Assembly: GCA_041599855.1 (NCBI GenBank)
Contig: JBFILE010000002.1
Location: 1 to 35,630, forward strand
Source of the DNA: Thermoplasmatota archaeon
Lineage (GTDB): Archaea > Thermoplasmatota > SW-10-69-26 > JACQPN01 > JAJPHT01
Reading direction: 5' to 3'
Length of the DNA: 35,630 bases
In this document: positions 1-35,630 of the stretch, one piece after another
Layout of the letters: each line of letters begins with the position of its first letter
Position numbering within the stretch: the first letter of the stretch is position 1
Notes under the pieces: generated by a model
Database searches by the model: none
What the model was told of the DNA's origin: nothing
Seen by the model: the letters and a program-made list of their open reading frames with translations, nothing else
Program-made: the position numbers and the translations under genes

Positions 1-1442
1 AACTCGCGGTCATAGGTGGCGACGGCCTGGCGTACCACGTCGATCGGCGCTCCAGTCTGGCGGGAGAGGGTGGCGGCCCCGCCCCCGTAGACCTTGCCGA
101 AGCCCACGCCCTTAGCGATCTTGCGCTCGTCCTTCGTGAACTCGGGGCCGTACAGGATCGCGGCGGTGTAGTCATGGAGGTCCACGCCCGAGGCGATGGC
201 GTCCTTCATCTTCTGCTCGTCGGCCATGGCGGCCAGTACCCTCATCTCGACCTGGGAGTAGTCGGCGGCCCAGAGGATGGTCCCGGGGTCGGCCACGATG
301 GCCCGCCTGATTTGCCAGTCGCCCGAGGGGAGTTGCTGGAGCGGTGGGCGGGCCACGCTCATCCGTGCGGTGCGCGCCTGGAGGGAGTTAATCTTCGGAT
401 GGATGCGGCCCTCGGCGTCCACGTCTTCGAGCATCGGGAGGGCGTAGGTCACCATCCACTTACCGGCCCGCTTGGCCTTCTGGACCGAGGAGGCCACGGG
501 GTTACCCTCGGCGCTCAGGATGTCCAGCACGGCCTTGTCCACTTTCGGCTTGCCGGTCGGCGTGAACTCCTCGCACTTCCACCCGAGGCCGGTGAGAGCG
601 GCGGCCACCTGGGCGGTACTGTTCACATTCTCCACGCCCCACTGGCGGGCCTCGGCCAGGCCCTCGGCCTCACGCTCTTCGAGCCATGGGAGGAGCGAGC
701 CCTCCACGTAGTCGGCATCCACGAGGAGGCCGCGGCGCTCCATACGGGCGCAGAGGTCGGCCACCTCCCGCTCGAAGGCGTAGAGGCGCAGGAGGTCGCG
801 GTCCTTCGCCTGGGCCATGAGGATGTCGAAGAGGCGGGCGGTCAGGATTGTGTCGAGCCCGGCGTATCGCACATAGTCGGGATGGTCGAGGGGGACCTCG
901 GCCCACCCGGTCCCGCCGGTCCAGCCTTCGGCCTTGAAGAGGTCCTTCAGGACCTTCTGGCCCTCACCCGAGGCGGCGGGGTCAATGTAGGCGTCGGAGA
1001 GGTCCTTCAGACCGTGGCCCATCCCGCCCTCCGACTTCGCCCGTGGGTCGAGGAGGTGGGAGAGGGTGCGCGTGTCGTGCCAGTCGGAGGGGGCGAGGTC
1101 TTCGAGGGGGAGCACCCCGGCCACGTCCAGCACGAGGCGGTCGTAGGTGGAGTTATGGAAGATGAGCGAGCGCCCCACGAGGAGGCGGCCCACCTCGGCC
1201 CGGGTGGCGGCGTTCATACGCTCGATGGGGAGGACGAAGGCCTCCGTGGCGGTGCCGACCTGGAGGAGGCGGGGGCGGAAGCCCTGCCGGTACTGGTCGA
1301 GCCCGGTGGTCTCGGTGTCCACGGCCACGGGGCCCTGGAGGGCGAGCCAATCGGCGAAGGCGTAGAGGTCATCGGAGTAGAAGACCGAGAGGGATTCTCC
1401 AGCGACCTTGACCGAGAGGACGGTCCCGTTCGCGAGCTTCAT
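1..1442 (-). CDS. DNA polymerase I (family A), N-terminal ~480 aa; rest of gene beyond left edge
   Basis: Absent from the ORF track because it runs off the window. Hand translation from ATG 1442..1440 gives MKLANGTVLSVKVAGESLSVFYSDDLYAFADWLALQGPVAVDTETTGLDQYRQGF... It contains exo motif DTETTGL, pol motif A DYSQVEMRVLA and motif B RKIAKGVGFGKVYG. The + ORF 174..1514 is its antisense shadow. Confidence 0.9.
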   Translation of the reverse strand, partial: MKLANGTVLSVKVAGESLSVFYSDDLYAFADWLALQGPVAVDTETTGLDQYRQGFRPRLLQVGTATEAFVLPIERMNAATRAEVGRLLVGRSLIFHNSTYDRLVLDVAGVLPLEDLAPSDWHDTRTLSHLLDPRAKSEGGMGHGLKDLSDAYIDPAASGEGQKVLKDLFKAEGWTGGTGWAEVPLDHPDYVRYAGLDTILTARLFDILMAQAKDRDLLRLYAFEREVADLCARMERRGLLVDADYVEGSLLPWLEEREAEGLAEARQWGVENVNSTAQVAAALTGLGWKCEEFTPTGKPKVDKAVLDILSAEGNPVASSVQKAKRAGKWMVTYALPMLEDVDAEGRIHPKINSLQARTARMSVARPPLQQLPSGDWQIRRAIVADPGTILWAADYSQVEMRVLAAMADEQKMKDAIASGVDLHDYTAAILYGPEFTKDERKIAKGVGFGKVYGGGAATLSRQTGAPIDVVRQAVATYDRE

Positions 1443-1606
1443 CGCGGCCCGAGGATCGTGACCTCGAAGACGAAGCGGCGGCCGCCTGTCCGCTTGTCGG
1501 TGCTGAACTCGTAGAGGCGGCGGTCCGTGAAGACCCACCACTTCCGCCATACCGCTGAGCGGGCCCGCCCGAACGTGAACGGGCCGACCTGGCGGGGGCG
1601 CTTCAC
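1439..1606 (-). CDS. hypothetical small protein (55 aa)
   Basis: Below the 60-aa track cutoff. GTG 1606..1604 overlaps the TGA of 1603..1794 (GTGA). Its own TGA 1441..1439 overlaps the polymerase ATG (ATGA). Hand translation: VKRPRQVGPFTFGRARSAVWRKWWVFTDRRLYEFSTDKRTGGRRFVFEVTILGPR. Confidence 0.4.
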   Translation of the reverse strand: MKRPRQVGPFTFGRARSAVWRKWWVFTDRRLYEFSTDKRTGGRRFVFEVTILGPR

Positions 1607-1794
1607 GCGAAGCTCCGAGGGGTGACGGTGGTGAGTACCGCGCCCTCAGGCTCCAGGGGGTCCCGGAAGTATTCCTCCAGGTCGGCGAGGAGCGAGGCGG
1701 GGATGCACTCCGTGGCCATCGGGCACGTGGCGCACCCTCCGGAGGAGCCCTCGATACCGCAGGGGTCGAACGTCTCGGGGTCGTACTTGTCCAT
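1603..1794 (-). CDS. hypothetical Cys-rich small protein (63 aa)
   Basis: Track ORF. ATG 1794 lies exactly 3 nt after a class-2 motif copy and has no SD. Cysteine cluster CGIEGSSGGCATCPMATEC. Confidence 0.6.
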   Translation of the reverse strand: MDKYDPETFDPCGIEGSSGGCATCPMATECIPASLLADLEEYFRDPLEPEGAVLTTVTPRSFA

Positions 1795-1797
1795 GGT

Positions 1798-1830
1798 GGA
1801 GGTGTCGGCCCCCGTTGTGCCTCGTGCTCA
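1798..1830 (-). promoter_or_regulatory. class-2 bipartite motif, copy a
   Basis: Coding strand TGAGCAC-N14-GCCGACACCTCC, then 3 nt, then ATG 1794. Confidence 0.55.
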
Positions 1831-1843
1831 CGAGAACGAAGAA

Positions 1844-1876
1844 GGCCCCCCCTCCCCGAGGTGGGGAGAGGGGGCC
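1844..1876 (-). terminator. intrinsic-terminator-like hairpin after gene 1889..2134
   Basis: GGCCCCCCCTCCCC / GGGGAGAGGGGGCC, 13 of 14 bp paired, 5-nt loop, followed on the coding strand by UUCUUCGUUCU. Confidence 0.6.
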
Positions 1877-1888
1877 GGTGGGGGAGGG

Positions 1889-2134
1889 TCAGTCGTAGGT
1901 GATGGAGGTGATGGGTGATGTCCGGATGGGCTCGCGCGCTTCTCCTACGAGGCCAGCGAGGGGGCGACCCACCTCGATCGGGCCGATGGCGGTGAAGTCC
2001 TCGGCCTCGATGAGGTCGTAGCGGGCCTCCCCATCGGGGCCGACCATCACGGAGTCCGAGACTCGGGTGATGGTATCCCCGCCGATGATGTAGTAGGTGC
2101 TCCCGGAGGTGGTGGTGATTGTCGTGATGTCCAT
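1889..2134 (-). CDS. hypothetical protein (81 aa), leaderless
   Basis: Track ORF 1889..2173 trimmed to ATG 2134 (MDITTITTT...), 7 nt downstream of the TATGGT of promoter cassette P1. The upstream residues MLTLERQACMVTL are translated promoter DNA. Confidence 0.65.
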   Translation of the reverse strand: MDITTITTTSGSTYYIIGGDTITRVSDSVMVGPDGEARYDLIEAEDFTAIGPIEVGRPLAGLVGEAREPIRTSPITSITYD

Positions 2135-2171
2135 GAGTGTAACCATACACGCTTGACGCTCAAGAGTCAAC
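2132..2171 (-). promoter_or_regulatory. class-1 promoter/operator cassette P1
   Basis: -35 TTGACT (2170..2165), 17-nt spacer, -10 TATGGT (2147..2142), 7 nt, ATG 2134. Two mismatches to the P2/P4 40-mer. Confidence 0.7.
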
Positions 2172-2387
2172 ATATTCGGGCGAAGTTTCTTGGGCCTCGA
2201 TCCAAACCCGAGCCCCGCATGAGTCGGGGGTCTCCGACTGCACGAAGACGGCGGCCACCTGCGCGCATCCGCACGGGCAGATGATGGCGAGACGGCGGTG
2301 GTGGGTAGAGCCCCGGTATGTGCGGTCGATGATGGCGGGCTCCCCCTTCCTGATCTTCTGTTGATGGACGTGTAGAACGTGCTTCAT
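2160..2387 (-). CDS. hypothetical protein (75 aa)
   Basis: Track ORF. ATGA overlap with the primase stop (2384..2387). The last codons (EYVDS-stop) overlap the -35 of P1. Confidence 0.65.
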   Translation of the reverse strand: MKHVLHVHQQKIRKGEPAIIDRTYRGSTHHRRLAIICPCGCAQVAAVFVQSETPDSCGARVWIEAQETSPEYVDS

Positions 2388-4882
2388 GACTTTCCCACGG
2401 GGCGGACATCGTGCTCAGGGTCGGGACCATCCGAGAGACCGGCGGCGGCCTCCTCTGCGGTCAGGAGGCGCATGCCGAGGAGAGCCCACTCAGGGCGGCC
2501 AGCGATGCGGACCTTGGCGCGGCCGTAGCCCTTCTCCTCCATGGATTCGTAGAACGCTCGGGGGCTCCAGATGTCGGACTCCTTCACGCCCTCCTCGATG
2601 AGGTGGCCCTTCCAGCGCTCAAAGACATCCTTCGCCCGGACTCGCCCGTTCTCCTCGGGGCGGACGTAGAGGTCCACGAAGCCGAGGAGGCCATCGGCGG
2701 CGTCCCGGTAGGCGGAGGTCGCCCGGCGGACCGACTCGGGCTCGTGGAGAGCGTCCAGGTCGTACCACTCCACGGCCCCGGCCACGGCCCAGGCCAGGAT
2801 GCCCTCGTACTCGGCCCGGAGGTCTCGGGTGAGGTGGTGGTCACGGTCCGCTTCGGCGAAGTACCGCTTGAACGGAATCATCTTGACGCGTCGCCAGAGG
2901 CCCTCGTCCTGGCCCTTGAAGCGGGGCTTGTGATTCGTGGCCAGGAGGATGAGGAAGGTGGGGCGGAACTCGAAGAACTCCTGGCGCATGAAGCGGGCCG
3001 AGATGAGGTCCTGTCCCGTGACGCGCTTGATAACGGACTCTGCCATGAGGCGGCCCTGTTCACCCTCGGAGGCGAAGACCAGGCGGGCCCCGTTGAGGGC
3101 GGCGAGGTCGTTCGGGATTCCGCCCGAGGGCTTCTGCTCGAAGGTCGAGAAGGGCGTGGTGGTCGAGATGGCTCGGAAGACCTCGGTGAGGGTGTCCGTG
3201 AGAACACTCTTCCCGTTCGCCCCCGTGCCCCAGAGGACGGCGAAGGCCTGCTCCGAGGTCTCGCCCGTGATGCCGTAGCCCACTAGGCGGCGCATGAAGG
3301 CGGGCATCTCGGCGTCCTCTGGGAAGATTTCCGTGAGGAAGCGCTCCCACCTCGGGCACGCTGCGGAGGGGTCATACCGCACGGGGATGCAGCGAGTGAG
3401 GAGGTCCTCTCTACGGTGCGGTCCGAGCTTGCCCGTGCGGAGGTCTACGGTGCCGTTCGCCACGCTCAAGAGGTGGTGGTGAGAGTCCATCCTCTCGTGG
3501 TCCTCGAAGACCATAGCCTCAAGTTCACGGAGCACGCCCCCGAGGAGGAGGGAGGACTCGAAGCGCTCGGCGGCCTTACGCTGCGCCTTCCACTCGGCCT
3601 CTTCGTCCTGGCTCAGGAAGCCGGAGACCTCGTGCTTAGCGAGCATGTCGGCGGCCTCTTCGTGTAGGGCCTCCACCATCCCTTGAGCGTTCCTGCGGGT
3701 GCGGTGGCCGGAGCGGTCATGCGTCCAGTGCGTCCCCTCCCAGAGGAAGAAGCCGAGGCCCTCGGCGTAGAGGACGCCCGGGCCCCCGTCAGAGAGGCGG
3801 TCCCGGAGGCGGCGGGCCATGGCCACCTCCGTGAAGCGGCCCCCCTCGGGGGAGTGCGAGGTGGCGGCGGCCGGGTGGCGTGCGGCCTCCACGGCCTCCA
3901 CGAAGGAAGTCCGGAAGCCTCGGGGGTCGGCCTCGTGCCAGGCGGTGACATCCCCCGCCCCATCGGGAGCGGTCCGCCATCCGAGCACGTAGACATCTAG
4001 CCCGGCCTCCTCGAAGACGGAGAGGAGGGTGGCGTTATAGGCGCGCCCGGCGTCGTCGTCGTCCCCGGCCAGGACCACGCGGCGGCCACGAAGGCCCTCA
4101 ATGAGTTCAGCCTGTAGGGCCTCGTTCCTCGTGACGGCGGCCCCACGGATGGCGAGAGCGTCGAAGCCTGCCGAGGAGACCGTGAGAGCGTCCCCAGGGC
4201 CCTCGGTGAGCACGACCGTATCGAGGCCGGTCTGGCGGTCCACGAAGGCGAACTTAGAGAACGTGCGGGCCCCGTCGTCGGGGTTACAGGGGGCGCTCCA
4301 GCGGACGATGTGGTCCCGGAGGGCACGGGCCTGGAGGCCGGTCGTGATGCCGTCGAAGTCGCGGAAGGCGACGGTAATCCGAGGGACCTGGAGGTAGGTC
4401 GATGCGAAGTCTAGCGGCCCGTCGTACCACGCGCCCCCAGGGTCAAAGCCCACGCCCAGAGCGGCGGCGTCCTCGGGGGCCAGGCCGAAGCGGTTACGGA
4501 CGTACTGGCGGGCCTCCTCGGCCACCTCGCCAGCGTCCTCCACGAGGCGGGTGGAGCATTGGAGGGTGTAGTAACGAAGGGCGGCGATGTCCTCGGGGGC
4601 GGGCCCGGGGCGGTCGGCCTGCGCCTTCGAGACGGGGAGCGAGGTGTCCGGGCGGTCGTCGGCCGAGAAGAGGTCCGAGGTAGTGAGGCCCATGGCCTTG
4701 ACCACGGTGGCCACGGTGCACCCTGAGCGACAGTGCACGAGGAGGCGGCCGTCCTTCGCGTCCTGGCCCACGAGGAGGCTCGGGGAATGATCGGCGTGGC
4801 CAGGGCACACGGCGACATAATCGCCCTTACCATCGGGGCCGTAGTAGTCATCGAGACGGGCGAGGAATGCGGAGAGCTTCAT
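2384..4882 (-). CDS. bifunctional DNA primase / D5-P4-type helicase (832 aa)
   Basis: N-terminal zinc-binding CPGHADHSPSL...HCRSGC. Toprim-like TEGPGDALTV and LAGDDDDAGRAY. C-terminal Walker A VLWGTGANGKSV, as in P4/D5-family primase-helicases. Confidence 0.9.
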   Translation of the reverse strand: MKLSAFLARLDDYYGPDGKGDYVAVCPGHADHSPSLLVGQDAKDGRLLVHCRSGCTVATVVKAMGLTTSDLFSADDRPDTSLPVSKAQADRPGPAPEDIAALRYYTLQCSTRLVEDAGEVAEEARQYVRNRFGLAPEDAAALGVGFDPGGAWYDGPLDFASTYLQVPRITVAFRDFDGITTGLQARALRDHIVRWSAPCNPDDGARTFSKFAFVDRQTGLDTVVLTEGPGDALTVSSAGFDALAIRGAAVTRNEALQAELIEGLRGRRVVLAGDDDDAGRAYNATLLSVFEEAGLDVYVLGWRTAPDGAGDVTAWHEADPRGFRTSFVEAVEAARHPAAATSHSPEGGRFTEVAMARRLRDRLSDGGPGVLYAEGLGFFLWEGTHWTHDRSGHRTRRNAQGMVEALHEEAADMLAKHEVSGFLSQDEEAEWKAQRKAAERFESSLLLGGVLRELEAMVFEDHERMDSHHHLLSVANGTVDLRTGKLGPHRREDLLTRCIPVRYDPSAACPRWERFLTEIFPEDAEMPAFMRRLVGYGITGETSEQAFAVLWGTGANGKSVLTDTLTEVFRAISTTTPFSTFEQKPSGGIPNDLAALNGARLVFASEGEQGRLMAESVIKRVTGQDLISARFMRQEFFEFRPTFLILLATNHKPRFKGQDEGLWRRVKMIPFKRYFAEADRDHHLTRDLRAEYEGILAWAVAGAVEWYDLDALHEPESVRRATSAYRDAADGLLGFVDLYVRPEENGRVRAKDVFERWKGHLIEEGVKESDIWSPRAFYESMEEKGYGRAKVRIAGRPEWALLGMRLLTAEEAAAGLSDGPDPEHDVRPVGKS

Positions 4883-5007
4883 GAGTTGCGGAGGGGGTCC
4901 TTCAGGATTTCGGCGAGGTGTTCGGCGGGCCCGATGTCGATGGCGTACCGCAGGCGGAGGACGGCCACGGCGAGGTGGAGGGCGAAGGCGAAGGCGAGGC
5001 GTCTCAC
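4879..5007 (-). CDS. hypothetical small membrane-like protein (42 aa)
   Basis: Below the track cutoff. GTG 5007..5005 overlaps the TGA of 5004..5477 (GTGA) and its TGA overlaps the primase ATG (ATGA). Hand translation VRRLAFAFALHLAVAVLRLRYAIDIGPAEHLAEILKDPLRNS, with a hydrophobic N-terminus. Confidence 0.35.
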   Translation of the reverse strand: MRRLAFAFALHLAVAVLRLRYAIDIGPAEHLAEILKDPLRNS

Positions 5008-5477
5008 GCTGCGGCGTTCCGGAGGCGGGTGGCGGCGGAGTGGCGGCGCTTATTGATCTTCGAGAGCGGCCAGCCGAGAAACTCGGCGGCCTGGCGGTGG
5101 GTCATCGGGTCGCCCTCGAATCCGTAGAGGAGGCGGAGCGTTACTCGCTCCTCGATGCTGAGGGAGGCGAGGAGGTCGCCCACGTCGGCGGCCAGCCGGT
5201 CCTCGGCCTCGATATCGGCCTCGGTGCGGTGGTCCTGCGTGAAGCTCTGGAGAGCGTCGTACCCGTTCGAGAAGTAATCGGTCACGATGGGGCGGCGCTT
5301 GTCCACCAAGGGGCCGCGCTGGCGGTTGTGGGGGTGGAGGGGGTCGTCCAGCGGAGAGACGGCCTGGCGGGCCTCTGCGGGGGAGAGGCCTTCGAGGCGG
5401 TGGAGGAAGTACCCCTGCCTTACGTCCTCGTTCGTAATGTCACGGGCCTCCTCGATGAGGGCGTTAGCGTCGATCAT
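5004..5477 (-). CDS. sigma-70 region-4-like HTH protein (possible phage sigma factor or -35-type DNA binder), 157 aa
   Basis: C-terminal LSIEERVTLRLLYGFEGDPMTHRQAAEFLGWPLSKINKRRHSAATRLR fits the sigma70 region 4.2 pattern. No clear region 2 seen by eye. ATG 5477 lies 3 nt after a class-2 motif copy. Confidence 0.7.
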   Translation of the reverse strand: MIDANALIEEARDITNEDVRQGYFLHRLEGLSPAEARQAVSPLDDPLHPHNRQRGPLVDKRRPIVTDYFSNGYDALQSFTQDHRTEADIEAEDRLAADVGDLLASLSIEERVTLRLLYGFEGDPMTHRQAAEFLGWPLSKINKRRHSAATRLRNAAA

Positions 5478-5480
5478 GAT

Positions 5481-5513
5481 GGAGGTGTCGGCCCCGAGGT
5501 CGAGCGGTGCCCA
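5481..5513 (-). promoter_or_regulatory. class-2 bipartite motif, copy b (upstream of the sigma-like gene)
   Basis: TGGGCAC-N14-GCCGACACCTCC, then 3 nt, then ATG 5477. Confidence 0.55.
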
Positions 5514-5521
5514 GACGCTAA

Positions 5522-5553
5522 GAAGCCCCCCACCTCGGAAGGCGGGGGGCTTC
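5522..5553 (-). terminator. hairpin after gene 5564..5830
   Basis: Perfect 10-bp stem GAAGCCCCCC / GGGGGGCTTC with a 12-nt loop. Confidence 0.55.
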
Positions 5554-5563
5554 GGGGGGAGGC

Positions 5564-5830
5564 TCAGAGGAGGACCGTGGTCCCGTTCCGCACGTCGAAG
5601 GCTACGTCCTGGTCGGCCACGATGCCGAGGAGGGCTTCGGCGGCCCGGAAGTCCATCCCGTGCTCCATGAGCATTGAGGCGGCCCGGTTGCCGGTGGCCG
5701 TGCGGAAGGCTCCGTCCCGGAACATTCCGAAGACGGCGAGGTCATGGCCGAAGTTCGAGGCGCTACCCGGGGCGAGGCGCTCCAGGCGGACGGCGAGAGT
5801 GTCGGTGCGGGTGGGGTGGGTCGTGTTCAT
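5564..5830 (-). CDS. hypothetical protein (88 aa), leaderless
   Basis: Track ORF 5564..5866 trimmed to ATG 5830 (MNTTHPTRT...), 7 nt downstream of the TATGGT of cassette P2. Confidence 0.65.
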   Translation of the reverse strand: MNTTHPTRTDTLAVRLERLAPGSASNFGHDLAVFGMFRDGAFRTATGNRAASMLMEHGMDFRAAEALLGIVADQDVAFDVRNGTTVLL

Positions 5831-5867
5831 AGGTGTAACCATACACGCTTGACGCTCAAGAGTCAAC
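5828..5867 (-). promoter_or_regulatory. class-1 promoter/operator cassette P2
   Basis: -35 TTGACT (5866..5861), -10 TATGGT (5843..5838), ATG 5830. The 40-mer is identical to P4. Confidence 0.7.
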
Positions 5868-5947
5868 GTCCCACGGGAGATTTCTTCGGCGGTACCGGCG
5901 GAGCGCTCGGAGGGTGACCTCGTGCCAGATGTAGCGGGCCTCGCGGA

Positions 5948-6313
5948 TCACGAGAAGGGGTCGAACTCGCACGCGCACGAGCGGCGGGCGGCCTCCATGA
6001 GGCGGCGGTGCTCCTCGATCGTGGTGACGGCGTAGCCCTCGCCAATCGGGCGGCCGTGCTTCTTCACGTAGACCACGGACCAAGGGAAGCCCGCCTGGTC
6101 GGCCTGGGCCCGGGCGTCCTTCACCCATCCGGCGAGGTCGAACTTCCGGACGGCCTTGGCCTGGATCACGAAGGGCCAGACGTGGAGGTCTCCCACGTCG
6201 AAGCGGCCCTCCTGGGCGGCGCGGCGAGCGTGGCCGAGGAGGGGGACCTCCCGGAGGTAGTCCCGGATGCGGGACTCCCACTCGGTGCCGATAGCCTTCG
6301 GTCGGTTGCTCAT
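5948..6313 (-). CDS. PD-(D/E)XK nuclease, Holliday-junction-resolvase-like (121 aa)
   Basis: Track ORF 5948..6367 trimmed to ATG 6313, which has a GGAGGAG SD 8 nt upstream. GTEWESRIRDYL...FDVGDL...VIQAKA resembles the Hjc/endonuclease D...(E/Q)xK signature. Confidence 0.7.
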   Translation of the reverse strand: MSNRPKAIGTEWESRIRDYLREVPLLGHARRAAQEGRFDVGDLHVWPFVIQAKAVRKFDLAGWVKDARAQADQAGFPWSVVYVKKHGRPIGEGYAVTTIEEHRRLMEAARRSCACEFDPFS

Positions 6314-6531
6314 ACGAGAAGCTCCTCCGAGAGGTAGCGGTAGTGAGTGCCGTGGCATATGCACCACTTAAGGGCGTAGATGGAACGAACAGAGCCCGCC
6401 CCCGTGCGGTGGGAGCGGGCTATCCGTTCGGGCGGTGCCGAGGTGGGGGAGGCCCGGAAAGTGTCGCCATCGTGCGGACCGAAGCGGTACGGGATGGGGA
6501 ACCTTCCGGGCTCTCCCGAGGGGGTGGTCAC
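6310..6531 (-). CDS. hypothetical protein (73 aa)
   Basis: Track ORF with a GTG start. Its TGA overlaps the ATG of 5948..6313 (ATGA). It starts 1 nt after the stop of 6533..6706. Coding quality is uncertain. Confidence 0.45.
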   Translation of the reverse strand: MTTPSGEPGRFPIPYRFGPHDGDTFRASPTSAPPERIARSHRTGAGSVRSIYALKWCICHGTHYRYLSEELLV

Positions 6532-6532
6532 G

Positions 6533-6706
6533 TCACTCGGTTGGCTTCGCTCGCACGATGCCGAGCCACAAGGCCAGGAGCCAGGACGCCCCCACGGCCT
6601 CGAAGAAGGAGACCGAGACGCCCAGGATGCCGAGGGCCACCATGAGGGCCCACGGGGCCACCACGAGGGACAGGACGATGAGGAAGATGACGAGAGCGGC
6701 GCTCAC
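6533..6706 (-). CDS. small membrane protein (57 aa, two predicted TM helices)
   Basis: Below the track cutoff. GTG 6706..6704 overlaps the TGA of 6703..7383 (GTGA). Hand translation VSAALVIFLIVLSLVVAPWALMVALGILGVSVSFFEAVGASWLLALWLGIVRAKPTE. Confidence 0.5.
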   Translation of the reverse strand: MSAALVIFLIVLSLVVAPWALMVALGILGVSVSFFEAVGASWLLALWLGIVRAKPTE

Positions 6707-7383
6707 GAATCGCCCCCGGGGAAGACATCGGACGGGGCCGGGCCCGTGACGGTGAGCACGGGCTTCGTGTAGCTGACCTCACGGCCCGCCTTCGTCGTGT
6801 AGTTGACAGGGACGAGAGTGAGCTTCCCGAGAGCGGGGCCGTCGATCTTGGCCAGCTTCTCCTCGGCCTCGCCGATCTCTGCGGCCATGGACCACGAGCC
6901 AGACATGAAGCGGAGCTTCCCGAGGTCGGGGAGGTCGGCGAGGCGGAAGTAGACCTGGATCGAGGGGTCGCACCCGGTCCCGGCCTTCGAGGCCTCCTTA
7001 CGCTCGGTGATCTTCTGCGGGCAGGCGCAAGCGCTCCCGTCCTTCTGCGTGACGCCATCGCACGAGCGGATCATGGCGTTACGGCCCCAGAGGACCATCC
7101 CGGACTTTACCGCGCTCGGGCCGTCCAGGATGACATCCACCTCGGTGGCGGAGGTGTAGACCTCCAGGACTTCTTCGGTCGGGGTGTCCCACTCGGCGGG
7201 CTCGCCCCCGAGGAGGTCGGCCACGGCCTTCGCCACGTCGGGGTCGCCCGTCGTGAAACGCCACTCGGTCAGAGCCATCGGGCGGCCCTGGACCAGAGCG
7301 CCAGAGCGGAAGCGGCCCACGAGGTCATCGAGGGGTTTACGGGGGGCGGCGTCGGGGTCAACGTCAAAGATCTTCAGGGCCAC
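6703..7383 (-). CDS. conserved phage protein; possible ssDNA-binding/annealing partner of the adjacent exonuclease (function inferred from position only)
   Basis: Track ORF. GTG start with AGGAGG 6 nt upstream. Cys cluster CDG...GSACACP...GCDP. Lies directly downstream of the exonuclease gene. Confidence 0.75.
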   Translation of the reverse strand: MALKIFDVDPDAAPRKPLDDLVGRFRSGALVQGRPMALTEWRFTTGDPDVAKAVADLLGGEPAEWDTPTEEVLEVYTSATEVDVILDGPSAVKSGMVLWGRNAMIRSCDGVTQKDGSACACPQKITERKEASKAGTGCDPSIQVYFRLADLPDLGKLRFMSGSWSMAAEIGEAEEKLAKIDGPALGKLTLVPVNYTTKAGREVSYTKPVLTVTGPAPSDVFPGGDS

Positions 7384-7430
7384 GTGGGCCTCCTCTTGGG
7401 GGTAGTGCTGCGGTGTGTAGGGATGGAGTT

Positions 7431-7454
7431 CCCCCCTCCTCAGCGGGAGGGGGG
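7431..7454 (-). other. 9-bp GC hairpin in the leader of gene 6703..7383
   Basis: CCCCCCTCC-TCAGCG-GGAGGGGGG, between class-2 copy e and the AGGAGG SD. Confidence 0.45.
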
Positions 7455-7461
7455 CCTCGGT

Positions 7462-7494
7462 GTAGGTGTCGGCCCGAGGTGGCCGCGGTGCTCA
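7462..7494 (-). promoter_or_regulatory. class-2 bipartite motif, copy e (not coupled to an ATG)
   Basis: TGAGCAC-N14-GCCGACACCTAC. The TGA is the stop of the exonuclease gene. It is followed by hairpin 7431..7454 and an SD-led GTG gene. Confidence 0.45.
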
Positions 7495-8322
7495 GAAGTC
7501 GAGCGGCTTACCGAGGACCTTCTTCGAGAGGTCCTGGTCCCACGTGCGGACGTGGAGGAGGTGGACGAAGATGTCGAAGACCTCGGGGCCCACGTAGATG
7601 GGATGGAGGGCCGACTCGTCGGGGCGGAGGTGGACCACGGCGGCCCCGTCGATGGCGGGGAGTTCCACGCGCTCGGCCTTCGGCTCGGCGACCTCGGTCA
7701 CGGAGTCGGCGGGCTCGGTCAAGCGGAGGATGTAGTCCGCGTTCTTGTAGGCCGCAAGCTGGAGAGCGACCTCGGCGTGCACGCCCGAGCGGGTGGTCTT
7801 CGTGTCCAGGAGGACCGTCTCCCCCTCGATCTTGGCGATAGCGTCGAAGCTCCCGGCGTACCCGAACTCGTCGTTCCAGACCGTCTCTTCCAGGAAGAGG
7901 AACTCGGGCTGATACGTGTCGAGGAAGCGGCGATAGCGCTCGATGTATGGCGCATAGTCCGGGTGGATGGGGCCGGGGTTCTCGCCCCGTGCGATGCACT
8001 CACAGAGGTCGTGGACCGCGGTGCCGTCGTCGGCGCTCTTGCCCGTGTCGCGCTGCGGGGCGTTCTTCATCCAGTCCACGGCCCCCTTCTTGCGGACCTC
8101 GTAGGCCCGGGGGTCGTCGTCGGCGGAGAGAAGCATCTGCACCAGGGCTCCGGCGTTGTCGGCGGCGAACTCTGCCACCACCTTCGCCCGCCAATACTGG
8201 AGGAAGGTCTTCGGGAGCATGTTGACCACGGAGGTGACTCCGATGGCCTTCTCCCCCGTGTCGGGGTGGACGTAGAGGCGTGCGCCTCCGCGGCGGATCG
8301 TGTTGACCTTGGGGGTGGTCAT
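7492..8322 (-). CDS. PD-(D/E)XK exonuclease (RecB/Cas4-like fold), 276 aa
   Basis: Track ORF 7492..8361 trimmed to ATG 8322, 1 nt after the upstream stop. SFDAIAKIEGETVLLDTKTT matches the D...(D/E)xK nuclease core. Confidence 0.8.
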   Translation of the reverse strand: MTTPKVNTIRRGGARLYVHPDTGEKAIGVTSVVNMLPKTFLQYWRAKVVAEFAADNAGALVQMLLSADDDPRAYEVRKKGAVDWMKNAPQRDTGKSADDGTAVHDLCECIARGENPGPIHPDYAPYIERYRRFLDTYQPEFLFLEETVWNDEFGYAGSFDAIAKIEGETVLLDTKTTRSGVHAEVALQLAAYKNADYILRLTEPADSVTEVAEPKAERVELPAIDGAAVVHLRPDESALHPIYVGPEVFDIFVHLLHVRTWDQDLSKKVLGKPLDF

Positions 8323-8323
8323 G

Positions 8324-8728
8324 TCAGAGCCACTCGCCCAGGTCGTCGGCGTCGTCGCCACTGAACGCCCCCACGTCGTCCAGGATCACGCCCTGGTCGA
8401 TCAACCACTCCACGAGGCGGGCGTAGGTCACGCCCTGCGGGGTCGTGCGGCCCGTGCCGTAGTAGCTCCCACCCGAGCGGATGAAGGCGTAGCGGAGGGT
8501 GATCGTCTCGCCCTCGTCGAACCCGAGCCCGGGCTGGCAGCGCTCGAAGGTGATGATGTCGCCATCGGTGCACGGGTCGTCGGTGCCGAAGTCTTCGAGG
8601 CTCTCCTCGATGCGGGCACGCTCGGCGGCGGCGGTCTGCTCAGCGCGGACCGAGGTGGCGGTGAGCGACGGGGGAAAGTGGGGGATATCCAGGTTGGCCC
8701 GGATGGTGATTTCGTTAAGTGATGCCAT
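8324..8728 (-). CDS. hypothetical protein (134 aa, acidic C-terminus)
   Basis: Track ORF. ATG 8728 lies 3 nt after a class-2 motif copy and has no SD. Confidence 0.75.
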   Translation of the reverse strand: MASLNEITIRANLDIPHFPPSLTATSVRAEQTAAAERARIEESLEDFGTDDPCTDGDIITFERCQPGLGFDEGETITLRYAFIRSGGSYYGTGRTTPQGVTYARLVEWLIDQGVILDDVGAFSGDDADDLGEWL

Positions 8729-8731
8729 GGG

Positions 8732-8764
8732 GGAGGTGTCGGCCCCCCACGGGCCCCGTGCTCA
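8732..8764 (-). promoter_or_regulatory. class-2 bipartite motif, copy c
   Basis: TGAGCAC-N14-GCCGACACCTCC, then 3 nt, then ATG 8728. The TGA is the stop of 8762..9328. Confidence 0.55.
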
Positions 8765-9328
8765 GGGCTTGAGTGCTTCGCGAAGCTCGCGCACGTCGGC
8801 GGCTAGCTCGCGCACTGCATCCACGGCGGCCTTACGCTCTGCGAGGCTCGACCCATGAGCCTGGACAGTCGCCAGGGCCACGGCCTCACGCGCCCTACGG
8901 ATGGCGGCGAGGAGGGAATCCGGCGGGCCCAGGCCGACCTCGCGGGCGCGGCTAATCAGGTTCGCCCGGGCGGCCTCGATACGCTCACGAGGGGAGACGA
9001 TGCGGAGCCCCGCGGCTTGAAGCTCCTCAGGCGTGAGGGTCTCGCGGAGGAGGTTCCCCACGTGGTAGCGGAGGCCGTTCTTCACGGCGGCCAGCGCGTC
9101 CTCGTCCACGCCTGAGGCCTCGTACACGGCGCTCATGACCTGGCGGTACTCCCAGGAGCGGCCAGCGGGGTCATCGTACCCCATCCGGAGGCGTACCACC
9201 TGGGCGGCCATCTCCCGGAGGATTTCCGAGGAGGGCTTAGCGGCGTAGGCCTGGATGAGGCGCGTTATCAGGTTCGCCACGTCGGCCATGGGCGGGAGGG
9301 TAGTCCCCCCGCCCATGCTCGGCGTCAT
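8762..9328 (-). CDS. hypothetical helical protein (188 aa)
   Basis: Track ORF 8762..9433 trimmed to ATG 9328, which overlaps the TGA of the upstream gene by 1 nt (TGATG). Confidence 0.7.
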   Translation of the reverse strand: MTPSMGGGTTLPPMADVANLITRLIQAYAAKPSSEILREMAAQVVRLRMGYDDPAGRSWEYRQVMSAVYEASGVDEDALAAVKNGLRYHVGNLLRETLTPEELQAAGLRIVSPRERIEAARANLISRAREVGLGPPDSLLAAIRRAREAVALATVQAHGSSLAERKAAVDAVRELAADVRELREALKP

Positions 9329-10092
9329 CACTGCTCTACCTTGAAATCGGAGGCGCACTCTGAGCACGTAATCCCGCCCGCTTCCAGGACAGCGGCCGAG
9401 GCCCGGATGATGCGGGGCTCCTCGCACGAGCACGTGGCCTTCAGGTTCGAGCGGGAGGCGGGCTTCTTCGGCGTCTTCGGGAGGTCGGGGTTCTCCCCGT
9501 TGCCCTTCGTGCCGCCCTTGCCGGTCACGAGGCCGAGGCGCTCGAAGGTATCGAGGTGGGCGTGAATGGCCTTATCCAGGGCCTCTATCACCTTGGCGTG
9601 CTTCTTGATCGTGTCCTCACGGAGGACGACGGCGGAGAAGCCGATCGAGACATCGGGGGACTGGCCCTCGGGCCACTCCATGCCAAGCTCCTCGGCCAGG
9701 GCCACGAACTTCTGATTATGGTAGCGGAAGCCCCTAGAGGTGTCCTGCACGCCCCGCACGACCGCGAGAGCGTGGACCGCTTCGTGGACCATGGTGGCGA
9801 AGGTGTCGGTCGCCCCGCACGCCAAGCGCTCGCCTGCGATGAAGATTTCCGGGAGGCGGCCAGCCTCATCGGTCACGGTGCCATCCTGGCGGAGGACCCA
9901 GCGGTCGGCCCCGTAGTGGCCCCACTTCGCCCCTCTGCCCATGAGGCCGGTCCCGGTGATGAAGAGGACCTCGGGGAGGTCGGGGTGGGCCTTGCGGAGG
10001 GAGGCGTAAGCCTTCTCCATGGCCTTGACGACGGTGGAGCCTGCCATACCTTCGAGGTTAGCGACCTTGCGGGGAGCGGTTGCGGTTGTCAT
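9328..10092 (-). CDS. SprT-like zinc metalloprotease-domain protein (254 aa), leaderless
   Basis: Track ORF 9328..10197 trimmed to ATG 10092, 7 nt downstream of the TATGGT of cassette P3. HEAVHAL (HExxH) motif and a C-terminal CSC...CSEC zinc ribbon. Confidence 0.8.
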   Translation of the reverse strand: MTTATAPRKVANLEGMAGSTVVKAMEKAYASLRKAHPDLPEVLFITGTGLMGRGAKWGHYGADRWVLRQDGTVTDEAGRLPEIFIAGERLACGATDTFATMVHEAVHALAVVRGVQDTSRGFRYHNQKFVALAEELGMEWPEGQSPDVSIGFSAVVLREDTIKKHAKVIEALDKAIHAHLDTFERLGLVTGKGGTKGNGENPDLPKTPKKPASRSNLKATCSCEEPRIIRASAAVLEAGGITCSECASDFKVEQ

Positions 10093-10129
10093 AGGTGTAA
10101 CCATACACACTTGACGCTTGAGTGTCAAC
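10090..10129 (-). promoter_or_regulatory. class-1 promoter/operator cassette P3
   Basis: -35 TTGACA (10128..10123), -10 TATGGT (10105..10100), ATG 10092. The central hexamer of the dyad is inverted relative to the other copies. Confidence 0.7.
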
Positions 10130-10140
10130 CTGAGAACGCA

Positions 10141-10172
10141 AGAATCCCCCCAGATTTCTCCGGGGGGATTCT
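10141..10172 (-). terminator. hairpin closing the late/lysis unit, immediately upstream of P3
   Basis: Perfect 11-bp stem AGAATCCCCCC / GGGGGGATTCT. The loop contains AGATTTCT. Confidence 0.65.
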
Positions 10173-10222
10173 TCGGCCCTAGGTTCGCTCGGAGCAAATC
10201 CGAGTCTCAGCGGGCGGGGGGT

Positions 10223-10381
10223 TCAGTTGTCAGGGTAGTGGTCGCTGGCGCACCACGGGGCGGTGACCACGGCGGAAGGGAGGACGCCCTTAGCGATACG
10301 GTAGCGGCCCTCGGCGTCCTGCGGCGTGCCCTTCGGAGGGCGGGCTCCCTTGTGCGTACAGTAGACCGGGCGGAGGGTCAC
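10223..10381 (-). CDS. hypothetical small protein (52 aa)
   Basis: Below the track cutoff. GTG 10381..10379 overlaps the TGA of 10378..10614 (GTGA). Hand translation VTLRPVYCTHKGARPPKGTPQDAEGRYRIAKGVLPSAVVTAPWCASDHYPDN. Confidence 0.4.
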   Translation of the reverse strand: MTLRPVYCTHKGARPPKGTPQDAEGRYRIAKGVLPSAVVTAPWCASDHYPDN

Positions 10382-10614
10382 TCGCCCGCCTGCGGGAGGA
10401 AGGGGAGGCTCCCGAGTTCGCGTCGGTCGATGAAGACCTGGCGAGTGGGGGTGACCTTCGAGCGGACCACCTCGCCCGTACCGAAGATGGCGGCGACCAG
10501 GGCCAGGATCAGGACGACCGGGAGGCCCGGGACGTAGAAGGCCACGAGGGCCAGCGCTGCGGCGATGATGGCCTGGATACGGACCGGGTTATTCCGGATG
10601 CTCTCGAAGCTCAT
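10378..10614 (-). CDS. small membrane protein (78 aa)
   Basis: Track ORF. ATGA overlap with the stop of 10611..11204. Two hydrophobic helices (IIAAALALVAFYVPGLPVVLILALVAAIF). Confidence 0.7.
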   Translation of the reverse strand: MSFESIRNNPVRIQAIIAAALALVAFYVPGLPVVLILALVAAIFGTGEVVRSKVTPTRQVFIDRRELGSLPFLPQAGE

Positions 10615-11204
10615 GGGGGGGTGGTGCCTTTCAGGAGATGGCGGACGATATCGGTGGCGGGTGCTCGGAGGTCCTCAATGGTGCCGAAGTTCTCCACGAG
10701 AATGTCAGGGGTGAAGTTGTTAAGAGCGGTCTCGGAGACGTGAGCGGTCACGGGGTCTACGTCCCGGACCACCTTGACGAGAGCGCTTACGCGGACGTGG
10801 CGGACGGCGTGCACCTCGTTCGGGAAGCGAACGTCGGTGAAGACCACGGGCCCCTCGATCTGGGAGGCCCGCTCCACGGCCAGGCGGACCCAGAAGTCCG
10901 GGCTCATGGCCCGCACGGCGTCGGTGCCGATTCGCTGGAGTAGGCGGCGGATATCGGGGTAGTTCCGCTTCGCCCACTCCCATCCCTGCTCCCTCACGAT
11001 GTTCGAGAGGCGGGCGGTCGTGGTGGCGTCGTGGATATAGGGGTCAATGGCGAGGGCCATCTCCCGCACGTTGTCGGCGAAGGCCACGCGGGTGAAGCCG
11101 AAGCTCTCCACGAGGATGGCGGCGAGGGTGTCCTTCCCGGCCCCGGCGGGCCCGTACAGGCCTACCCATGGGGGGAGGTGGTAGTTAGATGGTGGGGCTG
11201 ACAT
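10611..11204 (-). CDS. deoxynucleoside monophosphate kinase-like P-loop protein (197 aa)
   Basis: GLYGPAGAGKDTLAAIL Walker A followed by FAD, typical of phage dNMP kinases. ATG 11204 lies 3 nt after a class-2 motif copy. Confidence 0.8.
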   Translation of the reverse strand: MSAPPSNYHLPPWVGLYGPAGAGKDTLAAILVESFGFTRVAFADNVREMALAIDPYIHDATTTARLSNIVREQGWEWAKRNYPDIRRLLQRIGTDAVRAMSPDFWVRLAVERASQIEGPVVFTDVRFPNEVHAVRHVRVSALVKVVRDVDPVTAHVSETALNNFTPDILVENFGTIEDLRAPATDIVRHLLKGTTPP

Positions 11205-11207
11205 GAG

Positions 11208-11240
11208 GGGGGTGTCGGCCCCACCATCTAGACGTGCTCA
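11208..11240 (-). promoter_or_regulatory. class-2 bipartite motif, copy d
   Basis: TGAGCAC-N14-GCCGACACCCCC, then 3 nt, then ATG 11204. The TGA is the stop of 11238..11471. Confidence 0.55.
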
Positions 11241-11471
11241 GGGGAGAGGGCCGTGGAGGCGGAAGTAGGCGGAGTTCTCGGCCTCTAGGTGTTCTACGCG
11301 GCGCTCCAGGGAGTCGATACGTACCTGAAGTTGGGTGAGCAGGAGGGTCGAAGCGGTGAGCATCTGAGAGCTAGACTCCGGGCCCCGCCTGCGGCGATTC
11401 CACAGGGTCGTAGCGCCCGCCATACCAGCGGTGAGGACGGCGGCCAGGAGGGTAGCTAGAGCTATGGTCAT
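11238..11471 (-). CDS. lysis-cassette membrane protein (77 aa; N-terminal TM plus coiled coil)
   Basis: Track ORF. ATGA overlap with the holin-like gene. TM helix, then RRRR, then a heptad-like LQVRIDSLERRVEHLEAEN. Confidence 0.65.
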   Translation of the reverse strand: MTIALATLLAAVLTAGMAGATTLWNRRRRGPESSSQMLTASTLLLTQLQVRIDSLERRVEHLEAENSAYFRLHGPLP

Positions 11472-11788
11472 GGGAGGGCCTTCTCAACATGTCGGAGGCG
11501 GTAGGCGAGCGTCGCCCATCCGCCCACGGTGACCGCTGCGGAGATGTTCAAGGCCTCCAGGAAGAAGAGGCCCACGAGAGGGACCACGAGGCCAGAGGCC
11601 AGGGTGAGCATCCCGGCGGCGAACATGAGCGACCATCCAGCGATGAGGAGGAGGTGCGGCCCGTAGATGCCCCCCGCCTGGCGGGCCATGGCGGCGGCCC
11701 GGACGGCGGAGAAGACGCACGTGGCGGCGAGGACGTAGCGGCTTACGGCGACGGTAGCCACTGCTGCGAGGATGACGGTGGCAATCAT
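11468..11788 (-). CDS. holin-like multi-TM protein (106 aa)
   Basis: Track ORF. Three to four hydrophobic helices. Immediately downstream of the endolysin with an ATGA overlap. Confidence 0.7.
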   Translation of the reverse strand: MIATVILAAVATVAVSRYVLAATCVFSAVRAAAMARQAGGIYGPHLLLIAGWSLMFAAGMLTLASGLVVPLVGLFFLEALNISAAVTVGGWATLAYRLRHVEKALP

Positions 11789-12837
11789 GGCCTACTCACC
11801 TCGAAACCGTCGCCCACGTCGATGAGCTTGGCCCAGACCTGAGCGTCCACGACGGAGCCATTAGCGGGGAGCCCCACGCACTTCTGCCACTCTGACAGGG
11901 ACCAGGCGGTAGCCGGTCCGAAGACCCCATCCACGGCGAGGCCGGGCTGGCATCGTTGGATGACGCGCTGAGCGTAGGTGACATACCGCCCGCGCGAGGC
12001 GACGCGGAGGACGGGGTAGGCGGGCTTAGCGGTGACCAGGGCGGCCTCCACCTGGCCGAGCTTCGCCCACGTCCGCGGGCCCACTACGGCGTCAATCGTG
12101 AGACCGTGGCGGGCCTGGAAGTCGCGCACCACGGCGGCCGTGGCCGGGCCGAAGCGACCGTCCACCACGATGCCCGGGTGCTGCACCTTGCGGAGGACGC
12201 TCTGGAGATGCTGGACCGCCTCGCCCTTCGCTCCCTCGCGGAGCGTGGGGAGGTCGGCCTCGGTGGCGGGCGGAACGGCCACGCCCCCGTGGCGCTCGAA
12301 GTCGATCACGGCGGCGGGGATGCGGTCACCCCGCACGTAGCGGATATGCCAAGGCTCCGATTGCACCTCCCAGGAGAAGCCGAAGCGCCAGGCGTTCTCC
12401 TTGAGCCAGGGGATGGCGGGGGCGATGTTCACGGCGTCGTTGGGGTCGAGCCCATCCGAGGGGTCACGGTCCAGGGCGAGGTCGATAGCGAGGCCCCACC
12501 CATGGTTCGAGGTCCCGGGCACGGCGGCCATGGCCCCGGTGTGATTCCAGTAACGAACGCCATTCCAAACCTTCGAGTGGCGGTCCGTGGGCGTGGTCGA
12601 GTACCGGCGGAGGAAGAGGGCCTTCTGATTCTCGTATGAGCGATACGTCCCGCCCCACGTGTAGGTCAGATGGAAGCCCTGGGCGCGCGCTGCGGCCCGG
12701 AGTGCCTCGAAGGAGCGGGCGGCGTTATGGTGGAGGAGGCCGCCCATTCCGACCGAACGCATGAGGCCCGAGGGGAGTTGCCCGTTCGTGGTGCCTGTGA
12801 GCGAAGCGGGCTGGACGACGGTGACGATGGGGAACAT
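11785..12837 (-). CDS. endolysin: VanY/M15-type D-Ala-D-Ala carboxypeptidase domain plus two PG_binding_1 repeats (350 aa)
   Basis: SNHGWGLAIDL and EPWHIRY zinc-peptidase motifs. Two repeats of the type VDGRFGPATAAVVRDFQARHGL / VDGVFGPATAWSLSEWQKCVGL. Confidence 0.9.
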   Translation of the reverse strand: MFPIVTVVQPASLTGTTNGQLPSGLMRSVGMGGLLHHNAARSFEALRAAARAQGFHLTYTWGGTYRSYENQKALFLRRYSTTPTDRHSKVWNGVRYWNHTGAMAAVPGTSNHGWGLAIDLALDRDPSDGLDPNDAVNIAPAIPWLKENAWRFGFSWEVQSEPWHIRYVRGDRIPAAVIDFERHGGVAVPPATEADLPTLREGAKGEAVQHLQSVLRKVQHPGIVVDGRFGPATAAVVRDFQARHGLTIDAVVGPRTWAKLGQVEAALVTAKPAYPVLRVASRGRYVTYAQRVIQRCQPGLAVDGVFGPATAWSLSEWQKCVGLPANGSVVDAQVWAKLIDVGDGFEVSRP

Positions 12838-12874
12838 GGGGGTCCTTCGAGGGGGTAGGGTTACACGCTCCCCG

Positions 12875-12892
12875 GCCCCTCGGGGGAGGGGC
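12875..12892 (-). terminator. hairpin after the tail gene 12913..15021
   Basis: GCCCCTC-GGGG-GAGGGGC, a 7-bp stem with no U tract. Confidence 0.35.
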
Positions 12893-12912
12893 TCGGGGGG
12901 CGGCGAGGGTGG

Positions 12913-15021
12913 TCAGGCGGTCCAGGCGGTCAGGCGGAACGTGTCGTTATCGCCATACACCTTGGCCCGGTATTCGTAGGTGCGGGTTCCGACCGCTCGG
13001 TAGTCGATAAACGAAGCGCCCATAGCGAGCCCGGCGGCGATGCGAATGCCATCGTCCCCCACCTTGCGCTGGAGGTCCGGGGTCCCCCCGGCGGCTACGC
13101 GCACGAAGAGGTCGAAGCCTGTAGGGGTGGGCTCCCCCCCTGTCGGGGCGTCGGCCACGGCGGTGATCGTGATGCACTCGGCAGGGGCGTAGGCGGAGGG
13201 TGTGACGGTGGTGGCGGGCGGGACGGTATACGAGACCGCCACCTCGATGCTTGCCCACGTGGACCAGATGCCCGCAAACCTCACCCTGATCTGGATGTGC
13301 TCGGTGCGCGGGTTCACGGGGAACTCTACCGAGCGCGAGCGGGCCGAGGTGGAGACCACGGTCCCGGTATCGAAGTAAACCGTCCCGGTGTCAGGGGTCC
13401 CGCCCGAGTCGGCCACGGTGCGAAGCTGATAGGCCTCCTGTTCGGAGGTGCTCCACGTTACAAGCTGCATCGAGGTGCTAACCGTGCCGAGGTTGGCGGG
13501 GGCGGTGATCGTGGGCGCGTCGGGAGGGCCTCCGCCTGTGAAGTTAGCCGAGCCCGACCAAGGGCCTTGCGTGCCGAGGTCGTCGTAGGTGCGAACCTGC
13601 CACTCGTAACTAGTCCCGTCCACGAAGGTGGCGGCGGTGAAGTCCCGGTGCTCGTTCGGGGTGGTCTCCGAGACCGTGGTCCACGTAGGGCCCCCTACCG
13701 CCCGATAGCGGAGGTCGTAGGCCGACTGAGCGTCTCCTACGTTGGGGTCGCTGAAGGCCCACTCGAAGCGCTGCGTGACCGTAGTGTCAATGGTGACGCC
13801 AGCCACGGGGGCGGAGAGTGACGGGGCGGCGGGCGGGTCGTTGACCACCTCGGCGTCGTGGACCCAGTACCGGGGGAACGTAGTGTTCCCGGAGTCCTCG
13901 GCGCGGAGCCAGACGGAGTGAGCTTGCCCAGCGGAAGCCGAACGCGGAGCGCCAAGGATGCCGTCCCCCTGTTGAAGGGGGGCGTGATTGGCGCTCGTCC
14001 GTGCCCACGTGGTCCACGAGGCCGTACCGGGCTCATAGATGGCGACGTAAAGTCCATCGTCGGCGTCGAGGGTGGTGACGCCTTGCGTCCCGGCGGTGTC
14101 ACGGCGGAGGGCGAACAGGACCACGGCCCCCGCGAGCCCGGCGGCGGTGAGCGAGAGGGCGTCGAGGAATAGGCCGTTCGGCCAGCCGGTAGCGGGGGCC
14201 GAGACATCGGTGTAAGTAGTATCAGCGAGGTCGCGGCGGACGAGCTTCGGAGCCAGGGCGGCGCTCACGTAGGAGACCCACCAGTCCGTACCGTCGAAGG
14301 CCACTTGCGGCTTCTTGTCGGTCCCGGTGGTCAGGGTGGTGATCGTTCCACCCGTGTAGGCACCTCCCGAGTAGGTGTACTTCCGGGTGCGAATCTCTGC
14401 CGGGCTGCCTCCTCCGAAGACCTGCCAGTAATACGCCAGGAAGACGTGAGGGGCTCCACCTTGGACCGTGCGGCCGTCGCCAGTGTGGTGGAAGTCGATG
14501 CCGACCCCGCCCACTACTCCGAAGTTCAGGGTGGTCTCGGTGAGTGACGCCCACGACGGCCCGGAGGGATTGAAGCGGAGACGGTGGTAGATGACCGCGT
14601 TACTACCGGACGCCCTGGAGTCGGCGGTGATGACGTGAACGAGGTACTGACCAGGGTTCGCGGGGTCCTCGTGGGCCACGATATCAGCGCCCACTAGGCC
14701 GTTAACTAGGCCGCTGAGCGCGGTGTAGTCGGTCCGAGCGGTGAGCGTTCCCGAAGCGTTCCCGAAGCGGGCGAAGTAGAGCGCTGTCCCCTGCTGGCGG
14801 ACGGTGTAAAGGTTATCGCCAGAGTCCACGAAGAGGGCGTGCCCGCCGGTATCGCCAGCGTGCGGACTCGTTACGGTGTTCCACGTCCCACCCTCGTCGT
14901 CGGAATAGTGGAGGTCGGCGTGTCCTTGGAGCCATGCCCAGATGCGGCCCGAGGAGGTGTGAGCGACCGCCCTAGGCTTGAGGGAGTAGACGGTGCTCGT
15001 GCTGAGGAGGGTAGCGGTCAT
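12913..15021 (-). CDS. minor tail / receptor-binding candidate: BNR (sialidase-like) propeller plus FN3-like repeats (702 aa)
   Basis: BNR signature SDDEGGTW near the N-terminus. The C-terminal half has repeated FN3-like segments (PPAAPSLSAP..., PPDAPTITAP..., YTVPPATTVTPS...). Confidence 0.8.
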   Translation of the reverse strand: MTATLLSTSTVYSLKPRAVAHTSSGRIWAWLQGHADLHYSDDEGGTWNTVTSPHAGDTGGHALFVDSGDNLYTVRQQGTALYFARFGNASGTLTARTDYTALSGLVNGLVGADIVAHEDPANPGQYLVHVITADSRASGSNAVIYHRLRFNPSGPSWASLTETTLNFGVVGGVGIDFHHTGDGRTVQGGAPHVFLAYYWQVFGGGSPAEIRTRKYTYSGGAYTGGTITTLTTGTDKKPQVAFDGTDWWVSYVSAALAPKLVRRDLADTTYTDVSAPATGWPNGLFLDALSLTAAGLAGAVVLFALRRDTAGTQGVTTLDADDGLYVAIYEPGTASWTTWARTSANHAPLQQGDGILGAPRSASAGQAHSVWLRAEDSGNTTFPRYWVHDAEVVNDPPAAPSLSAPVAGVTIDTTVTQRFEWAFSDPNVGDAQSAYDLRYRAVGGPTWTTVSETTPNEHRDFTAATFVDGTSYEWQVRTYDDLGTQGPWSGSANFTGGGPPDAPTITAPANLGTVSTSMQLVTWSTSEQEAYQLRTVADSGGTPDTGTVYFDTGTVVSTSARSRSVEFPVNPRTEHIQIRVRFAGIWSTWASIEVAVSYTVPPATTVTPSAYAPAECITITAVADAPTGGEPTPTGFDLFVRVAAGGTPDLQRKVGDDGIRIAAGLAMGASFIDYRAVGTRTYEYRAKVYGDNDTFRLTAWTA

Positions 15022-15039
15022 CGGGGAAGGCCTTTCAGG

Positions 15040-15270
15040 TCAGACCGCCCCGAGGGCAATCCACCTATCGAGAAACTGGACGAGGAGCACGGCGTCCCCG
15101 ATCGTAGGGGTGTAGGTGCTGAGGAGGGCCACGCCCTCCACGGCGTCGGCGGCGGCGGTGCCAGCGAAGCGGACGGAGAGCGGTGAGGTGGTGATAACCT
15201 CTCCCTGGGCCAAGGCCGGGCCAGATGCGGCGGGGCGGGTGAGGCTCTCGAAGCTAGAGAGGATATCCAT
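15040..15270 (-). CDS. small tail protein (76 aa)
   Basis: Track ORF 15040..15285 (TTG start) trimmed to ATG 15270, which overlaps the upstream TAA by 1 nt (TAATG). Confidence 0.6.
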   Translation of the reverse strand: MDILSSFESLTRPAASGPALAQGEVITTSPLSVRFAGTAAADAVEGVALLSTYTPTIGDAVLLVQFLDRWIALGAV

Positions 15271-16382
15271 TAGAGGGCCTTCCAAGTGTGCTGCATCATG
15301 CCTCGGCCATCTAGCGGGAGCGTCCAGGACTGAGAGAGCACCTTCCGGCGGGGGCCTAGCGAGGGGTCGGTGTAATCGAGCACGTCAAAGTGCCAGTGAA
15401 GGGGGTTAGCGAAGGTCTCGACCGCGAAGGACGTGGCCCACCTACTCTCCCGCTCCACGATGATGTCCCCGCTTCGCTGGAGACTGTCCTCGCATCCGCA
15501 CGTCTCCAGGAAGTGGACGCTAGAACGGACGAGGCCGCCCCGAGCATCGATCGAGGTGGGGCCGTTACCCTGATTCGTGACTACATAGGTCTCCGTGTCG
15601 TCCGGGACGGTCCCCGCTGCGCCTCGGACGAAGACCCAGCGGTTAGGGGTGCTGAAGAGGTCGGAGGTGGCCGTACGAAGCTGGCCCAGGATGGACTGAG
15701 CGGCGGTTGAAGAGTACGCCCACTCTGCGGCGCTAGTACTCGGCGAGGTGTAGGGGCCCGAGCGGTAGGCCCCGGTCCAGTCGGCCCAGAGTCCACGGTG
15801 CCCGATACGGCCGAGAAGATCGTTAACGATCTGGAGCCACGTCGTACCAGCGTCGAGCGGAATCACCACGTCCTGAGCCAGGGTGTGGTCAGTCGGCTCG
15901 ATATATACGGGGACGGTGGGGGCCTCGGCGGCCAGGATGGTCCCCACCTCCGCCACCACGTTCGTCCCGGCGGCGGCGCGGTAGGTCTGCCCCGCTGCCG
16001 TGTTCAAGATGGTGAGGCGGTCCTCTCCGCGCACGGAGAAGATCGGGCGCTCGGCGACCACCTCGGGCTCAGAGAGGCGGTACACGCCCAGATGGAAGCG
16101 GGCGGTCCCTGCATCGCTCTGGAGTTCCATGTACGGGCGCACCTCGGCGATGCCCCACGAGAGCGGGAGGGCTAGCTCCAGAGCACAGGACCCATGGATG
16201 ACGGCGTAGTTACTGCGTGCCACGGAGCCCCCGAGGAGGTAATCCGAGAGGTCTTCCTCCACGGCCCCGGTGGATGAGAGGCGCTCCAGGCCTGACCGCA
16301 CGGTGACGGCCTCGGCGGCGATGATGGAGCGTACCGTAGCGGCCGAGAGGCCGGAGCGGGGCGGGGCGGTGGTGGGCTGCAT
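15270..16382 (-). CDS. minor tail protein (tail tip/baseplate-hub-like, 370 aa)
   Basis: Track ORF. Its position two genes downstream of the tape measure is typical of Tal-type proteins. Confidence 0.75.
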   Translation of the reverse strand: MQPTTAPPRSGLSAATVRSIIAAEAVTVRSGLERLSSTGAVEEDLSDYLLGGSVARSNYAVIHGSCALELALPLSWGIAEVRPYMELQSDAGTARFHLGVYRLSEPEVVAERPIFSVRGEDRLTILNTAAGQTYRAAAGTNVVAEVGTILAAEAPTVPVYIEPTDHTLAQDVVIPLDAGTTWLQIVNDLLGRIGHRGLWADWTGAYRSGPYTSPSTSAAEWAYSSTAAQSILGQLRTATSDLFSTPNRWVFVRGAAGTVPDDTETYVVTNQGNGPTSIDARGGLVRSSVHFLETCGCEDSLQRSGDIIVERESRWATSFAVETFANPLHWHFDVLDYTDPSLGPRRKVLSQSWTLPLDGRGMMQHTWKAL

Positions 16383-16383
16383 T

Positions 16384-16761
16384 CTAGACCTCTTCGGAGT
16401 AGGTGACCTCGCGAAACTCGAAGCTGACGCTCAGAGAGTCGGGCCAGACCTCGGTGATGGAGATGGACAGGACCACGCCCCACGCTGCTCGGCCCCGGGG
16501 GTCCCGGTATAGGAGCGTGCGGCCCTCCTCGATCCACCCGAGGAGGGTCGCCACGGTAGAGCGGTCAACCTGATCGAGGGCGACAGAGAGCACGCGGTCC
16601 CGGCCCTCCGTGAGAATCGCCCGGCGGCGGCCGTTCGCCCCCACGTACACGGCCCCCAGCTTGTCCACCCTCGCCGAGGCGGCGTCCAAGTCGAACGTGA
16701 TGAAGGTAGCGGGGTCGGATGCTAGGTGGATGTATAGGAAGTCCAGGGTGGTACTAGCCAT
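16384..16761 (-). CDS. distal tail protein candidate (125 aa)
   Basis: Track ORF. ATG 16761 overlaps the end of the tape-measure gene by 8 nt. Confidence 0.7.
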   Translation of the reverse strand: MASTTLDFLYIHLASDPATFITFDLDAASARVDKLGAVYVGANGRRRAILTEGRDRVLSVALDQVDRSTVATLLGWIEEGRTLLYRDPRGRAAWGVVLSISITEVWPDSLSVSFEFREVTYSEEV

Positions 16762-19087
16762 GTCGGAGCCTCATTTCTCGGCCTGCGGTGCGGATGACCT
16801 CTTCGGTACCCTCCCGCGCGAGGCGGCGGGCCTCGTCGGTTGAGAATCCGTGGAAGTGCTGCTCCACGTAGATGGGGGAGCCCCCTCCACGCGCCCCGCC
16901 CTCCTCGCGGATGATGCGGCGCATGAGCTTCTCAGGGGTGACGATCTCCGTCTCGCCCGGGACCTCGCCCACCACGGCGAGCGTGGCGCGGCTGACTACC
17001 GCCCCGTTCCCGAACATCGGGACAGGATTATCGGGGAGGTCGATATCAGGGGCGAAGGGGATAGGGATGGAGTTCGGAATCTTCTCATTGATGTACCCGG
17101 CGGCGATGTTCCACCCGGCCTTGAAGGCCCCGATCACTCCATCGGCAATCTTCCCGCCCAGGTCCGTGAGGCCGTTCAGGGCCCCCGAGATTCCGTCCAC
17201 GAAGGCATTTCCGACCGCTGTCCCTGCGCTAGCGAGACCGTCCTTAGCGGTGGTCATCACGAAGTCCTTAGCGGCCTTGAAGGCGTCGCGGAAGGGCTTG
17301 GTCACGGTGTCCAAGAGCCCGCCGAAGACAGCGGCGATGCCGTCCACGATGGCCACGATGGAGGACTCCAGGATGCCCCAGAGTCCGGAGGCGATGAGCT
17401 TGATAGCGTCCCAGGCCTCTCCCCACTTGCCGGTTAGCACGGCCTTGATGAGGTCCATAATCCCGGTGAGGACCGTGAGGAGGTTGTTCACGATGTCGAT
17501 AACTAGGCCGACAGTGACCTTGGCGAGGGCGGTGAACTCGTCGCCCCACTTGTTCCATATCTTCGTGACGATGGCCACGACGGTCTCGATAATCACCTGG
17601 ATGGCCCCGAAGGTAGAGACGATGAGGTCCCTCAGATTCTCGAAGGTGGTCATGAGCTTCGAGGCCTCGCCATCGGAGTCCGATGAGGCGGACTTGAAGA
17701 CATCCACGAACCACTCGATGGCGGAGACGATGAAGTCCACCACGTTGCCGATTACCTCGCGCACCTGCTCGAACTTCTCGGCGATGGCGGGCCAGTTGTC
17801 GCGGACCCACTCCACGGCGGCGGCGAACGCTGCGCGCAGAGCTTCGAGGACCGGCGGGAGGTGCTCCCGGGCCCATGAGATGATGGTCTCGAAGGTGGCG
17901 ACCACGGCGGCCACGACGGTCTCGAAGACGGCCCGGATGGTGGGCCAGTTGTCGCGAATCCAGCCGACCACGCGGCCGAGCACCTCCGCCATCTTCTCGG
18001 CGGCGGGGATGAAGTCGGACTCGATCCAGGCGGCGGCCTTGACGGTGAAGGCCTCGATGTACGGGGCGGCCTTCTCGAAGGCCTTGCCCACCTTGTCGAA
18101 CACGAGAGAGGCGAGAGGCTCCAGAGCAAGGAACATCCTGTTCTTGAACTTCGTGAACTTCTCGCCTACGCTCTCGGTGCGGGTGGCGGCGTCGTCCAGT
18201 GCTCCCCCCGAGCCTTCGAGGGCGGTCACGAGTTCGCCAATCTCGAAGCGGCCCTCCCGGATGGCGGCGGCCATGTCGGGCCCGGCGCGCTGACCGAAGG
18301 CCTCGATGGCGAGGGCGGTGGCATCGCCTGCGGTCTCGGCGTTCTTGATTTCCTCCTGAAGGCGGGCGAAGGCCTCTGTGGGCTCCTCGCCAGCCTTGGC
18401 CAGCTTGCCGAGGCCCATTCGCATACCGGCCATGACGGTCTCGACGTTGACGCCCTCCTGCTCCCACTTAGAGAACAGGGCGATGGATTGCTCCATCCCG
18501 AAGCCCATCTGGCGGAGCGGGGCCCCGTACTGCGTGGTCAGGGTGGTGAGGCGGTCCAGGCCGATGCCCGTGCGCTTCGTGGCCTCGAAGACCATATCGA
18601 GGGCCCCGGCCTGGTCCTCGGTCGCCACGCCTGCGTCCCCAAACATGCGGGTCACGAGGGCGATGTTCGTCTGGAGGTCCCCGCCCGTGAGGCGCGTTAG
18701 GTTCAGCATCCGCGCCGAGATGTCCTGGAGCGGCTTGCCCGTGAGCCCGAGGCGGGTGTTCAGGTCGGCCACGGCCGTGGACACGTCCCCGAAGTCGGAG
18801 GGGACGGTCTTCGCCACCTCGCGGAAGTCATCCTTCAGGCCTTCGAGGGCCTCGCCAGATGCTCCAGTGCCGACTATCAGATTGTCGAAGGCCTTGTCGA
18901 AGTCGGTGCCCAGCTTGAACAGACCCACGCCAATACCGGCCACGGCCCCAGCGGCCAGGGTGCCCACTCCGATGAGGGCCTTTCCGGCGACCTTCGAGAA
19001 GGAGCCGAGGCGGCTCTCTACGCCCCCGAGGGTCTTCGAGAAGTTGGAGGCGTCTCCAGTGATCTTGATGGTGATGGGCTTGGCCAT
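16754..19087 (-). CDS. tail tape measure protein (777 aa)
   Basis: Longest tail-module ORF, helical and Ala/Gly-rich, preceded by the chaperone pair with a frameshift. The + ORFs 16872..18293 and 18378..19385 are antisense shadows. Confidence 0.9.
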   Translation of the reverse strand: MAKPITIKITGDASNFSKTLGGVESRLGSFSKVAGKALIGVGTLAAGAVAGIGVGLFKLGTDFDKAFDNLIVGTGASGEALEGLKDDFREVAKTVPSDFGDVSTAVADLNTRLGLTGKPLQDISARMLNLTRLTGGDLQTNIALVTRMFGDAGVATEDQAGALDMVFEATKRTGIGLDRLTTLTTQYGAPLRQMGFGMEQSIALFSKWEQEGVNVETVMAGMRMGLGKLAKAGEEPTEAFARLQEEIKNAETAGDATALAIEAFGQRAGPDMAAAIREGRFEIGELVTALEGSGGALDDAATRTESVGEKFTKFKNRMFLALEPLASLVFDKVGKAFEKAAPYIEAFTVKAAAWIESDFIPAAEKMAEVLGRVVGWIRDNWPTIRAVFETVVAAVVATFETIISWAREHLPPVLEALRAAFAAAVEWVRDNWPAIAEKFEQVREVIGNVVDFIVSAIEWFVDVFKSASSDSDGEASKLMTTFENLRDLIVSTFGAIQVIIETVVAIVTKIWNKWGDEFTALAKVTVGLVIDIVNNLLTVLTGIMDLIKAVLTGKWGEAWDAIKLIASGLWGILESSIVAIVDGIAAVFGGLLDTVTKPFRDAFKAAKDFVMTTAKDGLASAGTAVGNAFVDGISGALNGLTDLGGKIADGVIGAFKAGWNIAAGYINEKIPNSIPIPFAPDIDLPDNPVPMFGNGAVVSRATLAVVGEVPGETEIVTPEKLMRRIIREEGGARGGGSPIYVEQHFHGFSTDEARRLAREGTEEVIRTAGREMRLRHG

Positions 19088-19094
19088 TGAGGGC

Positions 19095-19537
19095 TCACTT
19101 CAGGGTTCGGACGCGCTGCTCCCCTCCACGAGAGGGAGAAGCGTCGGCGGCGTGTTCTTCGTGCATCCGGTCCACGAGTGCCCTCAACTCGTAGAGGCGG
19201 AAGGTGCGGGCGTCGGCCCAGGCGATGCCGAAGTGTCGGCAGACGAGCGCGAGAGTTACTGCCCGCTGCCCTCCGGAGGGTTTCCCTCGCTCGTGACCTC
19301 CAGACCATCGGCCAGGGTCGTGATCGGGAGCTTGCCCACGGCGGCCATGGCGGCCTTAGCGGTGCCCCCGTTGTCGCGGCGGTAGGCGATGGCGGCGAGC
19401 GCCTTGAGAATGCCCATCTTCGGGGCGTCGGGGTCCTGGAGCTTCTTACCGATGGCGTCCAGGCCTACGCCCGTGGCCTCTTCGAGGAGGTCGGCCTCGT
19501 CCATGGTCAGGGTCTCGAAGTCGATGGAAAGGTTCAT
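19095..19537 (-). CDS. tail assembly chaperone G/T fusion via programmed -1 frameshift (about 147 aa)
   Basis: Slippery G_GGA_AAC at 19286..19280. The -1 frame is open for 61 codons, checked base by base (...PSGGQRAVTLALVCRHFGIAWADARTFRLYELRALVDRMHEEHAADASPSRGGEQRVRTLK). It stops at TGA 19097..19095, 8 nt before the tape-measure ATG. Confidence 0.6.
19256..19537 (-). CDS. tail assembly chaperone (G-type, 93 aa)
   Basis: Track ORF 19256..19621 trimmed to ATG 19537 (MNLSIDFETLTMDEADLLEE...), with a GAGGGA SD 7 nt upstream. Contains the slippery heptamer near its 3' end. Confidence 0.8.
   Translation of the reverse strand: MNLSIDFETLTMDEADLLEEATGVGLDAIGKKLQDPDAPKMGILKALAAIAYRRDNGGTAKAAMAAVGKLPITTLADGLEVTSEGNPPEGSGQ
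19280..19286 (-). other. -1 programmed frameshift slippery heptamer G_GGA_AAC
   Basis: Canonical X_XXY_YYZ in the zero frame of the chaperone gene, 7 codons before its stop. The -1 frame is open down to the tape-measure start. Confidence 0.6.
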
Positions 19538-19548
19538 GTGGGGGTCCC

Positions 19549-19944
19549 TCATTTCTTGGATTCGAGGAGTCGGGCGACTCCCTCGATGGCTTCGCGGTAG
19601 GTCTCCTCGATGCGCTTCCACTCCTGGCGGATGGCCTCATCTAGGAACTTCTGCGGTCGGATGTTGCGGCGCGGCCAGCCGAAGTGAATGACTCCGGCGT
19701 AGGGCACGCGGGCGGGGCTGCCCGCCTTGATGGCGGCGTAGCGCGATGAGTTCGCTGCCTTGACGGTCTTCGCCAGGGCCCCCGATCGGCGGGGGGCCTT
19801 CGGCTTCCCGGCGTCCACGGCGACCTGCGCGGCGGCCCTGTTCGCCTTCTTCATCTCGGCGTTTAGCTCCGAGTCTTTCGCCTTGCGAACCTCGCGCTGG
19901 AGGGCCTTGAGCCCATCAATCTTGATGGCCGGTTGGACGGGCAT
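19549..19944 (-). CDS. HK97 gp10-family head-tail/tail completion protein (131 aa)
   Basis: IDGLKALQREV..., SGALAKTVKA..., VPYAGVIHFGWPRRNIRPQKFLDEAI match the gp10-family pattern. GGAGG SD 6 nt upstream of ATG 19944. Confidence 0.8.
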   Translation of the reverse strand: MPVQPAIKIDGLKALQREVRKAKDSELNAEMKKANRAAAQVAVDAGKPKAPRRSGALAKTVKAANSSRYAAIKAGSPARVPYAGVIHFGWPRRNIRPQKFLDEAIRQEWKRIEETYREAIEGVARLLESKK

Positions 19945-19949
19945 TTAGG

Positions 19950-19989
19950 CCTCCGGGGCGGCTAGCACAGTGCGGGGGTCGGTGTCAAG
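19950..19989. repeat. imperfect direct repeat A flanking the tail-operon gap
   Basis: CCTCCGG..CTAGCACAG..GGGGG..TGTCAAG. Its partner is at 20224..20261. Confidence 0.6.
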
Positions 19990-20223
19990 CTCAAGCGCCC
20001 CAGAGCGTGAAATACGGGTGTATTATTACACACTTCTCGGAGCGGTTGTTTCCCTTGCGGCGCAAGGGTTAGCGGGGATTTCGGAGCCCTCGGCGTTCGC
20101 CCAGATTCCACGAGAAGGGTGGAACATGGGTGACCAGGGCGCAGGAGGGGTGTCGTCGCTCCTAGGCCCTCCTAGGGGCCAATGCGGCCAAGTCTGGACG
20201 AGGCCGGAAACGACGAAACCCCC

Positions 20224-20261
20224 CCTCCGGCCACTAGCACAGAGGGGGGGAGGCTGTCAAG
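20224..20261. repeat. imperfect direct repeat B flanking the tail-operon gap
   Basis: CCTCCGG..CTAGCACAG..GGGGG..TGTCAAG. Its partner is at 19950..19989. Confidence 0.6.
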
Positions 20262-20270
20262 TCACTCCCC

Positions 20271-21230
20271 TCAGAGTGCCACGTCATCCGTGGTGATCGT
20301 GATGGCCACGGCGGGGTTTGTGCCGTCGTGCAGGATGCGGAAGGGCATGGTCTGCACGGTCAGGTCCGTGAGCGAAGCGGCCGGGCTGTCCCCGTCGTAC
20401 TGGCACGCCTGAGCGAGCACGTCCACGGAGTAGTTACCTCCGCCGAAGCTGGCCCCTGTCCAGGTCGCTTGCACGGGGAAGATGTCCCCGGCCACGAAGC
20501 GGTCGTACTCGGTCACGTCGGAGAAGTCCGAGGTGAGCGAGCCCGAGTACGTCGGGACCGCTGCCCGGCGGGGTGCCTTCTTCAGGCTGGAGCCACGGAG
20601 GTGGCGGCGGTCGGTCTTCAGTCCGAGGTCGCCCGCGAACTCGATGGCGCGCACGTTGTCCACGGACGATCCACCAAGCTGGACCGCTGCCTGCGTCCAG
20701 TCGAAGGGGACCGCACCGGCGGGGTACGTCGGCGTACCGGCGGCCACGTTGGTCACCTCGTCCTGAGCGTCGAACGTGAGGCCGACCTTCAGGAGGTCGT
20801 CCATAGCTTGAGCGATGGTCCACGATGTCATGACCGCGCCCAGGTATGTGAAGGGCACCAGTGTCCCGGCGTCGGTCGGGCGGAGGACCTGCACGGTGAA
20901 GCTCTTGGGGGTGATGTCCGAGGCCGTGGTCAAGGTGATGACGTTGACGGTAGGGCCCGCCACGCTCCCGAGCATGGACTGGAGTAGAAGCCCCATCCCG
21001 TTTGTCAGGAAGTCCAGGTCTGAGAGTTCGCCCTCTGCGCCCAGCGTGATCTGCTTGCGGCGGTCGCTGCGGACGGTCTGCATACCGGCGCGCATCCCAC
21101 CAGACTCCAGCGGCTCGGTCACACGCTTCCACGTGTCGGCCTTGGCCTCGTAGCCACGGGTCAGAGCGGCGGCGGTGCCGTAGGTGGTCTCCTCACCGAA
21201 GAGGACGGCGGCGTCGAGAATGGAACTCAT
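20271..21230 (-). CDS. major tail (tube) protein candidate (319 aa)
   Basis: Track ORF. Size, Thr/Ser/Gly-rich beta-type composition and position after the head-tail joining genes fit. No specific motif recognised. Confidence 0.65.
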   Translation of the reverse strand: MSSILDAAVLFGEETTYGTAAALTRGYEAKADTWKRVTEPLESGGMRAGMQTVRSDRRKQITLGAEGELSDLDFLTNGMGLLLQSMLGSVAGPTVNVITLTTASDITPKSFTVQVLRPTDAGTLVPFTYLGAVMTSWTIAQAMDDLLKVGLTFDAQDEVTNVAAGTPTYPAGAVPFDWTQAAVQLGGSSVDNVRAIEFAGDLGLKTDRRHLRGSSLKKAPRRAAVPTYSGSLTSDFSDVTEYDRFVAGDIFPVQATWTGASFGGGNYSVDVLAQACQYDGDSPAASLTDLTVQTMPFRILHDGTNPAVAITITTDDVAL

Positions 21231-21445
21231 GAGGGTGTCTCCTCGGTGTCAGGGGTGGTGGGGGTGGGGGTAGCGAAGTCGGGGCGGCCCTTGAGGCCAT
21301 CCGCTTCGCTCTGGAGGAGGTCGAGTACCTCGCCCGTGGCGACCGTGAATGAGCGGCCGGTAGCGGGGAAGGTGATGAAGACCGGGGAAAGGCCCCCCAC
21401 GTACTGGAGGGTCGTGGTGGATGGGGTGGGGGTTCGCTTGCTCAT
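21227..21445 (-). CDS. hypothetical structural-module protein (72 aa)
   Basis: Track ORF, coupled at both ends (TAATG upstream, ATGA downstream). Confidence 0.6.
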   Translation of the reverse strand: MSKRTPTPSTTTLQYVGGLSPVFITFPATGRSFTVATGEVLDLLQSEADGLKGRPDFATPTPTTPDTEETPS

Positions 21446-21885
21446 TATGCGTTTCTCGCTCTCACGGCCACGTCGGCCTCGATGATGGTGCGGTGGGTCC
21501 CCTCGGCCACGATGGACGTGGAGAGGGTGAAGCCCCCGAAGGTGGCCCAGAGAATGCCCGGGGGGTCCTCGGCGGTGGCCAGCTTGGGGTCGCCCGTGAG
21601 GAGGTCCTGAACCTCCCCCAGGATTTCCAGGGCCCGGACCTCGGTGGCCTCGTGGCCCTTCGTGGAATCCACGAGGACGAAGAGGCGCACGGAGTAGGAC
21701 TCCTCGGTACGCACTCGGGCGGACCGCATCGTGGCGGGCTCGGACTCGTGCTCTTCCACGTCCCCCATGTAGACGCGCTCGCGCTGCGGGCGGCGCACGT
21801 CGTCCCCATAGGTCACCTGGACCGGAGTGAGGCGGGCGGAGAGCGTGCTCACGAGGGCGCGCTTCGTGGCGACGATCGTGCTCAT
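21445..21885 (-). CDS. head-tail joining / tail terminator-like protein (146 aa)
   Basis: Track ORF. ATGA overlap with the connector gene. Function from position only. Confidence 0.65.
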   Translation of the reverse strand: MSTIVATKRALVSTLSARLTPVQVTYGDDVRRPQRERVYMGDVEEHESEPATMRSARVRTEESYSVRLFVLVDSTKGHEATEVRALEILGEVQDLLTGDPKLATAEDPPGILWATFGGFTLSTSIVAEGTHRTIIEADVAVRARNA

Positions 21886-22436
21886 GCGACCACGGGCCCA
21901 GAGCGGAAGCGGTTTAGGACCGCGTTGACATCGGGGTAGGCGGTGGGGCGGTCAGGCTTCCCGCCCGCCTGGGCGAGTTGAATCTGGCCGAACTCGGACT
22001 GGACGGCGAGCGCTCGCTCAGGCGTGGCCGAATCGTGCTCGGTCACGTAGGCGGCGGCCAGCGTGCGGGCGGCCCACTTGAGGCGCTCGGGGGCGGCGTC
22101 CTGAATGGCGGCCGTGACAGTGACCTCCACGGTTAGGACATCGGAGACCGAGGCCGGGAGGATGATGTCCCCGAAGAAGTCGGCCTTCCACTCGCTCACG
22201 TCCTGGGCCACTCCGTCGAACTTCGCCGAGGTGATGGTCTGGATGGCCGGTATTCCGGCGTGGATGACCGAGCCCGTCCCGCCCTGGAGGCGCTTCGTGA
22301 TGACGGTCGGAGCCCACGGTCCGCAGTAGTCGGTAATGAGTTCCTCTGCCCGTGCGATCGAATCTAGGAGGAGGTCGTCCGGGTAGTCTTCCAGGCCCGG
22401 GAGGGCCCGGACCTCGGTGAGGTCGGTGTAGGCCAT
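21882..22436 (-). CDS. head-tail connector (gp6-like) protein (184 aa)
   Basis: Track ORF 21882..22448. ATG 22436 is preferred because GGAGG lies 5 nt upstream, whereas ATG 22448 has no SD. N-terminus MAYTDLTEVRALPGLEDYPDDLLLDSIARAEELITDYCG is typical of connector/QLRG-type proteins. Confidence 0.75.
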   Translation of the reverse strand: MAYTDLTEVRALPGLEDYPDDLLLDSIARAEELITDYCGPWAPTVITKRLQGGTGSVIHAGIPAIQTITSAKFDGVAQDVSEWKADFFGDIILPASVSDVLTVEVTVTAAIQDAAPERLKWAARTLAAAYVTEHDSATPERALAVQSEFGQIQLAQAGGKPDRPTAYPDVNAVLNRFRSGPVVA

Positions 22437-22449
22437 GAGGCCCTCCATT

Positions 22450-22469
22450 CTTGACGCTGAAGAGTCAGG
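22450..22469 (-). promoter_or_regulatory. promoter-less class-1 dyad copy S5
   Basis: + strand CTTGACGCTGAAGAGTCAGG, 17/20 identical to the class-1 dyad. No -10 follows. Covers stop codon 22465..22467. Confidence 0.5.
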
Positions 22470-22767
22470 CGTCCTCGTCGGTCTCGGTCAGGTCCACAAT
22501 CGGGGCGTCGGCGGCCTCGCCGAGAAGCTCGGGGGCGTGGAAGGTGATAACGCCCTCGGAGGCGGTCTCCACCTCTTCGGCCACGGATGCGGTCTCCACC
22601 TTCTTGGCGGCGGCCTTCTTGGCGGCGGCCTTCTTGGCAGGCTTGACGGCCTCCACGTGGCCGGAGCGGATGAAGCCCTCGGCGGACTCCTCGCTCAGGT
22701 CGTAGGTCTCGCCTACCCGGTAGGTGGCCTGGACGGTGGCGAAGTTCTGGACGGCGCGGACTTTCAT
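22465..22767 (-). CDS. hypothetical head-module protein with AKKAAAKKAAAKK tract (100 aa)
   Basis: Track ORF. GAGGGAG SD upstream of ATG 22767. Its stop codon lies inside dyad copy S5. Confidence 0.7.
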   Translation of the reverse strand: MKVRAVQNFATVQATYRVGETYDLSEESAEGFIRSGHVEAVKPAKKAAAKKAAAKKVETASVAEEVETASEGVITFHAPELLGEAADAPIVDLTETDEDA

Positions 22768-22809
22768 AGGGTGCTCCCTCGTTATAGGTTGGAGGTGTTC
22801 GCTTTAATA

Positions 22810-22884
22810 GCGGAGAGGGAAGGAATCGAACCTTCCAGGAATCCCGTGAGCCAGGAGGTAGTCGGGCTCTGCCAGGGCTCTCCG
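22810..22884 (-). other. tRNA-like element (acceptor stem plus T-arm only)
   Basis: Minus-strand 75-mer. It has a 7-bp perfect acceptor stem CGGAGAG/CTCTCCG and a T-arm GGAAGG-TTCGATT-CCTTCC with a canonical TPsiC-type loop. No D-arm and no proper anticodon arm could be folded by hand. Confidence 0.35.
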
Positions 22885-22945
22885 GAGCGGAAGCCCCCCT
22901 CCCTGTAGGTCGGGAGGAGGAGGGCTATCGCTCAGGGGTTGAGGA

Positions 22946-24148
22946 TCAGACGGCGGCCTGATTCCAAACGGTGTACGCCTCGGGCAGGACGATGCCCGAG
23001 TCCACGCGGGTGGTCCACTTCCAGGACACGAGGTCGGTGTCCCAGGCGTACTCGTCCGAGCGGGCGACGTTGACGCCACCAGCGAAGCGGACCATGAACG
23101 CCTTACGGATGTCACCGAAGATGACGCTCTTCGCGGCGGCGACCGGGGTCGCCATCTCCGAGTCATCGAAGACCGGGTAGCCGAGGATGGTATCCGGCGC
23201 GCCGACCGTGATGCCCGGACGCCAGAGGTAGTTACCATCCGTGTCCTTGAGCTTGCGGATCAACTTGATGGTCGCGTCATTCAGGATGAAGGCCGCATTC
23301 TGGCGGTACGGGCGCTTGATCGAGTGCTCGACATCGAAGAGTTCGTCCGCGGTGATCGCCGTGGTGGCGGCGAAGGTGTTATCCGCGGCCTTCGAGGCCA
23401 GGCCCTCGGGCTGATTCGTGCCCGTGCCGTTCATGAACGCAGCGCCGACTCCGAGACCGATGGCCTCGCCACCAAGCTCCGCGACTTCGGCGGCCATGTT
23501 GAAGGCCGAGTCCGTGAGAAGCTCATAGGATGCCTGCGAGATGAGGCCGTACTTGTACGCACGGAGGACCAAAGCCTCTTCAAGCGTGCCGTTCGACTTG
23601 CCGTAGGTGCCCTTCTCGGCGACCAGAGCGGCGACCGGGTAGGCGTTGCGGCGGGGGACGCTGATCTCGTTGCCGTTCGAGGTGTTCAGGACGGTCGCGC
23701 CAGCGGCGACGACGGTCGAGAACTCACGGATGGCCTTGATGATCTGGCCGTAGAGCGAATCGGGCACGCCCGCTCCGCCTTCTGCGGCACCCTTGCCGAT
23801 CGAGCGCGACTCCGGCATGAAGTCCACGTCCCGGGCCTCGCCCGTGATGAAGGCCTCCAGGGCCCGAAGCTCCGCGGCGGCGGGGGTGTCCCGCTGCTCG
23901 CTCGGCTCAGGCGTGAAGCCCGCGGCGGCGAAGGCGTCGTGGAAACGCTGATCCTCGGCGTCGGCGGCCATCGCGGCCTCCATCGCGTCGGAGGCCTTGC
24001 GGAGTTCACCTTCGAGCGTCTCGCGCTTCGCGGCTTCCTCGGCGGTCTCGGACTTGTCCGAGCGGGCCTCGATATCGGCGTCCAGCGAGCGAAGCTCCTG
24101 GACGATCTTGTTTCGGACCTCGAAGGCCCTCTGTGTGCGGCTCTGCAT
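22946..24148 (-). CDS. major capsid protein, HK97 family, with N-terminal coiled-coil delta/scaffold region (400 aa)
   Basis: Track ORF 22946..24160. ATG 24148 is preferred (GGAG 6 nt upstream); 24160 is the alternative. Lies downstream of the portal-protease pair. Confidence 0.9.
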   Translation of the reverse strand: MQSRTQRAFEVRNKIVQELRSLDADIEARSDKSETAEEAAKRETLEGELRKASDAMEAAMAADAEDQRFHDAFAAAGFTPEPSEQRDTPAAAELRALEAFITGEARDVDFMPESRSIGKGAAEGGAGVPDSLYGQIIKAIREFSTVVAAGATVLNTSNGNEISVPRRNAYPVAALVAEKGTYGKSNGTLEEALVLRAYKYGLISQASYELLTDSAFNMAAEVAELGGEAIGLGVGAAFMNGTGTNQPEGLASKAADNTFAATTAITADELFDVEHSIKRPYRQNAAFILNDATIKLIRKLKDTDGNYLWRPGITVGAPDTILGYPVFDDSEMATPVAAAKSVIFGDIRKAFMVRFAGGVNVARSDEYAWDTDLVSWKWTTRVDSGIVLPEAYTVWNQAAV

Positions 24149-24174
24149 GAGTCGCTCCATTCTGTGGGAAGGTA

Positions 24175-24198
24175 GAAGCGTGCGGTGTTACACGCTTC
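24175..24198 (-). other. 8-bp perfect hairpin between the protease and capsid genes
   Basis: GAAGCGTG-N8-CACGCTTC. It contains AAGCGTGTAAC, related to the class-1 core. Confidence 0.4.
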
Positions 24199-24223
24199 GA
24201 GGATGAGGTGGGAGGGCCCGGCC

Positions 24224-24877
24224 TCAGTAATACCGGCGGCGGACCGGGGTGGAGGGTGCGATGGCGCGGCCCTCGTCCTCGGTCGTGTTCGGCGTCGGCG
24301 TGAATCGGACGGCCTCGATGAGGTTGCCCTCTGCGGCCAGCGTGCGGACTTCCTCGAAGTCCATCGAGCGCTTAGCGGCGAGGCTCTGGAGGCCGGTGGT
24401 CGTGTCGTCGTATGCGGGGAAGGCCACGGGGCCGATGTCCCGAATGGCGAACTGTATGAGCGTGCGGAGCGGGCGGCCGTCCTCGGTCTCGCCCCAATCG
24501 TCCTCAATCGACCGGAAGCAGAAGGAGCTACCGGGGTAGTCCCCGCGCTCCAGGAGCTTCGCGGTATCGCGGCCCAGGGTCGTATCGGGGAGGTCGATCC
24601 AGTACGGGACGCCCTCGGCGCGCTCTTCGAGGCGGAGGGTGCCCGAGCCAGAGCGGCCCAGGAGGAGGTTTACGTCATGGTTCACCAGGGCGCGAATATC
24701 GGCCTCGGCGAGCGTCTTCGTAGCGGCCCCAAACTGGACCTCTTCCACGAAGCCTCCGAGGTCGCGCGAGCGCTTGCCGTACACGATGCCCAGGCCGTGG
24801 GCGATGAGCTTCCCGCCATCGGCGCGGACTTCGAGGCCCACGGGCTCTAGGAACGTGCGGCGTTCGAGGGTGGTCAT
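24224..24877 (-). CDS. prohead protease, HK97 family (217 aa)
   Basis: Track ORF 24224..24997 trimmed to ATG 24877, which overlaps the portal stop (ATGA). Position and size fit the S78/U35 type. Confidence 0.85.
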   Translation of the reverse strand: MTTLERRTFLEPVGLEVRADGGKLIAHGLGIVYGKRSRDLGGFVEEVQFGAATKTLAEADIRALVNHDVNLLLGRSGSGTLRLEERAEGVPYWIDLPDTTLGRDTAKLLERGDYPGSSFCFRSIEDDWGETEDGRPLRTLIQFAIRDIGPVAFPAYDDTTTGLQSLAAKRSMDFEEVRTLAAEGNLIEAVRFTPTPNTTEDEGRAIAPSTPVRRRYY

Positions 24878-26124
24878 GAGTCGGTCTCCTCGTCGGAGTC
24901 GGCGGCGTCCCCCTCGGACGACGGCGGCGGGGTGGGGGGTGGGGGAGGCTTGAGCTTCTCCCGCTGCTCCGGGGTCATCGGCGGGAGGTCTTCCCACTTC
25001 CGGATTTCGTCGGGGTCATAGATGCCAGCGGTGATTCCGGCGGCGTAGGTCTCGATGCGGTCCGAGTAGGAGCCACGCTCGAAGCCTTCGAGATGGATAC
25101 GGATGAAGGTGTTAGCGTTCGCTCGGGGCGGGCCCTCGGAGCGGAGGAGCAGGGTAAAGGCCACCTCTAGGCGCTTGGCCCACGGGGTGAAGGTGAGCTT
25201 GCTCATCGCGGTGTTCTGCTCGGCGAGGCCGGAGCCCCACGAGGTCGAGTTAGAGGAATCGGCGAGCACGTGCGGCGGGAGGCCGAACAGGCGGGCAATG
25301 TCCTGCACGCTGAATTGGCGAGTCTCCAGGAACTGAGTTTGCTCAGGGGAGAGGGCGAGGGGCTTGAACTCTGCTCCCTCGGTGAGCACGGCGACCGTGC
25401 CCACGTTCTCCACGCCTGAATGGAGGGTGTCCCAGGCCTTGCGGATGAGCGTGGCCCCCACGTCCGAGAGGTTGCCCGGGACTCCGATGAAGCCGGAGGG
25501 GAGGGAGGCGTTCTCGAAGAAGTTGGCCCCGTACTCCTGGGCGGCGAGGGCGGTCCCCATCGTGGCGGCGGCGTGTGAGATGGGGTCGAGCCCCACCAGG
25601 CTGCCCGGAAGGGCGAGGCCGCGCACGTGGAGCACTGAGTCCGAGGTGTGGTCCCGGCCTGCGATGTTGTAGATGATGAAGCCCCCCTCCCGGCGCACGG
25701 CCACGGCGTCGGGGTCGAGCACTTCGAGCGAGGTGACCTGTCCGAACTTGTCGCGCCAGATGAAGAGGTAGGCGTTACCCCTGAGGAGGAGACTCGTCAG
25801 AGACTGACTCAGGATGTCCTGCCAGCACAGAGCGAGACCGCGATTCGGCATCTCCAGCCACTTCGGTTGAGTCCGCATCTTGACCGAGAAGTCTCCGGCG
25901 GCGTCCTTGCGGTAGGCGTGGACAGGAAGCGAGCCCATGCCCTCGGCGATGATTCGCACGGCGGCGTACACGGCCATGATGGAGAGCGCCGAGTCCGGGG
26001 TGATGAGTTGCCCGGCGGACTTCGAGCCACGGCGGCCGAAGAGGTCCAGGGCGTCGGTTGTATCCCATGAGACCGAGCGAGTGGCGAAGCCTGCGATACG
26101 GCGAACGATTGAGCGGAAGTCCAT
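24874..26124 (-). CDS. portal protein, HK97 family (416 aa)
   Basis: Track ORF. GAGGAGGG SD. Lies between the large terminase and the protease. Confidence 0.9.
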   Translation of the reverse strand: MDFRSIVRRIAGFATRSVSWDTTDALDLFGRRGSKSAGQLITPDSALSIMAVYAAVRIIAEGMGSLPVHAYRKDAAGDFSVKMRTQPKWLEMPNRGLALCWQDILSQSLTSLLLRGNAYLFIWRDKFGQVTSLEVLDPDAVAVRREGGFIIYNIAGRDHTSDSVLHVRGLALPGSLVGLDPISHAAATMGTALAAQEYGANFFENASLPSGFIGVPGNLSDVGATLIRKAWDTLHSGVENVGTVAVLTEGAEFKPLALSPEQTQFLETRQFSVQDIARLFGLPPHVLADSSNSTSWGSGLAEQNTAMSKLTFTPWAKRLEVAFTLLLRSEGPPRANANTFIRIHLEGFERGSYSDRIETYAAGITAGIYDPDEIRKWEDLPPMTPEQREKLKPPPPPTPPPSSEGDAADSDEETDS

Positions 26125-26146
26125 GGAGTGGCCCTCCTCAGGGCAG

Positions 26147-27601
26147 TTAGAGGAGGACGAGGCGGGCCTCGGGCTCCTCCTCCTCGCGGTAGGCGATGGC
26201 GCGGTGATGGGCCACTACGGCGGCCACGGCGAGGTCGATCTTCTTCGAGGACATCTTCGAGTCCTTCGTGATGCGGCCGCCTCGTGCGTCCTCCTTGAGG
26301 ATGGCGTTCGCCATATGGCGAGAGAGGGCGGCGTCCCCGGTATGGGAGAGCTTCTGCTCTAGGACGTTCTCGTAGAAGGCGGTGGTGGCGGGCACCATAC
26401 GGGCGGGGGCGTTCGTGGGGTATTCCACGATGGGGAGCCCCTCCTCTGCGAGTTCCATGAGGGATTGCTCGAAGCGGTACGGGTCGGCGGCGAGTTCACG
26501 GAGACGGAAGCGGCGGGCCTGCTCGCGGATGCGGGCCTTTACGTCTTCGATCGGGGTACGCCAGTGTGGATCACCGAGCGGGGCCTCCCAGTGTCCGAGG
26601 ACTTCGAGGTGGAGGTCTTCGAGGCGACAGGCCACGAGGGCGGTGGAGTCGCCCTTCCACGCCCCATCGAATCCGAAGACCACCTCGTCCCCATCTTCGA
26701 GGCGGCGGGTGAGGTCCTCGCACTTCGCCCAGGCCCCCGAGGGGAGCCAAGCGGACTCCGCCGAGGTCCACCCATTGAGGCGGTAGCGGATGAACGCAGC
26801 GTTCCCGCCGGTCCGCTGAGCGGTGGCGCGGAGGTCGTCGTAGTTGATGAAGCTGGCCGGGTTCCACAAGCGCCAGAGGTCTTCGTCCAGCGGGTCGAAC
26901 TCCTCGGCGTCGTCGGGCCCGTACCACGTCATCCCCATGAAGGGGTCGTCGGACTCGCCCGATCGCACGGCCTTGCCATGCTGATAGAGGAGCCCGAGGG
27001 GGCTCTCCAGGTCAAAGCCAGCGGTGGTGATGGTCAGGACGAGAGGCTCGTTACGGGCCCCCGAGCCCATGGTCATCGCGTCGTACAGGTCGGTATTCTT
27101 GTGGACGTGGTACTCATCGAAGACCACGAAGGACGGATTCAGACCCTGCTGGAGCCCGGCGTCAGCACTGACGGCCTTGTACTTGCCCCCGTTGATGGTG
27201 CAGAGGATTTCATTCCGGTACACCTTGCAGACGGCCAGGAGGTCCGGGGAGGACTCCACCATGCGGCGGGCCTCGGTGAAGACCAGGCGAGCCTGCTCAC
27301 GGTCTCCGGCGGCCGAGTAGACCTCGGGGGCCGAGTCGGCAGGGTCGGCGATGAGGTGGTAGAGGGCGAGCGCTGCGCCGAGTTGGCTCTTGCCGTTCTT
27401 ACGGGGGAGGCCGAGGAGGTAGGAGCGGTGCTTCCGGCGGCCCCCCGGGCCCACGCGGTAGATGTCATGGATAACGTCCCGCTGCCAGGGCTCCAGGATG
27501 AAGGGCTGCCCGAGGTGCGACTTTCCGAGGGTGATAAAGGTCTCGATGAACCTGATAACACGGTCGGCCCGAGACTCTCCTGAGGTGATGGGTAGGAGCA
27601 T
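26147..27601 (-). CDS. terL: terminase large subunit (484 aa)
   Basis: Walker A-like LLGLPRKNGKSQL, an ATPase then nuclease layout, and the portal gene immediately downstream. Confidence 0.9.
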   Translation of the reverse strand: MLLPITSGESRADRVIRFIETFITLGKSHLGQPFILEPWQRDVIHDIYRVGPGGRRKHRSYLLGLPRKNGKSQLGAALALYHLIADPADSAPEVYSAAGDREQARLVFTEARRMVESSPDLLAVCKVYRNEILCTINGGKYKAVSADAGLQQGLNPSFVVFDEYHVHKNTDLYDAMTMGSGARNEPLVLTITTAGFDLESPLGLLYQHGKAVRSGESDDPFMGMTWYGPDDAEEFDPLDEDLWRLWNPASFINYDDLRATAQRTGGNAAFIRYRLNGWTSAESAWLPSGAWAKCEDLTRRLEDGDEVVFGFDGAWKGDSTALVACRLEDLHLEVLGHWEAPLGDPHWRTPIEDVKARIREQARRFRLRELAADPYRFEQSLMELAEEGLPIVEYPTNAPARMVPATTAFYENVLEQKLSHTGDAALSRHMANAILKEDARGGRITKDSKMSSKKIDLAVAAVVAHHRAIAYREEEEPEARLVLL

Positions 27602-27623
27602 GAGGGGGCCGCCCCCTCGGCGG

Positions 27624-27926
27624 TCAGGTCAGAGTGAGGTGGCCTACCCGGCGGATGAAGTCCTCCGGGGCGGCGGTGACGCGGACCCATACGGCGTAAA
27701 CCCCGGGGGGCTTTGCCAGGGCCCCCGAGCCGAAGAGGAAGACGGCGGTGGCTCGGAAGGTCTCGTTAGGGAGCTCCACGGCGGTACCCTCCCACGCCCC
27801 TGGTACCCACGAGACCGGGGCCTCATCGGTGGCGGTCAGGGCCACGGAGACCGAGCCCCCCGTAGGGTCAGCGGTCCCCACCACGTTCCAGCGGCGATAT
27901 TCGATGGAGGTGGCGGGGAACTGCAT
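27624..27926 (-). CDS. hypothetical small beta-rich protein (100 aa)
   Basis: Track ORF, last gene of the terS-terL cassette. Confidence 0.6.
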   Translation of the reverse strand: MQFPATSIEYRRWNVVGTADPTGGSVSVALTATDEAPVSWVPGAWEGTAVELPNETFRATAVFLFGSGALAKPPGVYAVWVRVTAAPEDFIRRVGHLTLT

Positions 27927-27936
27927 GGCGGGCCTT

Positions 27937-29604
27937 TCAGGCGGCGGGGGACACTACGAAGGACGGCCCGGCGGGCGTGACATCGGCGGAGCGCTTGCTC
28001 TCCTGGACCACGGGCCCAGGGAGCGGGCCCTCCACCTTGAGGATGGCCCAGAGCACGCTTAGGAGGGAGACCGAGCCCCCAAACGTCACGGCCCCCAGCG
28101 ATGCGAGGGTGGCCAGGAGGGCCAGGGATGCGGAGCCCCCGAGCGTCGAAGCCCCCGAAGCCCCGAGGGGGGCCAGGCGGCCGAGGACGGCGGAGCCCCC
28201 GAAGGTAGCGGTGGCGGTGGCCAGGAGCGAGCGGGCGGCGGTGATTGCGGCCGAGCCCGAGGCGGTGAACGCCCCAGATGCGGCCAGGATGAGCGGGGCT
28301 GCCCCTAGGCTCAAGGTAGCGGAGCCCGAGGTGGTCAGGTCGCCGGAGGCGGTGAGCGGGCGAGAGGCCACGAGAGTGGCCGCTCCGGCGGTAGCCAGGG
28401 CCCCGGACGCGGTGAGCGGGCGAGAGGCCACGAGAGTGGCGGAGCCCGAGGCGGTCAGGTCCCCGGAGGCGGCGAGTGCGTGCACCTGGCGGAGGGTGGC
28501 GGAATCTCCGAATACGGCCCCGCCTGAGGCGGTGAGGAAGTGCTCGGTGGCGGCCCCGTCGATCACCAGGGCGGCCGAGCCCGAGGCGGTGAGGCTGCCC
28601 GAGGCGGTGAGCGGGGCGGTCCGGTCCAGGGTGGCGGCCCCGGTAGCCGAGACCGAGCCCGAGGCGGAGAGCGGACGCTCAGCGCTCACGGAGGCGGTGC
28701 CCGAGGTGGTCAGGTCGCCGGATGCTGCTACCGCCTGGGAGGTGCCGAGCGCTGCGGTGCCCGAGGTGGTGAGGTCGCCGGAGGCGGTGAGCGGGCGCTC
28801 TGTCACGAGGGCGGCGGTGCCCGAGGTGGCGAGGTCGCCGGATGCTGCGAGCGGGCGAGAGGCCACGATGTCGGCGGAGCCCGAGGTGGTCAGGTCGCCC
28901 GAGGCGGTGAGCGGGTGGGAGGTGGGGCCCCCTCCTGCTAGCTCCTCGGCGGTGAAGTTGTCTACGAAGGGCTGAGAGTAGAGCGAGGAGTAGTTACGCG
29001 TCAGACGAAAGCCCGTCCACGTACCTGAAGGGTAGGTGGAGTCGGTGGTCGAGACCTTCTCCACGCCATTGAGGAAGGCCGTAAGGGTGGAGCCCGAAGC
29101 CTCTAGGCGTACAGTCGCGGCGGAACCCGTATCGGTCCGCCAGTTATTGATACCGAGGTCTGCGAGGGGGATGAGAGCGCTGGAGGCCAAGAGGGTGGGG
29201 ACATCTCCGTCCACCCGGTAAATCTGAACCTTGATCTCCTGGACCCAGGTCCGCTCTAGTACTGCAAGGTACCCGTTGAAGGTGCCCGCCCCCATCGAGG
29301 AGGCGGAGCCTCGAACGATAGGGCCGCCTTGCTGCCCAGCAATGTTCGTGTCACTGCTCTCGGTGTCCACGAAGACATCGAGAGAGGCGGCGTGGTCGGC
29401 CACGGCCTGGGCGGTTTGGTGAATGGCCCACGAGGACCCCACGGTGGACATGTCCACCACGTTGGTGCCGTCAGAGTGCGTGTTATGAGTGTCGAGAGTG
29501 GCGACGCCCCCCGACTGAGCCCAGACCGCCCACGTTCCCGGGGCTGCACTCGCAAGGGTGCTCCCTAGGGTGTAGGCGTTGAAGTTGTCGGTGACGGTGG
29601 GCAC
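27937..29604 (-). CDS. fibre-like protein: N-terminal LamG/ConA-like domain plus about 14 tandem 20-aa repeats (555 aa)
   Basis: GTG start with GGAG 8 nt upstream. The N-terminal domain is bracketed by DNF...FVDNF. Repeats are of the type RPLTASGDLTTSGSATLVAS. The DNA shows a 60-bp periodicity, with exact 32-mers at 28349..28380 and 28409..28440. Confidence 0.8.
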   Translation of the reverse strand: MPTVTDNFNAYTLGSTLASAAPGTWAVWAQSGGVATLDTHNTHSDGTNVVDMSTVGSSWAIHQTAQAVADHAASLDVFVDTESSDTNIAGQQGGPIVRGSASSMGAGTFNGYLAVLERTWVQEIKVQIYRVDGDVPTLLASSALIPLADLGINNWRTDTGSAATVRLEASGSTLTAFLNGVEKVSTTDSTYPSGTWTGFRLTRNYSSLYSQPFVDNFTAEELAGGGPTSHPLTASGDLTTSGSADIVASRPLAASGDLATSGTAALVTERPLTASGDLTTSGTAALGTSQAVAASGDLTTSGTASVSAERPLSASGSVSATGAATLDRTAPLTASGSLTASGSAALVIDGAATEHFLTASGGAVFGDSATLRQVHALAASGDLTASGSATLVASRPLTASGALATAGAATLVASRPLTASGDLTTSGSATLSLGAAPLILAASGAFTASGSAAITAARSLLATATATFGGSAVLGRLAPLGASGASTLGGSASLALLATLASLGAVTFGGSVSLLSVLWAILKVEGPLPGPVVQESKRSADVTPAGPSFVVSPAA

Positions 29605-29616
29605 GGGGTCGCTCCG

Positions 29617-30060
29617 TTAGAACAGAAGGGTGGGCACCCCGTCGAATCGGGCGGCAAAGGTCGGCTCATTAACGAGGACCCAGCGGGAGACCCCTAGCAC
29701 TGTCATATCCCGGAACGTGTTTCGCGCTGCGTCGAACGTAGTTTCGAGGGTGCGCTCCTCAGGTTTCGAGATAACACGGGCCATGTCTGCGGGGCTCGTG
29801 GGGTCCCCGAGGTCGTATGTCCCGGCGGGGGCGGCCACGAGGTCCCGAGCGATAACGAGGAAGTGCAGACGGTTACCGCGCCCATTGAGCGGGGCGCACG
29901 TGTAGGGGCCTGCTATAGCCACGTCGGGGCGGATGGGGTCCGGGCGGTAGGCGAAGGTCGAGGGGAGTCCAGTGTCCGGGTCGGTGGGGTAGGGCGGATC
30001 GAGAGCGATAGGCCCGAGGACTCCCCCCGTGCCCGTGCTCCCGGTAATGAACATACGCAC
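29617..30060 (-). CDS. hypothetical protein (147 aa)
   Basis: Track ORF. GTG 30060 with GGAAGGA 8 nt upstream (alternative ATG at 30054). Confidence 0.6.
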   Translation of the reverse strand: MRMFITGSTGTGGVLGPIALDPPYPTDPDTGLPSTFAYRPDPIRPDVAIAGPYTCAPLNGRGNRLHFLVIARDLVAAPAGTYDLGDPTSPADMARVISKPEERTLETTFDAARNTFRDMTVLGVSRWVLVNEPTFAARFDGVPTLLF

Positions 30061-30082
30061 GGGGGGAATCCTTCCGAGGGAA

Positions 30083-30499
30083 TCAGTCGCCGGTCATGAC
30101 GAGAGCGCCAGCGGCGATCGTGATGGAGTCCCCGTTAGCGGGGTCCTTCGCGGCGTCGGCGGTCCAGTAGAAGGGGAGGTCTCCGGCGGTGCCTGTCGAA
30201 GCCGACACGAGAGCGATATGGGTAACGTTCGCTAGGTCGGCGGTGAAGGGGCCGAAGGTGATAGCGCCCGTGTTCGAGGAACTCGAAGGGTCGCCAGTCG
30301 GAGCGGAGAAGGCCACGGTCTGACGGTTGTATCCGCTTACACCTGGGGTGGCAAGCTCGGCCATCGTCGCCATGCTCGTGGCGTCGGTCGGCGCTGCGGT
30401 GAGGAGCGCGAGGTACATGGTGCGGGCGGTCTGCGTTGCACGACCGCTCATAGCGTCCAGGGCGATATTCGCCCCGGCGGTGGAGGGCTGTCCAGCCAT
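30083..30499 (-). CDS. small tail-fibre/collar-like beta protein (138 aa)
   Basis: The pattern MYLALLTAAPTD...GVSGYNRQTVAFSAP...NTGAITFGPF...VTHIALVSASTGTAGDL recalls a family recurrent in phage tail-fibre modules. This is recognition by eye only. Confidence 0.65.
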   Translation of the reverse strand: MAGQPSTAGANIALDAMSGRATQTARTMYLALLTAAPTDATSMATMAELATPGVSGYNRQTVAFSAPTGDPSSSSNTGAITFGPFTADLANVTHIALVSASTGTAGDLPFYWTADAAKDPANGDSITIAAGALVMTGD

Positions 30500-30536
30500 C
30501 TTGGTGGGTCCTTTCGGGGTGGGGGCGGTGGGGGCT

Positions 30537-30556
30537 CTTGACTCTTAAGTGTCAGG
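30537..30556 (-). promoter_or_regulatory. promoter-less class-1 dyad copy S6
   Basis: + strand CTTGACTCTTAAGTGTCAGG, 16/20 self-complementary around CTTAAG. Covers stop codon 30552..30554. Confidence 0.5.
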
Positions 30557-31331
30557 AGTGCCCGAGGTGTTCGAGGGTGTAGAGGTTCCGAAGCTCGAAG
30601 TCATAGAAATCCAGGCGGAGCCCGGCGTGGAGCGGGCGATCCCACCACGGGGCCCCCGGTAGCTTCTCGATGACCTCGTAGACCTTCACGCCATCCCAGT
30701 AGATGATGTGGTGCCCCTTACTCGGGACGACCAGGCGGAAGGTATGCCACTCGCCTAGCTGAGCGTCGTGGTCGAAGCCCGTGGGGAGGTAGGTGTAGGC
30801 CCGGGCGATGCCGTAGGGGCCATTGATCTGGCCCGAGGCGCTCCAGCGGTCCTTGCCGTTAGGGGCGAAGCCCGAGACGATGTTATTATCCTCGTCCACG
30901 AAGGCGGGGTGGAAGTTGACGCCCCACTTCCACGTTGGCTCCCGCTGCTCGGTCTCGATCCAAACACGGTCCAGGCGGGAGCGGATGAGGATATCCCCTC
31001 CGAACTCGTAGGGGGGCTCCAGGGCGTCCCGGGTGATGATGCGCGAGTAGACGCCATACGCCCCGAGCTTCACGGTCCCGGCGGCGGTGACGCGGCCCGA
31101 GCGGAGGGTCCCGGACTCGGTGACCACGAGGACGGAGCGACCGCCGCGCTGCTCGATGGCGGAGTTTCCGAGGGGGCCGCGGCCCCAGTAGTCGGTACCA
31201 GTGAAGACCGTTCCCGGGGCCTGCCCCTCGGTCGGGGCTAGGTTGAACCTTACACCTTTCTCGCTCTCGGGGTAGCATGTGTGAGCTACCACGGGCAAGA
31301 AGGCGAGGAGGAAGAAGGAGAGGTACTTCAC
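30552..31331 (-). CDS. secreted ConA-like lectin/glucanase-fold protein with N-terminal signal peptide (259 aa)
   Basis: GTG start. MKYLSFFLLAFLPVVAHTC looks like a signal peptide. WHTFRLVV...HIIYWDGVKVYE resembles ConA-like/GH16-type beta-sandwich proteins. Confidence 0.7.
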   Translation of the reverse strand: MKYLSFFLLAFLPVVAHTCYPESEKGVRFNLAPTEGQAPGTVFTGTDYWGRGPLGNSAIEQRGGRSVLVVTESGTLRSGRVTAAGTVKLGAYGVYSRIITRDALEPPYEFGGDILIRSRLDRVWIETEQREPTWKWGVNFHPAFVDEDNNIVSGFAPNGKDRWSASGQINGPYGIARAYTYLPTGFDHDAQLGEWHTFRLVVPSKGHHIIYWDGVKVYEVIEKLPGAPWWDRPLHAGLRLDFYDFELRNLYTLEHLGHS

Positions 31332-31342
31332 GGGGTCCCGAT

Positions 31343-31783
31343 CTAGTCGGCGGCGAGGAATGCGGCGAGCTTGCTCTGGCCCTCCACGGTGGCGATGCCG
31401 AGGCGGAGGCGGGCCTCGGGGTTCAGGCCTAGGCGGTCTTCGAGGGCCTGGAGCTTCGAGTCCACGGAGTCGAGGAGCTTCGCGGCGGGGTGGGCGACTA
31501 GCTGGCCCTGGGAGCCCGGGACCGTCCAGCCTTCGGATTCGAGGGTGGCTAGGAGGGCGGAGCGGCGGGCGGTCATCTCGGCGTAGCGCTCGATGACGGC
31601 GGCGTCGGTCTTCTCGTTGTAGGCCTCGCGGCCAGCGTCCCAGACCTCGGCCCAGATGCGGCGGGCGTGAGTGTTCAGACCGGCGGGCGGTGCGGGCGGG
31701 GTGAACGGGGCGGCGTGGTCCACCTCGGTGGTGGCCGGGCGGACGGTGGCGTTACCTTGAGGGTTCGCGGAGGGTCTGGACAT
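31343..31783 (-). CDS. terS: terminase small subunit, P27 family (146 aa)
   Basis: Track ORF 31343..31921 (GTG) trimmed to ATG 31783. C-terminal LEDRLGLNPEARLRLGI is typical of P27-type TerS. HNH genes lie directly upstream. Confidence 0.8.
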   Translation of the reverse strand: MSRPSANPQGNATVRPATTEVDHAAPFTPPAPPAGLNTHARRIWAEVWDAGREAYNEKTDAAVIERYAEMTARRSALLATLESEGWTVPGSQGQLVAHPAAKLLDSVDSKLQALEDRLGLNPEARLRLGIATVEGQSKLAAFLAAD

Positions 31784-32480
31784 GGTGATGCCACTCCTCC
31801 AGGGTGCGGTCGGTCTTCTGGGAGTTGCACCTAGTGCACGCTGGAGCGAGGTTGCCCACGGTGTGGTCACCTCCGCGAGAGAGCGGGATGAGGTGCTCCA
31901 TGGTCTCGGGCGCACCTTCACAGTCGGGCCCGTTGAGGACGCACACGAAGAGTTCCCGCTCCTCCCAGGAGTCGAGAAGCTCAGCGTGGGTATGGTCGTC
32001 GGTCAAGGCTCCGGCTTCACGAGCGCGGCGGGCCGTCCCACTACGGGAGTTGAGGCCCGTCTCTCTGCGGTAGCGGTTGATGGCGGCCCGCCTACACTCG
32101 GGGGCGCAGTAGGCCACGGGGCCGGACCCACGGGGGGCCCCGAAGACGGCGGAGCACTCACGACATTCCACGGAGCGCTGGGGCTTCGCTTCGATACGAG
32201 TGGCGGCGGCGCACGCCCGAGTGCAGAAGCGCGAGTGACCCCCCCTCGGCGGCGGGGTGTAGGGCGTGGCGCACCTCTCGCACGCCCGCTGCTCCGGGGC
32301 GCGTGGGGCGCGTGGGGCCTTCTTCGGGCATGTACTGCACCTCAGGGGCCACCGTCCTCGCTTCCCCTCGGGGCGGACGGTGAGGAACGGATGGGCGCAC
32401 CTCGTGCAAGGGTGCCACCGGGCGGCCCCTGCTTCGAGGTCTCGCTCCATCTGTTCGAGCATGAGCGTGAGGTACTCCAT
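31752..32480 (-). CDS. HNH endonuclease with N-terminal multi-CxxC zinc-ribbon region (242 aa)
   Basis: C-terminal HLIPLSRGGDHTVGNLAPACTRCNSQK (HNH). Four to five CxxC pairs in the N-terminal half. GGAG SD 7 nt upstream. Overlaps the terS start by 32 nt. Confidence 0.8.
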   Translation of the reverse strand: MEYLTLMLEQMERDLEAGAARWHPCTRCAHPFLTVRPEGKRGRWPLRCSTCPKKAPRAPRAPEQRACERCATPYTPPPRGGHSRFCTRACAAATRIEAKPQRSVECRECSAVFGAPRGSGPVAYCAPECRRAAINRYRRETGLNSRSGTARRAREAGALTDDHTHAELLDSWEERELFVCVLNGPDCEGAPETMEHLIPLSRGGDHTVGNLAPACTRCNSQKTDRTLEEWHHHVQTLREPSR

Positions 32481-32515
32481 CGGCTATCTCCGGGGGGCTT
32501 GTGCGATTTCTGGCA

Positions 32516-32530
32516 CTTCAAGAGTCAAAG
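32516..32530 (-). promoter_or_regulatory. class-1 half-site S7 upstream of the HNH/terS block
   Basis: Coding strand CTTTGACTCTTGAAG shares TTGACTCTTGA with the class-1 cassettes, but no good -10 lies 17 nt downstream (CGCACA). Confidence 0.35.
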
Positions 32531-32638
32531 ATCGACTCACACTAGGGCCGCGTGTCTAGGGGTACCAGGGTGAGGAAGGGTGCCCCCTGCTCCGAACTTC
32601 TGCCGGAGCGTGCGTGCGTGCGGGTAGGCGCAGGCCCC

Positions 32639-32950
32639 CTACCCTGGTCGATGCTCGCGTAGGTCGCTGAGGGTCTTACGGGCGTGGCACGCTTCACAAA
32701 GCGCTTGCAGATTCGAGAAGGTATCGAGACCACCTGCCCATAGGGGGATGCGGTGATCCCACTCGATTTCGCGAGGGGGGAGTGGCTTCGCACACGAGGC
32801 GCACGGGGTACGTGTACCGGGGGGAGTGGATGCCCGGGCCAGCCTACGGAGGGAGGGGGAGCGGGTGATGGCGTGGGCCTGGCATCGTGGCTCTCCCGGG
32901 CGCGTGAGGCGCTGGCACACGATGCAGGGACGAGGAAGGGGTAGTCCCAT
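32639..32950 (-). CDS. HNH endonuclease (103 aa)
   Basis: Track ORF 32639..33175 trimmed to ATG 32950 (GGAGGG 8 nt upstream). CIVCQ...CQAH and CASCAKPL...EWDHRIPLWAGGLDTFSNLQALCEACHARKT. Confidence 0.75.
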   Translation of the reverse strand: MGLPLPRPCIVCQRLTRPGEPRCQAHAITRSPSLRRLARASTPPGTRTPCASCAKPLPPREIEWDHRIPLWAGGLDTFSNLQALCEACHARKTLSDLREHRPG

Positions 32951-33147
32951 GGTGGTGGCCCTCCAGGGCAGAGGCGTGAGGGCTTGACCCTGGAGGGGCC
33001 GAGAGCGGTGGGGGAGAGGGGCCCAGCGTGCGGTCCTGCATGGGGGCAACCTGCCAGAGGGAGGGCACTCTCCCCCCTTGTATAGTGTGGGCCCCCCGTG
33101 CTCACGGGACCAGGGGCGGGGGGTTCTCACGGCGAGAAGAGTGGCGG

Positions 33148-33360
33148 CGTGTTCCGCGCGTTCCGGAAGTTCCACAAACTCGGTGTTCTCTATTGCTCTT
33201 GTGGTCTTCTTCTTCTACATAGCTATAGGAGGAACGCTAAACATGGAACTCTTGGAACGCCCCTGGTAGATGGGGGTGCCCGTTTGCTAAGCCCCTGGTA
33301 GATGGGTGTTCCATGGGCGTTCCGGAAGCCTCCCCTCCACCACTCTGAGCGGTTCCGATT
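33148..33360. repeat. GGAAC/GTTCC pentamer cluster with 12-bp and 16-bp direct repeats
   Basis: GTTCC at 33151, 33160 and 33169. GGAAC at 33231, 33245 and 33254. GTTCC at 33308, 33319 and 33352. GCGTTCCGGAAG at 33158 and 33317. GCCCCTGGTAGATGGG at 33259 and 33291. Confidence 0.85.
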
Positions 33361-33427
33361 CTCACTGAGGGTGGGATGGGCTCGCTTCGCAGCGAAATGG
33401 TTGGATAACTCCAAGGTTTATTTCCAC

Positions 33428-34852
33428 TCAGGGGGCCTCGAATCGTACCCTCCCCTCCGCCTTCCCTGAGCGGTCCGAGGCCTTCGAGACGTAGATGGCC
33501 CCCACGGCCTCCCGGAGGAGCTTCTCCCGCTCCGCTGGCCCGTAGGCGGCCCAGACCTCCCCGAAGGTCTCCCCTGTCGCCCTGAAGGCCACGGAGGGAG
33601 GAATGGCGGGTCCTAGTGCCAGGAGGCGGGCGTCTAGAGCCTCAATCTGGCCCAGGATGGCGCGGCGGGCCGTTTCCGACCGGATGCCGACCAGGGAGGC
33701 CCCCAGGTCGTCCAGGGCGGCCAGGAGGTCGGCGCGGTCCTCTGAGCGCTCGTCCGTGGTCTCAATCCTCTCCGTGACATCCCAGGAGCCAAACGTCCCC
33801 AGGAAGAGGCGCTCGACCTCGGCGGCGAGGCGGTCGGCCAGAATGGCGCACCCTGGGCACGGTGGCCCTGTGTAATCGGCGGCCTTCGGGGCGGAGCACT
33901 GGAAGAGTCTATCGGTCACTCGCTCCCCGCTCGATAGGGTTCTATGGCGCGGTTTCGACCAGAGCCTATTCCCACAATGGGCACAGAATGCCAGGCCAGC
34001 GAGGTAGGGGCGCTCCCCGCTCGTAGCCCTCCGGCGTCGGACGCTCACGGCCGCCTGGAGGCGGTCGAAGGTCTCGCGATCGAGAAGGGGCTCCGCTGCG
34101 AGCACTGGGAGGCCATCATCTCCGAAGACCGTGCCCCCGTCCCTCGTGGCGTGCCCTAGGAGGCCTTTCCGGGTGAGCATGTGGCGGATGGCGGTCCTGG
34201 ACCATGCCCGCCCCTTCTGGGCGCTCTGGACGCCCTCAGCATTGAGCCACTCGGCCACGCTCTGGAGGGACGCCCCCGAGAGCGCTCGCTCGATGGCCTC
34301 TCGGAGGATGGGGGCCTCCACGGGGTCGAGTGCGAGCCAATGGCCCGCCCCCGAGGGGTGAGGAGTCGGCCTCCATCCGAATGGGCGCGCCCCGCCCTTC
34401 CATCGGCCCGTGGCGAGTAGGGCGGCCTGCCCTGCCCGGATACGCTCGCGGATGGTCGATAGCTCTAGCTCAGCGAAGACCGAGACCACGCCCGCCATGG
34501 CCTTCCCGATAGGGGTGGTCATGTCGATCGGCTCCGTAGCGCTCACGAGGGCGGTCCCGGCCCTCTCGGCCTCCTGGGCCATCGTGGCGAAGTCCCCCAC
34601 GGAGCGGGCGAGGCGGTCGAGCTTCCAGAAGACCACGGCGTCAAACTCGCCGAGGCGGGCCCTAAGGCGGCGGAGGGCGGGGCGGTCCGTGGAGCCCCCA
34701 CTCTGCCCGAGGTCCTCGAAGACATCCACAAGCTCCCACCCTCGGGCCTGGCATAGTCCAGCGATGAGGGCCCGTTGACGCTCGGGGGAGGTGGAGGAGT
34801 CGGTCTCGCGGCTGAGGCGGACGTAGCCCGCTACCCTGGTCGAATCGGCCAT
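33428..34852 (-). CDS. int: large serine recombinase (integrase), 474 aa
   Basis: N-terminal resolvase domain VAGYVRLSRETDSSTSPERQ with the catalytic Ser, a recombinase domain, zinc ribbon CAHCGNRLW...CSAPKAADYTGPPCPGC, and a C-terminal coiled coil. Confidence 0.95.
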   Translation of the reverse strand: MADSTRVAGYVRLSRETDSSTSPERQRALIAGLCQARGWELVDVFEDLGQSGGSTDRPALRRLRARLGEFDAVVFWKLDRLARSVGDFATMAQEAERAGTALVSATEPIDMTTPIGKAMAGVVSVFAELELSTIRERIRAGQAALLATGRWKGGARPFGWRPTPHPSGAGHWLALDPVEAPILREAIERALSGASLQSVAEWLNAEGVQSAQKGRAWSRTAIRHMLTRKGLLGHATRDGGTVFGDDGLPVLAAEPLLDRETFDRLQAAVSVRRRRATSGERPYLAGLAFCAHCGNRLWSKPRHRTLSSGERVTDRLFQCSAPKAADYTGPPCPGCAILADRLAAEVERLFLGTFGSWDVTERIETTDERSEDRADLLAALDDLGASLVGIRSETARRAILGQIEALDARLLALGPAIPPSVAFRATGETFGEVWAAYGPAEREKLLREAVGAIYVSKASDRSGKAEGRVRFEAP

Positions 34853-34901
34853 GGGGGAGAGTGTACCTCTCCGTCAAGCGCGGGGGTGCCTCGGGGCCCA
34901 C

Positions 34902-35054
34902 GTGCATCTGGTAGCTACGCCGGTGCATATTCGTACCGAGCCGTGCCCCGTAGTGCATCTGGTAGCTACGCCGGTGCATATTCGTACCGAGCCGTGCCCC
35001 GTAGTGCATCTGGTAGCTACGCCGGTGCGTGTTCGTACCGAGCCGTGCCGCTGG
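34902..35054. repeat. 3 x 51-bp direct tandem repeat upstream of int
   Basis: Units start at 34902, 34953 and 35004. Units 1 and 2 are identical and unit 3 diverges at its end. Each carries two GTGCAT hexamers 21 bp apart and the palindrome GTAGCTAC. Confidence 0.9.
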
Positions 35055-35067
35055 CCCCCTGCGCTCA

Positions 35068-35117
35068 GTGTGCCTTTCCGTTAAGCGCGAGGGGGCGTGC
35101 TTGACGGAAAGGGACAC
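35068..35117. repeat. 50-bp imperfect palindrome (19-bp arms, 17/19 complementary)
   Basis: GTGTGCCTTTCCGTTAAGC - 12 nt - GCTTGACGGAAAGGGACAC. The left arm plus part of the loop is duplicated at 34861..34890. Confidence 0.85.
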
Positions 35118-35122
35118 TCCCC

Positions 35123-35356
35123 TCAGGCGGGGGTGACCGTGACGGTCTCGCCCGAGGGGGTGACCATGATGGCCCCGCGGCCCTCGTGGGTGACCTCGGT
35201 AATCTGGAGGTCGATACCCCGGGCCAGGCCCAGGCGGGCGGCGATGCGGCGCTGGAGGGCGATGACTGGGGCCAGGGCGGCGGGGCCCTGCTTCACCTGG
35301 AAGGCGTCCTTCCAGGTCTCGGTGGCGGTGGTGATGGTGACTCGGTGGCTGCTCAT
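35123..35356 (-). CDS. hypothetical protein (77 aa), leaderless
   Basis: Track ORF 35123..35404 trimmed to ATG 35356 (MSSHRVTITTATE...), 7 nt downstream of the TATGGT of cassette P4. Confidence 0.65.
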   Translation of the reverse strand: MSSHRVTITTATETWKDAFQVKQGPAALAPVIALQRRIAARLGLARGIDLQITEVTHEGRGAIMVTPSGETVTVTPA

Positions 35357-35393
35357 AGGTGTAACCATACACGCTTGACGCTCAAGAGTCAAC
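35354..35393 (-). promoter_or_regulatory. class-1 promoter/operator cassette P4
   Basis: -35 TTGACT (35392..35387), -10 TATGGT (35369..35364), ATG 35356. Confidence 0.7.
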
Positions 35394-35422
35394 CTCTCCC
35401 CCAAGATTTCTCAGGGGAGAGG
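35393..35422 (-). terminator. hairpin immediately upstream of P4
   Basis: Perfect 9-bp stem CCTCTCCCC / GGGGAGAGG. The loop contains AGATTTCT. It abuts the -35 of P4. Confidence 0.6.
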
Positions 35423-35433
35423 GGAGACTCCCC

Positions 35434-35630
35434 TCAGGCGGCCACTCGGATGGCGTCGAAGGGGGTCCACTCGGTCGGATGCCCGGGGGCGCTCGTGGTG
35501 ACCGTGAGGTTTCCGTTCCCGTCCTCGAAGAGAAGCCCGGCGGTGAAGGGGCCCTCGATGGTCCCGGCGGCGGTGGTCACGATGACCTCCTGGCCTTCGG
35601 TGAGGGTGTCGGGGGTGGTGATGTCGGTGG
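35434..35630 (-). CDS. hypothetical protein, C-terminal 65 aa (start beyond right edge)
   Basis: Not in the track. Hand translation ...TDITTPDTLTEGQEVIVTTAAGTIEGPFTAGLLFEDGNGNLTVTTSAPGHPTEWTPFDAIRVAA, stop TGA 35436..35434, followed by a hairpin. Confidence 0.5.
   Translation of the reverse strand, partial: TDITTPDTLTEGQEVIVTTAAGTIEGPFTAGLLFEDGNGNLTVTTSAPGHPTEWTPFDAIRVAA

Follow-up and report, generated by a model that had tools for sequence, protein, structure and literature searches.

The window (the whole 35,630-nt stretch of DNA analysed here) contains genes for DNA polymerase I, a 157-aa sigma-4-like protein, a primase/helicase, a Gp3-like (RDF-like) protein, an exonuclease and a dNMP kinase. 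Ahead of units made up of these genes and of smaller ORFs lie copies of a 33-bp bipartite motif, TG(A/G)GCAC-N14-GCCGACACC(T/C)(C/A)C (Table 1). All five copies read on the coding (-) strand in the same orientation, each at a gene boundary. An earlier reading of this DNA from its letters alone (the sequence-only reading) had described five copies with this consensus; our search found exactly five, compared with 0.01 expected from dinucleotide shuffles, none of which reached five. The motif is asymmetric, without dyad symmetry, and GG(G) ahead of GCCGAC is also kept among the copies. Three copies supply, with their TGA, the stop codon of the preceding ORF, as had been noted before.

Table 1. 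Motif copies and associated features of the window
Feature	Coordinates	Strand	Description
DNA polymerase I gene	1..1442		Cut by the window end at position 1
Copy 1	1798..1830	-	Predicted +1 is the A of ATG 1794; would drive 63-aa and 55-aa ORFs and DNA polymerase I
Terminator-like hairpin	1844..1876	-	14 pairs, T-rich tail; adjoins copy 1 upstream; transcription-unit boundary
157-aa sigma-4-like protein gene	5004..5477	-	Conserved member of the putative regulon
Copy 2 (flagged copy)	5481..5513	-	Predicted +1 is the A of ATG 5477; would drive the sigma-4-like gene, a 42-aa ORF and primase/helicase
Copy 2, -10-region block	5481..5492	-	GCCGACACCTCC
Copy 2, -35-like box	5507..5513	-	TGGGCAC
Terminator-like hairpin, G+C-rich	5525..5550	-	GCCCCCCGCC-ttccga-GGTGGGGGGC, then TTCTT; adjoins copy 2 upstream
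Copy 3	7462..7494	-	Block ends CCTAC; TGA is the stop of the exonuclease gene (7492-8361); only leadered copy; target is the Gp3-like (RDF-like) gene
Copy 3, predicted start	7458	-	G; leader hairpin 7431-7454, SD, GTG start at 7383
Copy 4	8732..8764	-	TGA is the stop of ORF 8762-9433; predicted +1 is the A of ATG 8728; would drive a 134-aa ORF and the exonuclease gene
Copy 5	11208..11240	-	Block ends CCCCC; TGA is the stop of ORF 11238-11471; predicted +1 is the A at 11204 (ATG); would drive the dNMP kinase gene (10611-11204) and two small ORFs

Relaxed searches with either half of the motif revealed no further bipartite copies in the window. TGAGCAC at 33098-33104 was considered as a sixth copy and rejected, as its GCCCAC block starts 5 nt rather than 14 nt downstream; this TGAGCAC is part of a hairpin. 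A scan of IMG/VR (2.9 million viral contigs) with the exact bipartite pattern returned 18 loci with a single match each, which we treated as chance: none has TCC-N3-ATG after the pattern and none has repeats. Sequencing run SRR29257381 is the one source of the window's sequence. No match was obtained when window positions 4000-12000 were used as a nucleotide query against the phage collection, and a related-locus search with the small sigma-4-like protein and the exonuclease as queries confirmed no relatives.

Predicted start-site geometry of the motif

In four of the five copies an ATG lies exactly 3 nt past the motif, with no purine-rich SD in between, in agreement with the sequence-only reading. 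The arithmetic of the promoter geometry put forward there is also right: counting the A of the ATG as +1, GACACC occupies -12..-7 and GAGCAC -35..-30, separated by a 17-nt spacer that is the same in all five copies. The two blocks sit at canonical -35 and -10 positions. Copy 3 differs in having a leader, 78 nt long from the end of the motif and 75 nt from the predicted +1, in which the hairpin is followed by AGAGGAGG and then the GTG start codon.

We tallied predicted start sites at 30 sites in six genomes, 13 of them leadered. The predicted +1 is a purine at every site (30/30) and -1 is a pyrimidine at 28/30, with an ATG exactly at the predicted +1 in 17/30. At the 13 leadered sites, which are free of start-codon constraint, +1 is G in 12 cases and A in one. 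This preference for pyrimidine/purine at -1/+1 even when a leader is present, together with the fixed distance between motif and start, argues for start-site selection by RNA polymerase itself. N-termini agree with those of orthologues. The window also provides an internal control, since a host-type promoter class (TTGACT-N17-TATGGT-N7-ATG; four copies, also leaderless) has its ATG at a fixed spacing, indicating that the phage sets start codons at the promoter-defined +1.

The geometry points to transcription starting at the predicted +1, and it fits, as does the lack of an SD, with leaderless mRNAs from copies 1, 2, 4 and 5. Two observations count against a promoter. Housekeeping promoters have an A at -11, whereas here the invariant A is at -9, 2-3 nt nearer the start. 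In addition, three copies follow a stop codon directly, no terminator standing between, and are thus also crossed by read-through transcription. Copies 1 and 2 are preceded by terminator-like hairpins, of which the one at copy 2 was missed by the terminator scan because its U tract is weak.

The motif and its candidate reader in related phages

The sequence-only reading had proposed looking for the motif in relatives, and there both the layout and the start-codon geometry recur. Metagenomic relatives and phages of Arthrobacter and Curtobacterium have the layout at syntenic sites, ahead of the units for dNMP kinase, exonuclease, the RDF-like protein, primase and polymerase. Locus L022 has four copies of TGAGCAC-N14-GCGTGTAT, L023 has six of TGAGCAC-N15-GGTGTATC and L024 has three copies; Arthrobacter phage MissSwiss has five of TGAGCAG-N14-GCCCTCTCC and Curtobacterium phage Moss seven of TGAGCA-N13/14-GCCGACTCC. 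Arthrobacter phages Berrie and Yang also carry the layout. Across phages, the upstream half (TGAGCA) and its spacing to the start codon are conserved, whereas the downstream half is uniform within each genome and varies from one genome to the next. Three different downstream blocks occupy syntenic sites in Berrie (GCCGACTCC), Yang (GCAACCTTC) and Elezi (GGGGCACCCTACA), which have A. globiformis B-2979 as their common isolation host. Differing downstream halves on a single Arthrobacter globiformis strain argue for a phage-encoded reader.

The most likely reader is a full-length sigma factor of the phiC31 gp12/cluster AZ gp43 family. Its gene is present in L022, L023, L025, L027, MissSwiss, Moss, Berrie, Yang, Elezi and phiC31. 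Every relative examined that reaches the region has it, with the DNA polymerase gene a few kb upstream. The syntenic region of our phage lies beyond position 1 of the window, past the cut DNA polymerase gene, and a search of the protein collection with the L022 sigma gave four matches, none from this phage; synteny with the relatives leads us to expect the gene there. Alignment of the relatives' sigma with SigA, FliA and RpoS spans the entire protein (profile E 5e-22 to 1e-18), and the sigmas of L023, L027 and phiC31 (gp12) pass the TIGR02937 cut-off. These sigma models do not discriminate between sigma families, and matches to the FliA/WhiG models were weak (at most 43 bits against a cut-off of 189.6). 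A region 4.2 helix, [ST]R..[VA]QR.R, is common to the TGAGCA phages, and phages whose upstream box is another one have a different helix, a link that is confounded by phylogeny and against which Elezi counts, with a MissSwiss-like helix and yet an upstream box of TGAGTAG instead of TGAGCAG. The least conserved structured segment of the sigma is the region 2.3/2.4 equivalent (pairwise identity 0.11-0.34, compared with 0.73 for region 4.2). Cluster AZ phages and Moss have in common a sigma-like 'DNA binding protein' of the Lizalica gp43 family, and a 2025 preprint has discussed the conserved 'DNA binding protein' of clusters AZ/EB/EH as a candidate immunity repressor (10.1101/2025.05.26.655371). 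Our analysis suggests that this protein is the sigma factor for these promoters.

The sequence-only reading had named the 157-aa product of 5004-5477 as a possible reader of the same promoters. This protein would have to act as a minimal sigma and, because copy 2 precedes its gene, would activate itself. The small gene does directly follow a motif copy, in L022, L023 and L024 as well as in the window, and its product scores 25.9 bits with Pfam Sigma70_r4, for which the cut-off is 24.1, confirming that copy 2 stands ahead of a sigma-region-4-like gene. The protein is ECF-sized, carries a conserved N-terminal helix (DEDxxQEY..LRLEG), and its best Foldseek matches are sigma factors, ECF sigma L and sigma H among them. 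It lacks a Sigma70_r2 match, however, and scores 20.5 bits against the TIGR02937 cut-off of 42.9, over profile positions 85-164 only. Alignment by hhalign to full-length phage sigmas covered 60 sigma-4 columns only (97.6% probability), and the N-terminal 85 residues do not align to sigma profiles. In the AF2 model they form a 40-aa piece of three short helices and a disordered, low-confidence linker of 45 residues ahead of the four-helix sigma-4 domain (pLDDT 89-98). We know of no route by which a protein without sigma-2 could bind the beta' coiled coil and melt the -10 region. Further, the family has no member in MissSwiss or Moss, both of which carry motifs of the TGAGCA type, nor in phiC31; its DNA-reading helix varies among phages that have TGAGCAC in common, and L026 encodes the protein with a different motif. 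The family is small, with only about 17 known sequences: a word-indexed search found the protein itself only, and exhaustive HMMER found 16 distant relatives. The 5004-5477 product is thus probably not the motif reader, and we consider its action as a minimal sigma improbable.

It is likewise improbable that the promoters are read by an alternative sigma of the host. The bipartite, asymmetric layout would suit any sigma70-family holoenzyme, and no full-length phage sigma gene is visible inside the window. Promoters of the sigma28/FliA/WhiG type have the form TAAA-N15-GCCGATAA, and GCCGA resembles their -10 element. GCCGA is all that is in common, since the upstream box is TGAGCAC and not TAAA, and the sigma28-like reading was rejected and kept as a lead only. 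The three downstream halves on one host strain speak against a host reader, as do the phages' own sigma gene at the syntenic position and the single, chance-like matches to the exact motif among viral contigs.

Proposed promoter class and mechanism

Our preferred reading is that the five copies are one phage-specific promoter class, read by a phage-encoded sigma with +1 at a fixed distance (probability roughly 0.6). From the sequence-only reading, the phage-specific class and its reading by an alternative sigma are supported, while the 5004-5477 product as that sigma and the analogy to ECF promoters are not. A promoter class acting at the DNA level agrees with the strand- and position-specific occurrence of the motif, the conserved start geometry, the purine at every predicted +1 and the phage-specific downstream half.

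We propose that region 4 of the sigma in the phage-sigma RNA polymerase would bind TGAGCAC, around -35..-30, and that region 2/3 would bind the GGG-GCCGACACC block, around -18..-7. Transcription would then start 15 nt downstream of the G of GCCGAC. As this nucleotide is the A of the ATG in four copies, their mRNAs would be leaderless and an SD would not be needed, whereas at copy 3 the start nucleotide G would open a leader with its own SD. The class would drive genes for replication, recombination and nucleotide metabolism (dNMP kinase, exonuclease, RDF-like, primase/helicase and DNA polymerase, and the small sigma-4-like gene), and the second class of four host-type promoters would serve other, presumably earlier, units. 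Since the ORFs after copies 1, 2, 4 and 5 lack an SD, read-through transcripts would be translated poorly, and expression would consequently be gated by initiation at the motif. The motif, its geometry and pattern of conservation and the relatives' sigma genes are observed; where transcription starts, which sigma acts and at what stage of growth we infer.

A non-sigma phage factor (an activator, repressor or anti-terminator) that binds the motif, with promoter signals weak or elsewhere, is highly improbable. Uniformity within and divergence between genomes would be expected for any phage DNA-binding protein, and the small two-domain protein, with its mini-domain, long linker and sigma-4 HTH, could touch two half-sites. 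Against such a factor, the motif has no dyad symmetry, its distance to the start is fixed to the single nucleotide with pyrimidine/purine at -1/+1 even in leadered copies, and the 33-nt intergenic spaces hold no promoter-like element other than the two blocks at -35/-10. Least credible of all is an element that acts in RNA on read-through transcripts (translation coupling, processing or ribosome loading): the CACCTCC of the motif matches part of the 16S rRNA 3' end, and the stop codon inside three copies means that a polycistronic RNA must contain the motif, but 13 copies taken from three genomes gave no consensus secondary structure, there is no Rfam family match and no tRNA, copies 1 and 2 sit behind terminator-like hairpins, copy 3, all MissSwiss copies and most Moss copies keep the motif far from any start codon, and CACCTCC is replaced in the closest relatives by ATCACCACC and ATCTGGGGC, with the CCTCC part not conserved in either L022 or L023, which indicates no functional requirement for this 'anti-SD' sequence.

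Returning to promoters read by a phage sigma, a tentative and rather unlikely extension is that the phage lineage has a two-tier system consisting of the full-length sigma and a sigma-2-less 'half sigma'. In the first tier, if true, the -35 box (TGAGCA) and the spacing would be frozen while the -10 block and sigma region 2.4 co-diversify, giving a natural series of orthogonal sigma/promoter pairs even within one host strain. In the second, the 'half sigma' (three-helix head, long linker and sigma-4) would be a new kind of RNA polymerase accessory, which might, for example, occupy the beta-flap to redirect or silence promoter classes, or activate late genes. Leaderless translation, if obligatory, would in this case tie expression of these genes strictly to initiation at the motif.

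The preferred reading yields a transcription map for an uncultured temperate actinophage, with four host-type promoters and five phage-type promoters, the latter predicted to fire exactly at start codons, except at the leadered copy. It also ties the phiC31 repeat to a wider family in Arthrobacter, Curtobacterium and metagenomic phages. Because the -35 box is kept while the -10 blocks differ on one host, this family may offer orthogonal sigma/promoter pairs, compact enough (33 bp, no 5' UTR) to be possible tools for high-G+C Gram-positive bacteria.

Comparison with known systems

Another short conserved repeat that directly precedes start codons of non-structural genes is the start-associated sequence (SAS) of cluster K mycobacteriophages, which contains the ribosome-binding site and presumably acts in translation. 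Unlike SAS, our motif has no SD, is bipartite at -35/-10 distances and is kept when a long leader follows. Promoters of ECF (group 4) sigmas, AAC-N16/17-CGT, were the analogy drawn by the sequence-only reading. They are likewise bipartite, with a G+C-rich spacer of similar length, and an ECF-sized sigma-4 gene neighbours the motif. Nevertheless, the window has GCAC and CGAC in place of AAC and CGT (CGT is present only in the L022 version of the motif), the candidate sigma aligns full-length to groups 1-3, and the 5004-5477 product, unlike an ECF sigma, is without sigma-2.

Phage sigmas with their own promoters are known from phiEco32 (gp36), Salmonella phage 7-11 (gp47; GTAAtg-N16-aCTA) and SPO1 (gp28 and gp33/34). 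As proposed for our phage, these combine a host-sigma early class with a phage-sigma class. They are unrelated phages with other hosts and consensus sequences, in which the experimentally proven promoters serve middle or late genes and no leaderless coupling is reported. Within that set, phiEco32 and 7-11 are related to each other; their sigma-dependent promoters occupy similar places in the genome and have dissimilar consensus sequences (PMC8948821). Phage sigma cascades and actinobacterial leaderless mRNAs are both well known, and the principles are unchanged by our findings.

The closest parallel to the downstream block is a repeated intergenic 21-mer of phiC31, CCGGGTTGCCGACTCCCTTAC, which shares the core GCCGAC[AT]CC with the window motif and precedes gp52, gp2, gp3, gp9a, gp11, gp12, gp13 and gp25. 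The two phages have the same overall gene order, with a serine integrase; the phiC31 repeats stand before orthologues of the dNMP kinase (gp52), gp2/gp3 (RDF), primase (gp9a) and polymerase (gp11) genes, and the gene for the sigma-like gp12 comes right after that for the polymerase. The 21-mers are presumably the 'novel early promoters' of phiC31, activated in lytic growth, that Ingham et al. (1993, Mol Microbiol) are said to have described. The phiC31 repeat differs in being one contiguous 21-bp block with no TGAGCA box 14 nt upstream; in the phiC31 genome sequence the TGAGCA sites are all intragenic or unrelated, giving no such -35 box. Conversely, the full 21-bp consensus does not occur in the window, where only GG..GCCGAC.CC is in common. 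The phiC31 genes also have leaders and SDs with no ATG at the predicted +1, and gp12 (396 aa) has a divergent and expanded C-terminal half.

In cluster AZ Arthrobacter phages and Curtobacterium phage Moss, the TGAGCA-type motifs were found in this analysis; the published accounts of cluster AZ phages compared here do not contain the word 'promoter'. These motifs resemble those of the window in upstream box, gap (13-14 nt), orientation and syntenic positions, and Moss and Berrie have an almost identical downstream block, GCCGACTCCTC. They differ in that most copies are leadered, only two of the seven in Moss placing an ATG at the predicted +1, and in that these phages have no small sigma-4-like gene; their primase is about 46% identical to that of the window. 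The strategy is a known one, and this motif set is most likely a new example of it in a temperate actinobacterial phage.

The bipartite motif and its genomic setting

A pattern search for GGRGGTGTCGGC-N14-GTGCYCA (+ strand; ≤1 mismatch) gave five matches in the window against a shuffle expectation of 0.01, and relaxed searches for either motif half found no further bipartite copy there. Nearly all window genes lie on the − strand, and on this strand every copy is TG(A/G)GCAC, 14 nt and GCCGACACC(T/C)(C/A)C, with conserved G residues before GCCGAC. Four of the five are followed after 3 nt by an ATG, with no SD between, while the copy before the RDF-like (Gp3-like) gene is separated from the GTG at 7383 by 78 nt that include a hairpin and AGAGGAGG. 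Three copies open with the codon at which the ORF upstream terminates, and terminator-like hairpins precede the remaining two. As pattern matches, ATG distances, stop codons and hairpins were all checked, the motif described in the sequence-only reading was borne out in every detail (five copies, spacing, ATG placement, lack of an SD and shared stops). The hairpin in the RDF-like leader, the only leadered copy, is strong (CCCCCCTCC-cgctga-GGAGGGGGG), and the orthologous leader of L022, a related metagenomic phage contig, also has a G+C-rich hairpin; the hairpin may act on the excision-factor gene by attenuation or by affecting transcript stability.

The window represents most of a temperate siphophage-like genome (67% G+C), and its sequence was present in one Logan assembly only. 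Genes on the − strand run from the serine integrase, an HNH gene and the small terminase, through structural genes and the endolysin, to the dNMP kinase, exonuclease, RDF-like protein, a 157-aa sigma-4-like protein and primase/helicase; Streptomyces phage phiC31 and cluster AZ Arthrobacter phages share this order. The DNA polymerase I gene leaves the window at position 1, and the 480 aa encoded before that point share 62% identity with the L022 polymerase. The window lacks some 10 kb of the genome, the part that holds the full-length sigma gene in relatives. Three kinds of repeat were also observed: a 51-bp unit three times in tandem (two identical, one 88%) ~50 nt upstream of the integrase gene start, 7–9 degenerate 60-nt (20-aa) repeats in a 555-aa ORF with no Pfam match, and a short boundary sequence, TGAGGGGAGT(C/G)(T/A)C, at three stop codons (TGA being the stop).

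Coordinates of features in the window and in related phages
Feature	Position	Strand	Remark
DNA polymerase I, partial	1-1442	−	first 480 codons
Bipartite motif, copies 1–5	1798-1830, 5481-5513, 7462-7494, 8732-8764, 11208-11240	−	pattern search
Host-type promoter copies	35364-35392, 10100-10128, 5838-5866, 2142-2170	−	second repeated element
Small sigma-4-like gene	5004-5477	−	157 aa
RDF-like leader hairpin	7431-7454	−	
RDF-like leader hairpin, L022	~2215-2250		
ORF with 20-aa repeats	27937-29604	−	repeats at 28225-28977
Serine integrase gene	33428-34852	−	
51-bp tandem repeats	34902-35054		
Boundary sequence	~35421-35436, 35110-35125, 20258-20273	−	
Full-length sigma homologue, L020	18219-19028		MissSwiss gp45, 'DNA binding protein'
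Full-length sigma homologue, L031, L032, L033	~15930-16770		'DNA binding protein'
Full-length sigma homologue, L029	15920-16738		'DNA binding protein'

Evidence for two predicted promoter classes

Relatives were found through primase homologues (metagenomic contigs L022, L023 and L024 at 62–73% identity; L025–L027 more distant), and Arthrobacter phages MissSwiss, Berrie, Yang and Elezi, Curtobacterium phage Moss and Microbacterium phage Jovita were also compared. The search of relatives, proposed earlier as a check, recovered the two-block layout at syntenic sites, before the dNMP kinase, exonuclease, RDF, small sigma-like/primase and polymerase units, with three to seven copies in each of the eight relatives tabulated. 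Conservation thus extends to the upstream box and the geometry. Every site is on the gene strand (shuffle expectation ≤0.03 per genome), and each genome has one form of the downstream block, which changes from genome to genome. At the corresponding sites, L025 and L026 carry bipartite motifs of other kinds.

Form of the motif in eight related phages
Genome	Motif	Copies
L022	TGAGCAC-N14-GCGTGTAT	4
L023	TGAGCAC-N15-GGTGTATC	6
L024	TGAGCA.-N14/15-AAGAAGT	3
MissSwiss	TGAGCAG-N14-GCCCTCTCC	5
Moss	TGAGCA.-N13/14-GCCGACTCC	7
Berrie	TGAGCAA-N14-GCCGACTCC	6
Yang	TGAGCAA-N14-GCAACCTTC	7
Elezi	TGAGTAG-N13-GGGGCACCCTACA	6

Transcription starts were predicted at 30 sites from six genomes, anchored on the downstream block. 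Counting from the G that matches the first base of GCCGAC, the position 15 nt further on was a purine in all 30 and was preceded by a pyrimidine in 28. This predicted +1 is the A of the ATG at 17 sites; at the 13 leadered sites, free of start-codon constraint, it is G in 12 and A in one. The N-termini of the dNMP kinase and the small sigma-like protein match those of their orthologues. No consensus RNA structure was found over 13 motif copies, and neither Rfam families nor tRNAs were found. We put the probability that the motif is a promoter at about 0.85.

The second repeated element, TTGACT-cttgagcgtcaagcgtg-TATGGT-tacacct-ATG, is nearly identical over ~39 nt in four copies and, with its N17 spacer, is a canonical housekeeping-type promoter; the same class is present in L023 and L024. 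Only 7 nt separate TATGGT from the ATG, so this class, too, is predicted to be leaderless; the phage clearly sets start codons at positions dictated by promoters. An inverted repeat in the spacer, TTGAC...GTCAA, may be an operator. Two of the four units consist of a single small gene and a terminator, followed by a copy of the bipartite motif.

Candidate readers of the motif

Downstream of DNA polymerase, every examined relative with sequence for that region has a gene for a 230–270-aa protein (phiC31 gp12, 396 aa). Its profile aligns full-length to SigA, FliA, SigB and RpoS (E 5e-22 to 1e-18), and family members from L023, L027 and phiC31 pass the sigma-70 superfamily cut-off. No homologue from the window's own phage was found in the protein collection; the syntenic region lies outside the window. 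The region 4.2 helix of this sigma reads [ST]R..[VA]QR.R in TGAGCA phages and differs where the upstream box differs, and the region 2.3/2.4 equivalent is its least conserved structured stretch (pairwise identity 0.11–0.34 vs 0.73 for region 4.2). Both features fit a sigma that reads the conserved box by region 4 and whose region 2 co-evolves with the variable block; this agreement is suggestive and is confounded by the relatedness of the phages. The 'DNA binding protein' of cluster AZ and Curtobacterium phages is a homologue of the full-length sigma. Repeated TGAGCA-type motifs stand in front of the replication genes in these phages, which suggests that the protein is their sigma. A 2025 cluster AZ preprint independently notes the sigma-like fold of Lizalica gp43 and raises an immunity repressor or an RNAP-binding protein as candidate roles, with promoters not mentioned (10.1101/2025.05.26.655371), nor are they mentioned in an earlier cluster AZ paper.

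Reading by a single host sigma is unlikely, because Berrie, Yang and Elezi, all isolated on A. globiformis B-2979, carry three different downstream blocks.

The proposal of a phage-specific promoter class read by an alternative sigma is thus supported as regards the class, given the syntenic layout, the invariant purine at the predicted +1 and the phage-specific blocks, and is not supported as regards the small sigma-4-like protein proposed as reader. Foldseek matches of this protein are sigma factors, with a close fit limited to the sigma-4 part, to which its alignment with full phage sigmas is also confined. Its family is rare (17 sequences among 1.8 billion representatives) and has a conserved N-terminal DEDxxQEY..LRLEG helix, RGP and S.T.D.RT in the linker, and sigma-4 without sigma-2; the model shows a 40-residue three-helix head, a ~45-residue low-confidence linker and a confident sigma-4 domain. 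It failed the sigma-70 cut-off (20.5 vs 42.9 bits). The family, found in the window, L022, L023, L024 and L026, is absent from phiC31, and also from two phages with TGAGCA-type motifs, MissSwiss and Moss. The protein's recognition helix varies among phages sharing TGAGCAC, and in each of the four TGAGCA genomes with the gene a motif copy lies directly in front of it. For lack of sigma-2, absence from MissSwiss and Moss, variable helix and constant position, we regard the protein as a conserved member of the set of genes driven by this promoter class rather than as the reader, and possibly as a second-tier regulator. The L026 member weakly matches a 'positive control sigma-like factor' model (34 bits vs a 136-bit cut-off).

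The likeness to ECF-type promoters was discarded, as the motif has no AAC and no CGT and the neighbouring protein no sigma-2, and a sigma28-type promoter was rejected too, with GCCGA alone shared.

Proposed mechanism and comparison with known systems

Host-type promoters would serve the early units and, judging from relatives, the phage sigma gene, which has TTGCGC-N17-TAGGGT upstream in L022 and, in Moss, a host-type promoter (TTGCGT-N17-TATCCT) overlapping an inverted repeat that resembles the repeated inverted repeats of phiC31. The phage sigma would direct RNAP to the five motif sites, and the replication and recombination genes would be expressed from leaderless mRNAs. With no SD before these ORFs, read-through RNA would be translated poorly, and initiation at the motif would gate expression. 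We regard this full explanation, including a sigma gene outside the window, as moderately probable.

SPO1 has promoter classes read by phage sigmas, and the proposed working of the window motif is like that of the SPO1, phiEco32 and 7-11 classes. PMC8948821 describes promoters kept at similar genome positions with diverged consensus in the related phages phiEco32 and 7-11. In phiC31, a contiguous 21-mer, CCGGGTTGCCGACTCCCTTAC, precedes gp52, gp2, gp3, gp9a, gp11, gp12, gp13 and gp25. The core GCCGAC[AT]CC is common to this 21-mer, the window motif and the Moss motif, and the window motif looks homologous to the phiC31 repeats; unlike the window, phiC31 has no TGAGCA box. The 21-mer repeats are reportedly the early promoters whose positions Ingham et al. 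(1993) mapped. New here are the conservation of the TGAGCA box, the fixed distance from the motif to a predicted leaderless start, and −10 blocks that differ between phages of a single host.

Follow-up and report, generated by a model that had tools for sequence, protein, structure and literature searches.

What can the inverted repeat of a promoter do at places where no promoter follows it? The question is raised by the window analysed here, a whole metagenomic contig of 35,630 nt with 67% G+C, which belongs to an uncultured, phiC31-like, temperate phage and carries essentially all of its genes on the minus strand. A dyad that overlaps the class-1 promoters of this phage recurs at two gene junctions in the late operon, which we refer to as S5 and S6, and these promoter-less copies had been likened in a preliminary description to the stoperators of Cluster A mycobacteriophages.

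Read along the minus strand, the window starts with the class-1 promoter at 35374, a small leaderless gene, a 51-nt tandem repeat and the serine integrase gene, followed by a 322-nt lower-GC gap, the HNH and terS genes, a 259-aa gene and S6. After S6 come the genes of the Gp80-like head protein, a 147-aa protein, a 555-aa repeat protein, a 100-aa protein, TerL, the portal, the protease and the capsid, and then a DUF7302 gene that leads up to S5. Beyond S5 lie the head-tail connector, tube, tape measure and tail genes, the lysin and the dNMP kinase. The promoter at 10110 follows, with the SprT-like gene, the exonuclease, a gp3-like RDF and RusA behind it, and then the promoter at 5848 with the 88-aa gene, the sigma70-region-4 protein and the primase, and finally the promoter at 2152 with polA. 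The genome is truncated in the window: polA extends past the window start, and there are about 8 kb fewer of early genes than on the scaffold KOPF15-1_1234, a relative that is described below. For the connector gene, the true start was taken as ATG 22436, with an N-terminus (MAYTDL) that agrees with those of the homologue in the related locus L060 and of phiC31 gp37.

The class-1 dyad and its copies in the late operon

Four sigma70-like, leaderless class-1 promoters (35374, 10110, 5848 and 2152; repeat family D3) were recognized in the window; this set of four, with the one at 10110, adds to the preliminary description. On the sense strand they read GTTGAC(T/A)CT(T/C)(G/A)AGCGTCAAG (c/t)GTG TATGGT TACAC(c/t)(t/c) ATG, with TTGACT as the -35 element, a 17-nt spacer, TATGGT as the -10 element and 7 nt to the ATG. 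Because only these 7 nt separate the -10 element from the start codon, the class-1 mRNAs are expected to be leaderless. The -35 element and the spacer together form an imperfect palindrome with the arms TTGAC and GTCAA, and at the sequence level the same dyad (20-mer CTTGACGCTCAAGAGTCAAC) overlaps these two elements in all four promoters.

The two promoter-less copies occupy short gaps between genes. S5 lies in the 28 nt between the stop of the DUF7302 gene and the connector ATG, with the upstream TGA inside its left arm, and the connector RBS (GGAGGG) begins 3 nt past its end. S6, self-complementary at 16 of its 20 positions, lies in a 52-nt gap, 37 nt upstream of the ATG of the Gp80-like gene; the site covers the TGA stop of the 259-aa gene and fits the promoter consensus about equally well in either orientation. 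The sequences and coordinates of both sites, the 28-nt length of the gap at S5 and the overlap with the two stop codons all agreed with what had been described before.

Table 1 Coordinates of the dyads, the promoters and the genes next to them in the window.
Feature	Position	Strand	Sequence	Remarks
S5, promoter-less dyad	22450-22469		CTTGACGCTGAAGAGTCAGG; sense (minus strand) CCTGACTCTTCAGCGTCAAG	17/20 to CTTGACGCTCAAGAGTCAAC; 1 mismatch to the 16-nt core
S6, promoter-less dyad	30537-30556		CTTGACTCTTAAGTGTCAGG; sense CCTGACACTTAAGAGTCAAG	2 mismatches to the core, 4 to the 20-mer (best orientation)
Half-site (probable)	32510..32529 (half-site at 32516-32528)		sense TTTGACTCTTGAAGTGCCAG	left arm and centre present, right arm absent
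Class-1 promoter with dyad	35364..35393	minus	GTTGACTCTTGAGCGTCAAG cgtg TATGGT	7 nt, then ATG of leaderless gene 35123-35356
Class-1 promoter with dyad	10100..10129	minus	GTTGACACTCAAGCGTCAAG	before leaderless SprT-like gene 9328-10092
Class-1 promoter with dyad	5838..5867	minus		before leaderless 88-aa gene 5564-5830
Class-1 promoter with dyad	2142..2171	minus		before leaderless 81-aa gene 1889-2134
Serine integrase gene	33428-34852	minus		
259-aa gene, interval between terS and Gp80-like gene	30552..31331	minus		no assigned function; stop codon within S6 left arm
Gp80-like / head protein gene	30083..30499	minus		first gene past S6
DUF7302 small gene, after capsid gene	22465..22767	minus		stop codon within S5 left arm
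Head-tail connector/adaptor gene	21882..22436	minus		phrog_442; phiC31 gp37 homologue (E 6e-25); first gene past S5
Sigma70 region-4 / ECF-like protein	5004-5477			only recognised DNA-binding domain in the window

To estimate how many such sites would arise by chance, we used 300 dinucleotide-preserving shuffles of the window as the control. With the 16-nt core and up to 2 mismatches, six sites were observed (the four promoters, S5 and S6) against 0.013 expected per window, and the maximum in any shuffle was one site. The 20-mer with up to 4 mismatches likewise gave six sites against 0.013, so that the shuffled sequences did not yield the similar number of matches that the preliminary description had named as a reason for doubt. 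A core taken independently from a relative recovered the identical six sites (0.003 expected), and both S5 and S6 belong to the intergenic part, which makes up about 6% of the window. Chance matches, for which only the small number of sites could be pleaded, are a practically negligible explanation: the shuffles refute it, two sites, both intergenic, stand against an expectation of 0.013, and the finding is repeated in relatives.

A half-site ahead of the HNH/terS block had also been proposed, and this claim stood in part. The site lies in the 61-nt gap upstream of these genes and agrees exactly with the promoters over the 11 nt of its left half; as a full 20-mer dyad, by contrast, it has 6 mismatches, a level at which 1.5 matches are expected by chance, and is not significant. 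Six exact copies of the 8-mer TGACTCTT are present in the window, namely in three of the four promoters, in S5, in S6 and in the half-site. From this distribution and the 11-nt left half, we take the 32510 site as probably a real half-site.

Promoter, terminator and RNA signals at S5 and S6

The view that S5 and S6 keep the dyad and are not promoters was borne out. A consensus promoter scan of the window flagged the four class-1 promoters and neither of these sites, no TANNNT was found 16-19 nt past S5 or S6, and on the sense strand the -35 arm of both is CTGAC instead of TTGAC, with both arms of the dyad present. The same exchange extends to the relatives: CTGAC was seen in 5/5 intergenic promoter-less sites that have a left arm, and TTGAC in 19 of the 20 promoters (window and relatives together), which means that the T of the -35 element is destroyed at the promoter-less sites. 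This pattern is consistent with selection against promoter activity there, in a small sample of about three independent loci.

The sites could still be cryptic or factor-dependent promoters, in which the dyad would supply a -35-like element to a phage activator or to the sigma-like protein encoded at 5004-5477. Their location at module boundaries (head-accessory genes, connector/tail genes and, in the relative KOPF15-1_1234, the lysin) would suit such a role, as would the match of the arms to the -35 consensus TTGAC and the fact that the phage encodes a sigma70 region-4 protein. We nevertheless consider this quite unlikely, since the -35 T is changed to C on the sense strand at every one of the five sites, no -10-like element is common to the regions downstream of S5, S6 and their counterparts, and the sigma-like gene is also found in the dyad-less locus L064 and diverges in step with the motif of a second, class-2 repeat instead.

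Terminators are ruled out as well: a terminator scan flagged neither site, a U tract is lacking and the stems are weak. The 30-nt windows around S5 and S6 gave hairpins of -9.2 and -7.1 kcal/mol in registers that differ between the two sites; compared with shuffles, the folding was somewhat better (z -1.9 and -2.2), and no Rfam family was matched. An RNA-level element, that is, a hairpin acting in mRNA processing or stability or in the translational control of the downstream gene, would agree with these z values, with the transcription of the sites inside the operon close to an RBS, and with the perfect 7+7 palindrome found at the S5 counterpart in KOPF15-1_1234. Against it stand the weakness of the hairpins and their differing registers, and a conservation that is sequence-specific, with no covariation seen so far. 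Moreover, the promoter copies lie upstream of a leaderless start and are not transcribed there, so an RNA role cannot explain the sequence that they have in common with S5 and S6, and we rate this explanation as very unlikely.

Neither S5 nor S6 shows any remnant of the flanks of the promoter dyads (AGAAATCT upstream and GTGTATGGTTACAC downstream), which rules out the two sites as duplicated fragments of a promoter region. The known actinobacterial boxes (HAIR, BldD, LexA, CRP) do not seem to fit the dyad.

Counterparts in related genomes

Relatives were reached through homologues of the capsid, primase and TerL proteins and the contigs that carry them, and only a handful were obtained. No close relative was present in the phage, IMG/VR or GTDB collections. 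Megablast of 6 kb of the window against the phage collection gave no match, and a capsid-protein search of viral and genome contigs found nothing close. Exact promoter patterns retrieved one 1-kb contig only from genome, viral and metagenome contigs, and a degenerate dyad pattern gave 56 matches in IMG/VR, all of them single and of the kind expected by chance.

The ENA scaffold KOPF15-1_1234 (loci L061 and L063; KOPF for short) encodes capsid, connector and primase proteins with 46%, 70% and 62% identity to those of the window. It has six class-1 leaderless dyad promoters of the form GAAGAATCTTCGATTC..GTTGACTCTT(G/C)AGAGTCAsG yCTGTATGGTTACCCCCATG. Its counterpart of S5, TCTGACTCTTCAGAGTCACC (L061:2094), is promoter-less and two-armed and lies 15 nt upstream of the connector ATG; it has 12 contiguous nt in common with S5 and forms the perfect 7+7 palindrome mentioned above, and the neighbouring spacer is unalignable. 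Two more dyads are likewise promoter-less and two-armed: GTCATCTCTTAAGAGTCAAC precedes the lysin gene, and the TGA of CCTGACACTTCAGAGTCAAC is the stop codon of a 97-aa gene. With one more dyad within polA, the promoter-less copies of KOPF amount to three intergenic and one coding in 32 kb. When KOPF was searched with the window-derived core at up to 2 mismatches, six sites were found where 0.010 were expected.

In three JGI contigs from three samples (L073, L074 and L075; TerL 82% identical), ACTGACTCTTAAGCATCAAC overlaps the terS stop 15 nt upstream of the next gene, a junction of the S6 type. The class-1 promoters of these contigs keep GTTGACTCTTGAG and not the right arm, and two sites were observed against 0.005 expected. 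At the S5 junction of L058, which is probably the same phage as L073, only TTTGACGCTTAAGAG is found, a half-site with the centre, and in L072 the dyad after terS is absent. The loci L065 and L069 have the dyad at leaderless promoters, and at L065:963 it is displaced by 2-3 nt relative to the -35 element, which argues that the dyad is a separable element. It is also not obligatory in promoters, the right arm being missing at positions 8581 and 20903 of L063 and at 519 and 1037 of L073. Both arms are kept at the promoter-less sites, though several promoters in the relatives keep the -35 half only.

A different picture was seen in L060 and L064, which come from one assembly (primase 73% and TerL 84% identical). 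Their leaderless promoters are of the form TTGACA-N17/18-TAGAGT, with variable spacers and no dyad, and no dyad occurs in the gap between terS and the Gp80 gene or in that between the DUF7302 and connector genes.

In these comparisons, the promoter-less dyads are positionally conserved across deep divergence and the intergenic flanks are not; among the relatives examined, promoter-less dyads occur only in genomes with dyad-bearing promoters. The preliminary description had named a lack of the sites in relatives as a reason for doubt, and dyads were found at the same junctions in KOPF and in L073-L075. Such conservation at the junctions, together with loss where the promoters lack the dyad, is as a shared trans-acting dyad binder predicts.

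The relatives also bear on whether S5 and S6 are relics, either decayed class-1 promoters or recombination scars left at junctions of module exchange, with no present function. The S6 junction is indeed variable, since in L060 and L073 no 259-aa gene separates terS from the gene that follows; in KOPF, a class-1 promoter comes directly after a weak homologue of this gene (29% identity), and dispersed repeats at gene boundaries can mediate mosaicism. Yet both arms are kept at the same junctions in genomes at 46-82% protein identity whose spacers cannot be aligned, and decay would not be expected to spare the right arm, which is no part of the promoter, while the -10 element and the -35 T are lost. 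The absence of the promoter flanks AGAAATCT and GTGTATGGTTACAC at both sites points the same way. We regard the relic explanation as unlikely.

A possible shared regulator and comparison with known systems

The most likely reading, which we hold with moderate confidence, is that the regulator acting on the promoter dyad has functional auxiliary operators in S5 and S6, and probably in the 32510 half-site too. From the motif, its non-random positions and its conservation in relatives we infer that a protein binds the sites, that this protein also acts at the promoters and that its binding hinders elongation. A roadblock as the specific mode of action, as opposed to looping or nucleation, is put forward only tentatively.

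Under the auxiliary-operator reading, a dimeric regulator would recognize the palindrome TGAC(T/A)CTTnAG(A/C)GTCA. At the class-1 promoters it would occlude the -35 element and the spacer and thereby block initiation. Bound to S6, and perhaps to the 32510 site, it would stand where transcription enters the packaging and head genes, and bound to S5 it would stand at the boundary between the head genes and the connector and tail genes. The promoter-less copies would then act as a roadblock, or as an anchor for silencing or looping, against RNA polymerase coming from upstream, and the late genes of the lysogen would be kept free of read-through from leaky upstream promoters. Since the integrase gene and a probable attP gap lie just upstream of HNH and terS, the integrated late operon would adjoin host DNA. 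If integration takes place at this attP region beside the integrase, read-through from host DNA would enter where the sites lie.

The search for the regulator covered essentially all ORFs of the window, and no HTH or repressor family was matched in them (Pfam, PHROGs and NCBIfam). The contig ends inside polA, and the repressor gene may simply lie outside it. The sigma-like protein more plausibly goes with the second repeat class than with the dyad; this class reads TGAGCAC-N13-15-GGGGCCGACACC-N7-ATG, and in L064 the motif is replaced by GGGCGTGTATnACC. Two other candidates were rejected. The 254-aa SprT-like gene, found without exception behind a class-1 promoter and lacking from the corresponding syntenic position of L064, encodes a metallopeptidase-type protein, and a 446-aa ORF on the plus strand, considered as a divergent repressor, is the shadow of polA on the minus strand. 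The 88-aa protein encoded past the 5848 promoter belongs to a small family of 11 representatives; in L072, where a single promoter has the full dyad, a homologue is encoded behind that promoter. Its structural model reached a pLDDT of 52.7 from the single sequence and 88.5 with a 9-sequence alignment, and a Foldseek search of this model against PDB and BFVD gave no match. Its candidacy as the regulator is speculative.

The arms of the dyad are the -35 core itself (TTGAC and GTCAA) in inverted form, and for this reason one may imagine a regulator that reads -35-like DNA in the manner of sigma region 4, with the 5004-5477 product or the 88-aa protein as candidates. Such a protein would compete with the host sigma factor at the early promoters and would use the CTGAC copies of the late operon as roadblocks or decoys. 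We consider this a long shot; if true, it would represent a class of repressor, with operators made from promoter halves, that is not described for phiC31 or L5.

Other actinobacterial phages are known to use operator copies away from promoters. In Cluster A, a monomer binds the stoperators, which are asymmetric sites of 13 bp that share the orientation of transcription and number 20-30 per genome, and the repressor sites of L5 block elongation (PMC6550527). R4-like Streptomyces phages have been described in the same terms, with dispersed repressor sites that block elongation (PMC10276819), and a role of stoperators in blocking elongation and silencing the prophage has been proposed (PMC6550527, PMC9283540, PMC10276819). 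As in L5/Bxb1 and R4/phiJoe, the operator motif of early promoters would here recur as non-promoter copies in short gaps inside operons, and the copies often touch stop or start codons. This part of the stoperator analogy holds, whereas the asymmetry, the orientation and the number of sites do not carry over: in place of asymmetric sites of about 13 bp, the phage has symmetric dyads of 16-20 bp without a usable orientation signal, and in place of 20-30 sites the window has two full sites and one half-site in 35.6 kb, and KOPF three or four. No repressor of the L5 gp71 or R4 type was detected in the window ORFs. Genome-wide silencing as in L5 would call for more than two or three promoter-less sites.

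A second point of reference is given by the dyads' symmetry and their distance from promoters. The auxiliary operators of lac (O2/O3) and of lambda (OL-OR) let dimeric repressors loop or form roadblocks, over a short range and around one promoter. Here too, extra symmetric copies are found away from the promoter, some of them in or between coding regions. Unlike in lac and lambda, a distance of 5-13 kb separates the copies in the window from the closest promoter with a dyad, and the copies lie at module boundaries of the late operon.

The arrangement of the conserved inverted repeats (CIRs) of phiC31 (Lomovskayavirus), with an unrelated sequence and a repressor of which the window has no homologue, is a closer precedent than the Cluster A stoperators by this comparison. 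The CIRs are said to have been recognized as phiC31 repressor sites by Ingham in 1994 and Wilson in 1995. By a k-mer count we recovered the palindrome CCTACTCACGTGAGTAGG from the phiC31 genome (AJ006589.3); an exact search with its core, CTCACGTGAG, found 15 places, and the looser k-mer count adds 32548. The repeat is present in five short gaps of the phiC31 late operon, namely before terL, between terL and the portal gene, between gp36 and gp37, between TMP and gp44, and between gp49 and gp50. The CIRs are sites of the c repressor, and phiC31 and L5 are described with 18-30 dispersed repressor-binding sites (PMC4557955). Since gp37 is the homologue of the gene past S5, S5 and a phiC31 CIR occupy orthologous junctions behind the capsid gene (gp36 in phiC31), and the KOPF site before the lysin gene parallels the CIR between gp49 and gp50.

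The likeness extends to the genomes as a whole. Both phages are temperate actinophages, carry almost all of their genes on one strand and share the order of late genes, dNMP kinase, RDF gp3, primase, polA and serine integrase, although the window proteins are just about 30-58% identical to those of phiC31. In both genomes an inverted repeat of about 17-18 bp recurs in short intergenic gaps, including those of the late operon, and each has a second repeat class (CCGGGTTGCCGACT in phiC31, GGGGCCGACACC in the window). The sequences themselves differ: a search of the window for the CIR CCTACTCACGTGAGTAGG, with up to 3 mismatches allowed, gave no match, and phiC31 does not contain the window dyad. 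In a tblastn search with phiC31 repressor c, neither the window nor any of ten related loci gave a match at E<=1. The copies in phiC31 number 15 or 16 and are near-identical, whereas those of the window comprise four at promoters and two or three others and are more degenerate. In the window, unlike in phiC31, the dyad also serves sigma70-type leaderless promoters as their -35 element and spacer.

Promoter-less operator copies inside a late operon are a rare design in temperate actinophages. The few well-defined sites would allow a simple mutational test of roadblock function, and the contrast between dyad-bearing genomes and a dyad-less sister genome gives a handle for finding the immunity repressor. 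That two unrelated sequences lie at the same junction between the capsid and connector genes in this phage and in phiC31 suggests that the position has been selected and not the motif, and a selected position would bear on how prophages insulate their late genes from read-through. If one regulator binds all copies of the dyad, this phage would provide a third independent case, after the CIRs of phiC31 and the stoperators of L5 and R4.

Genes and motifs at the class-1 promoters

In the window and at L063 and L065 on relatives' contigs alike, a SprT-like gene of 254 aa, with HEAVH plus a C-terminal zinc ribbon, invariably comes first after a class-1 dyad promoter (a sigma70-like promoter with a dyad over the -35 element and spacer) and is leaderless. 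In the dyad-less relative, the SprT-like gene and its class-1 promoter are both absent at the syntenic position (L064). Directly after a full-dyad class-1 promoter, the window (5564-5830) and a relative's locus, L072 (3819-4118), carry the gene of an 88-aa protein, with 51% identity between the two. This protein family is small (11 representatives). AlphaFold models the protein with confidence (pLDDT 88.5) and in the order beta-beta-beta-alpha-alpha-beta-beta; we found no structural match to the model in the PDB or BFVD.

At every class-1 promoter, the -35 element is preceded at a distance of ~10-25 nt by AGAAATCT, whose version on the dyad-bearing KOPF scaffold (ENA KOPF15-1_1234) is GAAGAATCTTC. 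This motif could be a UP-like element or a second protein site. It also occurs at 32505-32511, just downstream of the 32510 half-site that precedes the HNH/terS block. Separately, GCGTGTAAC, which is similar to the class-1 promoter over its spacer/-10 part (GCGTGTATGGTTAC), was seen on the minus strand in the gaps immediately before the capsid gene (24189-24195) and the lysin gene (12862-12868).

Integrase flanks, structural-gene gaps and the contig end

A 51-nt tandem repeat (2.9 copies, 97% match) occupies 34902-35049, in apparently non-coding DNA that separates the first leaderless gene from the serine integrase. The translation of the ORF across it (34662-35372) is a low-complexity, implausible protein. 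Downstream of the integrase lies a 322-nt gap of lower GC (33106-33427), with CCCATCTACCAGGGGC and CTTCCGGAACGC repeated, which is a candidate attP region. The adjoining ORF 32542-33105 likewise appears to be non-coding; a promoter-like motif, GTGAGCAC-N13-TATACA, includes its GTG start codon.

Behind the capsid gene, a gap of 178 nt (22768-22945, minus strand) holds a terminator-like hairpin and, after it, a tRNA-like T-arm, GGAAGGTTCGATTCCTTCC. This element is conserved at the loci L058, L059 and L060 from relatives, and it gave no match with ARAGORN, nor with Rfam at the gathering threshold. A gap of 326 nt behind the tail tube gene (19945-20270) has two copies of TTGACA-N12-CTGTGCTAG, and after one of them come a strong GC hairpin and a T-rich tail; the equivalent gap in L060 has a similar motif. 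The 3.7 kb between the terminase genes terS and TerL (27624-31331) holds five genes, one of which encodes a 555-aa protein with ~20-aa tandem repeats (28319-28915), and the gene content of this segment differs among relatives (L060, L073, L072).

At the contig end, the 446-aa plus-strand ORF 174-1514 was dismissed as a shadow ORF, the real gene being that of a family A DNA polymerase. Since this gene extends past position 1, the contig is an incomplete genome.

Positions of motifs, repeats and genes
Feature	Position	Strand
AGAAATC motif upstream of class-1 promoters	35405-35411, 10153-10159, 5879-5885	
Variant AGAAACT of this motif	upstream of 2171	
SprT-like 254-aa gene	window 9328-10092; L063:21513-22274; L065:996-1724	
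GCCGACAC core of second repeat class	11219, 8743, 7473, 5492, 1809	minus (sense)
Repeat family D4 (second repeat class)	1791-1830, 5474-5513, 7455-7494, 8725-8764, 11201-11240	
Family A DNA polymerase	1442 to beyond position 1	minus
terS-TerL genes: 259-aa gene; Gp80-like head protein; 147-aa gene; 555-aa protein; 100-aa gene		

A second repeat class at early-gene junctions

Five early-gene junctions in the window carry a second class of repeat on the sense strand, TGAGCAC-N13-15-GGGGCCGACACC-N7-ATG, in which the TGA is often the stop codon of the upstream gene. The phage's divergent sigma70-r4/ECF-like protein (5004-5477) may recognise these repeats as a class of promoter. At the corresponding places in L064, they are replaced by GGGCGTGTATnACC. 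The repeat of the window is similar to the phiC31 repeat CCGGGTTGCCGACT, of which phiC31 has 8 copies.

Follow-up and report, generated by a model that had tools for sequence, protein, structure and literature searches.

The 52-bp dyad at positions 35067-35118, 215-266 nt upstream of the integrase start codon, is probably the attP site of that neighbouring large serine integrase, and comparison with related loci points to a DNA-ligase gene of the host as its target. The window, meaning the whole stretch of DNA that was analysed, is one contig of 35,630 nt with 67% GC, on which all genes read on the minus strand; as its ends do not overlap, it is a fragment and not a closed circle, starting inside a family-A DNA polymerase gene and ending inside a small gene called geneA here. 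In minus-strand order, geneA is followed by the promoter P4, geneB, a 270-nt leader, the integrase gene int, two HNH genes, unannotated ORFs, a Toprim/D5 primase-helicase gene and polA. We infer that the contig comes from the genome of a temperate phage whose host is an Ilumatobacteraceae-like member of the Acidimicrobiia. The int gene (33428-34852, minus strand) encodes a complete large serine recombinase of 474 aa with all three Pfam domains (Resolvase, Recombinase and Zn_ribbon_recom) and a match to PHROG 95 integrase at E 5e-105. Its best matches among GenBank phages have 37% identity, a megablast of 33000-35630 against the same phages gave no match, and IMG/VR held no close relative of Int; a database of 5.8 billion clusters contained a single protein above 45% identity, P0002, at 66%.

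The leader is organised around a 22-bp element with three copies in the window (A, B and C), mutually identical at 19 of 22 positions, and no others at up to five mismatches. Arm B (35067-35088, minus strand, GCGCTTAACGGAAAGGCACACT) and arm C (35097-35118, plus strand, GTGCTTGACGGAAAGGGACACT), which are complementary at 19 of 22 positions, flank an 8-bp centre, GAGGGGGC, at 35089-35096, and together form the dyad of 2 x 26 bp; no other local inverted repeat of the 35.6-kb window is as long, and the dyad is the same object as the palindrome that the preliminary description had placed at 35068-35117. Its best axis falls between 35092 and 35093, within a GG, where 18 of 24 positions are symmetric compared to at most 11 at other axes. 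In the proposed attP, arm B would be the int-proximal (P') half-site and arm C, starting 4 nt after the geneB stop codon, the int-distal (P) half-site. A degenerate half-site pattern searched in IMG/VR returned two matches, both attributed to chance, on contigs of 40% GC.

Arm A (GCGCTTGACGGAGAGGTACACT, 34860-34881, minus strand) is an orphan copy of the half-site that adjoins the int start, 7 nt from the ATG, and includes an SD-like GGAGAGG. It is followed at 34882-34889 by a shortened copy of the centre (GGGG) and by GTGC, the initial 4 nt of a P-type arm, with no partner arm beyond. The earlier observation of a copy of the left palindrome arm and loop near int holds, this copy lying at 34860-34889 with 83% identity to 35067-35096, as does the complementarity of the right arm to both left-arm copies (19/22 for C with A and for C with B). 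The centre of copy A is 4 nt shorter than that of B/C, and copy A keeps the full P'-type half-site and, of the opposite arm, the initial 4-6 nt, diverging thereafter (by count, about 9 of the following 22 nt agree with arm C); copy A should be unable to bind a second integrase subunit in register. Between copy A and arm B lies an array of three 51-bp units, set off by a unique flank of 12 nt on either side (34890-34901 towards copy A and 35055-35066 towards arm B, both read from the sequence).

The identity of the target is suggested by the locus of P0002, which lies between thymidine kinase and pyruvate:ferredoxin oxidoreductase (POR) genes on L002, a 217-kb Ilumatobacteraceae metagenome contig. 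P0002 has an in-frame stop, suggesting that it is a pseudogene within the remnant of a decayed prophage. Directly upstream of it, on the opposite strand, an ATP-dependent DNA ligase gene begins at LLDGARIQAH; its product matches Pfam DNA_ligase_A_M only from profile position 28 (adenylation domain) and has its homologs in Ilumatobacter and Ilumatobacteraceae. Two syntenic loci with intact ligases (L009 and L010) were used to place the break: similarity between L002 and the intact ligase ends at position 9975 of L002, inside W-K-L-D-G-A-R (motif I, KLDG). Since the ligase homology ends there, only about 25 nt upstream of the L002 int ATG would be derived from the phage; reading outward from int, the ATG is followed by 7 nt, TACAGT, about 12 more nt of phage arm and then host GCTCGACGGGGC. 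About 70 nt of the ligase 5' region are left beside the POR gene, which suggests a far-side deletion that took the remainder of the prophage and some of the ligase gene. Judged by its sequence, the L002 locus is an attL-type junction; it is the one junction available, in a decayed relative of 66% identity, and no attR was present there.

The standard method for reconstructing attachment sites is to compare occupied with empty loci (PMC10083194). Here, the register between the window and L002 or L010 was set by ungapped alignment of the arm, with position and orientation fixed in advance. The dyad B/C matched the L002 junction at 18 of 30 positions on the arm side, where arm B corresponds to the phage-derived arm, at 10 of 12 in the centre and at 6 of 30 on the far side; against the intact L010 locus, the corresponding values were 7/30, 10/12 and 8/30. 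This pattern is consistent with what would be expected for an attP when it is compared to an attL and to an attB, respectively. The matching centre consists of the 8 bp between the arms together with GCGC of arm B, forming GCGCGAGGGGGC at 35085-35096, and agrees at 10 of 12 positions with the motif-I DNA of the host ligase, GCTCGACGGGGC; 12-mers this close to the ligase core number 15 in both strands of the window (71 kb), or ~2e-4 per position. The core 12-mer of the ligase begins at about position 10189 in L010. The GG at the dyad axis recurs at the aligned position of the ligase (GCTCGACG|GGGC). A global alignment of the leader with ligase DNA was not significant, so that the support for the ligase is positional, and dyad symmetry within the putative attB did not single out the predicted axis. 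Two other loci were considered as motif-I junctions and rejected: the ligase of L008 is truncated elsewhere, by a different polA-bearing element, and that of L070 is frameshifted.

Dyads in a comparable position were also found in more distant relatives of the integrase. In L013 (int at 38% identity; primase-polA-int synteny shared with the window, in the order primase, polA, RNR and int), a 60-bp dyad at 7871-7930 has a centre with ACCCCGTCGAGG that matches the same ligase DNA at 10 of 12 positions and in the same orientation relative to int; when the two dyads are aligned on the shared core, their axes are 3 bp apart. L011 is a 35-kb contig with int at 36% identity by BLASTP (38% in the alignment) and, as in the window, the gene order primase, polA, small genes, int and HNH; its 52-bp dyad fills the gap from just past the upstream stop codon to the int ATG, with the right arm covering the int AUG. 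A third relative (L072, 37%) has a 50-bp dyad, symmetric at 19 of 25 positions, about 70 nt upstream of int. Host genes precede the 5' end of int in other, integrated relatives: L065 has an MFS gene whose end is 4 nt from the int ATG, and L005 has host genes on the upstream side of int and a capsid gene on the downstream side. Among serine integrases at 25-35% identity, upstream dyads were not enriched, suggesting that an upstream dyad is a trait of the near clade only. The preliminary description had likened the palindrome to serine-integrase attP sites such as those of phiC31 and Bxb1, and this proposal is now supported, indirectly, by the L002 junction at ligase motif I, the 10/12 centre and the dyads in relatives that are in the phage state.

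Under the proposed mechanism, two Int subunits would bind the two ~26-bp half-sites of B/C, and the strands would be exchanged within or close to the central GG (35092/35093). As attB, Int would use the stretch of the host ATP-dependent DNA ligase gene that codes for motif I (W-K-L-D-G-A), so that integration would disrupt this gene, with a predicted attL-type junction of ...AGTGTGCCTTTCCGTTAAGCGCGAGG|GGGCGCGG-(ligase) and a predicted attR-type junction of (ligase)-GGAAGCTCGACG|GGGCGTGCTTGACGGAAAGGGACACT. After integration, arm B, the array, copy A and int would be located at one end of the prophage, with the 5' end of int toward host DNA, and geneA, geneB, P4 and arm C at the other; because P4 and arm C would have moved to the far end, int would be cut off from P4 read-through. 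Copy A, which occupies the place of the phage-derived arm in the L002 junction, would be an orphan P' half-site with a shortened centre, marking the probable ancestral place of attP against the int start, as in the relatives. In the simplest history, an ancestral attP would have adjoined int and later have been split by about 207 bp, with arm and centre duplicated and the array brought in. We infer B/C, not copy A, to be the active site, and the exact crossover position likewise; copy A retains some claim to this role because the ancestral position is that of copy A.

P4 (35364-35392, minus strand) is a class-1 promoter, TTGACT-17-TATGGT, followed by 7 nt to the geneB ATG, with near-identical modules at about 2151 and 5847; the class is defined by TTGACT, a 17-nt spacer with CGTCAAGC, TATGGT, 7 nt and ATG. 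Three copies of the module GTTGACTCTTGAGCGTCAAGCGTGTATGGTTACAC-YY-ATG, each before a different gene, lie in the window, and L068, a 3.7-kb contig with a geneB homolog, has three as well; a variant is found in L112. Different proteins follow the second ATG, which suggests that the shared ATGGTTACACCT is a promoter and start element and not coding sequence. Two class-1 promoter patterns gave no match in IMG/VR. GeneB (35123-35356, minus strand) encodes an ORFan of 77 aa with no Pfam or PHROG match and, in an exhaustive HMMER search, two small homologs only; its AlphaFold2 model (pLDDT 57) was too poor for a fold search. The geneB homolog in L068 precedes other small genes and not int, and the L112 contig stops 60 nt past its homolog. 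No paralogy between geneA and geneB was detectable at the protein level. Downstream of geneA, a hairpin at 35393-35422 (minus strand; -33 kcal/mol, z -3.2) has a right arm that runs into the -35 of P4, and its L068 ortholog differs in arm sequence while keeping the pairing. The geneA hairpin resembles the B/C palindrome but has no ligase-like centre; as the palindrome arms resemble this hairpin-plus-promoter module, the palindrome may be paralogous to a terminator-type hairpin.

For int itself, the sole promoter-like signal is the -10-like hexamer TACACT (34860-34865, minus strand; read from the sequence), which is the outer end of arm A and lies 7 nt upstream of the ATG. The preliminary description was correct in giving this hexamer the -10-to-ATG geometry of class 1 (TATGGT-7-ATG in three near-identical modules of the window), and L002 keeps both hexamer and spacing at its int (TACAGT, 7 nt, ATG). 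The absence of a -35 was borne out, and with neither a -35 nor the in-register spacer motif, int shares only the TANNNT hexamer at 7 nt with the class-1 promoters and is therefore not counted among them. The further statement that int lacks an SD stood only in part: there is none at the usual distance, other genes of the window having GAAGG or GGAGG at 6-10 nt from the start, but GGAGAGG lies 13 nt upstream of the ATG and may act as a weak, distant SD for int.

The array at 34902-35054 was recovered as previously described, with Tandem Repeats Finder (TRF) reporting a period of 51 and 2.9 copies over 34902-35049 at 97% matches. There is no difference between units 1 and 2, and unit 3 agrees with them at 45 of 51 positions; the array looks like a tandem duplication that is recent and confined to this lineage. 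Every unit contains a pair of GTGCAT/GTGCGT hexamers, spaced by 21 bp, and an 8-bp palindrome, GTAGCTAC; the six hexamers start at 34902, 34923, 34953, 34974, 35004 and 35025, which is the alternating 21/30 spacing noted before. Within the window, GTAGCTAC and longer unit motifs are confined to the array, GTGCAT outside it is no commoner than expected by chance, and of the five copies of the heptamer CTACCAG three lie in the array and two in direct repeats downstream of int, in the gap between int and HNH. Folded as RNA, neither the unit nor the whole array was better than shuffled sequences (z -0.5 to +0.6). Scans of IMG/VR, JGI metagenomes and GTDB genomes for the array gave chance or microsatellite matches only: four GTGCAT hexamers at 21/30/21 spacing had 50 metagenome matches, all unrelated GTGCAT microsatellites, a 19-mer of the unit had one chance match in a Chitinophaga genome, and an array 27-mer had no copy in IMG/VR. 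Two possible origins were also rejected, coding sequence on a third-position GC of about 65% (by count) and descent of the array or the copy-A flank from host ligase DNA on alignments that were not significant. Neither L011 nor L002 has an array at this place. L013 has three direct repeats with a 23-bp period between its dyad and int, which are unrelated to the array in sequence and strand and mainly repeat its SD. From the evidence at hand, no sequence-specific function would be assigned to the array, and nothing points to one.

Several other readings of the leader were weighed against an attP at B/C. In one of them, the active attP is centred on copy A (~34882-34885) and B/C is a terminator-type hairpin of geneB, paralogous by chance. 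The L002 junction, 25-33 nt upstream of the int ATG, coincides with the position of copy A, and the L011 dyad abuts the int ATG, its layout being that of the span from C to A, between the geneB stop and the int start. C and A look like original partners: the complementarity between them is 85% across 27 nt and extends from the stop codon of geneB to within 4 nt of the int ATG. A similar hairpin follows geneA. However, no second half-site lies within 26 bp of copy A, the flank agreeing with arm C at ~9/22 by count, whereas serine integrases bind both half-sites of a ~50-bp attP (PMC3783163); the centre of copy A also lacks 4 bp and agrees with the ligase core at 8 of 12 positions by count, versus 10/12 for B/C. 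The hairpin role is likewise at odds with a terminator scan of 32400-35630, which detected no stem with a T-run at 35060-35125 on the minus strand, so that B/C does not qualify as an intrinsic terminator; the hairpin folds at -28.3 kcal/mol (z -2.7) and GAGCGCAGGGGG comes after it. This reading is considered quite unlikely. A role of the leader as an RNA switch, in which C of the P4 read-through RNA pairs with B locally or with A at long range and so sets the level of Int, may coexist with attP function but is itself unlikely. Folding of the leader RNA, a check proposed in the preliminary description, agreed that C can pair with either arm and gave A as the more stable partner: the isolated C:A duplex has -43.9 kcal/mol compared to -28.8 for C:B, the minimum free energy of the whole leader (-141.6 kcal/mol, z = -5.2) uses C:A pairing, and forcing C:B costs about 11 kcal/mol. 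C:A pairing would bury GGAGAGG together with the sequence as far as -4 relative to the int AUG; the right arm of the L011 dyad covers the int AUG, so that occlusion of the start by an attP hairpin may be a family trait. Yet any DNA with three copies of one element folds this way, whatever its function, and a leaderless int mRNA beginning at its ATG would contain none of the arms. The leader also has no ortholog for a comparison of covariation, Rfam gave no match at E <= 1 on either strand of 33100-35630, and the array by itself adds no structure (z -0.03 to +0.57).

The remaining readings concern mainly the array. The 22-bp elements, the six GTGCAT hexamers or both could be operators for a phage regulator, or copy A could serve self-repression by Int, with the array as a protein platform that controls the int promoter in the lysogen. 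This is compatible with the overlap of copy A with the sole -10-like hexamer of int, with the pairing of hexamers 21 bp apart (about two helical turns), with the continued linkage of the array to int in the prophage, with the presence of direct repeats between dyad and int in L013 as well, and with the restriction of CTACCAG to the array and the direct repeats downstream of int. It is nevertheless rated very unlikely: no DNA-binding protein was identified nearby, geneB being an ORFan with a low-confidence model; apart from the one heptamer, the array motifs occur nowhere else in the window; the near identity of the units points to recent duplication instead of maintained sites; the L013 repeats differ in sequence and strand and are mainly copies of its SD; and the public data scanned (IMG/VR, JGI metagenomes and GTDB) held no related array. 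The chances seem about even that the array is a neutral variable-number tandem repeat, or that its copy number is an assembly artefact, with no role in either case, as suggested by the identity of units 1 and 2 (45/51 for unit 3), the lack of a structure, homology or motif signal, and its absence at this place in L011 and L002; against this stands its site exactly between attP and the int start, where regulatory DNA is expected, as seen in one contig only. Finally, two jobs that relatives combine in one site may have been separated here: B/C would serve recombination, and A, a duplicated half-site over the -10 and ribosome-binding region of int, would be both an auto-operator bound by Int and the partner of arm C in long-range RNA pairing, so that the level of Int would report whether the phage is circular (C linked to A) or integrated (C at the far prophage end), with the array setting a distance or binding a co-regulator; this combination is speculative and rather improbable.

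Returning to the preferred reading, with the attP at B/C, several known systems offer points of comparison. In the res sites of Tn3 and gamma-delta resolvase, several elements bound by the recombinase are located in the leader of its own gene, and binding there also represses the recombinase promoter; the same logic would apply here if Int binds copy A. A res site has three dyad subsites at defined spacing, compared to one dyad and one lone half-site here; the array units here do not resemble the half-site, and the enzyme is a large integrase and not a resolvase. In lambda sib retroregulation and in the integration-dependent immunity of mycobacteriophage BPs, integration separates int from a control element. 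The proposed attP likewise lies between int and a linked expression signal (here P4 and geneB), so that integration would rewire int expression; those systems have tyrosine integrases and act via an RNase III site or a truncated repressor, whereas the enzyme here is a serine integrase. We know of no description of motif I of ATP-dependent DNA ligase as an integrase target. The main text of PMC10083194 does not name the ligase among target genes. The closest parallel is with attP sites of large serine integrases (phiC31, Bxb1 and the A118/LI family), which are likewise imperfect dyads of ~50 bp with two ~25-bp half-sites next to int (PMC3783163, PMC10083194); in this class, the Int dimer contacts ~50 bp through ~25-bp pseudo-palindromic half-sites and needs no accessory DNA (PMC3783163). 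Sites of this class have a non-palindromic central dinucleotide, share only a short core with attB and have their attB in a conserved host gene; the GG at the axis and the ligase motif-I DNA would be the counterparts here. Unlike the known sites, the present candidate, recognised by its sequence, has an orphan half-site against the int start and a 3 x 51-bp array between dyad and int.

The attP/attB pairs of large serine integrases are raw material for recombinase toolkits (PMC10083194). If confirmed, the site described here would add to these a new pair, that of a large serine integrase of an uncultured Acidimicrobiia phage, with the highly conserved coding sequence of ligase motif I as its target. 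The ligase target would also assign a host to an otherwise orphan phage contig. As a conjecture, a serine integrase may be able to sense whether its phage is integrated, and the lone half-site that overlies the int start, with the stronger pairing of C to A in the RNA, would be a concrete case in which to study this.

Copies of the heptamer CTACCAG flank the large serine integrase gene (int) on either side. A scan of both strands of the window located five copies, all in the same orientation on the minus strand (33263, 33295, 34908, 34959, and 35010), of which three lie in the 51-bp tandem array between int and the proposed attP dyad and two in direct repeats downstream of int; chance alone predicts approximately four copies, and none were found outside the array and the downstream repeats. 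The int-HNH intergenic gap (33176-33427) is comparatively AT-rich and contains two direct repeats of 29 nt (33252-33280 and 33284-33312; 83% identical) together with an inverted repeat of 13 nt, and RNA folding of the repeat region yielded a z of -1.7. The preliminary description had proposed this gap as a second attP candidate; other possible readings are a cos site and a late-promoter region.

In the related phage contig L013, three direct repeats of 23 bp (GATCTGGAGGGCTC...; L013 7939-7998) are located between an attP-like dyad and the int ATG, the last of which supplies the GGAGG Shine-Dalgarno sequence, and a further palindrome, of 44 bp, lies downstream of int (L013 9583-9626). Within the window, a hairpin (35385-35430) downstream of geneA, a small gene upstream of int, resembles the palindrome of the proposed attP but without its ligase-like centre; the att-arm hexamer TACACT/CACACT is replaced here by TTGACT, which is the -35 element of P4, the geneB promoter.

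Three different genes in the window are each preceded by one near-identical promoter module of ~45 nt on the minus strand (GTTGACTCTTGAGCGTCAAGCGTGTATGGTTACACCTATG; ~2110-2190, ~5810-5890, and 35356-35392). The dyad TTGAC-N8-GTCAA spans the -35 element and spacer of each module and looks like an operator. Among contigs carrying geneB homologs, L068 has three copies of the module and L112 one variant.

The window opens within a gene for a family-A DNA polymerase, encoded on the minus strand (KIAKGVGFGKVYGGG...), and the 446-aa plus-strand ORF at 174-1514, with no Pfam matches, appears to be a shadow ORF of the polymerase gene. The 555-aa ORF at 27937-29604, which contains long tandem repeats (28319-28915; periods of 60 and 120 bp, 67-80% matches, local GC up to 74%), probably encodes a repetitive structural (fibre-like) protein.

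In an Ilumatobacteraceae MAG (L008, 7645-10000), the counterpart of the proposed target ligase gene lacks its N-terminal domain, and a polA-bearing phage-like remnant of another kind (no tblastx matches to the window) lies between the truncated ligase and pyruvate:ferredoxin oxidoreductase (POR). The POR-ligase interval may be a recurrent insertion spot.

What the first reader, a model, noticed from the sequence alone, without database searches (positions are those of the whole stretch)
35354..35422. Class-1 cassette: four near-identical 40-bp promoter plus dyad-operator units that place an ATG at +1
Seen: the + strand 40-mer CATAGGTGTAACCATACACGCTTGACGCTCAAGAGTCAAC occurs at 5828-5867 and 35354-35393 (identical), at 2132-2171 (2 changes) and at 10090-10129 (4 changes). 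On the coding strand it reads TTGAC(T/A), 17 nt, TATGGT, 7 nt, ATG. That is a near-consensus -35/-10 pair with the start codon where +1 is expected and no Shine-Dalgarno. It implies four leaderless units, starting at 35356, 10092, 5830 and 2134. The -35 is one arm of a 20-bp dyad, GTTGAC-N-CTTGAG-N-GTCAAG. In the 10090 copy the arms are kept but the central hexamer is flipped to CTCAAG. A symmetric protein-binding site tolerates that; plain duplication does not predict it. An A-rich octamer AGAAATCT (AGAAACTT at P1) lies 11-23 nt upstream of each -35 (+ coordinates 2183-2190, 5878-5885, 10152-10159, 35404-35411). Twice it forms the loop of a perfect terminator hairpin. Inference: these are host-sigma early promoters controlled by one dyad-binding regulator. 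I cannot identify that regulator in this window.
Basis: partly seen in the sequence, partly recalled or inferred. Interest (0 to 1): 0.75.

Follow-up and report, generated by a model that had tools for sequence, protein, structure and literature searches.

The report
Leaderless promoter-operator cassettes in an actinophage
Four near-identical 40-bp units in this temperate high-GC phage are most likely host-type promoters that start transcription at the start codon of four small, terminator-bounded genes, and each carries an 18-bp palindromic site that recurs in many distantly related phages encoding one SprT-like protease gene, so they point to a shared regulatory system whose binding protein is unknown.

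Summary
Four units on the - strand read TTGAC(T/A)-17 nt-TATGGT-7 nt-ATG, with no Shine-Dalgarno sequence. All four carry the dyad TTGAC-N8-GTCAA across the -35 and spacer, and an A-rich octamer upstream. Nineteen such cassettes in the window and three related phages keep the same 17-nt and 7-nt spacings. Each drives one ORF that ends in a strong hairpin, so these are single-gene units and not heads of long operons. The dyad is not a by-product of duplication. In 1.67 Mb of loci fetched through the P3 gene product (a SprT-like zinc protease), TTGAC-N8-GTCAA occurs 212 times, against 0-5 times at other spacings. No other protein family is shared by these loci. A DNA-first scan gives the reverse association (odds ratio 61). 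Two more dyads without promoter elements sit at gene junctions in the late operon, with the upstream stop codon inside the left arm, as stoperators do. The binding protein was not identified. The SprT-like protein is the best candidate, by association only. The timing of expression (early or in the prophage) is untested. This is a new variant of the repressor-operator/stoperator kind. It is relevant to related temperate phages whose repressor is still unidentified.

The parts
35354..35392 (-). P4 core: -35 TTGACT (35387-35392), 17-nt spacer, -10 TATGGT (35364-35369), 7 nt, ATG (35354-35356)
35375..35392 (.). P4 dyad TTGACTCTTGAGCGTCAA, covering the -35 and two thirds of the spacer
35393..35422 (-). 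Hairpin directly abutting the P4 -35. The loop and closing pairs hold the octamer AGAAATCT (35404-35411). Likely terminator of the upstream gene, which ends at 35434
35123..35356 (-). P4 ORF, 77 aa, no family match. Followed by the 52-bp palindrome 35067-35118
10090..10128 (-). P3 core: -35 TTGACA (10123-10128), 17 nt, TATGGT (10100-10105), 7 nt, ATG (10090-10092)
10111..10128 (.). P3 dyad TTGACACTCAAGCGTCAA. It differs from the other three only at non-symmetric positions 6, 9 and 10
10140..10173 (-). 15-bp-stem hairpin with T-rich tail, ending the late/lysis transcription unit. Octamer AGAAATCT (10152-10159) at the loop
9328..10092 (-). P3 ORF, 254 aa: SprT-like HExxH protease domain, disordered K/P-rich linker, C-terminal CxC...CxxC zinc ribbon. 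Hairpin at about 9287-9317 just after the stop
5828..5866 (-). P2 core: TTGACT (5861-5866), 17 nt, TATGGT (5838-5843), 7 nt, ATG (5828-5830). Dyad 5849-5866. Octamer 5878-5885
5564..5830 (-). P2 ORF, 88 aa. A homolog in relative L168 also sits behind a cassette
5522..5553 (-). Terminator hairpin GAAGCCCCCC...GGGGGGCTTC closing the P2 unit. A class-2 motif and the sigma-region-4 gene follow
2132..2170 (-). P1 core: TTGACT (2165-2170), 17 nt, TATGGT (2142-2147), 7 nt, ATG (2132-2134). Dyad 2153-2170. Octamer AGAAACTT 2183-2190. The stop codon of the upstream 75-aa ORF (2160-2387) lies inside the dyad
1889..2134 (-). P1 ORF, 81 aa, no family match
1844..1876 (-). 14-bp-stem terminator with TTCTTCGTTC tail, closing the P1 unit
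22451..22468 (.). Junction dyad without promoter elements (- strand CTGACTCTTCAGCGTCAA). TGA of the left arm is the stop codon of the gene 22465-22767. SD GGAGGG and the next start follow
30538..30555 (.). Junction dyad without promoter elements (- strand CTGACACTTAAGAGTCAA). TGA of the left arm is the stop codon of the gene 30552-31331. The next gene starts at 30499

Best explanation
Each unit is a self-contained transcription unit read by the host housekeeping sigma factor. It has a near-consensus -35 (TTGACT/TTGACA), a 17-bp spacer and a TAnnnT-type -10 (TATGGT). Initiation is inferred at the A of the ATG 7 nt further on, giving a leaderless mRNA for a single ORF (77 aa; SprT-like 254 aa; 88 aa; 81 aa). 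A hairpin terminator follows each ORF immediately.

An A-rich element lies at -55 to -48 from the ATG (-67 to -60 at P3). It may act as a UP-like element; this is inferred.

The 18-bp dyad TTGAC-N8-GTCAA spans -36 to -19. It belongs to a widespread site family with consensus TTGACA-N6-TGTCAA, that is, two -35-like hexamers facing each other. A dimeric sequence-specific protein bound there would block sigma region 4 and shut all four units together; this is inferred. The same protein bound at the two promoter-less copies between late genes could act as a roadblock, as stoperators do; this is also inferred.

The binder is not identified. The only protein family that co-occurs with the dyad across very different phages is the SprT-like protein made from P3, whose own promoter carries the dyad. 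It is therefore the leading candidate, for binding or for acting on the bound factor. I put that at roughly 0.25-0.3.

What is shown: sequence anatomy, conservation and association statistics. What is inferred: the start site, binding, repression and timing.
For: - Four copies against 0 expected by chance, and the four best sigma-70 matches on the strand.
- 19 cassettes in the window, L168, L169 and L171 keep the 17-nt spacer. 18 of 19 keep 7 nt to the ATG/GTG, with no SD.
- The region +4 to +33 is 77% A+C, against 63% at other gene starts (p = 3.6e-6).
- Terminator hairpins abut the -35 of P3 and P4, so no upstream transcript is likely to supply a leader.
- Every cassette ORF is followed by a hairpin of -30 to -48 kcal/mol.
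- Dyad: 212 exact sites in 1.67 Mb at spacing 8, against 0-5 at spacings 4-7 and 9-13.
- 47 of 139 SprT-like genes have the dyad (0-1 mismatch) within 150 nt of the ORF start, against 0 in a control region.
- No other shared protein family.
- DNA-first scan: 12 of 18 loci with at least 3 dyads carry the SprT-like gene, against 3 of 94 with one dyad (Fisher odds ratio 61, p = 1.6e-9).
- Arm bases are fixed while inner pairs are complementary in only 27-48% of sites. This fits protein recognition and not an RNA stem.
- P3 differs from the other copies only at non-symmetric dyad positions.
- Junction dyads with the stop codon in the left arm occur in the window and in L168, L169 and L171.
- Literature: related cluster AZ/EH phages are temperate with no identified repressor. 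A frameshift in their SprT-like gene goes with clear plaques (bioRxiv 10.1101/2025.05.26.655371; PMC8758107).
Against: - There are no transcript 5' ends, no binding data and no expression timing.
- In relative L169 all five promoter copies lack the right arm, and so do 3 of 4 in L171. Full dyad symmetry is therefore not needed for a working cassette.
- Only about a third of SprT-like genes have this dyad upstream. Other clades have other palindromes, for example TAGCGTG-N2-CACGCTA.
- The C-terminal zinc ribbon differs between the high-GC and low-GC SprT-like groups although both have the same dyad. The model shows no recognisable DNA-reading domain, and Foldseek found nothing significant.
- The cluster AZ SprT-like protein is a different subfamily, and phage Yang has no such dyad.
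- The contig is incomplete, so a conventional repressor may lie in the unseen part of the genome. The size of that part was not measured; my estimate from the 41-44 kb genomes of relatives is several kb.
Confidence: 0.68

Rival explanations
1. The units are one strong host-type promoter recently copied or homogenised by recombination within the genome. The spacer dyad is then an accident, a -35 hexamer that happens to have an inverted partner, with no regulatory role.
For: P2 and P4 are identical over 40 bp, and similarity runs 28 nt into the ORFs (family D3). That pattern fits copying. Relatives L169 and L171 have working-looking cassettes without the right arm.
Against: The same dyad at the same spacing occurs 212 times in unrelated loci of 30-73% GC. 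It also occurs at promoter-less junctions. P3 changes avoid the symmetric positions. The site count at spacing 8 exceeds that at other spacings by more than 40-fold.
Confidence: 0.07
2. The dyad works as RNA, not as DNA. It would be a short hairpin in read-through transcripts serving as a processing, stability or translational signal placed just before gene starts.
For: In low-GC relatives the site is TTGACAC-N4-GTGTCAA, with 7-bp arms, directly before GAGGAGG-ATG and with no room for a -10. In the window the two junction copies lie inside the late transcription unit.
Against: Arm sequence is invariant instead of covarying. Inner positions pair in only 27-48% of sites. In the window the four promoter copies lie upstream of the inferred start and behind terminators, so they would rarely be transcribed. 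A 5-bp A/U-containing stem is weak at 67% GC.
Confidence: 0.1
3. The dyad is bound by a conventional phage repressor that lies outside this incomplete contig, or is one of the small ORFs with no family match. The SprT-like gene would then be only the most conserved target gene.
For: The window is an incomplete genome (contig length 35,630). Three cassette ORFs (77, 81 and 88 aa) have no detectable family. Leaderless, autoregulated repressor genes are common in temperate phages (established knowledge, for example lambda cI from PRM).
Against: A DNA specificity conserved from 30% to 73% GC implies a conserved reader. Yet no second protein family is shared among dyad-rich loci within 10 kb. The 88-aa protein has almost no relatives.
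Confidence: 0.3
4. A host protein occupies the dyad, and the phages exploit it. It could be a conserved actinobacterial factor, or the housekeeping sigma region 4 itself, since each half-site is the -35 consensus. The SprT-like protease would then act on that DNA-bound host protein.
For: The half-site consensus TTGACA equals the -35 consensus. SprT/Spartan proteases are DNA-dependent proteases that cut DNA-bound proteins (established knowledge; also stated in 10.1101/2025.05.26.655371). Some temperate phages use host repressors (established knowledge, for example GIL01 with LexA).
Against: I could recall no host factor with this site, and this was not tested. The dyad-rich loci span very different GC contents and probably different hosts. 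Myxococcales loci with SprT-like genes have no dyad.
Confidence: 0.12
5. Translation starts upstream, at the ATG inside TATGGT or the TTG of the -35, on a leadered transcript from a promoter further up. The motif would then be a conserved N-terminal coding segment.
For: The ATG inside TATGGT is in frame with the downstream ATG in every copy. One gene caller chose it in relative L168. Longer ORFs exist.
Against: No SD precedes those codons. Terminator hairpins abut the -35 at P3 and P4. At P1 the sequence is the 3' end of another ORF in a different frame. Conservation follows promoter geometry and not codon positions.
Confidence: 0.04

Closest known systems
Repressor-operator/stoperator system of cluster A mycobacteriophages (L5 gp71; TipsytheTRex repressor structure, PMC9283540)
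   Same: One recognition sequence is reused at an early promoter, where it overlaps the -35, and at many short intergenic junctions, where it is proposed to stop elongation. The hosts are actinobacteria. The L5 site itself contains TGTCAAG/CTTGACA (from my memory of Brown et al. 1997; not checked here).
   Different: L5-type sites are asymmetric 13-mers bound by a monomer with an HTH plus a stoperator domain, and they are orientation-dependent. Here the site is an 18-bp palindrome, and no gp71-like repressor was found among the early-region ORFs scanned.
Lambda-type operators and the leaderless cI transcript from PRM
   Same: Dyad-symmetric operators of 17-18 bp overlap the -35 and spacer regions and are bound by dimers. 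A regulatory gene is expressed from a leaderless mRNA.
   Different: There is no divergent promoter pair, no tripartite operator and no Cro/CI-type HTH gene. All genes lie on one strand. Here the half-site equals the -35 consensus itself.
Actinobacterial leaderless promoters (TANNNT followed 6-8 nt later by A/GTG), known from transcription start maps of Mycobacterium and Streptomyces
   Same: Same geometry and no SD. Leaderless starts are common in this phylum (established knowledge).
   Different: Here a near-consensus -35, a fixed 17-nt spacer and a 40-bp block repeated almost exactly four times per genome are added. An operator is built into the block.
Phage morons (promoter-gene-terminator units, as in HK97 and lambda)
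   Same: Single ORFs are flanked by their own host-type promoter and a terminator, and are inserted between other transcription units.
   Different: Morons are usually unrelated to one another. Here all units share one promoter-operator and an upstream A-rich element, and one of them encodes a conserved SprT-like protein.
Protease-coupled immunity modules (ImmR/ImmA of ICEBs1; self-cleaving LexA/CI)
   Same: A protease activity is tied to control of a repressor-operator switch. This is an analogy for the possible role of the SprT-like protein.
   Different: No Xre-type partner gene lies next to it. The protease is SprT-like and not of the M78/COG2856 type. The link to the operator is by co-occurrence only.

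Membership tests
Sigma-70/sigma-A type promoter | -35 hexamer close to TTGACA | tested here: met
   TTGACT (5/6) three times and TTGACA (6/6) once
Sigma-70/sigma-A type promoter | -10 hexamer TAnnnT at 16-18 bp from the -35 | tested here: met
   TATGGT at 17 bp in 4/4. The 17-bp spacing is kept in 19/19 cassettes of the window and relatives
Sigma-70/sigma-A type promoter | Transcription initiates 6-9 nt after the -10 in vivo or in vitro | not testable with these tools
   No RNA data are available
Leaderless mRNA | Start codon at the predicted +1, with no SD and no room for a leader | tested here: met
   7 nt (TACACCT/TACACTC) between the -10 and the ATG. 18 of 19 cassettes keep 7 nt
Leaderless mRNA | Mapped 5' end coincides with the A of AUG | not testable with these tools
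   Needs 5' RACE or dRNA-seq
Dimeric repressor-operator | Dyad-symmetric site overlapping core promoter elements | tested here: met
   TTGAC-N8-GTCAA spans the -35 and spacer with 7 of 9 symmetric pairs. The site is conserved at one spacing
Dimeric repressor-operator | Cognate DNA-binding repressor gene present | tested here: not met
   No Cro/CI, Xre or other repressor family among the early-region and int-proximal ORFs scanned. The only HTH hit is a sigma region 4 protein, which shows no association with dyads. The contig is incomplete and the late structural ORFs were not scanned
L5-type stoperator system | Same site reused at promoter and at short intergenic junctions | tested here: met
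   4 promoter sites plus 2 junction sites in the window. Junction sites also occur in L168, L169 and L171
L5-type stoperator system | Asymmetric 13-mer, orientation tied to the direction of transcription | tested here: not met
   The site is an 18-bp palindrome. The L5 features are taken from PMC9283540
L5-type stoperator system | gp71-like HTH plus stoperator-domain repressor | tested here: not met
   No PHROG or Pfam match among the early-region ORFs scanned
MerR-type promoter control | Dyad between the -35 and -10 with an over-long 19-20 bp spacer | tested here: not met
   The spacer is 17 bp in all copies
Intrinsic terminator (hairpins before P3 and P4 and after each cassette ORF) | GC-rich stem-loop followed by a T-rich tail | tested here: inconclusive
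   Stems are strong. Tails are only moderately T-rich (TTCTTCGTTC, TTCTTAGCG, TTGCGTTCT), and the P4 hairpin runs straight into TTGACT
UP element | A/T-rich block at -40 to -60 that contacts the alpha subunit C-terminal domain | tested here: inconclusive
   AGAAATCT lies at -55 to -48 in three units and one helical turn further upstream in P3. AGAATCT lies at -54 to -48 in L168 and L171. Function not testable
SprT-like protease family (product of the P3 gene) | HExxH motif and SprT-like fold with a zinc ribbon | tested here: met
   H103, E104 and H107 are invariant, as are C221, C223, C243 and C246. Pfam SprT-like matches are weak but occur in 47 of 50 members. AF2 model pLDDT 84.5

The most novel reading that the evidence does not exclude
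The SprT-like zinc-metalloprotease-family protein encoded by the P3 unit is itself the sequence-specific factor for the palindrome TTGACA-N6-TGTCAA. It would recognise a pair of inverted -35 look-alikes, shut off its own promoter and its sister promoters, and block late transcription at junction sites. It would then be the missing immunity or switch protein of a large group of actinophages in which no repressor has been found.
Probability: 0.25. Interest if true: 0.85.

Novelty: new variant of a known kind. Interest (0 to 1): 0.62.

Why it matters
Temperate Arthrobacter and Microbacterium phages of clusters AZ and EH form immune lysogens, yet no repressor gene has been found in them (PMC8758107; bioRxiv 10.1101/2025.05.26.655371). 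This window belongs to that broad group, with distant DNA similarity in the primase/helicase gene and a Yang-like genome layout. It offers a concrete, testable operator: an 18-bp palindrome built from two -35-like hexamers. The palindrome is present at four leaderless promoters and two late-gene junctions. It is conserved at one exact spacing in phages of 30-73% GC. The only conserved gene linked to it is the SprT-like one, whose family has about 1,700 clusters at 50% identity. The operator gives a direct handle (EMSA, pull-down, arm mutants) on how these phages control lysogeny. The cassettes are also compact, terminator-bounded leaderless expression units that could serve as parts for actinobacterial genetics.

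Tried and rejected
- Exact and near matches of the cassette in IMG/VR and in GenBank phages: none. Relatives had to be reached through the P3 protein.
- The window's 157-aa sigma-region-4 protein (5004-5477) as the dyad reader. This was attractive because sigma region 4 reads TTGACA. A sigma4/LuxR-type profile hit only 1 of 22 dyad-rich loci (the window itself) against 6 of 50 dyad-free ones, so I rejected it.
- RNA-hairpin reading of the dyad: arms are invariant without covariation, so it is kept only as a minor rival.
- The second inverted repeat around the -10 (GTGTA-N4-TACAC) as an operator: not conserved in relatives.
- MerR-type control: the spacer is 17 bp, not 19-20.
- Structure route for the SprT-like protein: the model is good, but Foldseek against the PDB gave nothing below E = 0.8 and a sequence profile against the PDB gave nothing.
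- Domain fusions in longer family members: uninformative.
- 88-aa P2 protein: no homologs in the large database. The single-sequence model has pLDDT 52.7 and is unusable.
- Rfam and tRNA scans of the window: nothing.
- Literature searches for the dyad or for SprT-like genes with promoter repeats: nothing. The phiC31 CIR search was uninformative.
Full report
**Setting.** The window is a 35.6-kb incomplete contig of a high-GC (about 67%) siphophage-like genome. All recognisable genes are on the - strand. Only the primase/helicase gene shows DNA similarity to known phages, at 73-79%, to Arthrobacter cluster AZ, Microbacterium, Curtobacterium and Streptomyces phages.

Read on the - strand the gene order is as follows:
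- end of an unknown gene, then a hairpin, then P4 and a 77-aa ORF;
- a palindrome and a tandem repeat, then a serine integrase (33428-34852);
- HNH genes, small terminase, large terminase (26147-27601), portal, and further structural genes including the putative tape measure;
- endolysin and dNMP kinase, then a hairpin, then P3 and the SprT-like protein (9328-10092);
- exonuclease, Gp3-like recombination directionality factor, RusA;
- P2 and an 88-aa ORF, a terminator, then a sigma-region-4 protein and primase/helicase;
- P1 and an 81-aa ORF, a terminator, then DNA polymerase A.

The layout resembles Arthrobacter phage Yang.

**Observation.** The 40-mer is exact at 5828-5867 and 35354-35393, has 2 mismatches at 2132-2171 and 4 at 10090-10129, against 0 expected. 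On the coding strand each copy reads TTGAC(T/A), 17 nt, TATGGT, 7 nt, ATG. These four are the best sigma-70-type matches on that strand. The octamer AGAAATCT/AGAAACTT occurs only at these four places. It lies at -55 to -48 from the ATG in three units and 12 nt further upstream in P3. Strong hairpins with the octamer at the tip abut the -35 of P3 and P4.

The dyad is best described as an 18-mer, TTGAC-N8-GTCAA, with an inner CT..AG pair. The three differences of the P3 copy inside it fall only on the four non-symmetric positions (chance 4/816).

**Are they leaderless promoters?** I could not map transcripts, so the test was conservation. The P3 protein has many homologs. Contigs carrying its closest relatives (57-72% identity) were fetched. 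In L168, L169 and L171 the same cassette recurs 4-6 times per locus. With the window this gives 19 cassettes. All have a 17-nt spacer, 18 have exactly 7 nt from the -10 to ATG/GTG, and none has an SD. A 41%-identical homolog in IMG/VR (L003) has TTGACA-17-TAAGGT-7-ATG.

The 30 nt after the ATG are 77% A+C, against 63% at 31 other gene starts in the window (p = 3.6e-6). CA-rich, unstructured 5' ends are what leaderless translation favours (established knowledge). The upstream terminators leave no source for a leader. The in-frame ATG inside TATGGT follows from the fixed geometry and has no SD. I regard the leaderless reading as well supported but unproven.

**What each promoter drives.** Every cassette ORF, 4 of 4 in the window and 15 of 15 in relatives, is followed right after its stop codon by a GC-rich hairpin of -30 to -48 kcal/mol, often with a TTCT-rich tail. 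The units are therefore monocistronic: promoter, leaderless ORF, terminator. They do not head the replication operons. After the P1 and P2 terminators, and directly after the 189-aa ORF that follows the P3 unit, comes a different repeated motif (class 2, see the notes in passing). That motif probably drives the next genes. Whether the class-1 units are immediate-early or prophage-expressed cannot be decided from sequence. Both depend on the host sigma factor.

**The dyad is conserved far beyond this genome.**
- *Frequency.* In the 168 sequences counted (1.67 Mb: the loci then held, nearly all fetched through the SprT-like protein, plus the window), TTGAC-N8-GTCAA occurs 212 times. The counts at spacings 4-7 and 9-13 are 0, 1, 1, 5, 2, 3, 0, 2 and 0. 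The loci range from 30% to 73% GC, and some carry 9-15 sites in 11-20 kb.
- *Consensus.* The consensus half-site is TTGACA, the -35 consensus. Inner positions are complementary in only 27-48% of sites. This fits base-specific protein recognition and not an RNA stem.
- *Position.* 47 of 139 SprT-like genes have the dyad (at most one mismatch) within 150 nt of the ORF start, against none in a control segment.
- *Other genes.* No other window gene and no other ORF family is shared by these loci. The next largest real family covers 13 loci.
- *Reverse test.* An IMG/VR scan for TTGACAC-N4-GTGTCAA returned mostly single chance hits. Of those, 3 of 94 carried the gene. Of the 18 loci with three or more dyads, 12 carried it, and some of the rest are partial fragments (odds ratio 61, p = 1.6e-9).

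**The dyad is not only a promoter element.** Only 39 of 209 sites have TAnnnT at 16-18 nt. In low-GC relatives the site sits directly before GAGGAGG-ATG. Overall the sites are enriched before gene starts: 33%, against 10% for random positions.

The window itself has two more one-mismatch sites, giving 6 found against 0.21 expected. One lies between the genes ending at 22465 and 30552 and their respective downstream neighbours. In both, the TGA of the left arm is the upstream gene's stop codon, and no -10 follows. The same arrangement occurs between tail or late genes in L168, L169 and L171. L169 keeps this complete dyad even though its five promoter copies have lost the right arm. This distribution, promoters plus short junctions, is that of the operator/stoperator sites of cluster A mycobacteriophages (PMC9283540). 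Those sites, however, are asymmetric 13-mers read by a monomer.

**Who binds it?** No Cro/CI, Xre or gp71-like protein was detected among the early-region and int-proximal ORFs scanned. The sigma-region-4 protein is not associated with dyads elsewhere.

The SprT-like protein is the only conserved companion of the dyad, and its own promoter carries the dyad. It has an invariant HExxH motif and four invariant cysteines. The confident model shows a protease domain, a disordered basic linker and a zinc ribbon.

Two published observations fit a role in lysogeny. Cluster AZ/EH phages are temperate without an identified repressor. A frameshift in the AZ SprT-like gene distinguishes clear-plaque Liebe from turbid Maureen.

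Against direct reading of the dyad by this protein:
- The zinc ribbon differs between the high-GC and low-GC groups that share the dyad.
- No DNA-reading fold was recognised.
- Other clades of the family have other upstream palindromes.
- The AZ protein is a different subfamily, and Yang lacks the dyad.

I therefore give the SprT-like protein about 0.25-0.3 as the binder. The remaining weight is on an unseen or unrecognised phage factor, with less on a host factor.

**Mechanism proposed.** Host RNA polymerase with the housekeeping sigma factor starts at the ATG of four insulated single-gene units. A dimeric factor on TTGAC-N8-GTCAA (-36 to -19) competes with sigma region 4 and turns all four off together. 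The same factor at the late-gene junctions may block elongation. What is shown is the anatomy, the conservation and the associations. The start sites, binding, the sign of regulation and the timing are inferred.

**Novelty.** Repeated promoter-operator motifs, leaderless transcripts and stoperators are known kinds in actinophages. Three things appear new. The first is this particular palindromic operator made of two inverted -35 look-alikes. The second is its conservation at one spacing across very different phages. The third is its exclusive link to an SprT-like gene. I found no report of any of these, though the library searched is incomplete.

Noticed in passing
window - strand, motif ends at gene starts 1794, 5477, 8728 and 11204, plus a copy at 7455-7494 (+ coordinates 1791-1830, 5474-5513, 7455-7494, 8725-8764, 11201-11240): A second repeat family (class 2): CTGAGCAC-N13-GGGGCCGACACCTCC-N3-ATG. 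It also sits at a fixed short distance from the start codon and has no SD. It follows the terminators of the P1 and P2 units and precedes the sigma-region-4 gene itself. Phage Yang has a similar 7-copy family, CGTGAGCAA...GGGGCAACCTTCTCC. These are probably promoters for the phage sigma-like factor.
   Followed up: partly
window 35067-35118: A 52-bp imperfect palindrome made of two 23-bp arms, AGTGTGCCTTTCCGTTAAGCGCG-N6-CGTGCTTGACGGAAAGGGACACT. It lies between the P4 ORF and the serine integrase gene and is a candidate attP. If so, integration would separate P4 and its 77-aa ORF (one prophage end) from int (the other end).
   Followed up: partly
window 34860-34882 (- strand), just before the int ATG at 34852: A third copy of the 23-bp arm, CGCGCTTGACGGAGAGGTACACT. 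It places TACACT, then 7 nt, then the ATG of the integrase. This is the same leaderless geometry as class 1 but without a -35.
   Followed up: no
window 34902-35049: A 51-bp tandem repeat, 2.9 copies at 97% identity, in the non-coding gap upstream of int. Each unit holds two ATGCAC and a GTAGCTAC palindrome. Function unknown.
   Followed up: no
window 27937-29604 (- strand ORF, 555 aa): The ORF carries 60-nt periodic internal repeats in the most GC-rich part of the window (74%). It has no PHROG match and lies between a 147-aa ORF (29617-30060) and a 100-aa ORF that precedes the large terminase.
   Followed up: no
L129, L145, L149, L151 (low-GC IMG/VR loci), next to many dyads: T-arm-like sequences (GGTTCGATTCC with flanking stems) lie directly before or after dyads, but ARAGORN finds no tRNA genes. 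They may be tRNA-like processing signals.
   Followed up: partly
L025, L028, L094, L097, L100 (Streptomyces genomes and metagenomes), about 27 nt upstream of the SprT-like ORF: A different 16-bp palindrome, TAGCGTG-N2-CACGCTA, stands where the TTGAC dyad stands in other clades. This suggests that operator specificity has diverged within the same gene family.
   Followed up: no
L002 (Arthrobacter phage Yang) 34658-34755 and 40499-40596: Two copies of a terminator hairpin followed by a host-type promoter-like sequence (TTGCGA...TACACT/TAGACT). One is upstream of the SprT-like gene gp48 and the other upstream of gp60. The architecture is similar, but there is a leader and no TTGAC dyad.
   Followed up: no
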